Shown here: positions 1-64,000 of the stretch, one piece after another | Position numbering within the stretch: the first letter of the stretch is position 1 | Layout of the letters: the number at the start of each line of letters is the position of its first letter | Assembly (NCBI GenBank): GCA_023038255.1 | Contig: CP082927.1 | Location: 446,146 to 510,145 of the forward strand | From: Candidatus Peribacteria bacterium | GTDB taxonomy: Bacteria > Patescibacteriota > Gracilibacteria > Peribacterales > Peribacteraceae | Length of the DNA stretch: 64,000 bases | Direction of reading: 5' to 3' | Notes under the pieces: model-generated | Told to the model about the DNA's origin: nothing | The model's input: the letters and a program-made list of their open reading frames with translations, nothing else | Database searches by the model: none | Made by a program: the position numbers and the translations under genes

Positions 1-1
1 C

Positions 2-172
2 TACGACAAGCAATTGTTCCTCGAAGAAATCGGTGTGATTTCCGGGAATGACATGACATACGAATGTGCCGTGGTGAAGCTGATGTGGGCGCTGGCACAA
101 ACGAGGAAAATCGAGAAAGTGAAGAGTATCCTGGAGAAAGATTTGGTTGGGGAACTGAGTTCGAAATTCTGA
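2..172 (+). CDS. 3-prime end of an unidentified CDS entering from upstream of the window
   Basis: Frame 2 is open from the window edge to TGA at 170-172 (56 codons): ...ECAVVKLMWALAQTRKIEKVKSILEKDLVGELSSKF. It looks more protein-like than the antisense 61-aa track ORF 1..186. No family recognised. Confidence 0.3.
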   Translation, partial: YDKQLFLEEIGVISGNDMTYECAVVKLMWALAQTRKIEKVKSILEKDLVGELSSKF

Positions 173-250
173 GCTCGTTTGTACACTCTACATTCTCAAT
201 CCGAATAAAATTCAAAAATAAAAAATAGTTCAAAACAAAATTCCATTTCA

Positions 251-278
251 CCAGAATTTAGTATTTCGAATTTTCCCC
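251..278 (+). repeat. heptad array CCAGAAT-TTAGTAT-TTCGAAT-TTTCCCC
   Basis: Period-7 units. Positions 256-274 are identical over 19 nt to 54430-54448. Confidence 0.8.
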
Positions 279-443
279 CTATTTCCCTTCTCCCTCTTCA
301 TCGTCTCGTTCATGTTCCTCCATGAGCTTCTTGCCGACAATCGAACCAATCGCACCACCGATAATCAAACCCGCAATAACGCGCTTTGCGATGTGATTGT
401 CCTTTGCCTTCTTTTTCTTCTTGAATGGCCACATGTACTGCAT
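279..443 (-). CDS. small single-TM glycine-zipper protein (54 aa, YtxH-like), below the ORF-track size cutoff
   Basis: ATG at 443-441 to TAG at 281-279 gives MQYMWPFKKKKKAKDNHIAKRVIAGLIIGGAIGSIVGKKLMEEHERDDEEGEGK. It has a basic N-terminus, one Gly-zipper TM helix and an acidic tail. It is more plausible than the overlapping track ORFs 310..504 and 312..563. Confidence 0.35.
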   Translation of the reverse strand: MQYMWPFKKKKKAKDNHIAKRVIAGLIIGGAIGSIVGKKLMEEHERDDEEGEGK

Positions 444-454
444 TGTAGCAGACA

Positions 455-482
455 TTCGAAATCCGAAGCACGAAATCCGAAA
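455..482 (-). repeat. heptad array (minus strand TTTCGGA-TTTCGTG-CTTCGGA-TTTCGAA)
   Basis: CGAA recurs at 457, 464, 471 and 478, exactly 7 nt apart. The array lies 12-39 nt upstream of the small ORF start at 443. Confidence 0.75.
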
Positions 483-528
483 GAAAATGAAGTCCCAAAC
501 CCAATAATCAATAACCAGTCACCCCCCG

Positions 529-1914
529 TCACTCGTCCCACTCAATCTCTGGATAGTCTTTAAGATAGTGCAAAATGATGGTTTCGAGCTCTTCAAGTTT
601 TTCCGGCGTTCTTGCTTCAATACAAATAGAAATGCGCGGAGAGGTATTGCTCTGACGGATGCCCACCCACGCCCCGTCGCCGAATTCAATGCGGGCGCCG
701 TCCATGGTTTCCACGTCGTGCCGTTCCTGGAAATGTTTCGTGATTCTCTCCACAACATGGCTCTTGTGCTCGTCTGCAACCGTCGGTCTGCGTTCGGGGG
801 ACTGGTAGACTTTCGGGAAAGCCGCAAAGAGTGAGGATAGGGGGCCGTGCCCTGACTGCAGGATTTTGAGAACGCGCAGAGATGCCACGAGAGCATCATC
901 AAATCCAAAGTAGTCTTCGCCACAGAAGAAATGTCCGGACTGTTCGCCGCCAAGCTTCGCTTTGTGTTCGCGCATGGCGTTTTCCACAAACGAGTGACCG
1001 ACTTTGCAGAGAACCGGCTTGCCGCCCCAGGCGCTGATTTCTGTTTTCAACACGCCGGAGTTGCTCACAGTAAAGACAACCGGTGCACCCGGGAAACGCG
1101 AGAGGTGATCCTGTGCGAGGAGAAGCAGAATGTCATCCGCCGAGCGGATCATGCCGCGCTCATCCACCAGCCCCATACGGTCGCCATCACCATCAAATCC
1201 GAAACCGAGCCGGGCGCCGGTATCCTGCACTGTGCCCTGCAACTCACGCAGTGTTTCCCACTTGCTGGGATCTGCAGGATGATTCGGGAATGTGCCGTCC
1301 GGTTCTGTGTAGAGTTCTGTGACGGTTGCGCCAACCGCCCGCAACACATCGCAGTAGACAGGCCCGGCAACACCGTTACCGCTATCCACCGCAATCGACA
1401 TGCCGTCGCCGACTCCTTTGAAGAGCGTAGCCAAGTGTGTGACGTACGGCGTGATGGCATCTATCTCCAGAGACGTTCCTGATCCCTTCAGGAATCGTCC
1501 TTCCTGAATGCGTGTGTGCAGACGCTGCAGATCGTCTCCGGCGAATGCATCCGCATCAGCGGTGCAGAGCTTGAGTCCGTTGTCGTGGGCGGGATTGTGA
1601 CTCGCGGTGACCTGAATGCCGCCGTCGAGTTCCTGTGTGCAGATGGTGAAATAGTTCACCGGACTCGGCGTCTGGCCAATCAGCAGGACATGACAGCCGC
1701 TTTCGATCAATCCTTCCACCACCGCTCTCTCAAAATCCGGCCCATGCGTGCGTGCATCGCGGCCGACACAGAGGACGGGGTGTTCTTTGCCTGTGCGCTC
1801 GCGGACTTCGCTGCCGAAAGCCTGGCCGATCAGCCGGCAGCCTTCTTTGGTCATCTGTTCATGAGCGCGACCACGGATGTCGTACGCGCGGAAAATGCGG
1901 GGGTCGATAGACAT
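529..1914 (-). CDS. phosphoglucomutase/phosphomannomutase (alpha-D-phosphohexomutase family)
   Basis: 461 aa. N-terminal IFRAYDIRG, phosphoserine loop TASHNPAHDNG, metal loop GFGFDGDGDR, sugar-binding GGEQSGH. Confidence 0.92.
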   Translation of the reverse strand: MSIDPRIFRAYDIRGRAHEQMTKEGCRLIGQAFGSEVRERTGKEHPVLCVGRDARTHGPDFERAVVEGLIESGCHVLLIGQTPSPVNYFTICTQELDGGIQVTASHNPAHDNGLKLCTADADAFAGDDLQRLHTRIQEGRFLKGSGTSLEIDAITPYVTHLATLFKGVGDGMSIAVDSGNGVAGPVYCDVLRAVGATVTELYTEPDGTFPNHPADPSKWETLRELQGTVQDTGARLGFGFDGDGDRMGLVDERGMIRSADDILLLLAQDHLSRFPGAPVVFTVSNSGVLKTEISAWGGKPVLCKVGHSFVENAMREHKAKLGGEQSGHFFCGEDYFGFDDALVASLRVLKILQSGHGPLSSLFAAFPKVYQSPERRPTVADEHKSHVVERITKHFQERHDVETMDGARIEFGDGAWVGIRQSNTSPRISICIEARTPEKLEELETIILHYLKDYPEIEWDE

Positions 1915-1959
1915 GAACCCAGAGTAATGCAGACCGTGCGCGTATCCAACAAAATTCTC

Positions 1960-2841
1960 TCAGGAAACGGTGTTGCCTCCGCCCATCACGCTCAGGATAA
2001 AGTTGATGATGGTATAGCTCAGAATAATGATGAGCAGACCGATGAGGGCACGGATGATGAGATCCTTGGAACTCTTGTACTCGTCATCATTCCCGAAGTT
2101 CACAATCATGCGGACACCTGCGTAAATGACGATGGCCACCGCGATGAGTGCAAGGAAGGACAGAAGGTTTGAAATAATCACCGTCACGCTGGTGATAATC
2201 GCTGTTGCATCACCTCCACCGCCCATTTCTCCGAGCGGCTGCAGATCGACAACACCGAGTGTCAGTTTGATGGCCGGGAGCAGGGAAATCATCAGGACGC
2301 CGGACGCGATACCGAAAATCGTCTGACGCATGTTCGTCACCTCCTCTTCTTTTCCAAAGCTGCCGATAGCGCGGATGACACTGACAATAATCATCAGCAC
2401 ACCCAGAGCCGCCATGGCGACAAGGAACCAGTTCACGAGTCCGTACACAGTTGCATTCAGACGTCCCGCACCTGCAGCGTTGAGAATGCCTTCGGTGTAG
2501 AATGCTTTCACAAGTTCCTGGCTGATATAAATAAGCATGATACCAATCAGCGTTGCGGAAATTGTGCGCTTTGCAGTCGCCAGTTTTCCCTCGTCTTCGC
2601 TCACGACAAGACTGAAGCCGGCGCGGACAACAAGGAAAATGCCGGTCGGGAGAATAATGCCCCAGATGGCGGCAACAACACCGCCTGCAATACCTTCAAT
2701 GCCACCTCCCCATCCTGCACCCGTGAAAGACGGCAACAGGCCCGCGCCGACGCGTGTCACGACACCGCCGAGCCCTTGGGCATGCGCCTGTTCGACAAAA
2801 ATCAGAGAGAGGAGCCGGTTGAGGAAAGAGAGTGCGATCAT
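1960..2841 (-). CDS. polytopic membrane protein built from three TrbC/VirB2-like (CPR T4SS-pilin type) helix-loop-helix modules
   Basis: 293 aa. Three copies of TM - basic/acidic loop - TM, e.g. IAVAIVIYAGVRMIVNFGNDDEYKSSKDLIIRALIGLLIIILSYTIINFIL. This matches the pattern of single-module CPR/Gram-positive T4SS pilins as I remember it. The start overlaps the stop of the upstream gene (ATGA at 2838-2841). Confidence 0.6.
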   Translation of the reverse strand: MIALSFLNRLLSLIFVEQAHAQGLGGVVTRVGAGLLPSFTGAGWGGGIEGIAGGVVAAIWGIILPTGIFLVVRAGFSLVVSEDEGKLATAKRTISATLIGIMLIYISQELVKAFYTEGILNAAGAGRLNATVYGLVNWFLVAMAALGVLMIIVSVIRAIGSFGKEEEVTNMRQTIFGIASGVLMISLLPAIKLTLGVVDLQPLGEMGGGGDATAIITSVTVIISNLLSFLALIAVAIVIYAGVRMIVNFGNDDEYKSSKDLIIRALIGLLIIILSYTIINFILSVMGGGNTVS

Positions 2842-3734
2842 GACAGGAAGGAGAACCCACCCGGGTTCAGCTGGATAATGAAATTCACAATGGTGTAACT
2901 GGTGAGCATGATAATCAGTCCGATGACCGTTCCGAAAATAGTTTTCTTCGCTTTGTCTTTCAGTCCTTCATCAGTCGATACCACCAGGAAGAGTCCCGCG
3001 ACGATGAATGTCAGCACGGAGAGTCCGCCAATAAGGACAATCAGGAAGTTGGCAATACCGATCATCTGTACCGCAAGATCAGACGATCCGCCTGAACCAG
3101 GCAGGAAGTCCGAGACCACCGTTGTCGCAAGCGTGATGATGGCGACGCCAATAAGCGTGTGGAAGAAACGCTGCTTCTGTTTTTCAATTTCCGAATCCTG
3201 ACCCTGCAGAATAATCAGGCGGATACCCTGATACACCACGACCGCAGTCAATGCTGTTCCGACCATCACGCGCATAAAGAAGACAATAACATGCAGCGTG
3301 TCGCCCACCACGGCAGGGCTCACAAGCACGCCGGAGTTATCTGTTCCGTATGTTCCAAACGGCTGACCGACAGCCTGCACAATGAGAGTCGCAAGCGTCA
3401 CAATGGCAGCACCTGCAATACCATAGGTGTAGGCACTCTTCACTTCTGAAATCGTACTTTCATCCGAACTTTCCATCATCAGACGGATGCCGTACTGGGT
3501 GAAGAGGAGAATGGCTGCTGCAGAAAAAACCAGACGCGCACCGTTGAAGAGCGTGGTTTCTACATACATTGCCGCGCCCAGTGAACCGCCACCCGGACAG
3601 TAAAGCGACGTGATGAAACACACAGTACTGAGATTCACCGATGTTGCGACCGGTTCCACTGCCAGAAACCCGGTTTCCGGAAGCAGTATTCCAACCAAGC
3701 CGGTGAGGAGAGCGAGTGGACGGAGAATGCGCAT
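2838..3734 (-). CDS. paralogous membrane protein with three T4SS-pilin-like helix-loop-helix modules
   Basis: The track ORF runs to 3773 but begins with TTG inside the predicted promoter. ATG at 3734 gives MRILRPLALLTGLVGILL... The modules end in ...AGLFLVVSTDEGLKDKAKKTIFGTVIGLIIMLTSYTIVNFII, parallel to the C-terminus of the neighbouring gene. Confidence 0.6.
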   Translation of the reverse strand: MRILRPLALLTGLVGILLPETGFLAVEPVATSVNLSTVCFITSLYCPGGGSLGAAMYVETTLFNGARLVFSAAAILLFTQYGIRLMMESSDESTISEVKSAYTYGIAGAAIVTLATLIVQAVGQPFGTYGTDNSGVLVSPAVVGDTLHVIVFFMRVMVGTALTAVVVYQGIRLIILQGQDSEIEKQKQRFFHTLIGVAIITLATTVVSDFLPGSGGSSDLAVQMIGIANFLIVLIGGLSVLTFIVAGLFLVVSTDEGLKDKAKKTIFGTVIGLIIMLTSYTIVNFIIQLNPGGFSFLS

Positions 3735-3744
3735 AAATCCATTA

Positions 3745-3773
3745 ATTATAGCAGAAACAGCGTTTTGGCGCAA
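3745..3773 (-). promoter_or_regulatory. promoter of the pilin-like gene pair
   Basis: The minus strand reads TTGCGC-N17-TATAAT with a TGc extended -10 (TGCTATAAT). The -10 ends 10 nt before ATG 3734. Confidence 0.5.
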
Positions 3774-3843
3774 TTTGTACTTTTAGATCATACGATGCTC
3801 TATATGCCGTTAAAATCAGGTTTCAGCCACAAATAATCCACCA

Positions 3844-3878
3844 TTTCCTAGAAGCTGAAAGCAAAAAGCTATAAGCTA
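3844..3878 (-). repeat. 35-nt heptad element, copy 1 (minus strand TAGCTTA-TAGCTTT-TTGCTTT-CAGCTTC-TAGGAAA)
   Basis: Period-7 NAG-CTTY units. It ends 6 nt before the BI-1 start codon on the opposite strand. Confidence 0.8.
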
Positions 3879-3883
3879 TCCTC

Positions 3884-4573
3884 ATGCAACAATTCTCCAC
3901 ATCCTCCTCACGTCCCATCGTCTTTTCAAGCGGCGCAGAAGCGCAGGTCTATTTTCTCTTTGCTATAGCCATGGGATTGACCGCTCTGGGTACATTGATC
4001 GGCATACAGACGTTCCAGTACCTCTCATCCCCACTGCTGATTACCTGTGTCATTGTGGAATTGCTGATTATTTTGACAGCATCCATGTGGACCTACATGC
4101 AGCCCTTGAAATATATCCTGTTTGCTGTTTTTCCGTTCCTGTCCGGTTTCACGTTTACGCCGTATATCATGAGTATTCTGGCGAATTACGTGAATGGAGG
4201 ATCTATCCTTCTGAATGCATGCATCAGCACTGCCCTCATGGCGATGGCATCTGCCGTCTTTGCAAAAACGACAGCGGTGAATTTGTCCGGATTCGGGCGT
4301 TTTCTCTTCTTTGCAGTGCTCGGATTGCTGTCTTTCGGCATCCTGCAGATCTTCTTCCCGGGCCTGCGGACTCCGCAGCTGGAAATGCTTCTCTCAGGTG
4401 CGGGAATTCTCGTGTTTGCGGGCTTTACGGCCTATGACCTGCAACGCATCCAGACGATGTCCCGGCATGGCCAAAACCCCTTTTTGCTGGCCATAAATCT
4501 CTATCTCGACATTTTCAACCTGTTTCTTTATATCGTCCGGTTTATGCTGGCCATTTCCGGAGACAGGCGATAA
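3884..4573 (+). CDS. Bax inhibitor-1/YccA family integral membrane protein
   Basis: 229 aa, about 7 TM helices. C-terminal FAGFTAYDLQRI...LAINLYLDIFNLFLYIVRF is typical of the BI-1/YccA (UPF0005) family. Confidence 0.8.
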   Translation: MQQFSTSSSRPIVFSSGAEAQVYFLFAIAMGLTALGTLIGIQTFQYLSSPLLITCVIVELLIILTASMWTYMQPLKYILFAVFPFLSGFTFTPYIMSILANYVNGGSILLNACISTALMAMASAVFAKTTAVNLSGFGRFLFFAVLGLLSFGILQIFFPGLRTPQLEMLLSGAGILVFAGFTAYDLQRIQTMSRHGQNPFLLAINLYLDIFNLFLYIVRFMLAISGDRR

Positions 4574-4661
4574 AGGGAATCTGCCCGTATATTCAGCAGA
4601 ATTGCCCTTTACAGGGCTCTTCCAAATCTCTACTCTAGGCGAACCTTACTGATTCCGCCCC

Positions 4662-4847
4662 ATGTCAAAGCGTCCTACACCCAAGAAAAAGAGAGCCAAG
4701 CGCGCAACCCGCATGCAGCACTCTCATTACATCTCTCTGGAGGTGGCACGTTTGCGTGAGCGTCAGAATTCGCCGTATAACACCCCTGCAGAACCGAAGA
4801 ACGCAGGAGACAAGGCTCTCAAGAGCATTACAAGAATCAAGGCCTAA
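4662..4847 (+). CDS. rpmF: probable 50S ribosomal protein bL32 (no zinc-ribbon cysteines)
   Basis: The N-terminus MSKRPTPKKKRAKRATRMQHSHY matches the bL32 signature M-[AS]-K-x-P-x-PKKK-x-SK-x-x-R-x-x-x-SH-[HY]. The C-terminal half is divergent and has no Cys. Confidence 0.5.
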   Translation: MSKRPTPKKKRAKRATRMQHSHYISLEVARLRERQNSPYNTPAEPKNAGDKALKSITRIKA

Positions 4848-4891
4848 GCCTTATTTCTTCTTGAATCAGCCGTTTTTTTCTTCACCCCACC

Positions 4892-5290
4892 ATGGCTCGC
4901 AGACGTCATCTCTCCCGAATAGCCGTCATGCAGGCACTGTTTGAGCGTGAAAACCGCCCGGAGGTGGATGTGCATCAGTCTCTTCTTTTAAATGAAGCGG
5001 AGCTGGGGGATATGGATACGCCTTTTGCAGAAGAACTTCTGAAAGGTGTGGTCGATCACTACGACGAACTGTGTACCTTGATCCAGGAACATGCACCGGG
5101 ATGGACACTGGAACGCATGGACCCTGTTTCCCGTTGCGTCCTTTGTATGGGTGCGTACGAAATGCAGTATGCAAAAGATGCACCACCTGCCGTCATCATT
5201 AACGAAGCGATTGAGATTGCCAAAGAGTTCGGAACGGACGAATCAGGAAAATTCGTGAACGGAGTCCTGAACGCCATGATCCAGAAATAG
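4892..5290 (+). CDS. nusB: transcription antitermination factor NusB
   Basis: 132 aa. RRRHLSRIAVMQALFE at the N-terminus and AVIINEAIEIAKEFGTDESGKFVNGVLNAM at the C-terminus. Confidence 0.85.
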   Translation: MARRRHLSRIAVMQALFERENRPEVDVHQSLLLNEAELGDMDTPFAEELLKGVVDHYDELCTLIQEHAPGWTLERMDPVSRCVLCMGAYEMQYAKDAPPAVIINEAIEIAKEFGTDESGKFVNGVLNAMIQK

Positions 5291-5331
5291 TTAGACTTCA
5301 AGGTTTTCGTTTTCAGTTCTATACTCGGCAC

Positions 5332-6042
5332 ATGCAACCGTCCTCAAACACCAACGCCACCTCCAATTTTCTCGCACTCGAAAAGACGATCGATTTCCAT
5401 TTCCGGAATCGTGAACTTCTGGTACAGGCTCTCACACACCGCAGCTCTGTCCGCGAAAGCAAACGGAGCGGCCACAACGAACGCCTGGAATTTTTGGGAG
5501 ATGCGGTGTTGGAACTTGCTGCAACTGAGTATCTGTACCACCTCTCCGAGAAGCCCGAAGGTGAATTGACCAACTGGCGCTCCGCACTCGTGCAGCGTGA
5601 ACACCTCGCAGCCGTGGCCCGCGACATCCAGCTCGGCGTACAGCTCATGCTCAGTCGTGGGGAGGAAGCAAGCGGCGGCCGCGACAGAACGTCGACACTT
5701 GCGAACGCTCTGGAAGCGCTTATTGGAGCCATTTATCTCGATAAGGGCTTTGAGGCTGCGAAGCAATTCTGCTTCACATTTATTCTCCGCAGACTCGAAG
5801 GACTTCTGGCAGCCGGCAAAGACCGTGACGAAAAGAGCGTGTTCCAGGAACGTGCTCAGGAAAAATTCGGCATCACCCCGCACTACGAAACCATCGATGC
5901 GGTTGGCCCGGACCACAACAAAGATTTCACCTGCGCGGTATTCATTGGGGAAGAGAAAGTGGCGGAAGGAAAAGGAAATAGCAAGCAACGGGCGGAGCAG
6001 GCGGCGGCGAAGGCGGGGCTGAAGGCGAAGGGGTGGAAGTAA
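5332..6042 (+). CDS. rnc: ribonuclease III
   Basis: 236 aa. RNase III signature NERLEFLGDAVLEL, EALIGAIYLD, and a C-terminal dsRBD (...GPDHNKDFTCAVFIGEEKVAEGKGNSKQRAEQAAA). Confidence 0.92.
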   Translation: MQPSSNTNATSNFLALEKTIDFHFRNRELLVQALTHRSSVRESKRSGHNERLEFLGDAVLELAATEYLYHLSEKPEGELTNWRSALVQREHLAAVARDIQLGVQLMLSRGEEASGGRDRTSTLANALEALIGAIYLDKGFEAAKQFCFTFILRRLEGLLAAGKDRDEKSVFQERAQEKFGITPHYETIDAVGPDHNKDFTCAVFIGEEKVAEGKGNSKQRAEQAAAKAGLKAKGWK

Positions 6043-6056
6043 GATCTTATTTTTAG

Positions 6057-6431
6057 CTAAACCAAAACTTCCTCTCCCCCAGAGCGGGAGAGGAGCGAGG
6101 AGAGGGTTGCTTGCTGAATACAATCCAACACTCTTTCTAAATCATCAAAAACTTCCTGATTAGTAAATCTCAAAACAGTGAACTTCTGTGCTACTAAATA
6201 TTCTTCTCGTAATCGGTCATACTTCTGCTGATATTTATGGATTTCTCCATCAACTTCAATAATAAGCCGTGCTTCAAAGCAGATAAAATCAACGATGAAG
6301 TGGTCTATAGAGACTTGTCGTCTAAATTTATAACCCATTATTTTCTTGCGGCGCAATTGAGTCCAGAGCCGAGCCTCTGCAGATGTTTGCTTTCGCCGAA
6401 GGCGTTTTGCGAATTCGGTGTTTCTTACCAT
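6057..6431 (-). CDS. DUF559 (Vsr-like) endonuclease domain protein
   Basis: 124 aa. ARLWTQLRRKKIMGYKFRRQVSIDHFIVDFICFEARLIIEVDGEIH...FTVLRFTNQEV is the canonical DUF559 pattern. Confidence 0.85.
   Translation of the reverse strand: MVRNTEFAKRLRRKQTSAEARLWTQLRRKKIMGYKFRRQVSIDHFIVDFICFEARLIIEVDGEIHKYQQKYDRLREEYLVAQKFTVLRFTNQEVFDDLERVLDCIQQATLSSLLSRSGGEEVLV
6071..6093. repeat. palindrome CCTCTCCC-N7-GGGAGAGG at the 3-prime end of the DUF559 gene
   Basis: 8-bp stem within the last codons of the CDS. It is related to the palindrome at 6457-6479. Confidence 0.75.
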
Positions 6432-6456
6432 AAGCGGGTATTCTCCTTCTCCCTAA

Positions 6457-6479
6457 CCCTCTCCCGCAAGGGGAGAGGG
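6457..6479. repeat. palindrome CCCTCTCCC-N5-GGGAGAGGG upstream of the DUF559 gene
   Basis: 9-bp stem located 26-48 nt upstream of the DUF559 start codon. Confidence 0.75.
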
Positions 6480-6492
6480 GACGGTCGTACAC

Positions 6493-6912
6493 TTAATAAA
6501 CCTTTTGCTTATATTTATGGTATTTCTCAATCGTCGCCTTCACCGGCTCAAACAAATTCTTTGGCAAACTGTCCAAAGAAACCCACATCCATTTCTCCCA
6601 ATCCTCAGAAGGCTTGTCCAGATTCAGTGCACCATTCACAGCTGCGAGGCACCCAATGCCTATATAATGATTTCCGAAGGCAAAATTTTCATGCACACCG
6701 AGAATGGTCATCGATGTTAGTTTTGCATCAAAAAGATCTTGAAGATTGCGCATGACTGCAGCCTCAATCGTTTCTTGAAATCGGATATCATCACCAGGGA
6801 GGCCATATAATTTCTCCTTTCCCTGAAGCCATTTTTCTGAGGGCATCCCCAGAAGGACTTGTTCATCTTTAATAATCAGGACATCAGTATTCACATGAGG
6901 AAATTTGTCCAT
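6493..6912 (-). CDS. Nudix-fold protein with a degenerate Nudix box
   Basis: 139 aa. The segment GLPGDDIRFQETIEAAVMRNLQDLFD aligns to the Nudix box, but REUxEE is replaced by RNLQDL. This is a fold-level call only. Confidence 0.4.
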   Translation of the reverse strand: MDKFPHVNTDVLIIKDEQVLLGMPSEKWLQGKEKLYGLPGDDIRFQETIEAAVMRNLQDLFDAKLTSMTILGVHENFAFGNHYIGIGCLAAVNGALNLDKPSEDWEKWMWVSLDSLPKNLFEPVKATIEKYHKYKQKVY

Positions 6913-6948
6913 ATCCTAAAAGTCGAAACCTAGAAGCTAAAAGCTCAT
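6912..6948 (-). repeat. 35-nt heptad element, copy 2 (minus strand ATGAGCTTT-TAGCTTC-TAGGTTT-CGACTTT-TAGGAT)
   Basis: It fills the whole rpsJ-Nudix spacer and abuts the Nudix ATG. About 29 of 36 positions are identical to the copy at 55580-55615. Confidence 0.85.
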
Positions 6949-7362
6949 TTACCCCTTCATCTTAATCTCAATATCCACACCGCTCGGCAGGGACAGAGAC
7001 TGGAGGGCTTCAACTGTCTTGAAGGTTGTTTCGGTCAAATCGATCAAACGGCGGTGTGTACGCATTTCGTACTGGTCGCGGGCGTTCTTGTGGACGAATG
7101 TCGACTTGTTGAGGGTGAATTTGCGGATGTTGGTCGGCAGTGGAATCGGGCCATGCACAATGGCACCGCTGCGCACTGCAGTATCGATAATCTTGGCTGC
7201 TGCTTCATCCAGGACACGGTGGTCGAAGGCGCTCAGACGGATGCGGATACCAGAAATACCGTCAGCCTTCTTTTTGGAGGGCTTTTCCGCCGGCTCTGCT
7301 GCTTTGGAGGCTTTCTTGGGAGAAGCCTTTTTTTCGAGGTCCTTGGGGGTTTTTGCAGTCAT
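6949..7362 (-). CDS. rpsJ: 30S ribosomal protein S10 with a Lys-rich N-terminal extension of about 35 aa
   Basis: Core IRIRLSAFDHRVLDEAAAKIIDTAVRSGAIVHGPIPLPT...RTHRRLIDL...LSLPSGVDIEIK. At 137 aa it is longer than the usual length of about 102 aa. Confidence 0.92.
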   Translation of the reverse strand: MTAKTPKDLEKKASPKKASKAAEPAEKPSKKKADGISGIRIRLSAFDHRVLDEAAAKIIDTAVRSGAIVHGPIPLPTNIRKFTLNKSTFVHKNARDQYEMRTHRRLIDLTETTFKTVEALQSLSLPSGVDIEIKMKG

Positions 7363-7404
7363 AGCCTAGAGGAGAAAGAACAGGGATGGGGGTAAAAAGG
7401 GTTT

Positions 7405-7434
7405 TTTGAGGGGCGCAAGATAGCGCCCCTCAAA
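7405..7434 (-). other. 12-bp GC-rich stem-loop in the tuf-rpsJ spacer
   Basis: TTTGAGGGGCGC-aagata-GCGCCCCTCAAA. On the transcribed (minus) strand it is followed by AAAAACCCTTTTT, so it is not a canonical terminator. Confidence 0.6.
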
Positions 7435-7447
7435 CCCATTTGCAAGC

Positions 7448-8629
<1,182 letters not shown>

Positions 8630-8778
8630 ACGGTAAGGGGAAGAAAAAGAGAAATAGAGATCCAGTTTTCCGGTACCAAATTGTTCAAATGGTCCTTGAA
8701 AGCTGGGGTAGTGTAGGGAATTGGCAGTTGCGGGTCAACAGGGATTCAGAAGAGGGAAAACGCATAGCAGGGAAGAAA

Positions 8779-11649
8779 TTAATTGCTGTAGGCAGTACTC
8801 CGGATGACCGATTCCTGCTGCTCGATCCAGAAGAATTCCTGAGAGGTACCGGAATCACCATCTAACCAGCGGATGTGGCTGGACTCACTGCTGACACCTT
8901 TCAATGTGGCATCTGTGAAGGAATCAAGCGAGACCTGCAGCGTGGATCTGCCGAAGAAGGCTGTATCCGTATCGGTTACTTCTCCTTCGAGAACAAGGAC
9001 AGAGGAAGATGATGGCGGAAGAATCGTGTTCACCGCTCCATCCGCCATATTCCAGCAGGCGACGTGGAATGTGGATGCGCCCTCCGTGTAATCCAGCACG
9101 GAACAGGGTGTTTTGGTCGTTGTATCGGCCCGGTTATACAACTTGAAGCTGTTGGGATTCATCTGGATGTTTGCCAGATTGACGGTGAAGATCAGATCCG
9201 TGATGGTTGCTTTGTTGAGGCCGTTCTTTGTATTGCCGTTGTATGGTGCGAAGAAGCGGAAGTGCCCGATAGGCGCAACGCCGCTCGGGATAGCGGTGCC
9301 ATCAACTTCCCAGCTGGCATTTTCCACTTTGCTGAATCTCTGCAAAAGGATTGTGTGGATGGTACTCGTCACAGCCTGATGTATGCCTGGTGTCGGTGTT
9401 CCTATAAAGAACTCACCCTGGTCTACCGAGTCTCCGTTGGAAATGGTCAGCAGATTTTGAGAGGTGACGCCGCGGGCTTCCACAACGCCGGGAAATCCGG
9501 GATCCAGCGAAATACCAATCTCCTGGCCGCTCACTGCACCCTGTTCGTCAGACTTCAGCTGTGCTTTCACGCTGAGTTCCATGGGAGTACCCGGGAGAAC
9601 AGACAGTGCGGGATTGAAGGTGACACAGAAGGCACTGTTACTGACAGACGGGCATTTTGTCTTCTGTGCATAGCCGACAACCCCTGTATAGCCGGATGCA
9701 AAGACCTGCAGGTGATCTATGCCACTGAAACCATTACCCGGAATAAAGAATGCCATCTTGGACACAGAGATTGTTTCACGCTCGGCGCGCAGTTGTGCCC
9801 GGAACAGAATGTCGGACAACGCACCTCCCAGTATCTGATGACTCGGAACAGGAGTGGCGGATTTGGTGATGTACAGCGCTCCCTGCTGTGCCACATTGAT
9901 CTTTTTCGGGGGGAGTGTGATCAGCTGCATGCTGCAGGATGACACGGGACAGACGCCGTTTTTACTCATGCCCGAGAGTGCCAGGCCGTTTGCAGTATTC
10001 AGAGCAGTGACCGGCTGCGCGATATTCATGAAGGAATAACCGAGCTGGATGTTGCTGACAGGTGAGAGCATGTCCGCGCGCATTTCAAACAGTGTTTTCG
10101 TGCCTCCTACAAATGTACGATTGTTGGTGAAGCTGACAGCGGCCGGACCGTCTGCCTTCTGTTTTGCGTTGAAGAGCGTTTCAGCTGTGCCGTCTCCATT
10201 CGTATCCATATAGAGCGAGTAGTGCTGCATTTTCAGGGCGCCGCTGCTGTTCTGACTGTTCCAGAGCATATCGCCCCCGAAAATCATCAGGACCAGCTGG
10301 ACATTGGTGTCACTGCGGGTTTCGACTTCAAAACGTTTCAGAAGAATACCCTTCTGACCCGGCAGCACGATTTCATTGGCGCCGATATCAAGCTCGCGAA
10401 TCGTCAGCATAGCGGATCCATTTGATGGCTGTGATGTTGGCTGCTGTGCGGAACTGCTGCTTCGTGCAGAGGAGCTTGGAAGAACTGTAACAGAGCTGCG
10501 GGAGGACGAAAGGGTGCTCGCGGAGGATGGGAGAATCGGAGTGGCAGACGAGGAGGACGACCGGCTGCTAGATGCAGGAGGGGAGAAGGAGGCAGTGGAT
10601 GAAGTTGCTACTTCCCGGCGGCAATTTTCGGAGCACCCGTCACCGCGGCGCACATTTCCGTCATCACAGTCTTCGCCGAGTGCCGCTGTCAGAATAGTGT
10701 CCCCACAGTAGAGCCACTTACAATTCAGACAGTTGCTGGCTGTTGCGTCACACTCTTCTCCCAGAGACGGAGTGACAACGCCGTCACCGCATCGTTCGCT
10801 GGTGCAGGAGGCTGAACATCCGTCACCTGCTTTCTTGTTTCCGTCATCACAGGCTTCACCAGTCTGGAGCAGGCTGTCTCCGCAATACACCGGAAATCCC
10901 CCGGTTCCTCCAATGCCGCCACTCGGCAGACTGGATGCCGGTCCGTCCATGGGTCCATCCCATGGTCCTTCCACACCTCCTCCTGTCGAACCGTCACAGG
11001 GAGTGCTTTGCCAGACGCCGTTACAGTAGTACTCAATAACAGCTCCCCCGGACGATGCCGCACTGGAAGCACTGGATTCTACTGTCTGGCTGACCGGCTG
11101 TAGCGCCAGTCCGTCTGCAATGGTAAGAGTATTCCCTCCTATAAGGGTAATGCGCAGCGTCCCCGCATTCATCGTGATGGTGCCGATTTTTTCCCAGCCC
11201 ATGGAGTCATACGCTGCATCATTCGGAACATTCCGCTGATCCGCTGTGAGGGCAGGCTGCGAGACAATCAGACCGTCGCTTTCGGTGGAAACGTTATAAA
11301 GCGCTGCCGCATTGTTTGTCCCGAATGGAGTCCATGTTGCGTAGATATTATAGGTATCCGCATTCAGGTTCGTGAATGTCCAGGTTGCGCTGGTGTCGGT
11401 GTCCGCACTCAGAAGATGAGTAAAATCCCGCTTGTATGATTTGGCGTGAGCGACCGGTGTGCCGCCGTTTGTGGAAAACCCGCTGTCGCCATCATCCATC
11501 ACCGTAAAATTCAGCTGGTATGGATAGGGAAGTGCAACCTGTGCTTTCAGTGCCGTATCAATCGCAACGTTTCCAGACAGGCCGACGAGTGCCGCCAGCC
11601 ACAGGAACGAGGGGCGGACGTGCACGTGCTTTTTCTTCTTCTTTACCAT
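8779..11649 (-). CDS. giant secreted protein with cysteine-rich CxxDDGN repeats and poly-Ser linker
   Basis: The track ORF starts at TTG 11655. ATG at 11649 gives MVKKKKKHVHVRPSFLWLAALVGLSG (signal/anchor). Three CGD..(x)..E.CDDGN..GDGCS..C repeats of the Myxococcus cysteine-rich repeat/DUF4215 type are followed by a long Ser-rich linker and a large beta-rich C-terminal region. Confidence 0.8.
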   Translation of the reverse strand: MVKKKKKHVHVRPSFLWLAALVGLSGNVAIDTALKAQVALPYPYQLNFTVMDDGDSGFSTNGGTPVAHAKSYKRDFTHLLSADTDTSATWTFTNLNADTYNIYATWTPFGTNNAAALYNVSTESDGLIVSQPALTADQRNVPNDAAYDSMGWEKIGTITMNAGTLRITLIGGNTLTIADGLALQPVSQTVESSASSAASSGGAVIEYYCNGVWQSTPCDGSTGGGVEGPWDGPMDGPASSLPSGGIGGTGGFPVYCGDSLLQTGEACDDGNKKAGDGCSASCTSERCGDGVVTPSLGEECDATASNCLNCKWLYCGDTILTAALGEDCDDGNVRRGDGCSENCRREVATSSTASFSPPASSSRSSSSSATPILPSSASTLSSSRSSVTVLPSSSARSSSSAQQPTSQPSNGSAMLTIRELDIGANEIVLPGQKGILLKRFEVETRSDTNVQLVLMIFGGDMLWNSQNSSGALKMQHYSLYMDTNGDGTAETLFNAKQKADGPAAVSFTNNRTFVGGTKTLFEMRADMLSPVSNIQLGYSFMNIAQPVTALNTANGLALSGMSKNGVCPVSSCSMQLITLPPKKINVAQQGALYITKSATPVPSHQILGGALSDILFRAQLRAERETISVSKMAFFIPGNGFSGIDHLQVFASGYTGVVGYAQKTKCPSVSNSAFCVTFNPALSVLPGTPMELSVKAQLKSDEQGAVSGQEIGISLDPGFPGVVEARGVTSQNLLTISNGDSVDQGEFFIGTPTPGIHQAVTSTIHTILLQRFSKVENASWEVDGTAIPSGVAPIGHFRFFAPYNGNTKNGLNKATITDLIFTVNLANIQMNPNSFKLYNRADTTTKTPCSVLDYTEGASTFHVACWNMADGAVNTILPPSSSSVLVLEGEVTDTDTAFFGRSTLQVSLDSFTDATLKGVSSESSHIRWLDGDSGTSQEFFWIEQQESVIRSTAYSN

Positions 11650-11770
11650 GAACAAGGGGGAAGAGGCTTTTCAGTTCATATCTTAATCACAATGGTGCAG
11701 AGAAACTATATGCGGCAAAAAAGAGACTTTGCACAGTGATCATTTTTTGCTCTCTTGCTAGGATGCATGC

Positions 11771-12751
11771 ATGAATAAAGAGGAGCGCATCGCCGGATTT
11801 GTGGAGGAGATCTGGGCGTGGTACATGCGGCATAAGCGCATTCTCCCATGGCGCGATCTCGCAATCGCCGACGACACGCAGCGTGCGTACATGGTTCTTG
11901 TCTCCGAAATCATGCTGCAGCAAACACAGGTGCCGCGCGTTATGATTATCTTCAAGCGCTTTCTCGATGAATTCCCCACTGTTGCTGCTCTCGCTCAGGC
12001 CTCAAACAAAGAGGTGATCCTGGCGTGGAAGGGGATGGGCTACAACTCGCGCGCCCTGCGTCTTCGCGATGCGGCAAACATTATCATCGACGAACATCAG
12101 GGGATATTTCCCAAAGAGATGGATCAGCTGTTATCGATCAAAGGAATCGGTCCCTACACAGCCGCCGCCATCCGCAACTTCGCATTCAACATCCCGACGC
12201 CGTGCATCGACACAAATATCCGCCGCATTCTGCACCGTACGTTTGTCGGACCAGAAAGTGATGAAGGAACATGGGACATGAATGATCGCGCGTTGCTGAA
12301 AATTGCCGCAGAGGTACTGGATCACGCTGTGCAGACAGTGCCCGCCGGACTCAAGGGTGCTGCCGATTGGCATGCTGCCCTCATGGACTTTGGCTCGCTT
12401 GTGCAGACAAAATCGAATCCCAAGTGGGACATCTGTCCGCTCACAGAAAAAAACCTGATGAAAGCAACGCCAAAGAACTTTCCTGAAAGCCGAAAGCTGA
12501 AAGCCAAAAGCTCATCCAAAGAGCCCGGCCGCATGATGGGTGCCACCTATATTCCGAACCGCATCTTCCGCGGTCGCATTGTCGATGCGTTGCGCGAGCA
12601 TCATCAGGGTCTTGATTTCGATCTGATCGGTCAGGAAATCTGCACGGACTGGACTGATGAACATCATCTGTGGCTTGAGCAACTTCTCCTGAAACTCAAA
12701 GCGGACGGCCTGATTGCCGTCCGCAAGGATCGCTATGTGCTGGGGGATTAA
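11771..12751 (+). CDS. mutY: MutY-like HhH-GPD adenine DNA glycosylase lacking three of four Fe-S cysteines, with a short C-terminal domain
   Basis: LPWRD, catalytic VSEIMLQQTQV, HhH LLSIKGIGPYTAAAI, catalytic Asp in IDTNIRRIL. The cluster loop reads QTKSNPKWDICPLTEKN where CTRSKPKCSLCPLQNGC is expected. Confidence 0.8.
   Translation: MNKEERIAGFVEEIWAWYMRHKRILPWRDLAIADDTQRAYMVLVSEIMLQQTQVPRVMIIFKRFLDEFPTVAALAQASNKEVILAWKGMGYNSRALRLRDAANIIIDEHQGIFPKEMDQLLSIKGIGPYTAAAIRNFAFNIPTPCIDTNIRRILHRTFVGPESDEGTWDMNDRALLKIAAEVLDHAVQTVPAGLKGAADWHAALMDFGSLVQTKSNPKWDICPLTEKNLMKATPKNFPESRKLKAKSSSKEPGRMMGATYIPNRIFRGRIVDALREHHQGLDFDLIGQEICTDWTDEHHLWLEQLLLKLKADGLIAVRKDRYVLGD
12481..12515 (-). repeat. 35-nt heptad element, copy 3, inside the mutY-like CDS (minus strand ATGAGCTTT-TGGCTTT-CAGCTTT-CGGCTTT-CAGGA)
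   Basis: On the plus strand it reads TGAAAGC-CGAAAGC-TGAAAGC-CAAAAGC-TCAT, in frame, encoding ESRKLKAKSSS. Confidence 0.8.
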
Positions 12752-12755
12752 ATCC

Positions 12756-15700
12756 TTAACATTTGCGGTAGCGCCAGATCTCGCCCTTATCCAGATTGAA
12801 GAGATAGATTCCCTTCTGCGGTGTGTACCATGCCGGCTGGAAGAGCCCCAGGCTTGCGGGAATGCTTGCACCGGCACTCAGGGTGTTCGTCTCGAGGTTA
12901 TACTCCAGAATCGCATTCTGACCGTTGCCCGTAAAGAAGGAGAGCGTCTTGTGACTTTCATCAAAGAGCATCTCGCGCGGACGCTGTGATCCGGAGGTCA
13001 GGCTGCTTGCATACCCCGGTACTGTTGCCGGGAATGTTGCGATTTTCGACAGCATTTTTGTTGCCGTATCCAGTTTGTAGAGTGAATGAACGTAGGTGTA
13101 TGTATACGGCTGCTGTGTGATGGTGATCTTGCGGTAGAGAATATAGGCGGTCGATCCATCTGCACTGATAACAGATGCGCTCGGTGTTTCTGCCGGGCCG
13201 TTTGCAATGTGCGTATAGACAACGGTGTTACCACTCAGATCAAAATATCCGACCTGCGATCCGACGCCTACAGCGCTGTTACTCTTTGCGGCAAAGTAGT
13301 AGAGGCGCTTGTTTAGTGCATCCCATGTTGTCGTCACCATATCAGACGACCATTCGGATTCTCCGGATGTCTGGAGCGGATTCTGGGGTGCACCATCAAA
13401 GGTGAATGCGACCGGCCAGACTTTCATAGTGGCAAGATTCAGATCAAACAGGCTCCAGTTGTAGTCGATCAGATTGTTGTGTGCGATATAGAACGCATGC
13501 GGCTGACCGTTTTTTGTCACATGCGCAATCTGCCCAACCGGCGTTGCGTAGTAGGAACGGTAGAACCATTCTTTCCAGTCGAAGGCGCTTTTATTGGAAA
13601 CACGGTCAAATTCCGGAGTGTACGTTGCGACACGTGCTGCTGTCGGGATGAAGGACAGAGTGGTGCCGTTTTCGCCCCAGGCGGAGAAGTTCCACGGCCA
13701 GCCGGCACGATCTCCTGCGAGTGCAGAGGGACCCGGGATGCTGGTCTTCATTTTCTCAAATTCATTACAGGTGGTCCACGCAACAGGCTGTGCCGGTGCG
13801 CTTGAGGAAGAACTTGATGATGCAGAGCTCGCCTGACACGGCGGCGGATTCTGCACAGAGATGGCATTATTCGGATAGGCAATCGCAAAGGATGTTCCCG
13901 GCTGGAATTCGAGGGTTGCACTGGCCTGGTAGTTTGCGACCGGACACGGGGTGGTGCGTGTCAGGACAAGGCCGACACCAAGACCGTTCGGGGAATTACC
14001 GCGGACCGTCAGGCCCGCAGACTGACCCTGGGGACAATCAAACGTGCGGCGTCCGCCGAGTGCCTGTACATTTCTGAGCGTGCACGGCAGTCCCATCAGT
14101 GTGGCTGCGCTCCAGGATGCATCAACGGTTGCGGAAATGCGGACATCCTGCACATCAGCAGGACTCTTGTTGATGACGGCAACCGGCATCAGCAGTCTGC
14201 TGCAGGTTGCATCCATACATTGATTGCCGGATGTGCCCATCACGTTCTGCTTGATGGCAATAAGATCTCCTGCATTCTGGGCTGTGGACTGTTCTTCGGT
14301 CACCGTGACCATATTGCTGCAATCATTGGCATTATTGCCGTGACAGAGAGCGTAGCCCTTTCCTGCAGCAAAGGACGGGTTCATGCTTGAGAGGAACAGA
14401 GTGACCGGACTTTCCCTGCCGCAGAATGCATTCTGGTTCACAGCAGACTGGAAATTGATGTCATTCAAATGCGTACAGATGTCATTGTTCTTCTGGAATG
14501 TGACAACGACGGTATCGCCATACGGAATGGTCGGCGTTACTTTGATGATTTTTACCGACTGCAGCACGGTGGAATTCTGCACGGTGAGAGAAGACGATGC
14601 GGACGATACCGGCTGGGCGGATGAAGAGGAGGAAGACCGGATTGATGAGGACGATGAGGACGATGACGAACGGATAGAAGATGCAACCGGTCCCTGTGTA
14701 CAGGCTGCAGGGATGGTGGCAAAGACGGAGTTATTGCTGCGGTCCACTTCGTAAATGCTCGCCGGTGCTGACTGCAGCAGGACTGCGGTGCGCGGAGAGC
14801 TGACCGGACACTGTACGTCCGTCGTGAGCACGAGTGAATATGTTTGTGTAGTCTCAGCAGGAATAGTCAGAAGCGGGCTGCCGGGACAGTCGAACATGCG
14901 GGCAGTCGGAAGGTCGACAATCATACACGGGACACCATTCAGTGATCCCGCCGTCCATGATGTATCGAGGTTGACCGCAATCATGGTATTGGTAGCGGCG
15001 GTCGGTGCAGTGTTTTTGAGAGTGACCGGAATGGAGATGGTGCGGCAATCGCTCGACAAACAGGCGGCAGTCCCTGCACTGATAGAGAAGCGGTCGAGAG
15101 GGGAGGTGTCCACCGGAGCAGCAACGCACAGCTGCATGCCCTGGGTTTTCGTGATCTGCTTGTCGACTCCCTGGTCTTTATACGTGAACGTCATCACATA
15201 ATCTCCTCTGCCACAGGCCGTGTAATCGGTAACGGTGAAGGGGAATGTGTAACCAACGCCCTTGTTTGCATCGCGGCTTATACCGGTGCATTCAATAATA
15301 TTACTGTTTGCCGTACAGGTTCCGATATTCATGGTATTGCCTGGCGTGTCGGCCTCAATACCTGTCGGAAATTCGATGCGCAATGTGCCATCTGTAAACG
15401 GCGTACTGAATGCTGCAATCGTTGCGAGCATGGAGTGCGGTGTGTTTTTCGGGAGATAGCCAAGCGGCGCATTAATGCTGGTGAGCACTGTGACAGAAGA
15501 GGAAGACGATCCGCCGCTGCACCCCTGCACCTTGATCGTGTTCGACATGATCACATAGCCGGATGCGTTCACCCGCGCCGTCAGAGGAATCTCCGCACAG
15601 GGAAGTGTATTCAGTGTTCTGACCGGCAGTGACAATGTCATGGCATGCTGCGCCTGGAAATTCATGCCGACACACGACATGGAGTTTGCGGTAATGCTGC

Positions 15701-16958
15701 AGTTCGGAAGGGTGCTCTGACCTTCTGTAATGATGCCTGTCGGCAGATTGAAGGTGAAAGACACATTCTGAAGCGTGGTCGACGCCGTCGTATTTTTTAT
15801 GACGAGCGTGTAGGTCGCAGACATATTTTTCTGAAGCCCATTCGGGCCTGTCAGCGTTGCAGTCATCGGTGCGCCGGGAGTGGTTGATGCGCGTGATGAA
15901 GAGGACGCGGGAGCTGAGGATGTTGTCTGTGCCACAGATGCGGCAGCAGACGATGTTGTGCTGTTTCCTGCAGAGCTTGTCTGCGCAGAAGACGCCGGGT
16001 CACAACTGACGCTCCATGCGGCAAAGTTGGAATAGACCTGCTGCAGATCCACTCCATCCCTCACACGTCCGCCTGCAACCAGACGAATCATTTCCAGAGC
16101 ATCACATTTTGCAGAAGACTGTACGACAAACGGGAAAGTGAAGTGCCGTGTCTGACGTCCATCAAGCGTGAGATTCTGACAACTGACCGTGTTTCCTTGC
16201 CCGCTACAGTTGCCGGATGTTCCTTCGACCGGCACTGAATATCCCGTAGGCATCGCAAGGGAAAATTTCACGGAATCAAGAGTCATGTCTCCGGTATTTT
16301 TGACATCAAAATCAATGTTCACAATGGACCCTTTCCTATAATCCCCGAGCGGACTTGCAAGGACAACCTGAAGCGGCATCGCAAGCAGCACATCATCGCG
16401 CGTAGGTGTATTGCTCGTCGGGAGGAATGTGGGGACGACGGTTGTATTGGTGTTTGTGACGGTGGAGGCTGCAGATCGTGCTGCTGCACTACTGACAGGA
16501 GCTGCCGGGCGCAATCCTGTGACAGACGGGATTGTTCCTGCCTGTACCATCATGCGGATTCCTTCGTTACAGCGGAAGAAGAGATCACGATCCGTGCGGA
16601 CGAGATACAGCTTTCCGCGGGTAAATGCCTTCAGCTCATTATCCGTTGCACCTGATACATACGTCTTCGCTTTTTCTGTACTGTTTTTGCCGGTGTATTC
16701 CTCGACAGAAAAACGGATGACCCTGTCTGCAGCAAGAGCTGCGTCCATGAGCGGGAATGTTTCTGCAATTGTTTCTTTATTGATGCAGAAGAAGATCGTA
16801 TCTTTCCCCGCTTTCAGCGTCAGACCCTGTTCAGCCTGAGCCGTCGTGGAGAAAACCGTCTCCGCGCGCAGCATGTCCCTTGTCGCAAATGCGATAAGAC
16901 CAATGCTGGCGACAAGAGCCACGAGGGTGGCGGTCCTGCGGATGGATGTGTGTGTCAT
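12756..16958 (-). CDS. giant secreted protein with repeated DUF11/CARDB-like beta-sandwich domains and a beta-propeller-like C-terminus
   Basis: The track ORF extends to 17027. ATG at 16958 gives MTHTSIRRTATLVALVASIGLIAFA (signal anchor) downstream of a TGCTACAAT -10 element. Repeated modules of the type VKNTGDMTLDSVKFSLAMPTGYSV are separated by poly-Ser linkers. Confidence 0.8.
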   Translation of the reverse strand: MTHTSIRRTATLVALVASIGLIAFATRDMLRAETVFSTTAQAEQGLTLKAGKDTIFFCINKETIAETFPLMDAALAADRVIRFSVEEYTGKNSTEKAKTYVSGATDNELKAFTRGKLYLVRTDRDLFFRCNEGIRMMVQAGTIPSVTGLRPAAPVSSAAARSAASTVTNTNTTVVPTFLPTSNTPTRDDVLLAMPLQVVLASPLGDYRKGSIVNIDFDVKNTGDMTLDSVKFSLAMPTGYSVPVEGTSGNCSGQGNTVSCQNLTLDGRQTRHFTFPFVVQSSAKCDALEMIRLVAGGRVRDGVDLQQVYSNFAAWSVSCDPASSAQTSSAGNSTTSSAAASVAQTTSSAPASSSSRASTTPGAPMTATLTGPNGLQKNMSATYTLVIKNTTASTTLQNVSFTFNLPTGIITEGQSTLPNCSITANSMSCVGMNFQAQHAMTLSLPVRTLNTLPCAEIPLTARVNASGYVIMSNTIKVQGCSGGSSSSSVTVLTSINAPLGYLPKNTPHSMLATIAAFSTPFTDGTLRIEFPTGIEADTPGNTMNIGTCTANSNIIECTGISRDANKGVGYTFPFTVTDYTACGRGDYVMTFTYKDQGVDKQITKTQGMQLCVAAPVDTSPLDRFSISAGTAACLSSDCRTISIPVTLKNTAPTAATNTMIAVNLDTSWTAGSLNGVPCMIVDLPTARMFDCPGSPLLTIPAETTQTYSLVLTTDVQCPVSSPRTAVLLQSAPASIYEVDRSNNSVFATIPAACTQGPVASSIRSSSSSSSSSIRSSSSSSAQPVSSASSSLTVQNSTVLQSVKIIKVTPTIPYGDTVVVTFQKNNDICTHLNDINFQSAVNQNAFCGRESPVTLFLSSMNPSFAAGKGYALCHGNNANDCSNMVTVTEEQSTAQNAGDLIAIKQNVMGTSGNQCMDATCSRLLMPVAVINKSPADVQDVRISATVDASWSAATLMGLPCTLRNVQALGGRRTFDCPQGQSAGLTVRGNSPNGLGVGLVLTRTTPCPVANYQASATLEFQPGTSFAIAYPNNAISVQNPPPCQASSASSSSSSSAPAQPVAWTTCNEFEKMKTSIPGPSALAGDRAGWPWNFSAWGENGTTLSFIPTAARVATYTPEFDRVSNKSAFDWKEWFYRSYYATPVGQIAHVTKNGQPHAFYIAHNNLIDYNWSLFDLNLATMKVWPVAFTFDGAPQNPLQTSGESEWSSDMVTTTWDALNKRLYYFAAKSNSAVGVGSQVGYFDLSGNTVVYTHIANGPAETPSASVISADGSTAYILYRKITITQQPYTYTYVHSLYKLDTATKMLSKIATFPATVPGYASSLTSGSQRPREMLFDESHKTLSFFTGNGQNAILEYNLETNTLSAGASIPASLGLFQPAWYTPQKGIYLFNLDKGEIWRYRKC

Positions 16959-16983
16959 ACGAAACAGAGGAATAAATCTTCTA

Positions 16984-16992
16984 ATTGTAGCA
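16984..16992 (-). promoter_or_regulatory. extended -10 element upstream of the 1400-aa surface protein gene
   Basis: The minus strand reads TGCTACAAT, 25 nt before ATG 16958. Confidence 0.4.
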
Positions 16993-17034
16993 GAAAAGGC
17001 GTTTTTACACAATATGCAGGTATGCACACAAAAA

Positions 17035-17061
17035 AGAGCGTCGGCTGGGACGCTCTTTTTT
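17035..17061 (-). terminator. intrinsic terminator after rny (symmetrical A/T flanks)
   Basis: AAAAA-AGAGCGTC-ggctgg-GACGCTCT-TTTTT, located between the rny stop (17081) and the promoter of the 1400-aa gene. Confidence 0.8.
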
Positions 17062-17080
17062 AAAAGACATCTATTCTGGC

Positions 17081-18667
17081 TTATTTCGCCGTTTCCTCGA
17101 TTCTGCGCTCACGAATGACATTCACCTTGATGACGCCCGGGTATGTGAGCTCATTTTCGATCTTCTTGGCAATATCCTTCGCCAGACGTTCCTGGTTCAG
17201 ATCATCCACACGGGTTGTATCCACAAACACGCGGATTTCGCGGCCCGCAGAGAGAGCAAAGGCGCGGGAGACACCCTCGAAGGTCTTGGCCACTTCCTCG
17301 AGCTCGCGGAGACGCTTGAAGTAGTCCTCAATGGATTCGCGGCGTGCACCCGGACGTGCGCCGGAGATGGCATCAGCGGCAGCAACCACAAACGCTTCCG
17401 GGCTTTCCATCGGGATATCTTCGTGATGAGCAGCTACACAGTGAATGACCTCCGGACGGATTTTGTACCGCTTACAGATTTCCACACCAATCTCCACGTG
17501 CGTGCCCGTCACTTCATGGTCGAGCGCCTTTCCGATGTCGTGGAGCAGACAGCCTTCGACCACAATCTGCGGATCAGCCCCGATTTCCTCCGCCATCATG
17601 CGTCCGATCCCCGCCATTTCCACAGAGTGCTTGAGCACATTCTGGCCGTAGGATGTACGGAAGCGGAGGCGACCGATAATTTTCAGGAGGTCCTGCGGAT
17701 AGCCGACAATACCGAGTTCTTCCACTGCGCGCTTTCCGAATTCGAGCATCATCTTTCCCACTTCCTCTTTCTGCTTGAGGACAATTTCCTCAATGCGTGC
17801 CGGCTGAATGCGGCCGTCCTTCACCAGTTTTTCCATCGAGAGCTTCGCGACGTAGCGGCGTGCAAGGTCATAGCCGGAAATCACGATCACGCCTGGCGTA
17901 TCGTCAATAATGACATCCACACCGGTCGCCATTTCAAACGCGTTAATGTTGCGGCCTTCCTTTCCGATAATCTTTCCCTTCACGTCATCGCTCGGGAGCT
18001 GGACGACCGTTGCAGTCGATTCCGTTGCGACTTCCGAGGCATAGCGCTGCATGGCCTGGGCCATGAGATCTTTTGCTTTTTCTTCGGATTCCTCTTCCAT
18101 CTGTTCCCGCTTCAGCTTGATCTGCTGGGCAAAGAAACCGGAGAATTCCTCTTCGAGCTCTTTCTTCAGTTCCTCCTTGGCTTCAGCTTCATTGAGCTTG
18201 GCCACTTTTTCCAGAGCTTCGCGGTGCTGCTTCTGGGCATCTTTCAGTTCCGCTTTCAGTTCGGTGATTTCTTCCTCTTCTTTGGTAAGCATTTCACGCT
18301 GGCGCTCGACCTCTTTCACTTTGCCGTCGAGTCCTTTTTCTTTTTCCTCCAGACGTGCCTGGTCTTTTTCCAGCTTGGTCTGGAATTCATTCGCGCTCAA
18401 ACGCGCTTCAGAAATAATTTCTTTGGCTGTTGCCTTGGCCTCTGCTTCAGCGGCTTTAATCTGGGAGCGTGCATCGCTCAACTGGATCTTCACCTGTGTG
18501 AGTTCCTTTTCATACTGCTGGATTTCCGCCTGCAGGCCGCGGGAGATGGCTTTTCCTTTACTGAACCAGAACCATCCGGCGAGAAGTCCGAGAAACAGGC
18601 CCGCGAGCAGGCCGAGAAAGACGATTGTGTAATCCATAAGAGGGGGAAGGAGTGACAAATAGGGCAC
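17081..18667 (-). CDS. rny: ribonuclease Y
   Basis: 528 aa. N-terminal TM helix, long coiled coil, KH domain (GKIIGKEGRNI), HD domain (LLHDIGKA...AAHHED). Confidence 0.93.
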   Translation of the reverse strand: MPYLSLLPPLMDYTIVFLGLLAGLFLGLLAGWFWFSKGKAISRGLQAEIQQYEKELTQVKIQLSDARSQIKAAEAEAKATAKEIISEARLSANEFQTKLEKDQARLEEKEKGLDGKVKEVERQREMLTKEEEEITELKAELKDAQKQHREALEKVAKLNEAEAKEELKKELEEEFSGFFAQQIKLKREQMEEESEEKAKDLMAQAMQRYASEVATESTATVVQLPSDDVKGKIIGKEGRNINAFEMATGVDVIIDDTPGVIVISGYDLARRYVAKLSMEKLVKDGRIQPARIEEIVLKQKEEVGKMMLEFGKRAVEELGIVGYPQDLLKIIGRLRFRTSYGQNVLKHSVEMAGIGRMMAEEIGADPQIVVEGCLLHDIGKALDHEVTGTHVEIGVEICKRYKIRPEVIHCVAAHHEDIPMESPEAFVVAAADAISGARPGARRESIEDYFKRLRELEEVAKTFEGVSRAFALSAGREIRVFVDTTRVDDLNQERLAKDIAKKIENELTYPGVIKVNVIRERRIEETAK

Positions 18668-19057
18668 TCCGGCGAAGGTTCTGTGAGGAAACGAGGATCA
18701 GTCGTACGATGAACATCATCGCAACGGCGACGATCGAGAGAATCCAGAGGGAGAAGGCGCTTAGATGCATAAGAAGGATGCGAGCGTTCCGGTATCAATC
18801 GCGGAGTCGAAAAAAGTATAGCGATGCCGCATGCGGATAGCGAATGTTTCAGGAAGGAGCTCTGCAATTCAATTTTTCAGTATGGAGAGCCAAAAAGTCT
18901 TGCAAACATTTCTACAGTATGTCGCTCTGATGCGTTTTGTTCTTGAGAAGCCTAGAACAGCCGATTTGAGCAAAGGGAGGCGCAATACTCATACTCACTA
19001 TCGCGCTGATCGATCGATGCCATCCTTTCCTATCCGCCGGACTGGTGTGATAGCAAC

Positions 19058-22000
19058 ATGCACTCCTCCAAGCAGTACCCGCACAGAGTTTGTTCTGCCG
19101 TTAGCATTTTGATCTCATTTTGTGTTCAAATTTTGTGGCCACATACGGCCTTTGCAGATGATGTATACACAGGCACCGGCTCTGCACTGATGGGGGAGGC
19201 CCCGGTTGTATCAGCCTCATCCTCGTCTCTCTTGGCGCCTGCTTCTGTCGTGATTAGTGAAATCATGTGGATGGGTTCCGATAGAAGCACTGCTGATGAA
19301 TGGGTGGAAATTGCGGGCGTGACACCAGTGGGCAGTGTCGCCTCATCGCCACGGTCACTCAGTGGATGGACACTCACGACAGTCAAAGATGGAGGCATTG
19401 AATCTGTCATCGCCCGCTTCCCGGCATCGATCACTATTGCATCAGGCAGCTATCTGGTCCTGTCTAACTATGGAAAAGAGGCATCACGTCTCGCGATCGA
19501 TCCTACGATGACATCCACAACAATGAGTCTGCCCAATACAAAGCTCCTCCTGCGCCTGAGAGATGCACAGGGAGTGCTGATTGATGAAGCAGATGATGGA
19601 GTCGGCAATCCTTTTGCAGGTGCCAATCCCGCATCAAATGGTCCCAAGGCAAGCATGGAACGGATACATCTGCATCAACCAGGATCAGTCGCTCCCAACT
19701 GGCGCAGCGCAACAGAGAGCAGGGGATTTGATGAGGGGGTCCCAATATTCGGCACGCCAGGACAGGCGTCTGTCATCACCACCCCCATAATCAGTTCTTC
19801 ATCAAGTCAGTCATCTTCATCCTCGTTGGTCATCTCCTCATCTATCGCATCTTCTTCAGCATCGTTTTCAAGCGTATTTTCAGCAGAAATATCATCAAAT
19901 TTTTTAAGTCTACCTATTCATGTTCAGCCCTATTTAAAGCTAAAAATAAATGAACTACTTTCTAATCCAATAGGATCGGATGACTCTGAGTGGTTGGAGC
20001 TCAAAAACACAGGATCAGATCCGGTGAATTTGTCGGGTATGACGATCAGAGTCGGAACAGTCGGACAGAAAATTCGCGTCTCTGGATCAGGGATGATTGT
20101 ATCCGGCAGTGGGATCATCCTGATCCCCAAAAGCCTCGTCGGTTTCAGTCTGACGAATAATGGTGCGACAGTCCGGCTGGAATCCGGTTCCACTATTATT
20201 GATACCTTCACCTATCCGTCGTATCCCGATGGCGTGAGTGCAGGACGTGTGACGGGGGATGCGGGACCTGAGTCTGGAGAGGCATCGTCCGGAATTATTC
20301 CCTTTTGTGTCCCCACGCCGGGCGCCGACAACCTGATCATCCCTCCCGATCCGCAGATTGAGATTCAGTCCGGAAAGCCTGTCAGCCAGGCACCAGTCAC
20401 CCTGAATCTGTCGGTGACCGCAGGGAGTGGAGCCCTTGTCGGCGGCAGTTGCAGGTTCGATTTTGGAGACGGCTTTACGAGTGACAGTTGTAATCCTTCG
20501 TCACACACAATGAAGATAATTGGCGATTATACTATCAATATGGTATTTAATGATTACTGTGGTAATACAGTAACACGATCTGTTTCCGGGACGGTGACCT
20601 CGAAGCCATTCAGTATCCGCACTTCCGGAAAGCAGGCCAAGGGGAGTGTGCCTGCACTCTGTACCCCCTCTTCCTTCTCCGGAGTGAGCATCACGGAGCT
20701 TCTGCCAAACCCGAGTGGAGACGAGGAGGGAAGTGAGTGGATGGAGCTCCGGAATGACACCGATGAGTATCGTCCTCTGTGTGGCTGGTTTCTGGACGAT
20801 GGCGCCGGAGGCAGCCGACCCTTCTCCCTGGCTGCATACGAACTCCCGCCAAGGTCCATCATCGCCCTTCCCCGGAAGCAGTCGAAGATCGCGCTGAATA
20901 ATGATCATGATATGGTCCGTCTGATAGCGCCTCTCCCTGCGGGCGGAACAGGGGTTCTGCACACTGTTCTCTTCGACCATGCACCGGATGACGAATCCTA
21001 TGCAGTCGATGGGAGTGGCAGCTGGATCTGGACACCCTATCCAACACCAGGAACAGAGAATCGTTTTCAGCAGGCATCCAGCGTTTTTCAATCGTCACCT
21101 CTTCAGATCAGTGCTGCATTCCCAAACCCCCATGGCCCCGATACATGGGATGAATGGATTGAGATCACGAATACCGCAGGTTGGCCGATATGGCTGAATG
21201 GATGGACTATCCGCAATACACAGGGCAAAGAACTGGATCTGACTGGAACCGTTCTTTCCAAGCTTTCTACAAAGAAGATCTACCTATCCAGACTCAAATA
21301 CACACTCGGCAATGAACAGGAAACACTGGAGCTCGTCGATACAGACAGCGTTGTCCGCTCGATTCTCACCTGGAAAAATGCAAAAGAAGAAGCGATACAA
21401 AAGCAGTTTATGAGTCCAAAGAAGAAACAAAGTGTCCTCGTGCGGCAGATACTGGATGAAGAAACATTGTTGGTGCAAACAACCGATGACCCGGAGAGTC
21501 TTTTGAAAGTGAGACTTCTTGGAGTGGCATTCCCTCAAAACTCCAAAGAAAATGCAGATCTATCCTCTTTAAAAATAAAAAATGAATATTTCATAAGAAG
21601 CCTGATCATAAACAAAAAAATTGATCTAGAATTTGATTCAATACAAAAAGATGCCGATGGCATCACGCAGGCATATGTCTGGAAAGACGGAAAAAATCTG
21701 CAGCAGGAACTTCTGGTACGCGGACTCGTATCAGTGGATCCGTATGCTCAAAGCGGAAGGCTCCAGGAGTATGAGATCTACGAAGCTATGGCAAAAACCC
21801 TTCAAGAAGGATTGTGGCAGAGCGAGGTTCTTACTGCCTATGCAGATACCCAGAAAGTCGAAGCAGAGCACTGGAATGCCCTTCAGACGCGCGGGCTCAC
21901 CCTCAAAGCAGATCAGCCAGAAGGATTGATCGCATCGGGAACTGTGCTGCAGCTTCTGGCCAATCAGCCATCCAATCTCTATGTATCTATCAACAATGCT

Positions 22001-22789
22001 CCTTTCCGCATGCTCTCCGGAAGTATTCTTTTGGCATCCAATCAAACCATTCGTGCATATGCAGAAGCGCAGTTCTCCGATCGTAGCCCTGTCCGCAGTC
22101 CTGTTATTCAGAAAACCTTTATTGCCGATACCAAAGCTCCAAAGCGCGCCATCCGTATTAGTGAAGTCTATCCATCCCCACTGGCTGGAGAAGTGGAGTG
22201 GATAGAATTGGAGAACAGAACGTCTGAACCTGTCTCACTTGGAGGGTGGCAGTTGGATGATGCGGAAGGAAAAGGAAGCAAGCAGTGGATGATTCCTGCA
22301 GATGTAGTGATACCCGGTCATAGACGACTCCTTTTCCCCTTTGCTGTCACGAAAATCAGTCTAAGCAATAGCGGTGACGAAGTCAGATTGCTGTATCCCG
22401 CAGGAACACCCGCAGATACTGTTGTCTTTCAATCTGTGAAAAAGGGGAGGGCTGTGGCCTGGGATACCATCACTAGTCGCATTTGTCAGACCGATACACC
22501 GACACCGTTGGATGCAAATATTTGTTTTATAAAGAACAAAAAAAGTACTCAGAAAAAATCAAAGAAGAAAGCCATCAATAAGAAACAAATACAAATAAAT
22601 TCAGAGGTAGAAAAGAGTGTGCAGAAAAAAGAGAATAGCCTCTATAAGACACTGCTTGCGCAGATAGGTGCTACAAATGCAGTGGGTACGTATTCGCCTA
22701 TCTTTAGTCTACAAGACGGTCTTACCTTTATCTTTGTCCTGATGATTGGCTTATTTGCCGTATTTTTCTGGAAGAGAAATGATACATAG
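19058..22789 (+). CDS. giant secreted protein with five lamin-tail domains, a PKD domain, a degenerate SNase-like domain and a C-terminal TM anchor
   Basis: Signal peptide ...ILWPHTAFA. LTD motifs: ISEIMWMGSD..DEWVEI, INELLSNPIGSDDSEWLELKN, ITELLPNPSGDEEGSEWMELRN, ISAAFPNPHGPDTWDEWIEITN, ISEVYPSPLAGEVEWIELEN. PKD-like CRFDFGDGFTS. Thermonuclease-like KVRLLGVAFPQ...AYVWKDGKNLQQELLVRGL. C-terminal FIFVLMIGLFAVFFWKRNDT. Confidence 0.85.
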   Translation: MHSSKQYPHRVCSAVSILISFCVQILWPHTAFADDVYTGTGSALMGEAPVVSASSSSLLAPASVVISEIMWMGSDRSTADEWVEIAGVTPVGSVASSPRSLSGWTLTTVKDGGIESVIARFPASITIASGSYLVLSNYGKEASRLAIDPTMTSTTMSLPNTKLLLRLRDAQGVLIDEADDGVGNPFAGANPASNGPKASMERIHLHQPGSVAPNWRSATESRGFDEGVPIFGTPGQASVITTPIISSSSSQSSSSSLVISSSIASSSASFSSVFSAEISSNFLSLPIHVQPYLKLKINELLSNPIGSDDSEWLELKNTGSDPVNLSGMTIRVGTVGQKIRVSGSGMIVSGSGIILIPKSLVGFSLTNNGATVRLESGSTIIDTFTYPSYPDGVSAGRVTGDAGPESGEASSGIIPFCVPTPGADNLIIPPDPQIEIQSGKPVSQAPVTLNLSVTAGSGALVGGSCRFDFGDGFTSDSCNPSSHTMKIIGDYTINMVFNDYCGNTVTRSVSGTVTSKPFSIRTSGKQAKGSVPALCTPSSFSGVSITELLPNPSGDEEGSEWMELRNDTDEYRPLCGWFLDDGAGGSRPFSLAAYELPPRSIIALPRKQSKIALNNDHDMVRLIAPLPAGGTGVLHTVLFDHAPDDESYAVDGSGSWIWTPYPTPGTENRFQQASSVFQSSPLQISAAFPNPHGPDTWDEWIEITNTAGWPIWLNGWTIRNTQGKELDLTGTVLSKLSTKKIYLSRLKYTLGNEQETLELVDTDSVVRSILTWKNAKEEAIQKQFMSPKKKQSVLVRQILDEETLLVQTTDDPESLLKVRLLGVAFPQNSKENADLSSLKIKNEYFIRSLIINKKIDLEFDSIQKDADGITQAYVWKDGKNLQQELLVRGLVSVDPYAQSGRLQEYEIYEAMAKTLQEGLWQSEVLTAYADTQKVEAEHWNALQTRGLTLKADQPEGLIASGTVLQLLANQPSNLYVSINNAPFRMLSGSILLASNQTIRAYAEAQFSDRSPVRSPVIQKTFIADTKAPKRAIRISEVYPSPLAGEVEWIELENRTSEPVSLGGWQLDDAEGKGSKQWMIPADVVIPGHRRLLFPFAVTKISLSNSGDEVRLLYPAGTPADTVVFQSVKKGRAVAWDTITSRICQTDTPTPLDANICFIKNKKSTQKKSKKKAINKKQIQINSEVEKSVQKKENSLYKTLLAQIGATNAVGTYSPIFSLQDGLTFIFVLMIGLFAVFFWKRNDT

Positions 22790-22805
22790 AAAAGAGGGAG
22801 AAAAA

Positions 22806-22833
22806 TTGACTCCCTGAAAAATGGTACTAGTAT
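22806..22833 (+). promoter_or_regulatory. promoter of the orphan operon A-D
   Basis: TTGACT-N16-TAGTAT, 26 nt before ATG 22860. Confidence 0.45.
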
Positions 22834-22859
22834 CGCATACTTTCTTTCCCTTTTCTCTT

Positions 22860-24077
22860 ATGGCACCTGAAAACGAAATGCAGACAGTTGAATCGGAAAC
22901 GGAGCTTCCTACCGGACCTGCAAAGGGTGCCGACCAGCCAAAGATCCCACATTCTTTAAAAGAGGCGACGGAATTCGCAATACAGCGTATTGAAGCACTG
23001 ACTGGTTCTTTTAATAGCCAGTATCACCAGGCTATGCGTGAAGTGGATACTTTGGAGGACATGAGAATGGCTATTAGCGAGACAATGATTGATATGCGTC
23101 TTCAGTTAGATGCCGCATGGGATGTTCTGAAAAATATGGGGGCGAAACAGACGAATGAAAGGCGCAATGAACTTCGACTGCGTGGTTATAAGAGGCTATT
23201 TGAAGATTTTAGCTCCGTACGTTCTTTTGCTCGTACAACTCCTGAACGTCTAAAGCAGACAGCATTAGAAACACATGAACGAACTGACTTTGAAACAAGA
23301 AAAATTATTATTGATTATATTACTGCTTCTAAATTCGGTCCGTATCTCATGAAGCACTTTAAAGACGATGTGCATACGCTTCTTAATGAGCCATTTAATG
23401 CAACAATGCAGGAAGCCTTCAAGCAAAAGGTACTTGAGCATTTTCATAGTGATGATGATATTAATCCAGCAGATAGAAAAATGGCCGATCATAGTATTGA
23501 AAGCCTGATTGATACTCTGGAGCTTTTTGAAAATATGAAGGGTAACTCACATCTGTCGATCGCGTCATTGCATGCCATGTTCGGACGTGTTCTTTCTGAA
23601 GAGGAAATGGCTCAGATTTTTGAAAAGAACTATAAGGCAATTGCTAAAATTCCCGCAGGAAATATTCGCATTGTTCTGCCTGATACAAGCGTAGATTTTT
23701 ATCATGAACAAGGAGTGCCGCTTCCGAAAGAAGTGTTGGAAATGCTCAATGAAGATCCTAATGCACGTATTGTCCATGTCCATTACAGAACCGATTCCGA
23801 CATGGTCACGCTCTTTGCGGATATGAGCAAAGATGAATTCCTGACTGGAAAGACATGTGATGATGGGGAATGTGTGGAAATTGAAGGTCGGACTGATAGT
23901 CCTGATTTTGATATTCTCAAGGCGCCTGAAAGTCTGCTTCAAAAACTCCGCACTGCCATTGTCGTGACAAATGAATCTGAAGATGAAATCAATACTCTTC
24001 TTAAAAAAGAGTTCTTGAAAGCTCCCATGAAGTATTTGAGTCATGACATTGTCTTCAGTGCCAAAGGAAATCAGTAA
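22860..24077 (+). CDS. orphan protein A (405 aa), no recognisable domain
   Basis: Long ORF. The track start at 22821 lies inside the predicted -10 element, so ATG 22860 (MAPENEMQ...) is preferred. Helical and charged, with no signal peptide. Confidence 0.7.
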   Translation: MAPENEMQTVESETELPTGPAKGADQPKIPHSLKEATEFAIQRIEALTGSFNSQYHQAMREVDTLEDMRMAISETMIDMRLQLDAAWDVLKNMGAKQTNERRNELRLRGYKRLFEDFSSVRSFARTTPERLKQTALETHERTDFETRKIIIDYITASKFGPYLMKHFKDDVHTLLNEPFNATMQEAFKQKVLEHFHSDDDINPADRKMADHSIESLIDTLELFENMKGNSHLSIASLHAMFGRVLSEEEMAQIFEKNYKAIAKIPAGNIRIVLPDTSVDFYHEQGVPLPKEVLEMLNEDPNARIVHVHYRTDSDMVTLFADMSKDEFLTGKTCDDGECVEIEGRTDSPDFDILKAPESLLQKLRTAIVVTNESEDEINTLLKKEFLKAPMKYLSHDIVFSAKGNQ

Positions 24078-24119
24078 GCCAAGTCCTAGCGCAAAACTTG
24101 TCATTTTTTAATTATTGTG

Positions 24120-24148
24120 TTGAAAAATAACTTAAAAAGTGTTATAAT
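24120..24148 (+). promoter_or_regulatory. promoter of gene B, predicted leaderless
   Basis: TTGAAA-N17-TATAAT with a TGt extended -10. The -10 ends 7 nt before ATG 24156. Confidence 0.55.
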
Positions 24149-24155
24149 TTCAATC

Positions 24156-25304
24156 ATGACAAATGAAAAATCTCTAGGTGTTTTGGAGAAATTGGGAAGA
24201 GAGGCTGGAGATGAGTTGGCAGACGGATTGTATTCGGGAAAGATGACGCCGGAAAAAGCCGCAGCCATCAGGAAGAGGATTAATACTGAAATCGCATCTA
24301 AGAAAGCAGAATTTATCAAGGGGTTTTTAACCAGGTTGAAAGAGAGAATCCCAGTCGTTGGTGATGCAGTGTCTGAAGAGGAGGAAGAGGTGATGCGTTC
24401 TATTGAGGAACTTATTCAAGAAAATAGAAAATCTTTTGGAATTGAAGAAAATACCGAAGAGACAGAAGCAGTTGAGGATTTCGGCACCACCGAAAAACCT
24501 GACGACTGGGATGCATTGATTGAAAAATATACGGGCCCGGAATGGATTGCATCTATTGAAAAGCAGTCACTGGAAAAACAAGTGGACGATGCGTGGGGAG
24601 CATCCAATCTTCTTGCATACAACATTTCCCTGGACGATCGTGAGGACCTCGAACAGTATGTACAGGGACGGTATGAACATATTGATGGTTTTGATGCAAC
24701 AGCGAAGGGCGCTGTTGCAGGTTTTGTGAAAAAAACGAGTGACATGAGAAAATCGCTGGCATCCAGCAGAATTGTGAGCCAGAGACTGAGTGAAGAGAAG
24801 GCTGGAGCGGATAAGTCAGAAAAAACAGAAGACAAAACTGATCAGAATAAGCTGGAAGAAAAGTCTGCAGATGAGAAGCAGAAAGTCGATGTGGAGAAAG
24901 ATGGAAAAGGAGGTTCTGAAGGTGCTGGTACAGGAAAGACTCAAAAAGATCAGAAGCCAAAAGAAGATAAAAAAACTGCCACAAAGCCAACAACATTTGC
25001 CAATCCGTATAAAGCGCCGAAGTCCGATCCGCACACTGCCACTGCGAAAATGCAGATTCATGAAAGAATCCATGGAAGTAGTAGCATGTGGGGATTTGCG
25101 CTGTCGAAGATGGCAGGTGGTGTAAAAGATCTGACAAAACCAGCCCAGGCGCCGGCCGCCAAGGAAAATCCTGCTGCCCCTGCAAAGGCGCCAGAGCCCG
25201 CAAAACCTGCTGAAACCAAGGCAGCGGCCAATGGAAAAGACGCAAAACCCGACGCAAAAGACGCAAAAGCGCCTGCTGCCGGGGAAAAAGGAAAAGGGCA
25301 CTAA
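24156..25304 (+). CDS. orphan protein B (382 aa), acidic with a Lys/Pro/Ala-rich disordered tail
   Basis: The track start (GTG 24117) overlaps the -35 box. ATG 24156 lies 7 nt after TATAAT, so the mRNA is predicted leaderless. The tail is KPAQAPAAKENPAAPAKAPEPAKPAETKAAANGKDAKPDAKDAK. Confidence 0.7.
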   Translation: MTNEKSLGVLEKLGREAGDELADGLYSGKMTPEKAAAIRKRINTEIASKKAEFIKGFLTRLKERIPVVGDAVSEEEEEVMRSIEELIQENRKSFGIEENTEETEAVEDFGTTEKPDDWDALIEKYTGPEWIASIEKQSLEKQVDDAWGASNLLAYNISLDDREDLEQYVQGRYEHIDGFDATAKGAVAGFVKKTSDMRKSLASSRIVSQRLSEEKAGADKSEKTEDKTDQNKLEEKSADEKQKVDVEKDGKGGSEGAGTGKTQKDQKPKEDKKTATKPTTFANPYKAPKSDPHTATAKMQIHERIHGSSSMWGFALSKMAGGVKDLTKPAQAPAAKENPAAPAKAPEPAKPAETKAAANGKDAKPDAKDAKAPAAGEKGKGH

Positions 25305-25325
25305 AACAGATGTCCAAAGAAGCTC

Positions 25326-25354
25326 TTCCGCAAGAAGGCGTTTTTTGGTATACT
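25326..25354 (+). promoter_or_regulatory. promoter of gene C, near-leaderless
   Basis: TTCCGC-N17-TATACT with a TGG extended -10. It ends 10 nt before ATG 25365. Confidence 0.45.
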
Positions 25355-25364
25355 ATTAAGATTT

Positions 25365-28220
25365 ATGTCTAACACACAAACATCAGATTCTCCCAATCTC
25401 GACAGAGAAGATCCGGCCACACTGGAACAAAGCACACGCCGTCAGTGGTCTTTGATTGGACATCTGTTGCATCTGCCGCCGGTCGATACATTGGCGAATG
25501 AAAATCAGCAAATGGTCGCCGAACGCATTGCAGATTTCATGGCAGACATTCGTGGGGGCATTGCAGACAGGGCAAATCTTCGTGATCAATTGCATGAGGC
25601 ATATCAAGAGCGTCTTCAAAATATTGGAACAGTGGATGCTGCGAATGAACCTGTTCGTGCAGCGACAACGAGTCTGAATGTTTCCAATGCAGAAGCATGG
25701 CTGCAGACTATCTATGCACACTTCAGTGAAGAGGAATTGAGAAATATTGTTCGCAATCTCCCTGCATCCATCTTGCCTGCTAACCGCGACAGACGCTGGC
25801 TCACACATGTGAACGGAGTAGATTATTCTATCGATCTCACACACCCTATTTGGAAAACAGGTAATCGCGATACAATTGCACGCGCTCTTGAAGGAAGAAC
25901 TCTTCCACAAGCAGGTATTACTGTGATCAGTGGAATCCCGGTTCCGGGTTATGTGTTAACACCAGCTGATGTAGAACTTTTTCTTGGTTCGACGTGTGAA
26001 GTTGTGGATCCGCAACTTTCACTGGGCCAAATGCAGTTGGACAATCAGCCTGCAAGAGGACAGAGAATGATTATTGATTTAGCGCCCATGATTCGCCTCA
26101 ACCCTGTTATTGCAGGATGGGATAGAGACGAAATGGTCAACGGATTTGAAAACATTTTTCCAAACAGATTCAATAGATTTTCACGTCGTGTAAATATGTG
26201 GACAGGCGCTCGGCTGCCTCGCATTACTGCACATGCCGATTTTGAAAATATTGTTGATGCATTATTTGAGCAAAATTCCCGCGATCCGAATCATGCATTT
26301 GGAACGCGCGAGGTAAGTCTTACAACAGCTATTCAGAACAGAGAGCCTATCGATCGTTTAGTTTCAGGATCTGCGAGTAATCGTGAATTGCTTTTGGCTC
26401 TCTCCATGATCCAGCGTGATCCTTCTGCAGTAGCGGTTCTGGAAAATCAAACAGTTAACACCGCTGGAATACGGAATAGATTATCCCAGAATGAAAATAT
26501 AATGAGATTAGCTCAATCTTTAAAGGATTTACGTAGTTTGACAATTCCGCGTTTCAATTCTGCATCCATTACTGCAGGAACAAATGCGATGAATACGATT
26601 ATTACAAATGCTAGCGGAGTATCCGGTTCTACCGACATAAATGTAAACCTGCGAGATCGCACGCCTCCATTAACTCCGGATGAAATTGATGAAGCAAATA
26701 GATCAGGGATTCCACCGACCTTATGGTATAGAGTGCAAGCTCCTCGCCTTATTCCCGGCGGTGGAGGTGCAATGACAGATGAAAAGAATAACGGTGAACG
26801 TTTTGAGAAAATCGCTGAACAAGCACAAAAGAAAATTGCCGAGTATAAAGAGGCACAGCAGCAAATTAATGCTGTAACGCGATTGCTCAATGAAATGCTT
26901 GCTCAATTAAATGCAAGTGGTATTGGAGAAGCGCAGATTCCGGATCCAACATACGCTACGTTGCGTCGTTACTTGGTTGATTCAACAGCTGTCCCCCCGG
27001 TACTTGCTATACAGATGGCAGAGGTAGGACCGGATATGAATACTTCTGAACTGGTTCGACAATTTACTACAGCATTACGTGAGGCAGCAAATCCTACAAA
27101 TCGCATTGTGTTGCGTGATCTCTCGCACTATGAAAAATTGCAGGAAACCATTACTGCAGAATTAGCTGCTGCAGAAGCGAATACATCGAGCTCTTCGCTA
27201 ACTGGCTCTGAAGCCTGTCGTGCAGTTGTTGAGCGCGGACTTTCACATGAAGGTCTGCGTGGCGAGGAATTGAAAGATACGGCGCAGTACATGTTCAACA
27301 GTATTCAGAGAACACGCGAATCTGAAGCGGATTTGCAGATGTATGCAGAACGTCAGTTTGCTGATGGCGAACGTGATGCTGATGCGGGGCATCGTTGGGA
27401 TCATGGAAAATCCTTCAGAACATTCTCATCACTTGGTTTACGTGAGAGACATTTTTTCCACGACTACGCGCACAATCTTCAACATGATGTACACAGATTT
27501 GGCTTTGATATTGCAACGCCGAATGCAGTGCATAACTTTGGCAATCATCTCTTGCCGCATCTTATTGATGTGTACTTCAGAACAAAGGCAATGACGGAGC
27601 TGGATCCGCATGATCCGCACTATCTGCCGTCTTCAGAAACAGTCGTTCGTTTCCAGCGCCAGCTCTACATGCATATTGTGGACCGTGCACAGCGCAGCTT
27701 CAATCGTGCAACGGGTATGACGAACGAAGAACTCAATGCGTTCCGTGCCAAGGGAATGAATATCGATGTCGCACAACTTCCCGCAATGACCATTCAGGAA
27801 CGCATGGGTTATATTCGTGAGTTTATGAACGACACGAATGCATACATGAACGTTCCAAATAATAAAAAGAACTTTGATCGCATGGTCCAGGATGCTTATC
27901 ATCCGATTCAGGAAATTATCGACAGACACAACCGCCGCAATCCTATGAGATACATCAGAGGTATGTGGAACTGGACCGGTCGGCCTCTTCTGAATGCGGC
28001 AGGAATCGGAGCGGATAGTGCATGGAAAAACAAGAAGGGTATCGCCGTTGCCGCTCTTATTGGCACTGCCGCTGTTCCGATTCCGTTTGTCGGTACCGCT
28101 CTTGGTGCTGCCTATGGTTTCTTTAAGGGATTAGGAAATGGCGGACACGGTGCAGCACGCGGACACGATGCTCATGGCGGTCATGATGATCATGGTGACG
28201 ATCACGGCCACGGCCATTAA
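25365..28220 (+). CDS. orphan protein C (951 aa) with a His cluster, C-terminal hydrophobic hairpin and His/Asp-rich tail
   Basis: Long ORF with no signal peptide. HFFHDYAHNLQHDVHRFGF...HNFGNHLLPHL. Hairpin GIAVAALIGTAAVPIPFVGTALGAAYGFF. Tail GHGAARGHDAHGGHDDHGDDHGHGH. Confidence 0.75.
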   Translation: MSNTQTSDSPNLDREDPATLEQSTRRQWSLIGHLLHLPPVDTLANENQQMVAERIADFMADIRGGIADRANLRDQLHEAYQERLQNIGTVDAANEPVRAATTSLNVSNAEAWLQTIYAHFSEEELRNIVRNLPASILPANRDRRWLTHVNGVDYSIDLTHPIWKTGNRDTIARALEGRTLPQAGITVISGIPVPGYVLTPADVELFLGSTCEVVDPQLSLGQMQLDNQPARGQRMIIDLAPMIRLNPVIAGWDRDEMVNGFENIFPNRFNRFSRRVNMWTGARLPRITAHADFENIVDALFEQNSRDPNHAFGTREVSLTTAIQNREPIDRLVSGSASNRELLLALSMIQRDPSAVAVLENQTVNTAGIRNRLSQNENIMRLAQSLKDLRSLTIPRFNSASITAGTNAMNTIITNASGVSGSTDINVNLRDRTPPLTPDEIDEANRSGIPPTLWYRVQAPRLIPGGGGAMTDEKNNGERFEKIAEQAQKKIAEYKEAQQQINAVTRLLNEMLAQLNASGIGEAQIPDPTYATLRRYLVDSTAVPPVLAIQMAEVGPDMNTSELVRQFTTALREAANPTNRIVLRDLSHYEKLQETITAELAAAEANTSSSSLTGSEACRAVVERGLSHEGLRGEELKDTAQYMFNSIQRTRESEADLQMYAERQFADGERDADAGHRWDHGKSFRTFSSLGLRERHFFHDYAHNLQHDVHRFGFDIATPNAVHNFGNHLLPHLIDVYFRTKAMTELDPHDPHYLPSSETVVRFQRQLYMHIVDRAQRSFNRATGMTNEELNAFRAKGMNIDVAQLPAMTIQERMGYIREFMNDTNAYMNVPNNKKNFDRMVQDAYHPIQEIIDRHNRRNPMRYIRGMWNWTGRPLLNAAGIGADSAWKNKKGIAVAALIGTAAVPIPFVGTALGAAYGFFKGLGNGGHGAARGHDAHGGHDDHGDDHGHGH

Positions 28221-28225
28221 TACAT

Positions 28226-30616
28226 ATGATCTACACACTCTTCCAGACAGGCTTCAACAATCCTCTTCGCGAGAAGCGGTTGATGTATAATGCTATTGGC
28301 GGCACCCCGAATGAAGGCCCTACCTATAGCACTGTTGCGGCTCGGCTTCTGGATTATCCTGATCACCAGGATTTCCTGACATGGGTACAGGACAGGCCTG
28401 GCAGAATGGTGGAAGGTGTGACATGGATGACCGGCAGTGTTGCTGCATGGCTCGCAAAAGAAATCATCCAAATTCCTGCAGGTCTTCTGCGCGGCATTAA
28501 AGCTGTGTGGGAACAGGAAACAAATAATGAAGAAATGCTCTCGCTCATTGGGCAGACTGCGGCCTTTTTCCGCGATGTGCCCACTCTGGGTGATGATCTC
28601 GGACGCTTTATTGAATTGAAAGCACTCGATAAGCAGCAGATGTTCAATATGGTGAGCCATGAACTCTGGGTCGACGCATTTGCAACTGAGAATATTTTCG
28701 ATGAACCCCAGACTCCTGTTGATCCGGCTAACACCGGTGTAAAACCTGCAGACTTTCTTTTAAGTCTTGATCCTGAAGAGCGTAAGAAAGTGTACTTTGA
28801 ATATGTTGATACATTCATTCCGACCAATTTACAGGGAGATGCGAAGCCGATTGTAAAAGACGAAGATGCATCCCGTCGTTTTATCAGACTGAAGAATGAG
28901 CAAAAAGATACATTTAACGGTGCGCTCGGTGCGATTCTCGGTATTGATAAATGGCAGAATTTAAAAGGAAACGTGAATGCGAATGAATCAAAAACTCTCG
29001 CAGAAAAAAGTCTGACGCAGCATTACCGTACAAATAAGTCTGACTTTGCACGCATGTCCAATAACGGACTGGTGAACGACCTCAACGATGCGAAGCAATT
29101 TGCAAAGTTTGGCGGACATACATTCGATCTCGACAATCCCAAAGAGATTGCGCGCTATATGGCCCCCAGCCGCCTGAAGGGAATGCTGACGCAGAATGTT
29201 CTGAGTAAAGAAAACTTCAGAAAACTTGCCGGTGGAATCCAGGAAATTGAGTATCTCGAACGTCTTGCCATTGGAAAGACTGAGCAGAATCTCAGCGTTC
29301 TGACCAAGGCCACCAAGCAGTCGCTCAAAAAAGAAGCGAACACACTAATGGATACGTGGAATAATCTGAATGGTGTCGAGACTGTGCTTCTGTGTGCAGG
29401 TCTTGCGTATCTTTTGTACAAGAGTGATACGGCAAAAACAGTCGGTTTGGGCCTGGCAGGAGCATACTTTGTGCAGAAATTTGGCTTCCGCCAGGATGAT
29501 CCCATTGCAGTCTGGAGCAGTTTTTTGAATTCTTCTGTCGATGCAGGTTCAGAGCTTGGAAAGTCTGCAATCGGCGACCCCGCATCGTTGAAAGGAACAT
29601 CAGAACTCCGTCATCGTGCGGAGATCTACGTGAACTTATTGAGTCCGCACGATCGTGATCATATGGACAAGGAATCTGTCGCGTTGGCTCTCATGCATGA
29701 AATTGAATTACCACTTCTTGCTGAGGCCTTTGTGATGAACGGACAGGAGGGTCATAAGTGGGAGATGAACATCAAGCCCGGCAGTCCGCTCGATCTTCAG
29801 CTTGCAGAAGTAATGGCGAAGCGCGGCTGGAGCAAGGACTATCGCACGTATTTCAAAGATCCGAAAAATGTGAAGTACCTGACGCAGGCAATGGGTCTCG
29901 TGTTCTACAAAATTGCGAAGGATAGTCACGACGGAACAGACAAAGACGTCGCCGCCGTCGAAAATGTCTGGAACAAAATGCCCGCCGGTGCAGGACTTCC
30001 GTATCTCCCGAGTCCGTTTACGACTGTGAACTACAAGCCGTACAACATGATGAATGAGGATCCGGATCTGCATCTGGAAATGCTGACCGCTCAGCAGATT
30101 TACATGCGCCTTGTTGCACAGGGTCGCGGAATTGCAGGAACGATGGGCAACGAAACGCTGGGTCACTACGTGTATCACAACATGCTGACACATCAGAAAG
30201 ATCAGGAAATGAGAAATCGCTACAAGACGCCGTATCAGACGAATCGTGCGGGAGGTGCTGCACCAACAACTCCAAACGCTGGAAACCAGGCACCGGGAAT
30301 TCCTCAGGCAGGAAACAATGCTCCATCCAATACTCCTGGTGCCGGTAATCAGGCCCCGGGAAATCCAAATCCAGCAAAGAACCAGGTCCCGGGAAATCCA
30401 AATCCAGGCAACCAGCCTCAGGGAAATCCAAATCCAGCAAAGAACCAGGCACCCGGAAATCCAAATCCAGGCAACCAGCCTCAGGGAAATCCGAACCCGG
30501 GGAACCAGGCCTCTGTTGGCCCGGGTCCAGGCAACCAGCCTCAGGGAAATCCTGATCCAGCAAAAAACCAGGCACCCGGAAATCCTGGTCCTGCAAAAGC
30601 ACCTCCTGCTAAATAA
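28226..30616 (+). CDS. orphan protein D (796 aa) with an internal hydrophobic hairpin and a tandem-repeat Asn/Pro/Gln-rich C-terminus
   Basis: Starts 5 nt after the stop of C. Hairpin VETVLLCAGLAYLLYKSDTAKTVGLGLAGAYFVQKFGF. The C-terminus carries 21-aa repeats GNPNPAKNQAPGNPNPGNQPQ. Confidence 0.75.
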   Translation: MIYTLFQTGFNNPLREKRLMYNAIGGTPNEGPTYSTVAARLLDYPDHQDFLTWVQDRPGRMVEGVTWMTGSVAAWLAKEIIQIPAGLLRGIKAVWEQETNNEEMLSLIGQTAAFFRDVPTLGDDLGRFIELKALDKQQMFNMVSHELWVDAFATENIFDEPQTPVDPANTGVKPADFLLSLDPEERKKVYFEYVDTFIPTNLQGDAKPIVKDEDASRRFIRLKNEQKDTFNGALGAILGIDKWQNLKGNVNANESKTLAEKSLTQHYRTNKSDFARMSNNGLVNDLNDAKQFAKFGGHTFDLDNPKEIARYMAPSRLKGMLTQNVLSKENFRKLAGGIQEIEYLERLAIGKTEQNLSVLTKATKQSLKKEANTLMDTWNNLNGVETVLLCAGLAYLLYKSDTAKTVGLGLAGAYFVQKFGFRQDDPIAVWSSFLNSSVDAGSELGKSAIGDPASLKGTSELRHRAEIYVNLLSPHDRDHMDKESVALALMHEIELPLLAEAFVMNGQEGHKWEMNIKPGSPLDLQLAEVMAKRGWSKDYRTYFKDPKNVKYLTQAMGLVFYKIAKDSHDGTDKDVAAVENVWNKMPAGAGLPYLPSPFTTVNYKPYNMMNEDPDLHLEMLTAQQIYMRLVAQGRGIAGTMGNETLGHYVYHNMLTHQKDQEMRNRYKTPYQTNRAGGAAPTTPNAGNQAPGIPQAGNNAPSNTPGAGNQAPGNPNPAKNQVPGNPNPGNQPQGNPNPAKNQAPGNPNPGNQPQGNPNPGNQASVGPGPGNQPQGNPDPAKNQAPGNPGPAKAPPAK
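30358..30600 (+). repeat. 63-nt tandem repeat (about 3.7 copies) inside gene D
   Basis: Units at 30358-30420 and 30421-30483 are nearly identical, and the next two are degenerate. Each unit encodes GNPNPAKNQ(V/A)PGNPNPGNQPQ. Confidence 0.85.
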
Positions 30617-30631
30617 TGAATATGTAAAATT

Positions 30632-30660
30632 GGACGGAATGCTTCATAAGCATTCCGTCC
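30632..30660. terminator. 13-bp perfect hairpin between convergent genes D and E
   Basis: GGACGGAATGCTT-cat-AAGCATTCCGTCC. The U-tracts are weak on both strands. Confidence 0.6.
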
Positions 30661-30710
30661 GTTAGATTGTTGATCGATCAAAATTGAACGCATTTCGCCC
30701 CTGCTTCAGC

Positions 30711-31301
30711 CTAAAAGGCCGTATAGAGACTGTCTCGGGCTTTCAGGCCTTTGGTTGCATCGGCGTTGTAGTGATACCAGGCCTTGCCTCTTCTCGCCGG
30801 TATCACCAATTTGTCAGTGTCGCCGGGAACTTCGATCTGAATGATGATTTTGTCCGGTTCTGGAGCCGGAAGTGCAAAATTCAGTTCTTTTCCAGTGACC
30901 GCTGGTGGTGTGCCAGTCATAACAGGTGTTACCAGGAGTTCCGGCGGGTCAATGTCCGGTTGCTGCACAATGCTTGTCACCTTCAGGATTGAGTGAACGG
31001 CACCTGGGCAGATTGCACAGGCAAAAAACAATGTTCCTGCTGCAATCATGACCGCGCCGATCAATTCCTCGATTGACACATTTCCCGCATGAGACTCACC
31101 CTTACGGATGAGAACCCAGCCAGCGATGACCAATCCATAGCAAGCCAGCATGGTCATGATGAACTTTCCAAAGTCCACCGACTCCGATTTCGCTCGCCAG
31201 ACGGGCAACACTAGAAATCCAAAAAGGATCATTGCTACTGCCAGCAGGAACCAATCCAACCAACCCCATTGCACTCCGCCATTGTTTTGTGGTGCGCTCA
31301 T
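30711..31301 (-). CDS. membrane protein E (196 aa), three TM helices plus a C-terminal soluble domain
   Basis: The ORF has a GAAGGA Shine-Dalgarno-like motif about 9 nt upstream. Three hydrophobic helices. No family recognised. Confidence 0.65.
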   Translation of the reverse strand: MSAPQNNGGVQWGWLDWFLLAVAMILFGFLVLPVWRAKSESVDFGKFIMTMLACYGLVIAGWVLIRKGESHAGNVSIEELIGAVMIAAGTLFFACAICPGAVHSILKVTSIVQQPDIDPPELLVTPVMTGTPPAVTGKELNFALPAPEPDKIIIQIEVPGDTDKLVIPARRGKAWYHYNADATKGLKARDSLYTAF

Positions 31302-31458
31302 ACTTCTCGTCCTTCATTCTAATTCGGCTATCCACATCACATTGAAACACGCGTCCAACGTTGATGTGAAAAATCAATCTAACTAATATTATAAAATATA
31401 CTCTATAAATAGTCAATAAGCTTTATAACCCCAAAATAGGGCATTTGAACCTGCAATA

Positions 31459-31487
31459 TTGCTCAATTTCGGGAAATTTGCTATAAT
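31459..31487 (+). promoter_or_regulatory. promoter of cassette F-G
   Basis: TTGCTC-N17-TATAAT (TGCTATAAT), 18 nt before ATG 31506. Confidence 0.55.
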
Positions 31488-31505
31488 AATGAGAAAACCT
31501 GACAT

Positions 31506-31838
31506 ATGACATCCACAACAAAAAACCCGCCGGCACTCACAGGGGAAGAGATGTACGACATGATTATGGAACGCATTGAACCCGATCTCACAACAAAAAT
31601 GCTCCCGCAACTCGATGCTTTGTATAGTTACGAAACACCGGAGCAGCGTGCAGCGCGTGAGGAGTGGTACACAAAAGTGTTTGCACAGTTTGAAATCGAA
31701 TACGCACGCTTCGCGAATGGTATGAAAAATTACTACACAAACATCCGCAAGAAAGCACTCTCGATGGTTCGTGCAGTAAAGGAAGATGCAGAAAAAGTCA
31801 GTACAACGTCCATTGAAGAATCCATTCAGAATTCGTAA
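31506..31838 (+). CDS. small helical protein F (110 aa), paralog of M at 46866..47186
   Basis: It has its own promoter (31459-31487). It aligns along its length with M (GEEMYDMIMERIEPDLTT vs GQEIYDAIMAGIEPELTT; tail SIEESI vs SIESSL). Confidence 0.75.
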   Translation: MTSTTKNPPALTGEEMYDMIMERIEPDLTTKMLPQLDALYSYETPEQRAAREEWYTKVFAQFEIEYARFANGMKNYYTNIRKKALSMVRAVKEDAEKVSTTSIEESIQNS

Positions 31839-31843
31839 CTCTT

Positions 31844-34800
31844 ATGCACACACGTTTCCGCACACAGGCTGCAACATTCCGCACAGGCGAGCGGAGACTT
31901 CTTGCGCTTGCACAAGATGTACCGCCCTTCAATTCTGCAGCAATGGGGGAGGTACCGGAAACAATTAAAGATTTGAAGACCCCGGAATTCGAGCAGAAGA
32001 TCTTGAATCTTCTCAAGAGTGCGGATGAGGATGCGAAGATTGTGAAGGCGTGCAGAACAGAAGTTCTGAACCTGATTAAAAATGATCCATACTGGAAAAC
32101 TCTTGATGAACGCGAAAAAAGAAAAATTCTCGAAGCTTTCCCAAAGAGAAAAATCGACTTCATGGAATTTGCTGTCGATAATAATTTCCTGGCAGCCGAA
32201 GCATCACTCGAGCTGAAAGAATTGTGGGAACAGCGTCCGTCTCATGTGCATACATATGCAGATACCGTTACAAAAGTAACATATCTTCCGGATGGAATGG
32301 AGATGAGCACGTTTGAAGAATTGGTGCAGAGATGGGAGAAAGTGAAGATGGATCTCGCAAAAACATTCCGTGGTTATAACACTAACAAGAACACACCTCC
32401 GGATGTTTTGGAGGCAAGAGCAGTGGCTACAGCAGCGCAGCAGGCGATGCAGGCTGAACTAGCAGAAAAACTGGGAGCGGACTGGTCTGTCAGAATCGCG
32501 GAATATAAATCCAGAAAGACGCTCGACAGACGTGCGCAGATTCTGAAGAAAGAAGAGATTGGCAGACAGGAAGATGAAGCGCGCGGGATCAAGCGCGGTG
32601 GTCAGAATACGGTTGAGCCATGGGATGCAGAAATCCAGCGCGGCCTCAGAAATTCACAGCGTCGCAATGACAATCCTCATTCCAAATACGGAAGAGCGGC
32701 TGCAAAATTGCGCGAGAATGACTTCGTCGATAACGGGCAGATTCCAACCTACGAAGTAAAATTCAATCCGAAGCTGCGTGTGAAAAGTTTCGATTCGAAA
32801 ACAGGGACCTACAGAGACCGGACCGCAGAACGCAATGAGTTTATGAAGGGAAAGGAAATGGATTATTCACAGAATCCCAACGGTGAGCCACTGGGTTCCA
32901 GAAAGCGTCCGGCAAAAGTAACATCCCGCCCGGCTATGTTCGGTCCGGGAACAGTGAGCAGTCAGGGGCATGATGATCTGGTTCGCCAGTCGACGTCTCA
33001 TCTGGATACGGATGTGCAGAATAAGCTGCGTGCGGAGGCGGGCAGCCGTGCATATCAGCAACTTCGTAAGGATATTATTAACTTGGACAAAGAATATCCG
33101 AATGCAGATGAATCACAATCGTTTACCGTGTTGCAGGATTTCATCCGTCGTGGTGAATATCAGAAGGCTATCGATCAGATCGGTATTCTCAGACGTGAGC
33201 TGAAGCAGATGAACTCGCTCACTACTATTGGGGATAAGGTCAATATGCAGGCGCAATCACTTGATGTGGAAGACTCACCGTACTTTACGGTGAACGTCAA
33301 AAACATGCTGACCGGGAAGACGTATTCATTCAAGCCCCAATTGGTCCTGAGTACGAATGAGGCATCAAATGATGCTGCAACTGTGCAGTCACTGTACGCA
33401 TCAGAAGGTGTCGCCATCCGTTTTGATCGCATGGGTGACAGAATAACGGAATCCAATCAGAAAAAAGTAAGCAGTATGGCGATTGATCTTACCAATCCGG
33501 ATAGTAAATATTTTACTGTCACCACCAACTCGCGTAACAATAATAATGCACTCGAACTCGGTAATCCTGCATTGAAGCCCGCTCCGTACGATACTGGTGC
33601 ACCGGAAAATGAGCCTGTCGGAAACACCCGCAAAGTCACATTGGATTTTTCCAAAGGAATTCCGAGAAGCATTTCCATCATCAATAAAACAAAGCAAAGC
33701 AAAGACGGGAATGCAGATTCTTTCACCGGAAGTCAGCTGGAAGGCTTGGCAGACGGTGCATCACTCAGAGGAGGAGTGGCAGGTGTGACAATCCGGAAAG
33801 AAGGAGATGCATATACAATGTCTCTGGACAATGCATCGCAGTATTCTGTGAGGGAATTGGGAGCAGGAGTAGGCACAGATTACAAAGATATTTCGAATAC
33901 CATTCCGGGCCTGAACCCGGGCGCTCCGTTGCAGCGCAGCATGCCAAGGCCGGCTCCGGCACGCTCAGCAGCAATGCCGTCCATGGAGCAGCAGGAAATT
34001 GTAGATCCTACCATGCGTTCGTTTAATGTAACTTTCACAAGTGGCCTTCCGTTTGGACTGAATATCAGCAACAACACGACAAAAAAAGCTACAACATTTT
34101 TTAATGATGAACTGAAGACTTTGGATACCGGTGCCATTTTAACCAATCCGGATATTGGTGTGACGATTCAGAAAGTGAATGGCCAATATCGCGTGTCGCT
34201 TAAGAAAGGGAACCATTTTGAAATTATCAGAGTCAATAGTCCAAATGGCACAAACAGGGATGATATCTCGCGTTATATTCCTGGCTTGAACAATGGTATT
34301 CCCGATCCTGCAGCTACACAGACGCAAACATCACCAACGCCTGCGCCGACGAATCAGGTGCCAACTATCCAGCCAAGAACGACGCCGGCAACCCGCCCCG
34401 CCCCGCTCCCGCAGCTTGATCCGTTGCCCCAGCAGCAAGCTCCATTTGAGGGTCCACCTGCTACAACGCCCGAGGCACCATTGAGCCCTCCACCCGTTCA
34501 GCGCGCACCGGAAACAGTACAAAATGGTCCCACGCAGCAGGAATTTACTGCACAGAGAGATGAGATTATTGCAAAAACAAATGTCCTTGTGCGTCGCATG
34601 AACACGTATAAAGGGAAAGAATGGATGGAGTATACCAACAGATTCCGGAACAATATCCAGCTGCGTATATTTAATTATGATCCGCAGAACCGCCTGCTGA
34701 ATAATGGCAGACGCACGAATGAATGGAATCTGGAGCAACTGAAAAAAACGTTTGATGTGTATGCACCGTCTGCAGAAGCACGGATGAATGAATGGGATGA

Positions 34801-35383
34801 ACAGAATGCAGCGAAGAGTCTGCCGCCTGATTTCCCCGAGACAGCTGTTGAGCGTCCGGCACCGGCAGCAAGTCCTGCTGCAGGTACACGACCTAAGACA
34901 AATGTGGAAAAAATCAATGAAATTACAGACAGTCTTCCGGCAGTTACCCAGACACCGTCAGCCACTCCGGCACCTAAATCTAATGCAGATGCCATCAATA
35001 GAATTGCAGACGATCTCCCAAAAGTGCCTCAGGCTCCAGAAGCTGCTCCGTCTACTGCCCCCAATGGTGCAGGGGCCATCGATGAGATTACCAATAATCT
35101 TCCGAAACCTTTGGAAGCAAAGCCAGAAGCAACAGAAGCGAACGATGCAAAGGCGATGGAAAAACTGAAGAACGAATTCGATGATCTTCTTGTAAAGGCG
35201 ACAACAGAAGTAGAGCGTCTGACGACAATAAAATATGCAAATATTAAAGAGGTTGAAGCATTAATGCAGACTCTGAAAGATGCCAAAAACAATGCGGCCA
35301 CCGTTGATGATATGACAGGCATCATCGGCGTGCTTAACGATGCTCTGAATGACATGAAAAAAGAAAAAGGTGACGCAAAATAA
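31844..35383 (+). CDS. giant orphan protein G (1179 aa) with internal tandem domains of about 100 aa and Pro-rich segments
   Basis: Starts 5 nt after the stop of F; an alternative start is ATG 31943 (MGEVPETIK). Tandem repeat RKVTLDFSKG...GVTIRKEGDAY...IPGLNPGAP / RSFNVTFTSG...GVTIQKVNGQY...IPGLNNGIP. No signal peptide. Confidence 0.8.
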   Translation: MHTRFRTQAATFRTGERRLLALAQDVPPFNSAAMGEVPETIKDLKTPEFEQKILNLLKSADEDAKIVKACRTEVLNLIKNDPYWKTLDEREKRKILEAFPKRKIDFMEFAVDNNFLAAEASLELKELWEQRPSHVHTYADTVTKVTYLPDGMEMSTFEELVQRWEKVKMDLAKTFRGYNTNKNTPPDVLEARAVATAAQQAMQAELAEKLGADWSVRIAEYKSRKTLDRRAQILKKEEIGRQEDEARGIKRGGQNTVEPWDAEIQRGLRNSQRRNDNPHSKYGRAAAKLRENDFVDNGQIPTYEVKFNPKLRVKSFDSKTGTYRDRTAERNEFMKGKEMDYSQNPNGEPLGSRKRPAKVTSRPAMFGPGTVSSQGHDDLVRQSTSHLDTDVQNKLRAEAGSRAYQQLRKDIINLDKEYPNADESQSFTVLQDFIRRGEYQKAIDQIGILRRELKQMNSLTTIGDKVNMQAQSLDVEDSPYFTVNVKNMLTGKTYSFKPQLVLSTNEASNDAATVQSLYASEGVAIRFDRMGDRITESNQKKVSSMAIDLTNPDSKYFTVTTNSRNNNNALELGNPALKPAPYDTGAPENEPVGNTRKVTLDFSKGIPRSISIINKTKQSKDGNADSFTGSQLEGLADGASLRGGVAGVTIRKEGDAYTMSLDNASQYSVRELGAGVGTDYKDISNTIPGLNPGAPLQRSMPRPAPARSAAMPSMEQQEIVDPTMRSFNVTFTSGLPFGLNISNNTTKKATTFFNDELKTLDTGAILTNPDIGVTIQKVNGQYRVSLKKGNHFEIIRVNSPNGTNRDDISRYIPGLNNGIPDPAATQTQTSPTPAPTNQVPTIQPRTTPATRPAPLPQLDPLPQQQAPFEGPPATTPEAPLSPPPVQRAPETVQNGPTQQEFTAQRDEIIAKTNVLVRRMNTYKGKEWMEYTNRFRNNIQLRIFNYDPQNRLLNNGRRTNEWNLEQLKKTFDVYAPSAEARMNEWDEQNAAKSLPPDFPETAVERPAPAASPAAGTRPKTNVEKINEITDSLPAVTQTPSATPAPKSNADAINRIADDLPKVPQAPEAAPSTAPNGAGAIDEITNNLPKPLEAKPEATEANDAKAMEKLKNEFDDLLVKATTEVERLTTIKYANIKEVEALMQTLKDAKNNAATVDDMTGIIGVLNDALNDMKKEKGDAK

Positions 35384-43779: not shown

Positions 43780-46770
43780 ATGTGCCCGAATATCCCCTCC
43801 GCCTCACCGCAGTCACCTGAGGACATTGCTCAGGCCAAGCAGCGTGAAGAAGAAAAGGTGCAGCGTGAACTGGATGAAAAGCGGGACATGCTTTCCATGG
43901 ATATTCTGCAGAACGTCACGACGCAGATTGTCACGATGGAAGAGGAAATTCGCGTAAAAAATGATGCACTACAAAAAGCGATCACACAGCGACAGGGGTG
44001 GACGCAGGATGCAGTGATTTATGCAAAGAAAGATGCCATTGTGCAGACACTCGAACAAGAGCTCGCAGGTGTCCGTACCAAACTCGACACACTGAAAAAT
44101 CAGCAGGGGATTATAAAAGGGCATATTTCATTCATCTATGAAAAAATGCCGAAAGGCAGAACCGATATCAGTGCATCGGATCTCAAGCATATCATCTGGC
44201 ATCCGACCATGAGCAGAGGGAAGGCAGTAGAATCCTCATCGCCAGTACCCGGAGCCGGAACCATTCTCCGCGAAAAAGTGGACGGCAAAGAAGGGGAGTA
44301 TATTTATACATGTCTGGCAGAAGACGGATCAGATGCGTATTTCAGAGTCTATGCACCGGGTCAGGTGCGCGAGGCCGAAACACAGACCGCAGATGGCAGG
44401 CCGATTGCTGTGGAGCAGGAAAAGGCGCTTGGAGTCTTGGATATTCTGAACAAGCCGCGTGAAGAATGGCGGCAGGGAATGCTAGCGTTAGTGAAAGACC
44501 CGAAGAATGCACAGGAATTGCAGGAGTGGGCAACGCAGGAAATGCCGATGGATGGCGGAAATGCGCTCGATTTCCAGAAAGAACTGTTGTCGGTCATTCT
44601 CGAGAAGAACGCAGCCATCAGCGGAGAAATCATGCGCGTCTGGAAGGAGCGTCTCGATGATCCTGCGGACGTGCGGAGAAACATCGATACCATCAAGCGT
44701 TTGTCGCTGCTGGGAAACATTCCGTTCGGTTGGGCGCTCGATGTCTATGAAAAGAAGGTGCAGACAGATCCGCTTACAGCAAAAGAACTCGGCACATCAC
44801 TGATGGGGGATGCGCTGCTTGCGGCGAATAATCCGACTGACAAAGACATGCTGATGGATCTGAAAAGGCGCTTTGAATCGGCAAAGAATCCGTTCATGCG
44901 TGCGCAGCTTCTGCTGATGCTCTGCGAGAGTGATCTTGTATTTGAACAGACGGTTTCGTCTGATGACCTCTGGAATGCAGCCATGGTGAATGAATCCGTA
45001 TGCACCGCTGTCCTTCCTGTTTTCATCAAGCGCAAAGATCCGCGTACGGTCGAACTTCTGGAAAAAATCATGAAGAGCGGCACGCATTTTGAAGCGGATC
45101 TTGTGCATTTCACGAGAGTGATGCTGGACGCCACGCGCTATGTTCTGACATTGCCGGATGCAGAGAAGCAGAAAATCATAAAACTCTGTGATGATTTGAT
45201 GGGATCGGATACTGTTTTGCATCCGCTTTTTCTCAAAATGTTTACCGTTCTGAATAAGCCTGGAGCTGCACTTGAAGTCGCTGGTATCGGCGATAATCAC
45301 GAGATGATACTAAGAATGCAAATGCTTCTTCAGGCCAATGAAGAGCTTGATGCGCGCATTGCTGCATTGAAAAACATACCTGCTGATCAGCGAATGCAGA
45401 TGATGAAGGCGCAGGCGCCGCTTCCCGGAAACCAGCAATTGCTCATCCTGAAAAACCAGGCTGATGTGGAAGTGGATCAGGTGGCAAATGATATTGCAAA
45501 AGATGCTGCAGAGCTGATTCACAGATTGCAGAAGCCCGATGCACCGAATCTGCTGCCCATTCCAAACGATGTTGTCACCGATGCAGAAAACGCCATTCAG
45601 GATGCCTTCAAGAGCATTGCATGGGATGACACGATGTTTGAACCGATTGTGATGAACGCGCCGGGAGTATATGAAGAAAATCTTCTGCGGGAGCAACTGG
45701 CACCGCGTTTGAAAAAAATATTTGAAAACGGACGCATGAAAAAACTGGGAATCGACGATACAATGTGTGAAAAATGGGTCGACCTGATTGTCTCGGACAA
45801 GAAGAATCAGGCTGCAGTGCACACGGTGATGCAGGCAAGAATGGTGTCAGAAATTGCCAATGGAAATAAGCTTCTTGAGGAAAAACTGGTCGATCACCTG
45901 CTGCAGAATTTTGAGAAAGGACAAGGGGAAAAACAATTTGCCAATGTGTTCGGAAAAAACTTTGCACTGAAATCCAAACTGCTCTTCGCACAGAATACCG
46001 CGCATCAGGGGATATATGCCGGTGGATCGGTTCTTCCGGTAGCTGCTGCAGCTGCTCCCGTTGCGGCCACCGTCGTTGCGGCAAAAATAACCGGATCAGC
46101 CAAACCGCTTGAAGAGGCGAGCGTTGCCCCCAAAGAATCTTCTGAGAAAGAAGTGGAAAAAATATCACCCGCCTTAAAGCCGCTGCTGGAAAATACAATA
46201 ACTGTCGTGAATGACGGCATTCAGTATTCCCGTGGAACGGTTGATGGATACGATGTGGTGATCGCGGAATCCGACTTTTCCACCCGCGCGTTCCTGCAGA
46301 TGAAAAATGAAATGCTCGAACTACCGACACCGGATGTAAGCGGACTCAATACTGTCGTGATTGATCGCGGCAATCAGACGACGGTGTTTTATAATCTGGA
46401 AAAACAGCAGATCGAAGATCCGTACGACAAAAAACAGAACGACATTCTGAGCCGCATTTTTGAAATCGATACCGCGACATCCGTCGTGCACGATAAGCAG
46501 ATCCAGTACATCAGCGACGGAATGCATCTCCTGTTCCGTGGTGCCGCAGACACAATCCGTGCAGCGCACCCGCTTCGTGTGCTCGGAATTATTACCGATG
46601 ATGACAAGATCGACGAAAAACGTGCCGATCAGTTCCGCGAACTCTTCCATTATCACATGGATGAAATCCGCGACTGGACATTTGCCGATATGCAGGCTCT
46701 CACAAAGCTGTGGGAGAAAGAAGACAAATTCGTCTTCGCTCCGCTGATCGACCTGCGTGGTGAGGCCTAA
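43780..46770 (+). CDS. giant orphan protein L (996 aa)
   Basis: Long ORF with its own promoter (43728-43756). Coiled-coil N-terminus, helical-repeat-like middle, Ala-rich hydrophobic hairpin GGSVLPVAAAAAPVAATVVAAKI. No signal peptide. Confidence 0.8.
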   Translation: MCPNIPSASPQSPEDIAQAKQREEEKVQRELDEKRDMLSMDILQNVTTQIVTMEEEIRVKNDALQKAITQRQGWTQDAVIYAKKDAIVQTLEQELAGVRTKLDTLKNQQGIIKGHISFIYEKMPKGRTDISASDLKHIIWHPTMSRGKAVESSSPVPGAGTILREKVDGKEGEYIYTCLAEDGSDAYFRVYAPGQVREAETQTADGRPIAVEQEKALGVLDILNKPREEWRQGMLALVKDPKNAQELQEWATQEMPMDGGNALDFQKELLSVILEKNAAISGEIMRVWKERLDDPADVRRNIDTIKRLSLLGNIPFGWALDVYEKKVQTDPLTAKELGTSLMGDALLAANNPTDKDMLMDLKRRFESAKNPFMRAQLLLMLCESDLVFEQTVSSDDLWNAAMVNESVCTAVLPVFIKRKDPRTVELLEKIMKSGTHFEADLVHFTRVMLDATRYVLTLPDAEKQKIIKLCDDLMGSDTVLHPLFLKMFTVLNKPGAALEVAGIGDNHEMILRMQMLLQANEELDARIAALKNIPADQRMQMMKAQAPLPGNQQLLILKNQADVEVDQVANDIAKDAAELIHRLQKPDAPNLLPIPNDVVTDAENAIQDAFKSIAWDDTMFEPIVMNAPGVYEENLLREQLAPRLKKIFENGRMKKLGIDDTMCEKWVDLIVSDKKNQAAVHTVMQARMVSEIANGNKLLEEKLVDHLLQNFEKGQGEKQFANVFGKNFALKSKLLFAQNTAHQGIYAGGSVLPVAAAAAPVAATVVAAKITGSAKPLEEASVAPKESSEKEVEKISPALKPLLENTITVVNDGIQYSRGTVDGYDVVIAESDFSTRAFLQMKNEMLELPTPDVSGLNTVVIDRGNQTTVFYNLEKQQIEDPYDKKQNDILSRIFEIDTATSVVHDKQIQYISDGMHLLFRGAADTIRAAHPLRVLGIITDDDKIDEKRADQFRELFHYHMDEIRDWTFADMQALTKLWEKEDKFVFAPLIDLRGEA

Positions 46771-46817
46771 AACGCCTGCAAAAGCACCTCAATTACCTTT
46801 TAGAAAATGTCTTATAA

Positions 46818-46846
46818 TTGCGTAAAAATACAAAATTTGGTATAAT
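46818..46846 (+). promoter_or_regulatory. promoter of cassette M-N
   Basis: TTGCGT-N17-TATAAT (TGGTATAAT), 19 nt before ATG 46866. Confidence 0.55.
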
Positions 46847-46865
46847 AGAGAGAAAACAAAAAACT

Positions 46866-47186
46866 ATGGATGACACACAAATCCCCAGCGGCCAGGAGAT
46901 CTATGACGCCATTATGGCAGGTATTGAACCAGAGCTGACTACTGCAGGACTGGAGACGCTGGAGCAGGTGTATGCGAATGAATTAGAGCAAGACAAGGCA
47001 GCCCGCGCCACACGGTATGACACTGCATTTCTGGAATACGACAAACAGTTCCAGGCATACAGCGATCAGTGGATAGACAGTCTGCGCTCGTACAAACGCA
47101 CGGCGGTCTCCTCACTCGAAAAAGAAAACCGTGAAACGGAAGACAAGGCCGCGCTCGATTCTATCGAATCTTCTCTCTCAGCATGA
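46866..47186 (+). CDS. small helical protein M (106 aa), paralog of F
   Basis: The track start at 46818 overlaps the promoter (TTGCGT-N17-TATAAT, 46818-46846), so ATG 46866 (MDDTQIPSGQEIYDAIMAGIEPELTT) is preferred. Its stop overlaps the start of N (ATGA). Confidence 0.75.
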   Translation: MDDTQIPSGQEIYDAIMAGIEPELTTAGLETLEQVYANELEQDKAARATRYDTAFLEYDKQFQAYSDQWIDSLRSYKRTAVSSLEKENRETEDKAALDSIESSLSA

Positions 47187-49321
47187 TGCATGTCTGTCGT
47201 TCCCATTGGCAGGTGACACAGCGCGAGCGCCGCGAAATTTTTCAGTTGCCCAATGTTCCCCAGAATGCACCGCAAAATGCGCCGGCTGCCACGCCGCAGG
47301 CTGCGCCGAATGTTCCGCCGAATAATCCGAACGCTGCAAAAAATATCGCGAAAGATAAAATTGTGAAAGCGGAAGCGACGGGTAACAAAATCCGGTCCAT
47401 GAAGCAGAGCATGGATGCTGCGCTGGCACAGATCGCGAATATCGGAAAGCCTCCTGCAGCCCCAGTTGCAGGCGCCCCGGACGCACTGACCGCAGCAGTA
47501 ACATCCGTCGATGCCATCAAAACCGCATCCAATATCAATACCCTTCCTGCAGATGCGCTGACCGACATGATGCAGAGCGCACGCACACTCGGTCCGGAAG
47601 CAGGGGAAGTGTGCGATAAAATTCAAGACGCCATGACACAGTTGCAGGCTGCTCTTACGAACGAGCCTGATGCGGTGAAACAGAAGCAGATTACGGACAT
47701 GGCAATACTGCTGGAAAATAATGCAAAACTTATTCTGGCCGATCTCCTCACGCCCGATGTAAAAACCGGTGCGCCGAAAGGTATCGGGTCCCTTTTTGGA
47801 ACAATGCAACCGGAAGAAGCTGCAAAAATCACTGATGCGGCGAATGCAAGCCCTACCATGACCAGCATTAATGATTCATCCCTGTCCGAAGACGAGCGCA
47901 GCAAACTGATCGGTAAAGTGATGTGTGACCATGGCGTGACAATCGAGAAAGATGCCAGTGGCCAGTACATTGCAGTTGCCCCGCTGAGCCCGTTTGCAAA
48001 ATTTCTGAATCAGATCAACGGTATTTTCAGACTGCTTGGATTTGTGAAGACGCCGGTGAAGGGTGCAGAGACGAATCCATCCACTCCATCCAACGGTCCG
48101 CAGACGACGCTGAATCAGGCAGAACAGGATGCCATTAAAAAGAACATCAAAGATCCAGCCTTCGGCATGGCCACTGAAAAGGGAAAAGCAAAGACCGCAA
48201 AAGCGACTGCTGAAAAGGCACTCTACGGTATGGCTCTCGCTCCCAATACGCCTCCTCCCGTGCCGGCGCCGGGCAGCTTGAAAGGACAGCTCACTGCTCT
48301 GACCGCAGAGAAGACAAAGCTCGAAACAGATATCGCCGCTCTCAAGGCTGCAAACCCTCCCGATCAGAATGCAATTACCACAGAAACTGGAAAGCTGAAT
48401 GTAAAGATGTCTGAAATCACCGCGAAGGAAGCGGAGATAAAAGTGCAGGAAGAGATTGTGAAAAAAGAGGACGTAAAAATGAAATACATTGATGACTTGC
48501 AGAAAGCCGCGACAGATTCTGTGACTGCCATGACAGAAGTGCAGACATACATCACGACGCTCAATACGAAACGCACGTACAAAAATGCAGACTCAAAAAT
48601 TGTAGGCGATGCATTGTCGGGCATACAGATAGATGGTCCGGGCAATGATCTCAGCATTCGCTGCCTGAATGTAAATCTGTCAGCATGGCAGGCGATGCAG
48701 GATCTTGCTGCGCAGAAATTCGGCATTGTAAAAACTGACATGGATCTCACGCAGCCGGATATCATGAAAGATCCGGAAAAATGTCTTGCTGCACTCAAAG
48801 TCATCAAACAGAGATTGGCGGATCATGAAAAGAAAATAGATAGCCGCATCGGAGCATTGACCGCTGTCGGTGCATCAAATGACGAAGCAGCAGATGTGGC
48901 AAAAATTGAAATGAATGTACCCGGTATCCAGTTTGAGTATAAAAACGCACAGTGGTCATTTGCCACTGACCCGGGCGCAAATGCGTACGATGCCTATTTA
49001 AAATCCGGCGAGGACAATGTTACAGCGGTCTTAAAAAACTACATGGACCAGAAAATACAGAGCGACCCTCTTTCTCCTTTGAGCGTGTCTTTTTTGGATA
49101 AGGCTCTGGAATATGAAAATAGTATCAATCCAAACACTGTTGCCATACGGCAATATAAGCAACTGATAAAAGATATTCCTCTCCTGAAGCAAAATGTCAG
49201 TGTGTCCACACCCATGGTAAAGGTAACTGATGTTCCGGGTTTGAAGGATGCAATAGAGAAGCATCCTTTGTTTACAGGAAATACACTTGATGCAGACTTG
49301 AAGACGAATATGGGGATGTAA
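47183..49321 (+). CDS. giant orphan protein N (712 aa)
   Basis: The start overlaps the stop of M by 4 nt. N-terminal NVPQNAPQNAPAATPQAAPNVPPNNPN low-complexity region. HGVTIEKDASGQYIAV module shared with G. No signal peptide. Confidence 0.8.
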   Translation: MMHVCRSHWQVTQRERREIFQLPNVPQNAPQNAPAATPQAAPNVPPNNPNAAKNIAKDKIVKAEATGNKIRSMKQSMDAALAQIANIGKPPAAPVAGAPDALTAAVTSVDAIKTASNINTLPADALTDMMQSARTLGPEAGEVCDKIQDAMTQLQAALTNEPDAVKQKQITDMAILLENNAKLILADLLTPDVKTGAPKGIGSLFGTMQPEEAAKITDAANASPTMTSINDSSLSEDERSKLIGKVMCDHGVTIEKDASGQYIAVAPLSPFAKFLNQINGIFRLLGFVKTPVKGAETNPSTPSNGPQTTLNQAEQDAIKKNIKDPAFGMATEKGKAKTAKATAEKALYGMALAPNTPPPVPAPGSLKGQLTALTAEKTKLETDIAALKAANPPDQNAITTETGKLNVKMSEITAKEAEIKVQEEIVKKEDVKMKYIDDLQKAATDSVTAMTEVQTYITTLNTKRTYKNADSKIVGDALSGIQIDGPGNDLSIRCLNVNLSAWQAMQDLAAQKFGIVKTDMDLTQPDIMKDPEKCLAALKVIKQRLADHEKKIDSRIGALTAVGASNDEAADVAKIEMNVPGIQFEYKNAQWSFATDPGANAYDAYLKSGEDNVTAVLKNYMDQKIQSDPLSPLSVSFLDKALEYENSINPNTVAIRQYKQLIKDIPLLKQNVSVSTPMVKVTDVPGLKDAIEKHPLFTGNTLDADLKTNMGM

Positions 49322-49340
49322 TCAAATAAAGAGAAAAGCC

Positions 49341-49369
49341 TTGCATTGAAATGCCCGCATTCGTATAAT
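49341..49369 (+). promoter_or_regulatory. dedicated promoter of rpoC
   Basis: TTGCAT-N17-TATAAT, about 113 nt before ATG 49483. Confidence 0.55.
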
Positions 49370-49482
49370 GCGTCCACATTTCCGGTGTTTCCCGCTTATT
49401 TGAGACGAATAAGAAACGGGGGCAACGGAGTTTCGTGCGTGAATTTTTCCGCAGAAATAAGCCATTTTTCCCACTTTCTCAC

Positions 49483-52400
49483 ATGCCGACAACTGCTACG
49501 TCCGCAACCGATTCCTTCGACGCCGTCGCCCTCAGCGTTGCCAGTCCGGATGATATCCTGACCTGGTCCCGCGGTGAGGTGACCAAAGCCGAAACCGTGA
49601 ACTACCGCACACAGCGTGCCGAGCCGGATGGCCTCTTCTGTGAGCGTATTTTCGGTCCGACCAAGAACTTCCAGTGTTTCTGTGGAAAGTACAAAGGAAT
49701 CCGTTATAAGGGTGTTATCTGTGAAAAGTGTGGTGTCGAAGTCACGCGCTCTATCGTTCGCCGTGAACGTATGGGCCACATCAACCTGGCTGTTCCCATC
49801 GCGCACATCTGGTTTTTGCGCTCCAGCCCGTCCCGCATCGGACTTCTGCTCGATCTCCCGATCAAGACCCTCGAACAGATCGTCTATTTCGCAGCATACG
49901 TCGTGATCAGCGTGAACGAAGATATGAAGACAGAAGCGGAGAAGGAACTCAGCGCCAGCATGGAAAACCGCCGCAAGCAGGTCGTACGCGAGTATGAAGA
50001 GGCAAAGAAGCAGCTCACAGAAAGCAATGCCACCCGCGCCCAGCTTGATGCGCTTGATAAAGAGTATGCAGAACGTCTCGAATCTCTGAAGCTGAACCAC
50101 AAAGAAGCGCTCGATGATCTGAAAAACCTCCACACCGGAGGTGTGCTCTCCGAGCTCAAATTCCGTGAAATGAACATGAAGTTCGGTCACGTGTTCCGCG
50201 CCGGTACCGGTGCCGAATCGCTCCGCGAAGTCATCCTTAATATTGAACTCCAGCAGCTCGCAACCGATCTTCAGGCCGAGCGTGAGAAGTCGTCGGGTCA
50301 GAAACTCAAGAAAGTCATGAAGCGCATGAAGTTCGTGAACAGCATTCTCCAGGCAGGCATCGACCCGTCCTGGATGATCCCGACACGCCTCCCTGTGCTC
50401 CCTCCTGATCTGCGCCCGATGGTGCAGCTCGACGGAGGACGCTTCGCTGCATCTGACCTCAACGATTTGTACCGCCGCGTCATCAACCGTAACTCCCGTC
50501 TCAAAAAGCTGATGAGCATTGGTGCGCCGGAAGTCATCTGCCGCAACGAAAAGCGTATGTTGCAGGAAGCGGTCGATACATTGCTGAACAACTCCGCTCG
50601 CGGAGGCAAGACACTGTTTACCGCAGGAGATCGCCGCAAACTCCGCTCTCTCTCCGATATGTTGAAGGGAAAGCAGGGACGCTTCCGCCAGAACCTCCTT
50701 GGAAAGCGCGTGGACTACTCCGGACGTTCTGTGATCGTCGCCGGTCCGCACCTCAAGCTCAACCAGTGTGGTCTGCCGAAAGAAATGGCGATGAAACTCT
50801 TCAAGCCGTTTGTGATCGGAACCATCATCCGCCGCGAACTCGCACACAACGTGAAGGCTGCCGAGCGTCTCATTCAGGACGGTGGCAAAGAGGTGTGGGA
50901 TATCCTCGAAGAAGTCATTAAGGACAAGTACGTCCTCCTCAACCGCGCGCCGACACTGCACCGCCTTGGTATCCAGGCCTTCAAGCCGACTCTGATCGAA
51001 GGTCTCGCGATCCAGCTGCATCCGCTCGCCTGTACGGCCTTCAACGCCGACTTCGACGGAGACCAGATGGCTGTTCACGTGCCGCTGTCCGACAATGCGC
51101 AGCAGGAAGCACGCAGACTGATGTCCGCATCCACAAACGTGCTGAAGCCGTCCGCTGGTGAGCCGATCATCAACCCGGTGCAGGACATGGTGCTCGGTTG
51201 TTACTTCCTCACACAGGTGCACGATGGCAAGAAGGGCGAAGGGATGATTTTCTCCACCCAGGACGAAGCATTCCTCGCATTTGACTCCGGCGTGGTCGAT
51301 CTGCAGGCAAAGATCAAGGTCCGTGTTCCTGCTGAAGATGGAAAGACCCAGATTATCGACACATCCGTCGGACGCCTCAAATTTGATGAAATCATGCCGG
51401 AAGGAATGGGCCGCACGACCAAGCCGATGACGAAGAAATATCTGAGTAACCTCATCGCAAAAGCACTCGAACTCGTCGGCGAAGAGCAGACGACACAGTT
51501 TGCAGACCGTATTAAGGACGTTGGCTTCAAGTTCGCAACCATGTCCGGTGTGTCCATTGCGGCATCCGACATTTTGGTGCCGGTTGAAGCAGAAACGCTT
51601 GTGGCGGAAGCAAACGTGAAGATCAACGATATGACGAACTTCTACTCGAAGGGATTCATCACCGCTGATGAAAAATACAACCACGCTATCCGCATCTGGT
51701 CCCAGACAAAGAACGAAGTGTCCAGCGCGATGATCCGCGACTTCCTCAAGGAACCGGAAAACGACATCACCTACGTGATCGACTCCGGCGCTCGTGGTAA
51801 CTGGGGACAGGTCACCCAGCTCGGAGGTATGAAAGGACTCGTTGCCAACCCGTCCGGACGCACCATCGAACTCCCGATCCAGAGCAACCTCAAGCACGGA
51901 TTCTCCGTTCTTGAATACTTCATCGCGACACACGGAGGACGCAAAGGAAAGTCCGACACCGCTCTCAAGACTGCGGAAGCCGGTTACCTCACACGCCGTT
52001 TGGTCGATGCAGTGCAGGACATCATTATCCGCGAAGAAGATTGTGGATGTCTCACCAGCCATAAGATCACGACAGCAGATTCCGAGCGCATCGGTGAAAA
52101 ATTCGAGAGCCGCATCTTCGGACGCACCCTCGGAGAAGACATCGTTAGCGGCGGCAAGACGATTGCGACCCGCAACCAGGAAATCGACGCCGATCTCATC
52201 GATCTTTTGCACGAACATAAGATTGAAGATGTACTCGTGCGCTCCGTGATGACGTGTAAGACCAAGCAGGGAATCTGTGTCCGCTGCTACGGCCGCGATC
52301 TCGGTAACAACAAGACTGTCAAAATCGGAACACCGGTCGGTATCATCGCTGCCCAGTCCATCGGAGAACCGGGAACGCAGCTCACCATGAGAACCTTCCA

Positions 52401-53355
52401 CATGGGAGGAGTCGCCGAAGGAGCCGACATCACGCAGGGTCTCACCCGCGTGGAAGAACTGTTTGAAGCACGCAACCCGCGCTCCGCAGCCCAGCTCGCT
52501 GATATTTCCGGAAACGTGAAAGTCAGCCACCAGGGCGGAAAGACCACGGTCACCATCCACGAAGAAGTGCCGGGTGAGGATAACTACCACCTCCAGGCAG
52601 GATTCGAAGTGGTCGTGGAGAAGGGTGAAAAGGTTGCAGAACGCACCATTCTCGCAAAATCCCGCTACGACAAGTCCGTCATCCGCGCTGTTGCAGCCGG
52701 AGAAGTGACTGCTATCGGCGACGGTGAGATCAAGGTGAAGCACTACGAACTCCAGGAAAAGGCCTACCAGTTCGGTGGCCGTGAATCGCTCATTGTGAAG
52801 ACCGGTTCCAAGGTTTCTGTGGGTGATCCGCTCAACGTTGGACACTTTAACCTCCAGGATCTCCTCGAAAAGAAGGGTGTCTACGCTGTGCAGAACTACG
52901 TCGTGCAGGAAGTGCAGCACATCTACGCATCCCAGGGTCAGACTATCAACGACAAACACCTGGAAATCATTGTCCGCAAGATGTTCTCCAAAATCCGCTG
53001 TTCCGATGCCGGTGACACGAACTTCCTGCCGGGCGAAGTGGCCGACAAGGGTGAAGTGGACTACGAAAACGAGCGTTTGGCTGCCGATACGAAGGGAAAG
53101 GCAAAAGCCGCTACCTACGAGCAGCTGCTCCTCGGTATCACCCGCGTGGCTCTCGCAACTGATTCCTGGCTCTCCGGTGCTTCCTTCCAGGAAACCATCC
53201 GCGTGCTTGTGGACGCTGCCACCACCCGTAAGATCGATATGCTCGCAGGACTCAAGGAAAACGTCATTATCGGTCGTTTGATCCCGACGGGTGAGGTCTA
53301 CCGCAAGCGTTTTGCTCTCGAGCAGGGTCTGGAAGAGCCTGCAGATGAGATATAA
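49483..53355 (+). CDS. rpoC: DNA-directed RNA polymerase subunit beta-prime
   Basis: The N-terminus ...SPDDILTWSRGEVTKAETVNYRT, the zinc-binding region CFCGKYKG..CEKCGVEV and the catalytic NADFDGDQMAVHVP are all present. ATG 49483 is preferred to the track GTG at 49435. Confidence 0.98.
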   Translation: MPTTATSATDSFDAVALSVASPDDILTWSRGEVTKAETVNYRTQRAEPDGLFCERIFGPTKNFQCFCGKYKGIRYKGVICEKCGVEVTRSIVRRERMGHINLAVPIAHIWFLRSSPSRIGLLLDLPIKTLEQIVYFAAYVVISVNEDMKTEAEKELSASMENRRKQVVREYEEAKKQLTESNATRAQLDALDKEYAERLESLKLNHKEALDDLKNLHTGGVLSELKFREMNMKFGHVFRAGTGAESLREVILNIELQQLATDLQAEREKSSGQKLKKVMKRMKFVNSILQAGIDPSWMIPTRLPVLPPDLRPMVQLDGGRFAASDLNDLYRRVINRNSRLKKLMSIGAPEVICRNEKRMLQEAVDTLLNNSARGGKTLFTAGDRRKLRSLSDMLKGKQGRFRQNLLGKRVDYSGRSVIVAGPHLKLNQCGLPKEMAMKLFKPFVIGTIIRRELAHNVKAAERLIQDGGKEVWDILEEVIKDKYVLLNRAPTLHRLGIQAFKPTLIEGLAIQLHPLACTAFNADFDGDQMAVHVPLSDNAQQEARRLMSASTNVLKPSAGEPIINPVQDMVLGCYFLTQVHDGKKGEGMIFSTQDEAFLAFDSGVVDLQAKIKVRVPAEDGKTQIIDTSVGRLKFDEIMPEGMGRTTKPMTKKYLSNLIAKALELVGEEQTTQFADRIKDVGFKFATMSGVSIAASDILVPVEAETLVAEANVKINDMTNFYSKGFITADEKYNHAIRIWSQTKNEVSSAMIRDFLKEPENDITYVIDSGARGNWGQVTQLGGMKGLVANPSGRTIELPIQSNLKHGFSVLEYFIATHGGRKGKSDTALKTAEAGYLTRRLVDAVQDIIIREEDCGCLTSHKITTADSERIGEKFESRIFGRTLGEDIVSGGKTIATRNQEIDADLIDLLHEHKIEDVLVRSVMTCKTKQGICVRCYGRDLGNNKTVKIGTPVGIIAAQSIGEPGTQLTMRTFHMGGVAEGADITQGLTRVEELFEARNPRSAAQLADISGNVKVSHQGGKTTVTIHEEVPGEDNYHLQAGFEVVVEKGEKVAERTILAKSRYDKSVIRAVAAGEVTAIGDGEIKVKHYELQEKAYQFGGRESLIVKTGSKVSVGDPLNVGHFNLQDLLEKKGVYAVQNYVVQEVQHIYASQGQTINDKHLEIIVRKMFSKIRCSDAGDTNFLPGEVADKGEVDYENERLAADTKGKAKAATYEQLLLGITRVALATDSWLSGASFQETIRVLVDAATTRKIDMLAGLKENVIIGRLIPTGEVYRKRFALEQGLEEPADEI

Positions 53356-53448
53356 AAGCCTTTACTTCGTCTATTCAAGTCATTACTATCCCCCCACCTT
53401 CGCTCACCCGAGCTACGGTGGGTAAACCACCCCCTTTCTCACTATTCA

Positions 53449-53886
53449 ATGCCAACTATCAATCAGCTCATCCGCAACCCGCGCAAGAATAAGCGCGTGA
53501 AAAGCAAGGCTCCCGCCCTGCAGTACACCTGGAACGCCCTCAAAATGCGTCCCTCGCCGCTGCCTAAAGGCGCTCCCTTCAAGCGTGGTGTCTGTCTGAA
53601 AGTCACAACCATGACCCCGAAGAAGCCGAACTCCGCTTTGCGTAAGATCGCCCGCGTTCGCCTGACAAACGGTCACGAAGTGAAGGCCTATATCATGGGA
53701 GAAGGCCACAACCTCCAGGAACACTCCGTTGTGCTCGTCCGCGGTGGCCGCGTGAAAGATCTTCCGGGAGTCCGTTACCACATCATCCGTGGTGTGCTCG
53801 ACACCGAAGGAGTCAGAAACCGCAAGCAGGGACGTTCCCGCTACGGTGCACGCCGTCCGAAGCCAGGAGCACCAGCCGCCAAGTAA
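53449..53886 (+). CDS. rpsL: 30S ribosomal protein S12
   Basis: MPTINQLIR...[11 protein letters not shown]...VRYHIIRG. 145 aa. Confidence 0.98.
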
Positions 53887-53922
53887 TCCCCATAACCCAT
53901 AACTCATCACCCGTAACCCATC
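53887..53922 (+). repeat. heptad array filling the rpsL-rpsG spacer (CATAACC-CATAACT-CATCACC-CGTAACC-CATC)
   Basis: The whole 36-nt intercistronic spacer is 4.5 degenerate 7-nt units that end at the rpsG ATG. Confidence 0.8.
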
Positions 53923-54375
53923 ATGGCCAAGCCCGTTAAGCCCTACATCGTCCAAGGTTCCAACCCTTCCATTGAGAAGTTTATCAACTGCATCATGAAG
54001 CGTGGAAAAAAGTCGACCGCTCGTCACATCTTTGCAGACGCGCTGGCTGTCATCAAAACCCGCACAAAGGAAGATCCGATGGAGGTATTTTCGAAGGCCA
54101 TTCTGAACGCAACACCGCTCATTGAAGTCCGTCCGAAGCGCGTAGCCGGTTCTGTGTACCAGGTTCCTGTGGAAGTCACCCCGAAGCGTCAGGTCGCCCT
54201 CTCCACCCGCTGGTTGCTCACAGCTGCCCGCGAGCGCAAAGGAATGCCGATGGCACAGAAGCTCGCTATGGAACTCCTCGATGCATCTGCAGAGCAGGGA
54301 GGCGCCATCAAGAAGAAGCTGGACGTCATGAAAATGGCCCAGGCGAACAAGGCCTTCGCACACCTCGCGAAATAA
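53923..54375 (+). CDS. rpsG: 30S ribosomal protein S7
   Basis: 150 aa. KFINCIMKRGKKSTA...EVRPKRVAGSVYQVPVEV...ANKAFAH. Confidence 0.96.
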   Translation: MAKPVKPYIVQGSNPSIEKFINCIMKRGKKSTARHIFADALAVIKTRTKEDPMEVFSKAILNATPLIEVRPKRVAGSVYQVPVEVTPKRQVALSTRWLLTAARERKGMPMAQKLAMELLDASAEQGGAIKKKLDVMKMAQANKAFAHLAK

Positions 54376-54400
54376 TCGCCATCCACAACGAATTCCAAAA

Positions 54401-54422
54401 GAGGGCCACGAGGCTCTCTTTT
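54401..54422 (+). terminator. intrinsic terminator after rpsG
   Basis: GAGGGCC-acga-GGCTCTC (7 bp with one G-U pair) followed by TTTT. This implies fusA is not read through from rpsG. Confidence 0.6.
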
Positions 54423-54424
54423 CA

Positions 54425-54452
54425 TTAGGATTTAGTATTTCGAATTTTGCTA
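54425..54452 (+). repeat. heptad array TTAGGAT-TTAGTAT-TTCGAAT-TTTGCTA
   Basis: It lies immediately after the rpsG terminator. It carries the 19-nt exact match to 256-274. Confidence 0.8.
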
Positions 54453-54547
54453 CTACAAAATGTCCCCCAGTCTTATCAATAATAAGATGGGGGAGTGAGG
54501 GTTGTTGGAAAATGGATCAAATCAATACGATTGTGCTTTGAATACTC

Positions 54548-54835
54548 CTACGCGGCGGCTGGTGCGAACAGGGCAAGGGCCTCGATAGTTCCTTCAATAT
54601 TTGTGAGCAGCACTTTCTTGAATTCTCTCGTCAGTGGGGCAATTTGCTTTATTGCATCCTCCAAAGTGATTCCCGTTGTGAATCCAAAGAGGCGTGCGTC
54701 ATCCTCTGGGATTCCAAGCGTAAACGGCTGCCCCTCTTTCACTGCTCCTTTCACAAGGTGACCTCGGACAGTCTTTGCAGCGGCAAAATACCGCCTCAAA
54801 GCATCAGCACATTTTTCATTGATGTCGCCGACCAA
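54548..54835 (-). CDS. hypothetical protein (95 aa) inserted between rpsG and fusA
   Basis: Only a plausible ORF. No family recognised. Confidence 0.4.
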   Translation of the reverse strand: MVGDINEKCADALRRYFAAAKTVRGHLVKGAVKEGQPFTLGIPEDDARLFGFTTGITLEDAIKQIAPLTREFKKVLLTNIEGTIEALALFAPAAA

Positions 54836-55071
54836 GATTTGACCCCTTCATTTCCAAAACCACTCGAATTCCTGCTTCCGCAGTTCATCGAAAATATTGC
54901 TTCTTCACCCATAGAAGAAGCAGGAGGCGAGTGGCGACTATGTGAAAGGTCGGCTGATGTAGAAGTATAGAAACTTCCCTCTGAATCTCAAGAGAAGCTA
55001 ATTTTATCTGCATTTTGTAAAAAATACTTCACAATTCGGCTCCTCCTAGCCAAAAAAGTGTCTCTTGACCA

Positions 55072-55099
55072 TTGACAGGAAATGTAAAATAAGTATAAT
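55072..55099 (+). promoter_or_regulatory. consensus sigma-70-type promoter of the 126-aa ORF
   Basis: TTGACA-N16-TATAAT, 36 nt before ATG 55136. Confidence 0.6.
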
Positions 55100-55135
55100 G
55101 GTTCCACACTTATTTTACACATAAATACACAAATA

Positions 55136-55516
55136 ATGCCTACCACCCCTCTCACTGCCGTTTCTGGCCACATTCCTCATTTTGATACGGATCTGCTCAG
55201 TCAGATCATAGAAGTGGAAGTCGACAATGCCATCAGACAGCTGCAGACGGCCGGACGCTTTATTGATAACAGCATCGCCCGCAATTGGCAGCATTCGCTC
55301 AGAGATATGCTCACACATATGATGCTTGAGGAGCACGGAAATCACTGCATGCTGCCAGAGGACATTGAAAAAGCATTGAGGAATCTGCTGCAGGTGCTGA
55401 TAGATACGGACGTGGATCTCATCAAAAAAAAGCCGGTATGCCGTGAACAGGTGACTAGCTGGAGGCGTTTCCAGATGTCTGTCCTCCGCTTCTTCCGGAA
55501 AAAGCTGCCTTCCTAG
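55136..55516 (+). CDS. hypothetical protein (126 aa) inserted between rpsG and fusA
   Basis: ORF preceded by a consensus TTGACA-N16-TATAAT promoter (55072-55099). No family recognised. Confidence 0.5.
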   Translation: MPTTPLTAVSGHIPHFDTDLLSQIIEVEVDNAIRQLQTAGRFIDNSIARNWQHSLRDMLTHMMLEEHGNHCMLPEDIEKALRNLLQVLIDTDVDLIKKKPVCREQVTSWRRFQMSVLRFFRKKLPS

Positions 55517-55538
55517 GGCAAACGAGGCGGTAAAACGA

Positions 55539-55567
55539 TTGCATCAGCGCAGGCACTTCTGTAGAGT
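55539..55567 (+). promoter_or_regulatory. candidate fusA promoter
   Basis: TTGCAT-N17-TAGAGT. The predicted TSS falls at the start of the heptad-repeat leader. Confidence 0.4.
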
Positions 55568-55571
55568 ACCC

Positions 55572-55616
55572 CAGCTTTTATGAGCTTTTAGCTTATAGAT
55601 GTTAGCTTTTAGGAAT
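55572..55616 (+). repeat. 35-nt heptad element, copy 4, in the fusA leader (GAGCTTT-TAGCTTA-TAGATGT-TAGCTTT-TAGGAAT)
   Basis: Five in-phase (G/T)AG-N4 units, plus one out-of-phase CAGCTTT. Confidence 0.85.
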
Positions 55617-55624
55617 TACTCTCA

Positions 55625-55659
55625 TTCCTAATTCCTAACTCCTAATTCCTCACTCCCAA
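55625..55659 (+). repeat. heptad array TTCCTAA-TTCCTAA-CTCCTAA-TTCCTCA-CTCCCAA directly upstream of the fusA ATG
   Basis: Five 7-nt units. The reverse complement of the unit is TTAGGAA. TTAGGAAT (55609-55616) and ATTCCTAA (55624-55631) can form an 8-bp hairpin. Confidence 0.85.
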
Positions 55660-55663
55660 TCCC

Positions 55664-57778
55664 ATGGACCTCAAGCACGTTCGTAACATCGGTATTATCG
55701 CGCACATCGACGCAGGAAAGACAACGACGTCCGAGCGCATTCTCTTCTACACGGGCCGCAACTATAAAATCGGCGAAGTGCACGAAGGTGAGGCAACCAT
55801 GGACTGGATGGAACAGGAGCGTGAGCGTGGAATTACCATTACCGCTGCGGCAACGCAGTGTCACTGGAAGGCGCAGGCTCCGGGAGAGGGGGAAGTCGAC
55901 ATTACCATCAACCTGATTGATACCCCGGGTCACGTGGACTTCACCGCTGAGGTGGAACGTTCCCTGCGCGTGCTCGACGGAGGAGTGGTGGTGTTTGATG
56001 GTTCCCAGGGTGTGGAACCGCAGTCCGAGACCGTGTGGCGCCAGGCGGATAAGTATCATGTCCCGCGTATTGCATTCGTGAACAAAATGGATAAGACAGG
56101 AGGAGACTTCTACATGTCCCTCGCGTCCATCCACGATCGTCTGAGCAAGACTGCCGTTGCAGTCCAGCTCCCGATTGGAGCGGAGAGCGATTTCTCCGGT
56201 ATCGTCGACCTCGTGCAGAAGAAAGCATTCAAATTCGAAGGAGAGCACGGACAGAACATTATCGAGATTCCTATTCCGGAAGACATGCACGAGCAGGTGA
56301 TTGAGTACCGCACCCTTCTGATGGAAAAGGTGGCAGAGAACAATGACGATATGATCGACCACTTCCTGGAGAACGGAGCTCTCACGGACGAACAGCTCTT
56401 CCGCGGTATCCGCCAGGCAACTGTCGTCGGAAAGATTTACCCGGTCTTCTGCGGCAGCAGCCTCCAGAACGTCGGTGTGCAGTTCGTGCTCAACGGTGTG
56501 GTTGCATACCTCCCGTCTCCGCTCGATGTGCCGTCCATCCGTGGAACAAACCCGGATACGGAAGAGCCGATGGAGCGCAAGCCCTCTGATGATGAACCGT
56601 TCTCCGCACTCGCATTCAAAATCGCCACAGACCCGTTCGTCGGTCGTCTGACGTTCGTCCGCGTCTACTCCGGTGTCATGAAGACAGGAACAGCCGTGTA
56701 TAACCCGCGCTCAAACGCCAAGGAACGTATCGGCCGCCTCGTCCGCCTGCACGCAAACTCCCGCGAAGAAATCCAGGAAATCCGCGCCGGTGATATCGGT
56801 GCCGTGATCGGACTGAAGGAGACACGCACAGGAGACACACTCTGTGACGAAGCAAAGCCAATCCAGCTGGAATCCATCACCTTCGCCGAGCCGGTTATCT
56901 CCATCGCTATTGAACCGAAGACCAAGCAGGATCAGGAAAAAATGGGTATCGCGCTGCAGAAGCTTGCAGAAGAGGATCCGACATTCCGCGTCCGCACCGA
57001 CGACGAAACGAACCAGACAATCATCGCGGGAATGGGAGAACTCCACCTCGATATCCTTGTCGACCGTATGCGTCGCGAATTCAAGGTGGAAACCAACGTC
57101 GGTACACCGCAGGTTGCGTACCGCGAAACCATCACGAAGGAAGTGGAGGGCGAGAGCAAGTACATCAAGCAGACCGGTGGTCGCGGTCAGTACGGACACG
57201 TTGTCTTCAAACTGATTCCGCAGGAACCGGGCAAGGGCTACGAGTTCGTAAACTCTGTGGTCGGAGGCCGCATCCCGCGCGAATTCATTGCTCCGTGTGA
57301 CAAGGGATTCCAGGAAGGTATGACCCGCGGTATCCAGGCTGGTTACCCGGTTGTGGACGTGAAGGTTGAACTACTCGACGGTTCCTACCACGACGTGGAC
57401 TCCTCCGAAATGGCGTACAAATTTGCAGCCTCCATCGGATTCCAGGAACAGGCCAAGAAAGCAGATCCGGTCATTCTCGAACCGATCATGAAGGTGGAAG
57501 TCACCTGCAGCGAAAACTACCTCGGAGACGTGATGGGCGACCTGAACTCCCGCCGCGGTATGATCCTCAGCCAGTCCGATCGCGGAATGGCCAAGGTGAT
57601 TGCTGCCGAAGTGCCGCTCTCCGAAATGTTCGGATATGCCACAGAACTCCGCTCCATGACCCAGGGCCGCGCGAGCTACGCGATGGAACCGAGCCACTAC
57701 TTCAAGGTGCCGAAGAACAAAGCAGACGAAATTGCTGCTTCCCGCTCCGGAGTGGCAGTATCACGCTCAAACGGTTAA
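55664..57778 (+). CDS. fusA: elongation factor G
   Basis: 704 aa. [28 protein letters not shown], and full collinearity with EF-G. Confidence 0.98.
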
Positions 57779-57802
57779 TACGGTCGAATGTGAACGAAGA
57801 AG

Positions 57803-57826
57803 AGCGCCCGTAACAGGGCGCTTTTT
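57803..57826 (+). terminator. intrinsic terminator after fusA
   Basis: AGCGCCC-gtaaca-GGGCGCT followed by TTTTT, 25 nt after the stop codon. Confidence 0.8.
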
Positions 57827-58098
57827 ATTGACAGATATAAAAAATGTTTCTCATTTTCCCTCTTCTGTCTGGGGAAGTTGTACGTAAATGCTCAAATAGA
57901 GAGATGTTTTTTCTGTACAGGAAAGCCCTTTTACTCATTTTTCTCCGGCAAATATCATTGTACCCTCCCTTCATATTTTGCATAGAAAACTATACAGACA
58001 CTGCTTCAAAACAATAAATAGTGCGGTTTTATTTGCTTTTAGGGTTTTATTTGCGTAGCATGCCGAATTGTATTGCTATCCTTCCCACCTTTCTCCTT

Positions 58099-61000
58099 AT
58101 GGAAAGATTTATCAAGCACGCCAAGCGGAGCATCTCAACATTCTCGCTGGCGGCTCTTTCGCTAAATATTTTACTCGGATCTGCGGTAGCAGCTTTGCCG
58201 GTTTTTTCGCCACAGGCAAATGCCGTAGGCACAACCCTGCTGGCCACTGCAGTCGGAAATTACGATCAATGGAGTGCGAGTGCGGGAAGCAAGGTTGCTG
58301 CTGTGGGCACGAATGATGCTGTTTTTATCAGTGAGGCGACAAATACAGAGAGGCAGAGCTTCACATTTGCATCTGCAGGCATTCCCACTGGCGCCCTTGT
58401 TAGCTCCGTCGTCTTGAATGTTCTTGCAAAGGAAACAGGAGGAAGCAGTGCGTCTATGAAATTATTTGCAGAAGACGGGCTTACAGCCGGAGATCGCGAT
58501 GTCGGAAGTACGAACAATCTGACAAGCAGCTATGTAAACTACACGAAAACCTGGAATGAAAATCCCTTTACGAACAATGACTGGACTGCAGCGGAGGTGA
58601 ATACATGGACAGTGAACTTTGGTGTCGAAAAAAGTTCGGCCAATGCGGATGTTGCCAATGTGACCTACATGGAACTGGTCGTGAATTACACAGTTCCAAC
58701 CTGTAATGCACTGAGTGCTACCATTTCGGGTTCGGGAATTATCAACGGTACTGCCGGTGATGATGTGATTGTTGGTTCCAGCGGTGTGGATACCATCACA
58801 GGAAACGGGGGAAATGACACGATCTGTGCGCTGGGGGGGAACGATTCTGTCACAACAGGAAACGGTAATGACTGGATTGATACAGGTGACGGCACAAACA
58901 CTGTTGTTGCCAACGGAGGGAATAACACAGTATTTGGCGGAAGCGGTAACGATAACATTACAACTGGAAACGGTAATGACACTATTGATGCGGGAGATGG
59001 AAGCAATGTAATTGTGGCAGGTGCGGGTGTGAATATGATCGACTCAGGAAACGGTAACGATACCATCACTACTGGAAATGATAACGACACCATTGTTGCC
59101 GGAGACGGAAGCAATGTGATTAATGCGGGCTCTGGCACAAACTCTGTCACAACCGGCAACGGTAATGACAGCATTACGACTGGAAACAACGATGACACAA
59201 TCGTCGCAGGTGCCGGTAGTAATACAATCGTCGCAGGTGCCGGTGTGAACTCTGTTACAACCGGTAATGGCAATGACGATATTACGACTGGAAACAATGA
59301 CGACACTATCATTGCAGGAGATGGAAGTAATGTGATTGACGCGGGATCGGGTGAAAATACCGTGACCACTGGAAACGGAAACGACGATGTCACCACTGGA
59401 AACGGAAACGATACTATCGTTCTTGGGAATGGGACGAACGGCACAGCTGGTGATCGTATTCAATCAGGTGCAGGAAATGACTCGATCACAGGTGGGTCCG
59501 GTAATGATCACTTCGATGGCGGAGATGGTATGGACTATTGTGATCCTGTCGGAACAGGGGGAAATAATACAACAATCAACTGTGAAGCCGTGGGCGATCA
59601 GGCACTCGTCACTATTGTCAAAGATGCACAGCCGGATACTGCGGATGACTTCCTCTTTACAGGCGATATCGGTGCATTTGCACTCGATGACGACGCCGAC
59701 GGAACACTCCCGAACAGCACAACTGTCACGATGGCTGCCACAGTGGGCGGCACGGTCCGCTCAATCACGGAATCTGTGGCTACAGGTTGGCAACTCCAGA
59801 GCATTACCTGTACTCCGGATGCCGGAACATCAGGAAATGTCGGTTCTCAGACAGCAACAGTTCTTTTGAATAAAGGAGATCATATCACTTGTACATTCGT
59901 GAACACTCCTGCTCCTGTTACGACAGTCAGAGTGACAATCGCTAAATATATGAACGGCGTTCATGCAACCGCTGGTAACACAGACAATGCATCGTTCAAT
60001 ATGACCGCTGTGTACAACGCATCCAACATCGGATCGGGTTCCGATCCTTATGTCATCAGTGCAACCGGAAACGGTACGCCTGAGGCATACGAAGCACAGA
60101 CGATTGCACTCGCATCCGGTGCGGACTACAGCACTTACGAAACCATCAGTGCGCCATGTACCGATGCAACACCGTTTGAATTGGTTGGATATTCCACAGG
60201 AGATTCTTTGGCAGCTGCCGAGGCAGCGCCTGTCAGCATGACAGTGCCCGCTTTCACGGGGCTGACATCTGATAAGTTTGTGATTGTCTGGAATGAAACC
60301 TGTCCTCCGGTCCCGACGCATCTGACACCGGCAGACGGCAGCACGCTGACAACCGCACAGCTCGACAAGATCGACTGGAGCGATGTGGCAACGCCTGCAT
60401 TGCCGATGACGTATTTCTACGAAGTGGCAACGACAGATACGAGCACCAATCCTGATGGGTCCTTCGTGAACCCGGTGTATGAATCTGCAGCACTGTCCGA
60501 CTCCGAAATTGTGACAGCAGGTACAGGAGATGGAACCTACCACTGGCATGTCCGCGCCGTTGACGCTGCAGGAAACAGCAGTGCATGGTCGGCACCTTGG
60601 ACGGTGACAGTCAGCAACGCCGCAGTGGATACCACGCCGCCGGTCGTCGAGATTCTCGGGTACCGCAATCAGACAAGTGGAACCTATGATAGCGGTCCTG
60701 CTATCCAGGCCTGTGGCACCACTACCGCCTCTTCCTTCATCGCCTTTGAGTGGCAGGAGGTTGGCACCGATGTGTCTCAGCCGTTGAGCTACGAATACAA
60801 GATTCTCAGCGGTCCAGCCGGTGTTGGATACACACAGGTACACTCTGGCACACACCACAACGGCGGTATTCCTGCAGAAGGAACGTATACCATCCAGATC
60901 ACCCCGACCGATGCAGCATCGAATGTCGGAACACCTGTTACCTGCACCATGACCTATGATGCAGACTATGTGGCCCCTGTTGCCTGTAATGTGTCTGATA

Positions 61001-63150
61001 TTGATCTGATTGCACACTGGAAGCTCGACGAAGCTGCCAGTGCAACCGTCGCAGAAGATGCAACTGCCAATAACAATGATGGTGCAGTGATGAGTGCGAC
61101 GTCCGCTGCAACTCCTGCAACAACACCGGTGTTTATCAATACAGGGTCCTACGACTTCGATGGTGTGAACGACAGTATCGATATGGGAAGCAACGTCGGC
61201 AACTTCACCGTGGCTGACTCCTTCTCCATTTCCGCCTGGATTAACCCCGCTCTCGACTTCCAGAATCATGCCATTTACGGAAATACCTGGAGCAGCCCGG
61301 GATACCTGCTGCGCGTGACGGATCAGAATAAGATCCGATTTATTCTTGCGGAGAACGGCAGCGTCTACGAAGGCATGGATTCCGGTGTGCTCACTCCGGG
61401 ATGGCACCATGTGACCGGTGTCTGGGACGGTGCGAACGTGAAAGTGTACGTTGATGGAGTGGATGCATCCATGACCTCCATTGCAAACGGGACAGTCTCA
61501 ACCATCACCACATCCGCACATACGTTTATCGGACAGACCGGACAGATCGGTTCTGCACACTACTTTGACGGTATGATCGACGACGTCCGCGTCTACGGTG
61601 ATGTCCTGAGCGAGAGTGAAATCGCAGCTCTTGCTGCCGGACAGTGCCAGGGCGGAACACCGACACCAGCTTCTTCCTCGTCATCTTCCTCCGTGGCAGC
61701 TTCCTCTGAAGCTGCATCATCTGAAGGGCAGGGCAGCAGTGCACAGTCCAGCACTCCTGAAATCGTCGCTTGTACCACAACCGCTTTGGCAGGGTACTGG
61801 CCGATGAACGAAGGCGAAGGCACAACAGCATTTGATATGACCGGTCTCGGCCACGACGGAACGCTCCAGGGCGGAACCGCCTGGGCATCCGGTGCAAACG
61901 CTATCACGCCAAATCCGTTCGGTCTCGACTTCGATGGCTCTGATGACATTGTGAACATTACGAGCAGCAACGACTTCAACTACGGAACACAGGAATTCAC
62001 CGTCAGCACCTTTGTCCGCACCACAACGGGTAACCGTTCCATCCTCGGAAACTTCAGCGCCGGATTCAAGGGTTGGGGACTCTACGTCTACAACACGAAC
62101 CAGGTGAACTTCTTCGGATACGGTTCCATGGGTAACAACGATGCCGCAAAGCCGGCCATTGTTCTCGACGGTAACTGGCACAACCTGACAGGTGTGTACC
62201 GCCGTTCCGGAAACGATCTGACCATTGATACCTACGTCGATGGTGTCCTGGTTGGTTCCAACACCGCTGCTGTCGGAGATATCTCTGCAAACAGCACTCT
62301 CTACTTCGGACAGTATCTGCCACAGCCGTCATTGGATGGCGGACTGGATGACGTCCGTATTTACGGCCGCGCGTTGAGCGCCGGTGAGGTCGCGGCTATT
62401 GCCGGCGGATGCAGCAATCCTGTCATCGCATCCTCCAGCTCCAGCTCTTCAAGCTCTGCATCAGAAGGGGAAAGCAGCAGTGAGTCTGTTGAGTCATTCC
62501 AGTCATTCGGTCTCTCCACACCGGAGGTTGAACCGGGTAACGGTGCTTTCCGCGGTAGCAGAACAAACATCCTCGCGGGTGTGATCAACTTCATCAAGGG
62601 TAAGATCAATATCACTGCTCCGGGTAGCTTTGGTGGTGTCGCACCGGGTGGATTCGGAGGTGCATCGGATCTTCCGTATACAATCGAAGAGAAAAACCTG
62701 ATCTGTACCATGAAGCGTGCTATCCCGACAGATGCGAAACTCGCTATCTGGGAATGGGTCGCGTCCACTCTCTCCGAGCAGATCAATCATTCTGCAGACG
62801 ATATTCTGGAAAGCCTGAAGGATTCCACCTTCTGTGACTACCAGGCAACCGCCAAGACGAAGGTTGCAGCCGCTGCAAAGCCGCTGCCATTCCTCGTGAG
62901 CGCTGCAGGATTCCCGCTTTCCGACAACCCGACATGGAACGCGTGTGTCACGGGTAAGGTGACACTCCAGGACATCCGCAATAACCCCGACAAAGACAAG
63001 CACGGACGCGGCCTCAGTTGTGCCACGTACCACACGGGAAACATGTGGACACACCCGGATCTGAAGATCTTCTTCACTTGGAACAGCAAGACGAAGAAAA
63101 TCACGCTTCCGGAAGGATTCGCTATTGAGAAGCAGGAAGTCACGCTCTAA
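58099..63150 (+). CDS. giant secreted protein with an RTX-type nonapeptide beta-roll array, a prealbumin-like domain, two LamG/ConA-like lectin domains and poly-Ser linkers
   Basis: ATG 58099 gives MERFIKHAKRSISTFSLAALSLNILLGSAVAALPVFSPQANA (signal). The track start is GTG 58021. About 25 units of G-x-G-x-[DN]-x-[IV]-x-x are present. There are two LamG domains (LIAHWKLDE...FDGMIDDVRVYG and LAGYWPMNEG...LDGGLDDVRIYG). Confidence 0.85.
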   Translation: MERFIKHAKRSISTFSLAALSLNILLGSAVAALPVFSPQANAVGTTLLATAVGNYDQWSASAGSKVAAVGTNDAVFISEATNTERQSFTFASAGIPTGALVSSVVLNVLAKETGGSSASMKLFAEDGLTAGDRDVGSTNNLTSSYVNYTKTWNENPFTNNDWTAAEVNTWTVNFGVEKSSANADVANVTYMELVVNYTVPTCNALSATISGSGIINGTAGDDVIVGSSGVDTITGNGGNDTICALGGNDSVTTGNGNDWIDTGDGTNTVVANGGNNTVFGGSGNDNITTGNGNDTIDAGDGSNVIVAGAGVNMIDSGNGNDTITTGNDNDTIVAGDGSNVINAGSGTNSVTTGNGNDSITTGNNDDTIVAGAGSNTIVAGAGVNSVTTGNGNDDITTGNNDDTIIAGDGSNVIDAGSGENTVTTGNGNDDVTTGNGNDTIVLGNGTNGTAGDRIQSGAGNDSITGGSGNDHFDGGDGMDYCDPVGTGGNNTTINCEAVGDQALVTIVKDAQPDTADDFLFTGDIGAFALDDDADGTLPNSTTVTMAATVGGTVRSITESVATGWQLQSITCTPDAGTSGNVGSQTATVLLNKGDHITCTFVNTPAPVTTVRVTIAKYMNGVHATAGNTDNASFNMTAVYNASNIGSGSDPYVISATGNGTPEAYEAQTIALASGADYSTYETISAPCTDATPFELVGYSTGDSLAAAEAAPVSMTVPAFTGLTSDKFVIVWNETCPPVPTHLTPADGSTLTTAQLDKIDWSDVATPALPMTYFYEVATTDTSTNPDGSFVNPVYESAALSDSEIVTAGTGDGTYHWHVRAVDAAGNSSAWSAPWTVTVSNAAVDTTPPVVEILGYRNQTSGTYDSGPAIQACGTTTASSFIAFEWQEVGTDVSQPLSYEYKILSGPAGVGYTQVHSGTHHNGGIPAEGTYTIQITPTDAASNVGTPVTCTMTYDADYVAPVACNVSDIDLIAHWKLDEAASATVAEDATANNNDGAVMSATSAATPATTPVFINTGSYDFDGVNDSIDMGSNVGNFTVADSFSISAWINPALDFQNHAIYGNTWSSPGYLLRVTDQNKIRFILAENGSVYEGMDSGVLTPGWHHVTGVWDGANVKVYVDGVDASMTSIANGTVSTITTSAHTFIGQTGQIGSAHYFDGMIDDVRVYGDVLSESEIAALAAGQCQGGTPTPASSSSSSSVAASSEAASSEGQGSSAQSSTPEIVACTTTALAGYWPMNEGEGTTAFDMTGLGHDGTLQGGTAWASGANAITPNPFGLDFDGSDDIVNITSSNDFNYGTQEFTVSTFVRTTTGNRSILGNFSAGFKGWGLYVYNTNQVNFFGYGSMGNNDAAKPAIVLDGNWHNLTGVYRRSGNDLTIDTYVDGVLVGSNTAAVGDISANSTLYFGQYLPQPSLDGGLDDVRIYGRALSAGEVAAIAGGCSNPVIASSSSSSSSSASEGESSSESVESFQSFGLSTPEVEPGNGAFRGSRTNILAGVINFIKGKINITAPGSFGGVAPGGFGGASDLPYTIEEKNLICTMKRAIPTDAKLAIWEWVASTLSEQINHSADDILESLKDSTFCDYQATAKTKVAAAAKPLPFLVSAAGFPLSDNPTWNACVTGKVTLQDIRNNPDKDKHGRGLSCATYHTGNMWTHPDLKIFFTWNSKTKKITLPEGFAIEKQEVTL
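58747..59535 (+). repeat. 27-nt (nonapeptide) coding repeat array inside the giant gene
   Basis: About 25 consecutive G-x-G-x-[DN]-x-[IV]-x-x units (GNGNDTIDA GDGSNVIVA GAGVNMIDS ...). Confidence 0.85.
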
Positions 63151-63175
63151 CCCGCTTCACATATCTTCAAAAAAA

Positions 63176-63199
63176 GCCCCGCACGATGCGGGGCTTTTT
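63176..63199. terminator. bidirectional intrinsic terminator between the convergent giant gene and the M23 peptidase
   Basis: AAAAAA-GCCCCGC-acgat-GCGGGGC-TTTTT. A 7-bp GC stem is flanked by an A-tract and a T-tract. Confidence 0.85.
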
Positions 63200-63208
63200 G
63201 TAGGAGTA

Positions 63209-63985
63209 TTATTCAGTGGTCCGTTTGTACTTTTCCAGGAAGACCATGGGGCTGATGACGTATCGTGCGGCTTCCGCAGCAGTCGGCAGTGATGACGGCC
63301 AGTATATTTGATGTGTTGCCGCGTCATCGTTCAGATGCTCAATCTGCAGGTGCAGGTGTGGTGCAGTCGAATTGCCGGTTGAGCCCGAACGCCCGATCAA
63401 TTGCCCCGGCAGGACCGTATCGCCGACGTGCACAGTGGCAGTCTGCAAGTGACCGTATAGCGACAGCCAGCGCTCCCCGTCCGGCATGATGTGTTCTATG
63501 AGGACATGGACGCCAAACGACGAATCATCGTTCCGGATGGCAGCCACCTTTCCCCCGCCAATGGCACCAACAGGCGTCCCTTCTGCAACTTTGAGATCCA
63601 GTCCCGGGTGAACGGCTCTGAATTCCGGACTATCGACATCGTAGGAACCAAAGTAGCGGGTGGAGTAGAACAACTTCGCTGTAATTTTCGCCATATTGTC
63701 CGGTGTCAGATCCGAGCTGAGTGTCCGCATCGGGATGGTCAATGTGTGCAGATTGTACGCGGGGATTGCGACAAAATCAGACGCATTCATTTCGCTGTAT
63801 GTCCGATCCCATTCCTTCGGTGTGCGCATTTTCCCCCAGTCCGGTGTTTGCGAGACCGGGAAGACGGCGCGGATGAAAGGCGGGAAGTCGGTTGAGACGG
63901 ACGATGTGCTTGCCTTTGAAGATAATGAGGATGAACGGGGGGAAGATGAGGAAGACGAAGAGGACGAGGAGTACGAAGAAGACAA
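63209..63985 (-). CDS. M23 family (LytM-type) metallopeptidase
   Basis: HPGLDLKVAEGTPV, GHL....V.VGD.V..GQLIGRSGSTGNSTAPHLHLQIE. The poly-Ser N-terminus is encoded by a 9-nt-repeat element, so the true start is uncertain. Confidence 0.8.
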   Translation of the reverse strand: MSSSYSSSSSSSSSSPRSSSLSSKASTSSVSTDFPPFIRAVFPVSQTPDWGKMRTPKEWDRTYSEMNASDFVAIPAYNLHTLTIPMRTLSSDLTPDNMAKITAKLFYSTRYFGSYDVDSPEFRAVHPGLDLKVAEGTPVGAIGGGKVAAIRNDDSSFGVHVLIEHIMPDGERWLSLYGHLQTATVHVGDTVLPGQLIGRSGSTGNSTAPHLHLQIEHLNDDAATHQIYWPSSLPTAAEAARYVISPMVFLEKYKRTTE

Positions 63986-64000
63986 TGACGACGATGTAGG
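63921..64000. repeat. third copy of the 9-nt GAnGAnGAC array, truncated by the window edge
   Basis: GATAATGAG GATGAACGG GGGGAAGAT GAGGAAGAC GAAGAGGAC GAGGAGTAC GAAGAAGAC AATGACGAC. On the minus strand it reads as the poly-Ser N-terminus of the M23 ORF. Confidence 0.75.

Follow-up and report, generated by a model that had tools for sequence, protein, structure and literature searches.

Vertically inherited heptanucleotide arrays at gene boundaries of a Peregrinibacteria genome

Introduction

The 36-nt spacer between rpsJ and a Nudix gene in a Peregrinibacteria genome is made of imperfect 7-nt units, and elements of the same build stand at other gene boundaries of the same region. What kind of repeat are these elements, and how do they come to stand where they do? 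An earlier note had described four of them as a dispersed family with a strict 7-nt phasing of NAG triplets, and had offered two readings: binding sites for a ring-shaped or oligomeric protein, on the model of TRAP, or a miniature mobile or REP-like family. The literature has known tandem heptanucleotide repeats close to the starts of bacterial genes since about 1990, under the name of cyanobacterial STRRs; the description reportedly goes back to Mazel et al. 1990. The material examined here comprises the window, i.e. the whole stretch of DNA that was analysed (64,000 nucleotides, or about 64 kb of the 1.25-Mb genome), and the orthologous regions of relatives. The reading I favour, and to which as a whole I give a probability of roughly 0.45, is that the elements are vertically kept heptamer arrays of a known class that act as weakly constrained cis elements.

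Results

A non-random family with a 7-nt period

When the window sequence was re-read, the four copies proved to be present, with the sequences and at the positions that had been claimed. The ungapped identity given for copies 1 and 2 was also reproduced (29/36); it corresponds to 27/35 over the five-unit core and to 31/36 with gaps allowed. Each array is a direct 7-bp repeat of the consensus unit YAGCTTT (AAAGCTR on the other strand), with about five units or about 35 bp per array (Table 1). Scored over both strands, (NAGCTTT)x5 reaches 23-24 of 30 specified positions at exactly the four loci, while in 100 dinucleotide-preserving shuffles the mean best score was 19.05 and positions scoring at least 21 occurred at a rate of 0.04 per shuffle. 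With up to three mismatches, the pattern AGCTTTNAGCTTTNAGCTTT gave seven matches, all inside the four loci, against an expectation of 0.04, and never more than one match per shuffle in 100 shuffles. The arrays exceed shuffled expectation by far in the very check that the earlier note had named for an explanation by biased composition, and its claim of a non-random family with 7-nt phasing holds. Independently of pattern scoring, TRF calls period-7 arrays at 3848-3878, 12485-12511 and 55583-55612.

Multiples of 3 aside, seven is the sole period enriched, whether the window is taken alone or with the relatives. In the window, 19 positions pass the threshold for period 7 and none for periods 4, 5, 8, 10 and 11; for window and relatives together there are 17 period-7 arrays, the counts for periods 5, 8, 10 and 11 being 2, 0, 0 and 0. 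Period-14 double units are also detected by TRF. In the units within the window, AG is the best-kept part (G3 in 20/22, A2 in 18/22). In orthologue comparisons G3 is mismatched in 9% and N7 in 46% (p ~0.03, the pairs not being independent). Restriction-modification or methylation was rejected as the cause of the AGCT core, AGCT being neither avoided nor enriched overall in the window (observed/expected = 0.94).

Table 1. Coordinates, units and places of the heptanucleotide arrays in the window
Feature	Coordinates	Strand	Units	Place
Copy 1	6913..6948	-	AT-GAGCTTT-TAGCTTC-TAGGTTT-CGACTTT-TAGGAT	whole 36-nt spacer from rpsJ stop (6949-6951) to Nudix ATG (6910-6912)
Copy 2	55573..55616	+	CAGCTTT-tat-GAGCTTT-TAGCTTA-TAGATGT-TAGCTTT-TAGGAAT	orf126-fusA spacer; begins 56 nt past orf126 stop, ends 47 nt upstream of fusA ATG
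Copy 3	3844..3883	-	(GAGGA)-TAGCTTA-TAGCTTT-TTGCTTT-CAGCTTC-TAGGAAA	five-unit array ends 5 nt before BI-1 ATG (3884), on the strand opposite to BI-1
Copy 4	12481..12515	-	AT-GAGCTTT-TGGCTTT-CAGCTTT-CGGCTTT-CAGGA	antisense within EndoIII/MutY-like ORF (11771-12751 +), ~codons 238-249
Fifth, degenerate copy	5291..5320	+	T-TAGACTT-CAAGGTT-TTCGTTT-TCAGTTC	nusB-rnc spacer, from nusB stop to just before TATACT box and rnc ATG (5332)
CCCATAA array	53887..53922	+	CCCATAA x5; different unit	entire 36-nt rpsL-rpsG spacer
ATTCCTA array	55624..55660	+	ATTCCTA, ~5 units; different unit	between copy 2 and fusA ATG
CGAAATC/CGAAGCA short array	457..482	+	CGAAATC/CGAAGCA x4	intergenic, downstream of phosphoglucomutase gene

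Places and orientations of the arrays

That the copies cluster at gene boundaries (Nudix, BI-1 on the opposite strand, the fusA leader) is as the earlier note had described. Arrays are predominantly intergenic and near start or stop codons; those inside ORFs take the stop-free orientation only, and units that would give an in-frame stop are altered. Copy 2 stands just downstream of the extended -10-like sequence TGTAGAGT and would therefore be in the fusA 5' leader. Copy 3 makes up about the entire predicted BI-1 leader, from a -10-like AATAAT (3832-3837) to the ATG, and because it reads (AAAGCTN)n on the + strand it has the reverse orientation in the BI-1 mRNA. Copy 4 encodes the linker PESRKLKAKSSS of the EndoIII/MutY-like protein; its coding strand has the stop-free (reverse) orientation, and a would-be in-frame TGA is CGA. 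The fifth copy scores 19/30 with (NAGCTTT)x5 and takes up most of the nusB-rnc spacer. With respect to the local mRNA, forward YAGCUUU is carried by three arrays (rpsJ-Nudix, where copy 1 is forward in the tuf-rpsJ-Nudix transcript, the fusA leader and nusB-rnc), and the complement by two (the BI-1 leader and the EndoIII ORF). Gene starts are preceded by C/U-rich sequence and lack a GGAGG-like motif; the lineage, Peregrinibacteria (CPR), is one without visible Shine-Dalgarno sites. As to that lineage, the EF-G nearest to the one encoded here, within the genome collection, comes from a Candidatus Peregrinibacteria MAG, and homologues carry the names Peribacteraceae or Peregrinibacteria.

Heptamer arrays of several kinds occur in this genome, as in many others, and those of YAGCTTT are one unit type among them. 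The 64 kb hold five YAGCTTT loci plus arrays of CCCATAA, ATTCCTA and CGAAATC, and immediately beyond the window there is an inversely oriented array of the CCCATAA unit (L001). The earlier note had overlooked that the YAGCTTT family belongs to this wider heptamer-array phenomenon.

The ATGAG and YAGGAA ends shared by copies were considered as element boundaries and set aside as partly coincidence: in copy 3 the CAT complement of ATGAG is the BI-1 start codon, ATGAG is missing in the orthologues of copies 1 and 4, and the shared-end sequence of copy 4 is the coding motif NFPE. TAGGAW recurs in several non-orthologous copies. A strand test of stop triplets in the units of intergenic arrays (sense 48/61, antisense 42/61) was rejected as evidence because 'intergenic' is defined there by the absence of an ORF, which makes the test circular.

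Conservation in relatives

Relatives have orthologous array sites behind the rpsJ stop, within the leaders of fusA and BI-1, between nusB and rnc, and in the variable linker of the EndoIII-like protein; the relatives keep the five units as well as the positions and the consensus of the arrays, and in strains that are 99.8% identical the arrays are identical, unit number included. Among the genomes compared, identity is 32-55% at the four-fold sites of ordinary genes and 61-84% in the arrays; the latter value may be too high, since arrays of one unit align well whichever two are taken. Intra-array or ectopic homogenisation could mimic selection, and paralogous copies are as alike as orthologous copies. 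Since the arrays hold the same places in spite of such divergence at four-fold sites, they have been inherited vertically, either constrained or homogenised, and are not mobile. The arrays are fixed features of the chromosome.

No clean empty site was seen at the five sites in syntenic relatives, which have an array, a decayed array or a replaced array each time. At the copy 1 site, L207 and L209 have a five-unit array immediately behind the rpsJ stop, although both are without the Nudix gene. At the copy 2 site the same five units lie 14-16 nt from a conserved -10-like box in L215 and L220 (26/35 and 24/35 identical to copy 2, respectively). The place and unit number of the array are kept in the fusA leader, whereas the sequence from array to ATG varies freely in length and content; the ATTCCTA array is not in the fusA leaders of L215 or L220, and L124 has a period-6 CCCTAR repeat there. 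At the copy 3 site the array, with its 7-nt phase, is kept in L207 and L209 and partly in L212; in L211 and L213 the array is lost. The array of the copy 4 site is kept at the DNA level in L205, L207 and L209.

At some sites the period is retained with another unit. The EndoIII linker has other period-7 units in L204, L211, L212 and L213, among them a CCCCTAC-type array in L204, and the CGAAATC/CGAAGCA unit types recur in the L212 linker and in the unrelated contig L048; in this gene, arrays lie inside the ORF at three variable loops or linkers. The nusB-rnc spacer of L211 holds a clean array, TAGCTTT-TAGGTTT-TAGGTGT-TAGCTTT-TAGGATT, the first TAG of which is the nusB stop, and those of L207 and L213 hold CCCTAGC-type repeats. 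The rpsL stop is followed by a TCGTTTW-type period-7 array in L124, and the corresponding L220 spacer is C/T-rich. The arrays occupy length-tolerant DNA: intercistronic spacers, 5' leaders, and disordered protein loops or linkers. Unit number is constant in strains and relatives, and a phase-variable contingency SSR is not supported. At least one sister genome from the same sample, L214, appears array-poor.

Arrays in other contigs and taxa

A metagenome scan with the pattern ATGAGCTTTTRGCTTNNAG gave at least 120 loci, none of them from the source contig among the matches listed; the pattern fixes 17 of the first 19 bases, and the matches in other contigs are biased accordingly. Among the matches listed, which are selected by the pattern, copy 2 is identical at 33/35 positions to L071 and at 31/35 to L105 and L114; in unrelated contigs among them, the AGCT core is invariant and the other three bases vary. 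Similar arrays, many with the AGCT core, fill spacers in unrelated contigs as well as in genomes of Acidobacteriota, Gracilibacteria and Ignavibacteria. Period-7 arrays are scattered over Acidobacteriota, Gracilibacteria, Ignavibacteria and Ruminococcus, and are absent from most taxa sampled.

RNA structure, transcription signals and candidate regulators

Neither Rfam families nor tRNAs were found in the window. The copies fold only into weak AGCU-based mini-hairpins, and array folds compared with shuffles give z values of -1.0 to +1.3, the G-poor CCCATAA type excepted. As the arrays other than the CCCATAA type are not less structured than shuffles, and as the fusA leader folds better than its own shuffles (z = -3.4), the idea that the arrays keep leaders free of structure is unsupported. 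RNAalifold applied to three aligned fusA leaders returned no compensatory pairs, a positive covariation term and no conserved fold. By consensus scan and folding, no terminator-like hairpin with a U-tract was found at copies 1, 2 and 3, and the only terminator-like match near a copy is weak and lies on the - strand within the EndoIII ORF, where it overlaps the beginning of copy 4. A terminator or promoter role was rejected, the consensus scans being inconsistent across arrays. The boxA sequence (NusB/NusE site) was likewise rejected: the comparison of GCTTTTTAG with GCTCTTTA is suggestive next to nusB and rpsJ, but the likeness is weak and the 7-nt tandem layout unfit.

A set of three UAG-N4 units occurs in copies 1 and 2 and in the nusB-rnc array of L211; it is absent from copy 4, where UAG does not occur, and from the mRNA strand of copies 3 and 4. 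HutP (PF09021), TRAP (PF02081) and CsrA domains were not found in the 30 window proteins scanned, which is a weak test as the window is about 5% of the genome. The copies are also without inverted-repeat arms, a REP-type hairpin or target-site duplications.

Discussion

The arrays very probably belong to the heptanucleotide direct-repeat class that includes STRRs, TAACTGA repeats and LSSRs, of which they would be the Peregrinibacteria representative. That they work as weakly constrained cis elements of leaders and spacers is the more tentative part of the reading, for which I would offer clearly less than even odds. The arrays may have originated when 7-bp and 14-bp units slipped or were duplicated locally, and an array may be replaceable in situ by an array of another unit; simple slippage, however, does not predict a constant length of five units, which counts against such an origin. 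As cis elements in a lineage without Shine-Dalgarno sites, forward arrays would close each of the three frames with a stop codon immediately after the preceding ORF, and about five phased AG-centred sites would be offered on single-stranded nucleic acid. Their likeliest reader would be a general single-strand-binding protein of cold-shock-domain or S1 type, with a footprint of about 7 nt, and less likely a dedicated ring-shaped regulator; such binding would tune the neighbouring gene at the level of translation initiation, coupling or processing. Against function, the mixed mRNA orientation fits a strand-specific RNA role poorly.

A more specific version makes the arrays a candidate operator set of an unrecognised or housekeeping (cold-shock-domain/S1-type) protein that reads the AG(C) core every 7 nt. 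I regard this as rather improbable. If it were true, there would be a post-transcriptional circuit over genes of translation and RNA processing (fusA, rpsJ/nusE and nusB-rnc) in a CPR lineage without Shine-Dalgarno initiation, the consensus would be held genome-wide through co-evolution with the candidate AG(C)-reading protein, and bacterial heptamer repeats at large would for the first time become open to a mechanistic approach.

The arrays could instead be neutral, slipped-strand 7-bp duplications that accumulate where insertions are tolerated and resemble one another through shared descent and homogenisation. This is unlikely, if only by a modest degree. Neutrality would readily account for the arrays at the three variable loop or linker positions of the EndoIII-like ORF, for the different unit types at one site among relatives, for mixed orientation and period-14 double units, and for paralogues that are as similar as orthologues. 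As far as the survey of Mrazek et al. 2007 is represented in PMC4679880, heptanucleotides are moreover the most abundant LSSRs in most genomes surveyed, with polymerase slippage proposed as their source. Neutral duplication would not be expected, however, to leave five units throughout the relatives and identical arrays in the 99.8%-identical strains, to keep arrays better than four-fold sites and the adjoining leader sequence, to spare the AG core from substitutions, or to hold one consensus at unlinked sites and in other genomes. If the arrays are neutral all the same, they amount to a small oddity in the texture of CPR genomes and a warning for gene calling.

HutP and TRAP are ring-shaped oligomers that bind phased UAG/GAG triplets, HutP recognising UAG-N4-UAG-N4-UAG. 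A dedicated oligomeric regulator of this kind would read a (U/C)AG or AGC(U) core every 7 nt, in the register of HutP and not of TRAP, and its regulon would include fusA, rpsJ/nusE and nusB-rnc. The arrays do share phased (U/G)AG triplets with HutP and TRAP operators, and the UAG-N4 register of HutP amounts to a 7-nt period, so that by analogy HutP would be the closer of the two; the same objections hold for both. Such a protein would explain the strict phasing with AG as the most conserved core, the consecutive UAG-N4 units (four in copy 2, three in copy 1), the five units of nearly every copy and orthologue, the copies that stay near one consensus while their orthologues have diverged, and the AGCT core that is invariant in unrelated contigs among the matches listed; the AGCU core, being palindromic, is present in either orientation. 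The TRAP-like operator of the earlier note is nevertheless not supported, and any dedicated regulator is improbable. With three arrays forward and two reverse in the mRNA, with an in-ORF copy that has no UAG, with unrelated units at the same sites (CCCCTAC in the EndoIII linker of L204, CCCTAGC in the nusB-rnc spacer of L207) and with no conserved fold or covariation, the evidence is against a strand-specific TRAP/HutP-type operator and against REP-like elements as well. There is also no terminator/antiterminator context, and no such alternative overlaps the arrays, in contrast to the HutP and TRAP systems; the weak test on 30 window proteins, negative for HutP, TRAP and CsrA, points the same way.

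A role in double-stranded DNA, whether as sites for a nucleoid protein or transcription factor or through the structure of promoter DNA, would make orientation independence natural and would suit the palindromic AGCT core, the position of copies 2 and 3 directly downstream of -10-like boxes and that of the nusB-rnc copy directly upstream of a TATACT box. Those promoters, however, are consensus guesses only, copy 1 and the in-ORF copy 4 are without obvious promoter context, and AGCT, as seen above, occurs at about its expected frequency. Repeats that follow one another every 7 bp are, besides, out of phase with the DNA helix; SARP-type regulators bind heptameric repeats spaced on an 11-bp period, and I know of no binding mode to a contiguous 7-bp period in double-stranded DNA. 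I consider this role very unlikely.

Spread by transposition or recombination as a miniature mobile or REP/MITE-like repeat, the second proposal of the earlier note, is extremely unlikely, for although near-identical 33-36-nt versions exist at unrelated loci and in other contigs (L071, L105 and L114, among the matches listed), an in-frame copy within a gene recalls Rickettsia palindromic elements, and unit types recur at non-homologous sites of different genomes, the matches in other contigs were pre-selected by the pattern, terminal inverted repeats, a REP hairpin and target-site duplications are lacking, and every copy that could be checked in relatives sits at an orthologous site despite near-saturated silent sites.

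Vertically kept heptamer arrays in this genome add a CPR/Patescibacteria lineage to the known hosts of heptanucleotide arrays; a full-text search found no literature linking heptanucleotide repeats to CPR/Patescibacteria. They also bring comparative evidence, in that relatives with largely randomised silent sites still share the place, the length and the consensus of the five-unit arrays, which is not the behaviour of hypermutable microsatellites. The EndoIII-like glycosylase is a case in which variable loops and a linker are built from arrays and in which unit types swap at one site. With genomes as small as about 1-1.25 Mb, and with L214 as an apparently array-poor sister, the group offers a compact system for tracing the process or protein behind heptamer repeats.

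Comparison with known heptamer repeats

The scattered phylogenetic distribution of period-7 arrays is also that of heptanucleotide LSSRs, to the extent that Mrazek et al. 2007 is summarised in PMC4679880. In contrast to LSSRs, the arrays described here are short and imperfect and have a stable unit number, and so do not resemble hypermutable microsatellites.

The STRR and Nostoc heptamers of cyanobacteria are, like the present arrays, dispersed tandem heptamers of several unit types per genome that lie near promoters or start codons. They differ in their units (CCCCAGT, TTTTGAA, GACYAAT), in arrays that are often longer and more perfect, and in the large genomes that carry them, and the comparison is not meant to imply common descent. 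In Nostoc, contiguous heptamers lie less than 100 bases from starts or -10 boxes, and their deletion alters reporter output (bioRxiv 10.1101/2022.06.06.494920). The function of heptamer repeats is left open both there and in PMC4679880.

The TAACTGA repeats of marine Beggiatoaceae and of some Cyanobacteria and Bacteroidetes (MacGregor 2015, PMC4679880) are tandem 7-nt direct repeats, mostly intergenic, with 2-6 units per set, as the YAGCTTT arrays are tandem 7-nt direct repeats in largely intergenic places. In both, the repeats lie a few nucleotides ahead of the next start codon or overlap the preceding stop codon, precede fusA and genes for ribosomal proteins, yield stops in three frames in the forward orientation, and appear inside ORFs as reverse copies, at protein peripheries; Shine-Dalgarno sites are rare at the genes concerned (PMC4679880). 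The two differ in the unit, which is here an imperfect YAGCTTT, in the host, here a CPR bacterium whose genome measures about 1.2 Mb, and in orientation, which is three forward and two reverse here and mostly forward for TAACTGA (PMC4679880). Beyond what PMC4679880 reports, the present arrays exhibit orthologous conservation, a constant number of five units, and replacement of one unit by another at the same site.

Phased heptamer arrays in the window

The earlier note had described four dispersed elements of about 35 nt built of 7-nt units, and both their coordinates and their sequences held when re-read in the window. Scored against (NAGCTTT)x5, copies 1-4 reach 23-24 of the 30 specified positions, far above 100 dinucleotide-preserving shuffles, whose best score averaged 19.05 and in which 0.04 positions per shuffle reached 21. 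All seven matches to AGCTTTNAGCTTTNAGCTTT with at most 3 mismatches lie inside these copies (0.04 expected), and AGC-N4-AGC-N4-AGC-N4-AGC is matched twice (0.01 expected). Three of the four loci are also recovered independently by TRF as arrays of period 7, and 7 is the only period other than multiples of 3 that stands out in the window. The phased repeat family is confirmed as non-random. Long in-frame tandem repeats in large ORFs (30350-30598 and 58938-59421) are unrelated to it; their units are of 33/63 nt in ORF 28226-30616 and of 108 nt in a 1709-aa ORF (58021-63150).

Heptamer arrays of the window (forward unit, YAGCTTT)
Array	Position (strand)	Location	Orientation in local mRNA
Copy 1	6913-6948 (-)	whole spacer from rpsJ stop to Nudix ATG	forward
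Copy 2	55573-55616 (+)	orf126-fusA spacer, 3' of extended -10-like TGTAGAGT	forward
Copy 3	3844-3883 (-)	nearly entire predicted BI-1 leader	reverse (AAAGCUN)
Copy 4	12481-12515 (-)	within EndoIII/MutY-like ORF, encoding linker PESRKLKAKSSS	reverse
Copy 5 (decayed)	5291-5320 (+)	nusB stop to TATACT box before rnc	forward
CCCATAA		complete 36-nt rpsL-rpsG spacer	
ATTCCTA		between copy 2 and fusA ATG	
CGAAATC/CGAAGCA	457-482		

Orthologous arrays in relatives

Syntenic contigs of eight relatives were reached through homologues of the EndoIII-like protein and EF-G. In two of them, L207 and L209, the rpsJ stop is followed by a five-unit YAGCTTT array although these genomes have neither Nudix nor DUF559. 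The same two retain the array of the BI-1 leader, L212 retaining it in part, and the EndoIII linker array is retained in L205, L207 and L209. The nusB-rnc spacer of L211 has a clean five-unit array, its first TAG doubling as the stop codon of nusB. In L215 and L220 the fusA leader retains five units at the same distance from a conserved -10-like box; here the array is conserved, and the stretch from array to ATG is free in length (17-50 nt) and sequence. Array identity is 61-84%, as against 32-55% at four-fold degenerate sites of ordinary genes (window versus L207 or L209). Mismatches between orthologues are unequally distributed over the unit, affecting the third base (G3) in 9% and the seventh (N7) in 46% of comparisons (chi-square p ~0.03, the pairs not being independent).

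Similarity to paralogues, or to copies in other genomes, is no lower than that among orthologues: copy 2 is identical at 33/35 positions to a metagenome contig selected by pattern search (L071) and at 24-26/35 to its own orthologues. All copies therefore hover near one consensus, behind which either selection or homogenisation could lie. The arrays are five-unit structures of mixed orientation, close to a common consensus, inherited vertically and confined to insertion-tolerant DNA.

Turnover of unit types

Other relatives carry different heptamer units at the same sites. The EndoIII linker is built of AAAGCYG in the window, L205, L207 and L209, of CCCCTAC-like units in L204 (the closest homologue), of CAGCTCG in L211, of GAAGCAC and AAAAACH in L212, and of AAAAACT in L213; CCCTAGC-type units fill the nusB-rnc spacer of L207 and L213, and TCGTTTW-type units directly follow the rpsL stop at a locus from another genome (L124). 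Arrays within ORFs lie without exception in the orientation free of stops; where a unit would introduce a stop in frame, its sequence is changed (AGC CGA for AGC TGA; TAT for TAA). Some relatives have period-7 arrays in two more variable loops of the EndoIII-like gene. The product of this gene (11771-12751, +) and its homologues (P0001-P0120) range in length from 315 to 394 aa owing to three hot spots of insertion, encoded in several relatives by period-7 arrays, and bear a conserved C-terminal extension of ~75 aa (EPGRMMGAKYIPNRIFRGRIVDALRE...) that has no Pfam match. A further Peregrinibacteria genome of the same metagenome, L214, showed no arrays in 21 kb.

Host and gene starts

Over 16.9 kb compared, the window matches part of a 1,248,119-bp JGI metagenome contig at 99.8% identity. 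Compared with 185,579 species genomes, its EF-G is nearest to that of a Candidatus Peregrinibacteria MAG (79% identity); closer homologues from the protein collection carry the names Peribacteraceae or Peregrinibacteria. Pfam served to call the genes. Throughout the window, no Shine-Dalgarno-like motif was found before gene starts (examples lie upstream of 4892, 6949, 7448, 53449, 53923 and 55664). The 15-20 nt preceding ATG are C/U-rich (cttcaccccaccATG, ctttctcctctaggctATG, cactcccaatcccATG), resembling the anti-SD itself and not its complement. In several genes the ATG is preceded, at a distance of only ~10-25 nt, by an extended -10 or TATAAT-like box (tttgctataataatgag..ATG, ggtattatagggag..ATG, tgctataattaatggatttATG); such close boxes, at 25340-25364, 31475-31505, 35425-35456, 43745-43779 and 3735-3760 (-), suggest that some mRNAs may be very short or leaderless.

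The str-operon genes are split between rpsL-rpsG-two ORFs-fusA (53.4-57.8 kb, +) and tuf-rpsJ (8.6-6.9 kb, -), and rplC does not follow rpsJ. The tuf-rpsJ spacer (7363-7447, -) contains a G+C-rich hairpin, GAGGGGCGC-tatctt-GCGCCCCTC, then a C-rich leader. The hairpin, which has no Rfam match, is kept in L207, L209, L211, L212 and L214 with pairing-preserving stem changes (GAGGGGGGC/GCCCCCCTC), the stem of L214 being a different one; it may be an attenuator or S10-type leader. In the window, the stretch from rpsJ to a terminator-like hairpin contains a Nudix gene and an endonuclease-like DUF559 gene (6057-6912, -); both are missing there in L207 (4416-4802), L209 (4773-5146), L211, L212 and L213, and L214 also has Nudix. 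Between BI-1 and nusB, a 61-aa ORF without Pfam match (4662-4847, +) is predicted in L209, L211 and L213 too, with position and length unchanged.

Breadth beyond Peregrinibacteria

Among the matches listed, heptamer arrays fill spacers of many unrelated metagenome contigs; in many of these arrays the AGCT core is invariant and the other three bases vary. They often start at the upstream stop codon and at times form inverted pairs. A survey of 1.32 Mb around fusA in diverse bacteria shows the arrays clustering in a small number of lineages (Acidobacteriota, Gracilibacteria, Ignavibacteria, Ruminococcus), with a density there of 2.5 per 100 kb versus 8.5 in the Peregrinibacteria relatives; one 23-kb locus of an Acidobacteriota MAG (L136) holds 10. 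Two metagenome contigs (L035, L094) have 9-12 arrays in 12-14 kb at a stricter threshold, so that density is very high at all three loci, which mix several unit types (AGCTNNN, CAGGGAW, AACTGAS, GTCCTAA); in L035 arrays are often inverted pairs around a short loop between co-directional genes. Beside an AGCT-type array, a groundwater contig (L013) has (CCCTAAA)n arrays at 3484-3532 and 5466-5508; CCCTAAA is also the plant-type telomere heptamer, probably a coincidence of unit. The fusA leader of a Gracilibacteria MAG (L159, 2523-2625) consists of adjacent (AAAAGCA-like)n and (TTAATTC/TTTTAAT)n arrays. The fusA leader of the window likewise has two arrays, but in L159 their units are different and the first of them is oriented the opposite way.

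Possible origin and role

The arrays may arise by duplication or slippage of 7-bp and 14-bp units, one unit type now and then being replaced by another. In a genome without Shine-Dalgarno sites they might act weakly in cis within leaders and spacers: they would provide stops in every frame just after the upstream ORF, and would offer a general single-strand-binding protein (footprint ~7 nt) about five phased sites centred on AG. I propose this role tentatively and somewhat doubt it; that the arrays are neutral by-products is nearly as likely. A dedicated HutP- or TRAP-like regulator is disfavoured: HutP's UAG-N4 register fits the arrays better than TRAP's, but orientation is mixed, one copy lies within an ORF, units are replaced at orthologous sites and attenuator context is lacking. 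No conserved RNA fold of the arrays was found. A miniature mobile or REP-like family is likewise disfavoured, since every site that could be tested is orthologous and inverted repeats are absent. Of the earlier interpretation, the phasing and the family are real, but neither the TRAP-like operator nor the mobile element is supported.

Relation to known heptanucleotide repeats

I put at about 85% the probability that the arrays belong to the heptanucleotide direct-repeat class. Heptanucleotide LSSRs are general background, with a slippage origin proposed in the work that PMC4679880 summarises. A literature search found no link between such repeats and the candidate phyla radiation; the present case is of value because its arrays are short, conserved and comparable and the genomes very small. 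The nearest described parallel is the TAACTGA repeats of marine Beggiatoaceae, which lie a few nt from a start codon or overlap the stop of the gene before, precede fusA and r-protein genes, give stops in all frames when forward, and are found reversed within ORFs in parts encoding the periphery of the protein; the genes concerned rarely have Shine-Dalgarno sites (PMC4679880). A second parallel is offered by cyanobacterial heptamer repeats close to promoters and starts (bioRxiv 10.1101/2022.06.06.494920).

Follow-up and report, generated by a model that had tools for sequence, protein, structure and literature searches.

A predicted two-gene module of small acidic proteins and partners with a conserved N-terminal motif in Candidatus Peribacteria

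Introduction

Type III chaperones possess an alpha/beta fold, type IV secretion signals are usually C-terminal, and we know of no ESX machinery in the phylum from which the DNA studied here originates. The small proteins of the Lap/LXG pairs (Firmicutes type VIIb) and of the AesA/AesB-type pairs bind the N-terminal region of their substrate and target it for export (PMC13622651). Patescibacteria have a type IV secretion system which is essential and includes VirB2-like pilins (PMC12857230). The Peribacteria genome paper describes large extracellular cysteine-rich proteins, type II secretion and type IV pili (PMC4736985).

The stretch of DNA analysed here, referred to as the window, comprises 64,000 nucleotides of a Candidatus Peribacteria genome, and its genes include tuf, rny, mutY, rpoC, rpsL, rpsG and fusA, which mark it as bacterial chromosome. 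A sequence-only reading of the window had claimed that two small proteins, M and F, are paralogs, that each is encoded directly upstream of a giant orphan gene and behind a TTGC-N-TATAAT promoter, and that they carry a motif which could not be assigned to any family. Set beside the systems named above, the M/F module is, as judged from the searches presented here, a phylum-specific two-gene module which is composed of a small-protein family and a partner tag and is drawn from novel sequence families.

Results

Paralogy and gene anatomy of M and F

The ORFs of M and F were both found at the coordinates given in the sequence-only reading. In BLASTP, M and F were identical at 29 of 97 positions (30%), with 59% positives and an E value of 1e-14, which confirms their paralogy. 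The alignment contains a single gap of one residue near the C-terminus. Aligned with a scoring matrix, the pair scored significantly, and the 40-residue stretches and the SIE-S tails quoted in the sequence-only reading fell into register as it had described. The Y-D-x-I-M-x-x-I-E-P-[ED]-L-T-T core and the S-I-E-x-S tail blocks were recovered by MAFFT as well. When 42 window proteins were compared all against all by BLAST, three significant pairs were found and M/F was the sole one with a small protein; the other two were EF-Tu/EF-G and two pilin-like proteins.

The start of M was placed at the ATG at 46866, because the longer open reading frame from a TTG at 46818 would take in the promoter-like site and because close homologs begin with MDDTQ or MEPL. 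The TTG start was therefore rejected. The stop codon of M overlaps the start of the 712-aa ORF (ATGA), while the 1179-aa ORF begins 5 nt after F. The AF2 model of M (pLDDT 86) is composed of three short N-terminal helices and one continuous helix of residues 41-105, and this 65-residue helix, as modelled, is unlikely to be stable alone.

An identical M protein is present on a 1.25-Mb metagenomic contig. Orthologs of F with 65-70% identity occupy syntenic positions in two related loci (L004 and L005). The F-like and M-like proteins form separate orthologous groups which are found together in the window genome, in a 647-kb contig and in an 830-kb contig, and a third, mfd-linked orthologous group of the small family is present in Peribacter riflensis. 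Since separate groups co-occur in the same genomes and a third group exists, the F/M duplication is old. M and F are, on the evidence of alignment and orthology, ancient paralogs in an undescribed family of ~110-aa acidic and predicted alpha-helical proteins. Positions of the module genes and of the sites discussed below are collected in Table 1.

Table 1. Genes and promoter-like sites of the module in the window.
Feature	Position	Strand	Description
Motif-bearing protein	28226-30616	+	796 aa; MIYTLFQTGFNNPLREKRLMYNA; no small family gene ahead; motif HMM E 0.09, just above noise
Promoter-like site, F	31459-31487	+	TTGCTC-N17-TATAAT; stretch AAATTTGnTATAATA in common with the M site
F	31506-31838	+	110 aa, acidic, pI 4.9; orthologous group of the orphan gene cluster; family HMM E 4.7e-34
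F partner	31844-35383	+	1179-aa hydrophilic orphan; motif MHTRFRTQAATFRTGERRLLALA; motif HMM E 2e-5
101-aa small protein	35457-35762	+	Acidic, pI 4.5; precedes the motif protein at 35765
Motif-bearing orphan	35765-38308	+	847 aa; motif MKHAHFSAGYSTTEKRLLAKQ; motif HMM E 6e-5
Promoter-like site, M	46818-46846	+	TTGCGT-N17-TATAAT, TG at extended -10; read in the sequence, putative promoter
M	46866-47186	+	106 aa, acidic, pI 4.2, helical; rpoC-linked orthologous group; family HMM E 2.4e-37
M partner	47183-49321	+	712-aa hydrophilic orphan; motif ...HWQVTQRERREIFQL, then Pro/Ala/Asn-rich linker; motif HMM E 8e-7
Promoter-like site, rpoC	49341-49369	+	TTGCAT-N17-TATAAT

Promoter-like sites

The pattern TTGCnn-N17-TATAAT occurs in 4 copies in the window against 0.09 expected. 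Apart from the copies before M and F, one copy is situated upstream of rpoC and another at the listed start of a pilin gene. Because the pattern also precedes rpoC and the pilin gene, it is best taken as the general promoter type of the organism and not as a feature specific to the pair. The earlier observation of such a site before both small genes was correct.

Size, spread and residue conservation of the small-protein family

A word-indexed search retrieved only 10 relatives of M and F. The alignment of these relatives was used as seed for a HMMER profile, and the exhaustive search with this profile yielded 910 representatives at 50% clustering, nearly all of 100-135 aa and 742 of them at E<=1e-10. 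The profile search which the sequence-only reading had proposed from the pair led to a large lineage-wide family and not to a housekeeping family. All family matches bearing an organism name came from Peregrinibacteria, Peribacteria or 'Patescibacteria group', and genome matches were obtained only from Candidatus Peribacteria (Peregrinibacteria, Candidate Phyla Radiation).

Residue conservation analysis across 111 diverse members revealed ~20 near-invariant positions which are concentrated in residues 9-65. The conserved residues are G9, Y13, D14, M17, I20, E21, P22, L24, L32, Y36, E39, R47, R50, Y51, A54, F55, Y58 and E85. Along with these, a C-terminal [LI]-E is conserved in the same 111 members, and an aromatic stripe runs along the first half of the long helix. 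Membership of the family was defined by a profile match (alignment A3) together with the pattern Y-D-x-[IL]-M-x-x-I-E-P-[ED]-L ... L-x-x-x-Y-x-x-E ... R-x-x-R-Y-x-x-A-F. Both M and F carry this pattern and match the family HMM with the E values given in Table 1.

M and F found no match in Pfam (E<=0.1), NCBIfam or PHROGs and no significant match in PADLOC, where M gave a single sub-threshold match (E 0.007). None of the 111 family members scored above threshold against Pfam. Sequence search of PDB with the family profile and with a single sequence gave no match, and Foldseek of the M AF2 model against PDB returned nothing below E 5. The statement that the motif could not be assigned to a family is borne out by these sequence and fold searches. 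A phage origin was rejected, as no relative was found in viral contigs. In a term search, no mention of the family was found in the Peribacteria genome paper (PMC4736985). Over the range of these databases, the family is undescribed and lineage-wide, and M and F are two of its many members rather than an isolated duplicate.

Genes downstream of the family members

Family loci were collected from encoding contigs, genomes and metagenomes, the metagenome scan being made with a 31-sequence subset of the 111-sequence alignment, and 30 loci were readable. A motif-bearing gene is located immediately downstream and on the same strand in 27 of the 30 readable family genes, and the gap between the family gene and its partner ranges from -14 to +20 nt, mostly about -4 to +6 nt. 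The position upstream of a giant orphan gene holds in the window, where the partners are of 712 and 1179 aa, but not across homologs, in which the partners span 172 to 1179 aa. The suggestion that homologs are always adjacent to very large ORFs likewise failed, since partners are as short as 172 aa and three family genes (L006, the second copy of L016 and L018) have no motif partner. The constant feature of the partners is a short N-terminal motif and not their size. At least three motif proteins (28226 in the window, and 12137 and 6079 in L034) have no family gene ahead of them, and the pairing of family and motif is hence not obligatory. The C-terminus of the 28226 protein is formed by Pro/Gly/Asn/Gln-rich repeats. 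Its ortholog in L034 also possesses the motif, and a 126-aa gene is situated ahead of the L034 copy.

The motif spans ~25 residues. One aromatic residue or two and a turn made of small residues come first; the invariant E-x-R is next, with two or three hydrophobic positions behind it and usually a low-complexity linker rich in Pro, Ala and Glu thereafter. Examples are MHTRFRTQAATFRTGERRLLALA, MKHAHFSAGYSTTEKRLLAKQ, MSTLIHHHRFQGASIREHRMIFQV and MLFHPTFKAEKEQRLIFQQGAP. A regular expression written post hoc matched 22 of 216 ORFs of >=150 aa from all loci; 18 of the matches lie directly downstream of a family gene, and one of the 22 is an apparent false positive. A motif HMM built solely from non-window loci ranked 47183, 31844, 35765 and 28226 above all others among 513 candidate N-termini of the window, with noise starting from E 0.2. 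The invariant Glu is encoded by GAG in 16 cases and by GAA in 16, and the invariant Arg uses all six Arg codons. Since both residues use all synonymous codons, the constraint on the motif is at the protein level, and conservation at the RNA level was ruled out as its cause.

The residue before the invariant Arg is R in ~9 of 32 partners, and K, H, Q, N, S, G, A or C in the others. Some partners therefore show an R-R-x-hydrophobic-hydrophobic core (ERRLIF, ERRLLA, RERREIF). A Tat signal was nevertheless rejected, as the twin arginine of the S/T-R-R-x-F-L-K-like motif is not constant and no hydrophobic h-region of 12-20 residues is present: the sequence after the motif is polar or Pro-rich, and the highest 19-residue hydropathy is <1.6 in all of the 22 partners. 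A Sec signal and a sortase substrate were rejected in the same 22 partners; they have no N-terminal hydrophobic signal, no 19-residue hydropathy window reaching 1.6, no TM segment and no LPxTG with TM anchor. With regard to a double-glycine leader, as in substrates of peptidase-containing (C39) ABC transporters, GG or GA was read 5-8 residues past E-x-R in ~8 partner N-termini, at varying spacing, and the window partners are devoid of it. The genes examined in the window and the loci included no ABC transporter.

Beyond the motif, the partners are not alignable across orthologous groups. BLAST and phmmer connected them within orthologous groups only, the one exception being the L016 partner, which was weakly linked (E 1e-6) to the M-type partner group, and the idea that the large partners form one family was dropped for this reason. 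The partners evolve faster than the small proteins. Within the same genome pair, the small proteins are 65-67% identical against ~38% for the partners, and the orthologs of the F partner in L004 and L005 share merely 28-38% identity. The 712-aa and 1179-aa partners have no match in Pfam or among PDB sequences. No toxin, nuclease or peptidase domain was detected in the 13 motif proteins scanned, and no Pfam domain in any partner scanned. The 22 partners examined are rich in Ala, Lys, Glu and Pro and have few Cys. The 712-aa partner was modelled by AF2 with a pLDDT of 59 (3 close sequences) as mostly helical, with residues 1-48 unstructured.

Genomic context of the module

The gene upstream of the family genes varies: it may be mfd or gyrA, but also a lipoprotein-like gene or an orphan of 996 aa. 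Linkage of the unit to mfd was seen in L010 and L031, and to gyrA in L012. In the window, L009 and L033, the unit precedes rpoC, and all three keep the order small family gene, partner, rpoC, rpsL, rpsG, small ORF, fusA. Inside an orphan cluster, it is found in the window, L004, L005 and L034. In the window, rpoC (49435-53355, + strand) has no rpoB ahead of it, and the M unit holds that place (upstream region 43319-49321). An open frame of 1187 aa (49396-52959, - strand) runs antisense to rpoC and is almost certainly a non-coding shadow ORF.

Several cassettes are present per genome, and tandem modules were observed in L005 (10001-17073), L016 and L023. One related genome has at least 5 motif proteins. 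In L034 (10340-15502), one family gene is followed by two motif proteins of 584 and 1121 aa, an arrangement suggestive of partner genes having been duplicated or split locally.

The 101-aa protein and the orphan cluster

The 101-aa protein encoded at 35457 was compared with the family by hhalign, which gave a probability of 0.4% with 2 sequences and of 4.9% (P 0.008) with 3. It shares with the family an L-x-E-K-[YW]-x-x-E stretch and an A-E-S-L tail. The gene in L005 which is syntenic to it is a true family member, and orthologs of the 35457/35765 arrangement are present in L004 and L034. The 35457 protein may be a family relative that has diverged very far, or an analog by position.

The orphan cluster in which F resides (22000-38000) has 43-49% GC and a strong excess of A over T, against 51-55% GC in the housekeeping regions. 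The cluster is syntenic in three other genomes. This synteny counts against horizontal acquisition as the source of the lower GC, and the composition is better explained by amino-acid composition together with fast evolution. The cluster is headed in the window, L004 and L034 by a gene (19058-22789, + strand in the window) for a probable surface nuclease of 1243 aa, in which five lamin-tail domains and a staphylococcal-nuclease domain are combined with a hydrophobic signal at the N-terminus and a membrane anchor at the C-terminus. A 951-aa orphan (25365-28220, + strand), whose gene lies directly ahead of that for the 28226 motif protein, shows a lone C-terminal hydrophobic segment at 892-910 followed by a His/Gly/Asp-rich tail (…HGGHDDHGDDHGHGH); its L005 counterpart has a similar His-rich end.

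Other features of the window

Two paralogs of 293 and 311 aa (1960-2841 and 2838-3773, both on the - strand) each have a C-terminal pilin domain of the VirB2-like kind known from type IV secretion: PF18895 was matched by the longer protein (E 1.5e-15) and NCBIfam NF045849 by the shorter one. The pair fits the type IV pilin clusters of Patescibacteria (PMC12857230). No linkage was found between the window pilin genes and the M/F module. A 121-aa zinc-ribbon-like protein (43319-43684, + strand; CPQCG…CDIC) is 85-88% identical in relatives, against ~40% for the neighbouring orphans, and looks like a conserved small housekeeping protein. Two large proteins are probably extracellular: one has cysteine-rich acidic repeats (8779-11655, - strand; TIGR02232), and the other, of 1709 aa (58021-63150, + strand), combines RTX repeats with a SpaA-like prealbumin-fold domain (PF24514) and with a lectin domain of the laminin-G/concanavalin-like kind. 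Both match the 'large extracellular proteins' described for Peribacteria in the genome paper (PMC4736985).

Discussion

A possible escort of tagged cargo

The module combines a conserved small acidic helical protein, its coupling to a single cognate gene, a tagged, variable and Sec-less partner, and the presence of several cassettes per genome. Because this anatomy matches that of the type III chaperone/effector, VirE1/VirE2, PE/PPE and Lap/LXG pairs, we tentatively propose by analogy that the small protein could be an acidic helical escort or targeting adaptor and the partner its N-terminally tagged cargo. The module is nevertheless a member of none of these systems. This reading, with its putative binding, escort function and export, is a real possibility which falls somewhat short of an even chance. 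Each paralog opens a unit of two genes behind a putative promoter of its own, and the second gene, which overlaps it or follows within a few nucleotides, is translationally coupled to it. The small protein would act as a dedicated chaperone or targeting adaptor and bind the tagged N-terminus of its cognate partner by means of the conserved mini-domain of residues 9-65, the long amphipathic helix, or both. It would keep the partner soluble and deliver it to a Sec-independent route of export or envelope assembly. The Pro-rich linkers of the partners, of a kind seen in wall-spanning regions, and the acidic, helical nature of the small proteins are consistent with such an escort. Against it, no secretion machinery is linked to the module in the loci examined, Pfam, PDB and Foldseek searches revealed no resemblance of the small protein to a known chaperone, Ala/Lys/Glu-rich helical partners fit cytoplasmic coiled-coil scaffolds too, and three family genes and at least three motif proteins are unpaired. 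A wider form of the proposal, in which Peregrinibacteria would possess a Sec-independent targeting or export pathway with E-x-R-tagged substrates, the family as escort and its C-terminal tail as the recognition signal in trans, is unlikely.

Alternative explanations

The main rival, which we hold to be somewhat unlikely, is a structural complex that stays in the cytoplasm. In that case, the motif and the small protein would form the assembly interface of coiled-coil or disordered scaffolds, for example cytoskeletal or nucleoid/transcription-associated ones, and nothing would be exported. Such scaffolds would agree with partners that are Ala/Lys/Glu-rich, predicted to be mostly helical and devoid of Sec, Tat or TM features, and with the location of several units beside mfd, gyrA or rpoC. 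These housekeeping neighbours, however, vary by orthologous group, and the window units and rpoC each have their own promoter-like site. Variability of the observed extent between close relatives is also unusual for scaffold proteins, and Pro-rich linkers, like Pro/Gly/Asn/Gln-rich repeats, are found more typically in envelope proteins. The small protein could instead be itself a substrate, as EsxB or PE in type VII secretion, which pairs with the partner N-terminus and provides an export signal in trans by its C-terminal tail. Such an Esx-type co-secreted heterodimer is quite improbable. A small helical protein, the conserved C-terminal [LI]-E tail and a gene layout matching PE/PPE and Lap/LXG would all suit it, and small helical targeting factors encoded beside Esx substrates are documented (PMC13622651). 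Two of the 111 members even give weak matches to WXG100/Esx (PF06013; E ~1e-3, best E 0.0012), but these are few and do not reach the Pfam threshold, and neither M nor F has a match at E<=0.1. The W-x-G motif is absent, M having QWID and F having EWYT in its place, and the M AF2 model is not a helical hairpin. No FtsK-type ATPase of the EssC/EccC type was detected in the window or the loci examined, and none is mentioned in the secretion-system discussion of the Peribacteria genome paper (PMC4736985).

Tight gene coupling and the promoter-like site of each window unit would also be expected if the small protein regulates its partner, either as an autoregulator or anti-activator or as an upstream ORF for translational coupling. 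We assign a low probability to this explanation. No DNA- or RNA-binding domain or motif was found, the strong conservation of ~20 residues over 900 clusters argues for a folded binding domain, and the common N-terminal peptide of non-homologous partners, which is under protein-level selection, would be left unexplained. The hypervariable partners with conserved N-terminus and the several cassettes per genome, some in tandem (L005, L016, L023), recall polymorphic toxin or defence cassettes, in which the small protein would be the immunity protein or adaptor and the variable large protein the effector. This last explanation is very improbable. The 13 motif proteins have no toxin, nuclease or peptidase domain; no PHROGs match, no relative in viral contigs and no significant PADLOC match was found (M gave one sub-threshold PADLOC match, E 0.007); immunity genes are normally located downstream of the toxin gene; and the units are syntenic and vertically inherited.

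Significance of the module

Peregrinibacteria are uncultivated, have small genomes that consist in large part of orphan genes and are thought to be dependent on other cells; to our knowledge, little has been established on the making of their surface or on their dealings with hosts. The module joins many of these orphan genes, namely four large and two or three small proteins in the window. If, as in the escort proposal, the tag is a targeting signal, the set of cargo proteins could be listed from sequence, and the route of export or assembly would be distinct from the Sec, Tat, type II and type IV systems which are annotated in the phylum. If the export pathway is true, the motif would read out the surface or host-interaction repertoire of an uncultivated phylum. 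Even if the complex is cytoplasmic, the module would represent a well-defined and testable predicted protein-peptide interaction which is conserved in ~900 sequence clusters.

Comparison with known systems

The Tat pathway with its TorD/NapD-type chaperones resembles the module in the R-R-x-hydrophobic-hydrophobic core of some partners and in the operon-encoded small protein. In most partners, however, KR, HR, QR, SR or GR takes the place of RR. The CesT/SycE type shares with the small proteins a size of ~110 aa, a pI of 4.2-4.9 and adjacency to the substrate, traits which are not defining; the AF2 model of M is all-helical, with no alpha/beta fold, and no match to this type was found in Pfam or by Foldseek.

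The mycobacterial type VII PE/PPE pairs have in common with the module a ~100-aa helical protein encoded immediately upstream of a larger protein. The N-terminus of the larger partner is conserved and the remainder highly variable and often of low complexity, and several paralogous pairs are present per genome. On the other hand, there is no sequence or Pfam relationship between them, PF00934 and PF00823 being absent from the small proteins and their partners, and the partner tag of the module is of 25 residues against the 180-residue PPE domain, with no helical hairpin predicted. In the Lap/LXG and AesA/AesB-type pairs, small alpha-helical proteins are similarly encoded beside large polymorphic substrates. 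The module differs from Lap/LXG in having no LXG domain and no WXG100 membership, and it belongs to a different phylum. VirE1/VirE2 of type IV secretion and the type III class I chaperones have no homology to the module, but resemble it in the small acidic protein which is encoded directly upstream of, and coupled to, a single cognate substrate; in the type III class I case, the chaperone-binding region is, like the tag of the module, situated in the N-terminus of the partner protein.

Follow-up and report, generated by a model that had tools for sequence, protein, structure and literature searches.

Heptamer repeats form the Shine-Dalgarno-free leader of fusA in a Peribacteraceae genome

The predicted mRNA leader of fusA in a genome of the Peribacteraceae consists of two opposed arrays of 7-nt repeats, the second of which runs up to the start codon, and it lacks a Shine-Dalgarno (SD) sequence. 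It is a local example of an already known kind of SD-free heptamer-repeat leader. The interpretation that we favour, with a probability of about 0.5, is that it constitutes an SD-independent 5' untranslated region made of two heptamer repeats that were born by slippage and have been kept as an unstructured landing region for the ribosome. The fusA locus bears on how ribosomes find start codons after loss of the anti-SD, as in much of the Candidate Phyla Radiation (CPR): in one such lineage, core translation genes have leaders that contain no G, lack structure and often consist of 7-nt repeats.

Host and genomic context of fusA

The DNA analyzed, hereafter the window, is a stretch of 64,000 nt (64 kb) from an uncultured groundwater bacterium of the CPR, assigned to the Peribacteraceae (Peregrinibacteria), with a genomic GC content of about 50%. 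In a protein search, the relatives of its elongation factor G (EF-G) that carry a source name, at 77-96% identity, belong to the Peribacteraceae, Peribacteria or Peregrinibacteria. The open reading frame (ORF) that follows the leader encodes a bona fide EF-G of 704 aa (55664-57778, plus strand), matched at the equivalog level by TIGR00484 with 1107 bits vs a cut-off of 659.

The gene order is rpoC, rpsL, rpsG, an insert of 1.29 kb and fusA. Within the insert lie a terminator-like hairpin after rpsG, spotted by eye, an unassigned ORF on the minus strand and a small gene (55136-55516) with its own perfect TTGACA-16-TATAAT promoter. As fusA is cut off from rpsG and the str operon by these approximately 1.3 kb, it needs a promoter of its own. 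The small gene is kept upstream of fusA in relatives, has no Pfam or NCBIfam family and has just three relatives in the database, the window's own protein among them. AlphaFold predicts a four-helix fold for its product (pLDDT 68), and a Foldseek search of this model against the PDB returned nothing below E = 1. The product of this gene was considered as a HutP- or TRAP-like binder of the repeats, a candidate that was dropped given the all-helical model and the lack of a family or PDB fold match.

Promoter and repeat arrays of the leader

A promoter of the form TTGCAT-N17-TAGAGT had been predicted ahead of the leader. Reading of the sequence places it at 55539-55567 on the plus strand, with the -35 box at 55539-55544, a 17-nt spacer and the -10 box at 55562-55567, and the prediction is strengthened by its conservation: TTGCAT-N17-TA(G/T)AGT is kept in the related loci L161, L162, L166, L170, L171 and L172, and L173 carries a TTGCAA variant. 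A simple promoter scanner missed this promoter because the -35 box has just 3 matches out of 6. Judged from the promoter only, transcription would start at about 55574-55577 and the leader would measure about 90 nt. The only RNA run from a sample that contains the strain has none of the sequence.

Array 1 (55573-55617, plus strand) is composed of AGC-phased heptads, namely AGCTTTT, an interposed atg, and then AGCTTTT, AGCTTAT, AGATGTT, AGCTTTT and AGGAATT. Tandem Repeats Finder (TRF) scored 4.3 copies of AGCTTTT at 55583-55612. The original prediction had described five (G/T)AG-N4 heptads at 55582-55616, which in that phase read GAGCTTT, TAGCTTA, TAGATGT, TAGCTTT and TAGGAAT. These heptads are present, and beyond chance, but the phase that is conserved is AGC-N4 and there is an additional AGCTTTT unit at 55573-55579. 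A short leader peptide (ATG AGC TTT TAG, 55580-55591) was considered at this place and dropped, its ATG being lost in L161, L162 and L166. The same mini-ORF also stands before the NUDIX gene described below.

A 7-nt loop, TACTCTC (55617-55623), lies between the two arrays. Array 2 (55624-55663, plus strand) consists of G-free heptads, ATTCCTA, ATTCCTA, ACTCCTA, ATTCCTC and ACTCCCA, followed by ATCCC up to the ATG. The earlier reading, a 7-nt loop and then five TTCCTAA-type heptads at 55625-55659 running up to the start codon, stands as it was: the units are TTCCTAA, TTCCTAA, CTCCTAA, TTCCTCA and CTCCCAA, after which come TCCC and the ATG at 55664. TRF agrees with it, reporting 3.9 copies of ATTCCTA at 55624-55650 and, over 55626-55660, a period of 14 nt (2.5 copies), with 90% matches. 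At lag 7 the fusA intergenic region has 18/21 matches, above the threshold of 17/21, a level that was not reached at any lag when all intergenic regions were shuffled with their composition preserved. The leader therefore combines a 7-nt unit in at least two copies with an end within several nt of the ATG, the two marks by which start-codon-proximal heptamer repeats are recognized.

Conservation of the leader in related species

Relatives were found by protein search, and the fusA loci compared were those of species whose EF-G is 95, 95, 95, 89, 89, 87, 86 and 79% identical to that of the window. Five species can be aligned over the promoter and the initial four AGC-phased heptads (alignment A2), and in this alignment the G and the C are invariant in every unit of array 1. 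Pairwise identity of the array 1 block in the four closest species is 0.69-0.79, vs 0.53-0.59 in those pairs at the four-fold degenerate sites of fusA. By this comparison, array 1 evolves more slowly than synonymous sites and appears to be held under purifying selection.

Nothing is alignable downstream of array 1. The start-proximal units are TCCTNNN-type heptads in L162 and ACTCATC-type heptads in L170, CCNNAG hexamers (period 6) in L161 and L001, and CTTCTGCAT nonamers (period 9) in L173. In L166, whose EF-G is 95% identical, array 2 is missing and only CTTCACCCATCCCATC is found before the ATG. Orthologous leaders had been expected to keep the periodicity, and periodic arrays are indeed kept, but only array 1 keeps its sequence and array 2 changes or vanishes. 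The rpsL-rpsG spacer holds units too, mostly of 7 nt, which read CCCATAA in the window, CATTTTC in L170, CATTCYN in L173, NNCCTAC in L162 and AACGAGC in L001. Contigs of the same strain from three metagenomes of different habitats show no indel over 55300-55900 and no substitution inside the arrays; this search for length variants rested on assembled contigs, so that rare variants could escape it.

RNA structure of the leader

The end of array 1, TTAGGAAT (55609-55616), is the exact reverse complement of the beginning of array 2, ATTCCTAA (55624-55631), and with the loop TACTCTC the two make up a hairpin core at 55609-55631 on the plus strand, within a minimum free energy (MFE) helix that spans 55601-55639. 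A repeat finder also reported an inverted repeat of 21 nt, 76% complementary, at this leader. The leader RNA (55575-55690) folds with -23.1 kcal/mol vs -12.4 +/- 2.7 kcal/mol for its shuffles (z -3.97), none of 200 shuffles being equally stable.

Complementarity and a stable fold thus speak for the 8-bp hairpin that had been proposed, but the architecture of two opposed arrays with a hairpin is not conserved. Leader folds of the relatives are no better than those of shuffles (z -1.15 to +0.32); L166 has no hairpin, and in both L162 and L161 a hairpin of another sequence stands at the corresponding position. The consensus fold of array 1 comprises 9 pairs with 0 compensatory changes. Structure prediction and covariation across relatives, by which the proposal was to be judged, consequently lend it no support, with folds at shuffle level and zero compensatory pairs, and a conserved structured riboregulator was dropped as a candidate on the same z values and the same lack of compensatory changes in array 1. 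A curated leader RNA of the ribosomal protein or translation factor type was also dropped, there being no covariance-model match at the gathering score: Rfam gave none in the whole window, and only chance-level hits (E up to 10) at 54500-56500. No terminator-like site was found on the plus strand at 55000-56000.

The MFE hairpin leaves 55640-55663, the last 24 nt or so of the leader, and the AUG unpaired. Because the start region is left free, the hairpin would not operate as an on/off switch, and pairing between the arrays may well be species-specific and incidental.

Start regions without Shine-Dalgarno sequences

The absence of an SD at fusA is confirmed, since no 4-mer of the GGAG/GAGG/AGGA type occurs in the last 40 nt, which hold zero G. 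This is not a peculiarity of fusA, the lack of SD sequences being a lineage-wide and genome-wide property. SD-like 4-mers at -20 to -4 are found in 3 of the 36 genes of the window, and G amounts to 13-15% at -20 to -1 vs 26% in coding sequence, with C and T raised. For Peribacteria, the 16S 3' tail has been published as GAACACTTCCTTA, which contains no CCUCC (PMC10783764, supplementary table), and Peribacter riflensis is classed as 'SD-scarce', an SD being present at 7% of its genes (PMC10783764, Table 4). Anti-SD loss has been documented for Flavobacteriia, Absconditabacteria and Peribacter (PMC10783764). Also, bS21 is often absent in the Peribacteria clade, and the bS1 of CPR bacteria has mostly 3-4 S1 domains (PMC9297842).

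Pairing of the leader with the 16S tail was considered in two forms, both of them dropped. The C-rich units share their sense with the tail published for Peribacteria, CUUCCUUA, and are not its complement. AGGAA at 55611-55615, regarded as an SD, is the sole element complementary to the tail (taken as that published for Peribacteria), but it is placed 48 nt before the AUG.

When the segment from -40 to +20 was folded, start regions had a mean of -6.8 kcal/mol vs -11.9 kcal/mol for coding windows (p = 8e-8), and the least structured start regions among 28 genes include those of fusA (-1.8), rpsJ (-1.7) and rpsG (-2.1 kcal/mol). Array 2 keeps the last 40 nt or so and the AUG essentially unstructured. 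Its fold is no weaker than those of its own shuffles; as array 2 has no G, composition alone accounts for the missing structure, and the periodicity may add nothing functionally. The leaders of tuf, rpsJ and rpsL are C/U-rich without being periodic.

Heptad arrays elsewhere in the window

The idea of a leader peculiar to an essential translation factor had to be given up, as similar 7-nt arrays end 0-5 nt before the ATG of four other genes, namely rpsG, a NUDIX gene, a Bax1-I family gene and a small membrane-protein gene. CCCATAA-type units (4.7 copies, 53889-53921, plus strand) fill the rpsL-rpsG spacer and stop 1 nt short of the rpsG ATG (53923). The interval between the rpsJ stop and the NUDIX ATG (6912) is occupied on the minus strand by AGCTTTT, AGCTTCT, AGGTTTC, GACTTTT and AGGAT (6913-6945), an array that matches array 1 of fusA at 29 of 36 positions by hand count. 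Before the Bax1-I family ATG (3884), at a distance of 5 nt, the plus strand has AAGCTGA, AAGCAAA, AAGCTAT and AAGCTAT (3848-3878). CGGATTT-type units (3.7 copies, 457-482, minus strand) end 1 nt before ATG 455 of a small Lys-rich membrane-protein ORF; this ATG is in frame with another at 443. Four AGC-phased heptads of the GAAAGCC/GAAAGCT type (12483-12512, plus strand) are coding and not part of a leader, being located in the linker of an HhH-GPD ORF (11771-12751).

Runs of four AGC-N4 units with at most one mismatch number 6 in the window vs 0.33 expected. Among tandem periods, 7 is by far the most frequent in the 129 kb of Peribacteraceae DNA scanned, where it accounts for 16 arrays, or 124 per Mb, and other fusA loci (1.07 Mb) have 36 period-7 arrays per Mb; in intergenic DNA, the density of such arrays in Peribacteraceae is 5 times that of the control loci. 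By a lag test that is independent of TRF scoring, 10 of 86 intergenic regions reached at least 17/21 matches, six of them at lag 7 and the remaining four at lag 9. Lag 7 is also dominant in unrelated fusA loci. No lag-7 excess appears when all 104 candidate leaders are averaged, which implies that only some of the leaders carry heptads. Repeats of this length are a habit of the genome and not a device specific to fusA.

Heptad arrays in other lineages

Against expectation, the control loci also contained period-7 arrays with an AGCT core. Arrays of four to five units (GAGCTAG, AAGCTAG or GAGCTGA) occur in Acidobacteriota (Terriglobales), where they stop 0-5 nt short of the ATG at rpsG, tuf and rpsJ. 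One Acidobacteriota AGCT array lies upstream of fusA, and the junctions between the units of this phylum hold GGAG. Stretches of five exact AGCT-N3 units occur at least 120 times in species-representative genomes vs about one expected over the entire collection; among the matches listed (80 titles), about one third come from Acidobacteriota, and the rest include Cyanobacteria, Bacteroidota, Chloroflexota and one Peribacteria genome. L036 (Gracilibacteria) has 4.4 copies of ATTCTTA before fusA. In L243 (Peribacteria), an AGCT array lies upstream of a -10 box and not in a leader.

Possible origin and role of the arrays

According to the interpretation that we favour, heptads would arise through replication slippage, 7 nt being presumably a favoured repeat unit in bacterial intergenic DNA. 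On the sense strand they would be retained as a G-poor, pyrimidine-rich and single-stranded landing region for a ribosome without a usable anti-SD, with which OB-fold RNA-binding domains (bS1 or cold-shock type), whose footprint is about 7 nt, would probably interact. Points against this interpretation are the absence of array 2 from L166, the non-periodic C/U-rich leaders of tuf, rpsJ and rpsL, the lack of a lag-7 excess over the 104 candidate leaders, a composition that by itself explains the missing structure, and the L243 array upstream of a -10 box. Array 1 holds G and palindromes, is an ill fit to an 'unstructured pad' and needs a separate explanation. It may represent a separate conserved element of the leader, perhaps a platform for a putative single-strand RNA-binding protein or, alternatively, a weak 5' hairpin formed by its AGCU palindromes. 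As to the repeat-based regulatory or initiation device of the original prediction, a leader that is built of repeats, free of SD and filled with arrays up to the ATG does point to a role in the mRNA or in initiation, but such a device is not special to fusA and is not based on the hairpin.

A broader proposal is that the 7-nt phasing itself constitutes a cross-phylum signal for ribosome recruitment or regulation, read by tandem OB-fold domains (bS1 or cold-shock) at one domain per heptad, which would replace the SD where the anti-SD has been lost and multiply it elsewhere. Its instances would be the G-free units of Peribacteraceae and Gracilibacteria, the AGCU-phased units of Peribacteraceae and the (R)AGCUAG units with GGAG of the Acidobacteriota str and S10 operons. 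We consider this proposal improbable.

The arrays could also be neutral by-products, that is, heptamer microsatellites generated by slippage in unconstrained spacers where only composition is selected, with neither arrays nor hairpin having a function of their own. Such an origin is possible, if somewhat doubtful. It would agree with the complete turnover of array 2 between species with 95% identical EF-G and its absence in L166, with unit sequences that differ from gene to gene, with the AGC-phased array inside a coding linker, and with a heptamer excess that is general in bacteria and has been put down to slippage, lag 7 leading in unrelated fusA loci as well. Less easily reconciled with neutrality are the conservation of array 1, which exceeds that of four-fold sites and extends to an unchanged G and C in each unit of all five species aligned, the near-copy of array 1 before the ATG of the NUDIX gene, the 5-fold density of arrays in Peribacteraceae intergenic DNA relative to control loci, and the fact that arrays adjoin start codons, the start-proximal ones being G-poor on the sense strand. 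Array 1 in particular could be suspected of being an operator, its (N)AG(C)-N4 heptads being read by a HutP/TRAP-like ring or oligomer that controls fusA translation or elongation, with the hairpin as the regulated structure. Five GAG/UAG-N4 units in exact 7-nt register, an AG(C) core kept from species to species between variable spacers, and the presence of the same motif before two or three other genes favour this possibility. We nevertheless consider it unlikely, as no HutP/TRAP-like gene was found in the 64 kb, the adjacent small ORF lacks a Pfam family and has a four-helix model, the leader is devoid of terminator and antiterminator, and the hairpin is missing in relatives that retain array 1; moreover, the genes sharing the motif are functionally unrelated (NUDIX, Bax1-I) and AGCT heptads are found across many phyla.

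Two further explanations rely on the hairpin and on repeat number, respectively. The AGGAA/UUCCU helix, which resembles an SD:anti-SD pairing, might tune fusA as a thermosensor, attenuator or stabiliser. Its significantly stable fold in the window genome (z -3.97) and the hairpins of different sequence at the equivalent place in L162 and L161 are what such a riboregulator would predict, but no relative has a fold that differs significantly from shuffles, L166 has no hairpin, the consensus fold of array 1 shows no compensatory pairs, the start codon and the 24 nt before it remain outside the hairpin, and there is neither a U-tract terminator nor an Rfam family, all of which makes it very improbable. 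That the leader is a phase-variable contingency locus, in which the copy number of the repeats switches fusA expression, is scarcely credible: degenerate units are poor substrates for slippage, the contigs of the three metagenomes, free of indels and of substitutions inside the arrays, show no polymorphism, and fusA is essential.

Three features stand out: array 1 is better conserved than neutral change would leave it, the periodicity outlives changes of unit, and AGCT heptads occur across phyla before translation genes. Combined with the (AGCTNNN)n arrays that Acidobacteriota, which can be cultured, have at rpsG, tuf and rpsJ, the locus provides a testable handle on the repeats reported by Mrazek 2007 and MacGregor 2015. 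If the arrays are only slippage debris, periodic leaders are ordinary here, which would serve as a warning to gene finders and to RNA-motif hunters.

Comparison with known systems

HutP reads UAG at 4-nt spacing and TRAP reads GAG/UAG repeats. The fusA leader resembles these Bacillus operators, in their commonly described pattern, in having phased (N)AG triplets (GAG/TAG-N4 in five units, 55582-55616), the 4-nt spacing of HutP being equivalent to the heptad found here. In contrast to such operators, the fusA leader has neither a terminator/antiterminator nor an SD overlap, arrays precede unrelated genes, and a HutP/TRAP-like gene was not found within the 64-kb window; the resemblance is one of pattern only. 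With SD-independent initiation of the Bacteroidota type the leader shares the lack of an SD, the reduced G and the weak folding near the start codon. Leaders of Bacteroidota are A/U-rich and, to our knowledge, have not been described as periodic, whereas those of the present genome, of about 50% GC, are C/U-rich and often built of repeats.

Among the long simple-sequence repeats of most prokaryotic genomes, those of 7 nt are reported to be the most abundant, an excess tentatively put down to polymerase slippage (Mrazek 2007, as cited in PMC4679880 and PMC4692102). Tandem heptanucleotide repeats are known from cyanobacteria, and GGGAATC and GGGGAYT repeats from Xanthomonas and Nostoc (Rehm 2015, PMC4692102); the GGGAATC repeats of Xanthomonas sometimes form opposed pairs (PMC4692102). 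These repeats are similar to the present arrays in their 7-nt unit, their intergenic location, their usual number of about four units, the variation of length and sequence at the same locus between close relatives, and the occasional opposite-strand pairs that form stem-loops. They differ in being G-rich, quadruplex-prone and not linked to start codons; the present arrays are G-poor or AGC-phased and abut ATGs.

The closest precedent for the fusA leader is the TAACTGA repeats of marine Beggiatoaceae, found a few nt before start codons in ribosomal protein operons and at fusA (MacGregor 2015, PMC4679880). S1, Csp and CsrA have been proposed as binders of these repeats, and for the CspB of B. 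subtilis one protein is bound per heptamer (PMC4679880). Both are tandem 7-nt direct repeats (2-6 copies in Beggiatoaceae) that end a few nt before start codons; the Beggiatoaceae repeats take the position of the SD in spacers where a canonical SD is rare, as do the present ones, and fusA is among the genes concerned. They differ in that Beggiatoaceae have a single unit, with 169 occurrences, and a canonical anti-SD, while the present lineage has many units (AGCTTYT, ATTCCTA, CCCATAA, CGGATTT and others) and a 16S tail without CCUCC. Also, the start-proximal units are G-free here, and the two opposed arrays form a hairpin. The unit of the fusA leader is not TAACTGA, and the leader can be regarded as the same kind of element in a different sequence family.

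Genomic context of fusA

In the window, an insert of about 1.3 kb, of which one part spans positions 54376-55135, interrupts the str operon by separating fusA from rpsG. Within this insert, a terminator-like hairpin, read by eye, follows rpsG at about 54395-54425, and a 95-aa ORF for which no family was found lies on the minus strand (54548-54835). Related genomes also carry inserts at the same place, differing in size and content.

Directly upstream of fusA lies a small gene encoding a 126-aa protein (55136-55516), preceded by a perfect TTGACA-16-TATAAT promoter (55072-55099). Its position next to fusA is kept in six loci of related species (L161, L162, L166, L170, L171 and L173); in L166 the homologue stays in place even though rpsG is no longer its neighbour. 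Homologues have in common the motif LLxQIIxVExD, and database relatives number only three, the window's own protein among them. The protein matched no Pfam or NCBIfam family, and its predicted model, a four-helix protein with a pLDDT of 68, found no match in a PDB fold search.

Downstream of fusA, a giant ORF of 1709 aa occupies positions 58021-63150. It has matches to RTX/calcium-binding repeats and contains a 108-nt tandem repeat in 4.5 copies (58938-59421). In the relatives this place is taken by other giant surface-type proteins, with Laminin_G_3, Big_3_5 or HemolysinCabind domains.

Features of the leaders

The AGCTTTT arrays of the fusA and NUDIX leaders open with an identical mini-ORF, ATG AGC TTT TAG, located at 55580-55591 and at 6948-6937 on the minus strand, respectively. 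Since its ATG is not kept in the relatives, the mini-ORF is probably incidental. Many leaders of the window, and likewise those of the relatives, end at positions -1 to -10 in (C)ATC ATG or in a C-rich run. Examples are rpsG (CCCATC ATG), nusB (CACCCCACC ATG) and the fusA genes of L166, L162, L173, L170 and L001, whose leaders end in ATC ATG. These endings suggest a Kozak-like C/pyrimidine context in a Shine-Dalgarno (SD)-less lineage.

The window also encodes an RNase Y with RNase_Y_N, KH and HD domains (17081-18667, minus strand), so this organism presumably degrades its mRNA in the Gram-positive manner, a point that bears on any idea of 5'-leader stability.

Heptad arrays at other loci

A second instance of two opposed heptad arrays was found in the related locus L172 (1258-1312), where TAGGTTC (3.6 copies) and CCTGGAA (2.4 copies) sit in the spacer that separates rpoC from the rpsL promoter. 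Both arrays are mutually complementary and could thus form a long hairpin at a site where one would expect a terminator. Outside the family, ATTGCTG and CAATCAA arrays, likewise opposed, occur upstream of fusA in the Acidobacteriaceae locus L050.

When genomes were scanned for AGCT-N3 in five exact units, Acidobacteriota made up about one third among the matches listed. In the str/S10 operons of Terriglobales, the spacers preceding rpsG, tuf and rpsJ consist of heptad arrays of four to five units (GAGCTAG, AAGCTAG or GAGCTGA) ending 0-5 nt from the ATG, and fusA, too, has a similar array upstream. Such AGCT-core arrays are located at 2331-2364 and 5416-5444 in L013, 2909-2946 and 5445-5477 in L104, 2345-2377 in L102, 2921-2954 and 5482-5506 in L099, and 2928-2954 and 7737-7761 in L126. 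GGAG is present at their unit junctions, so that the Terriglobales arrays effectively amount to tandem SD-like arrays.
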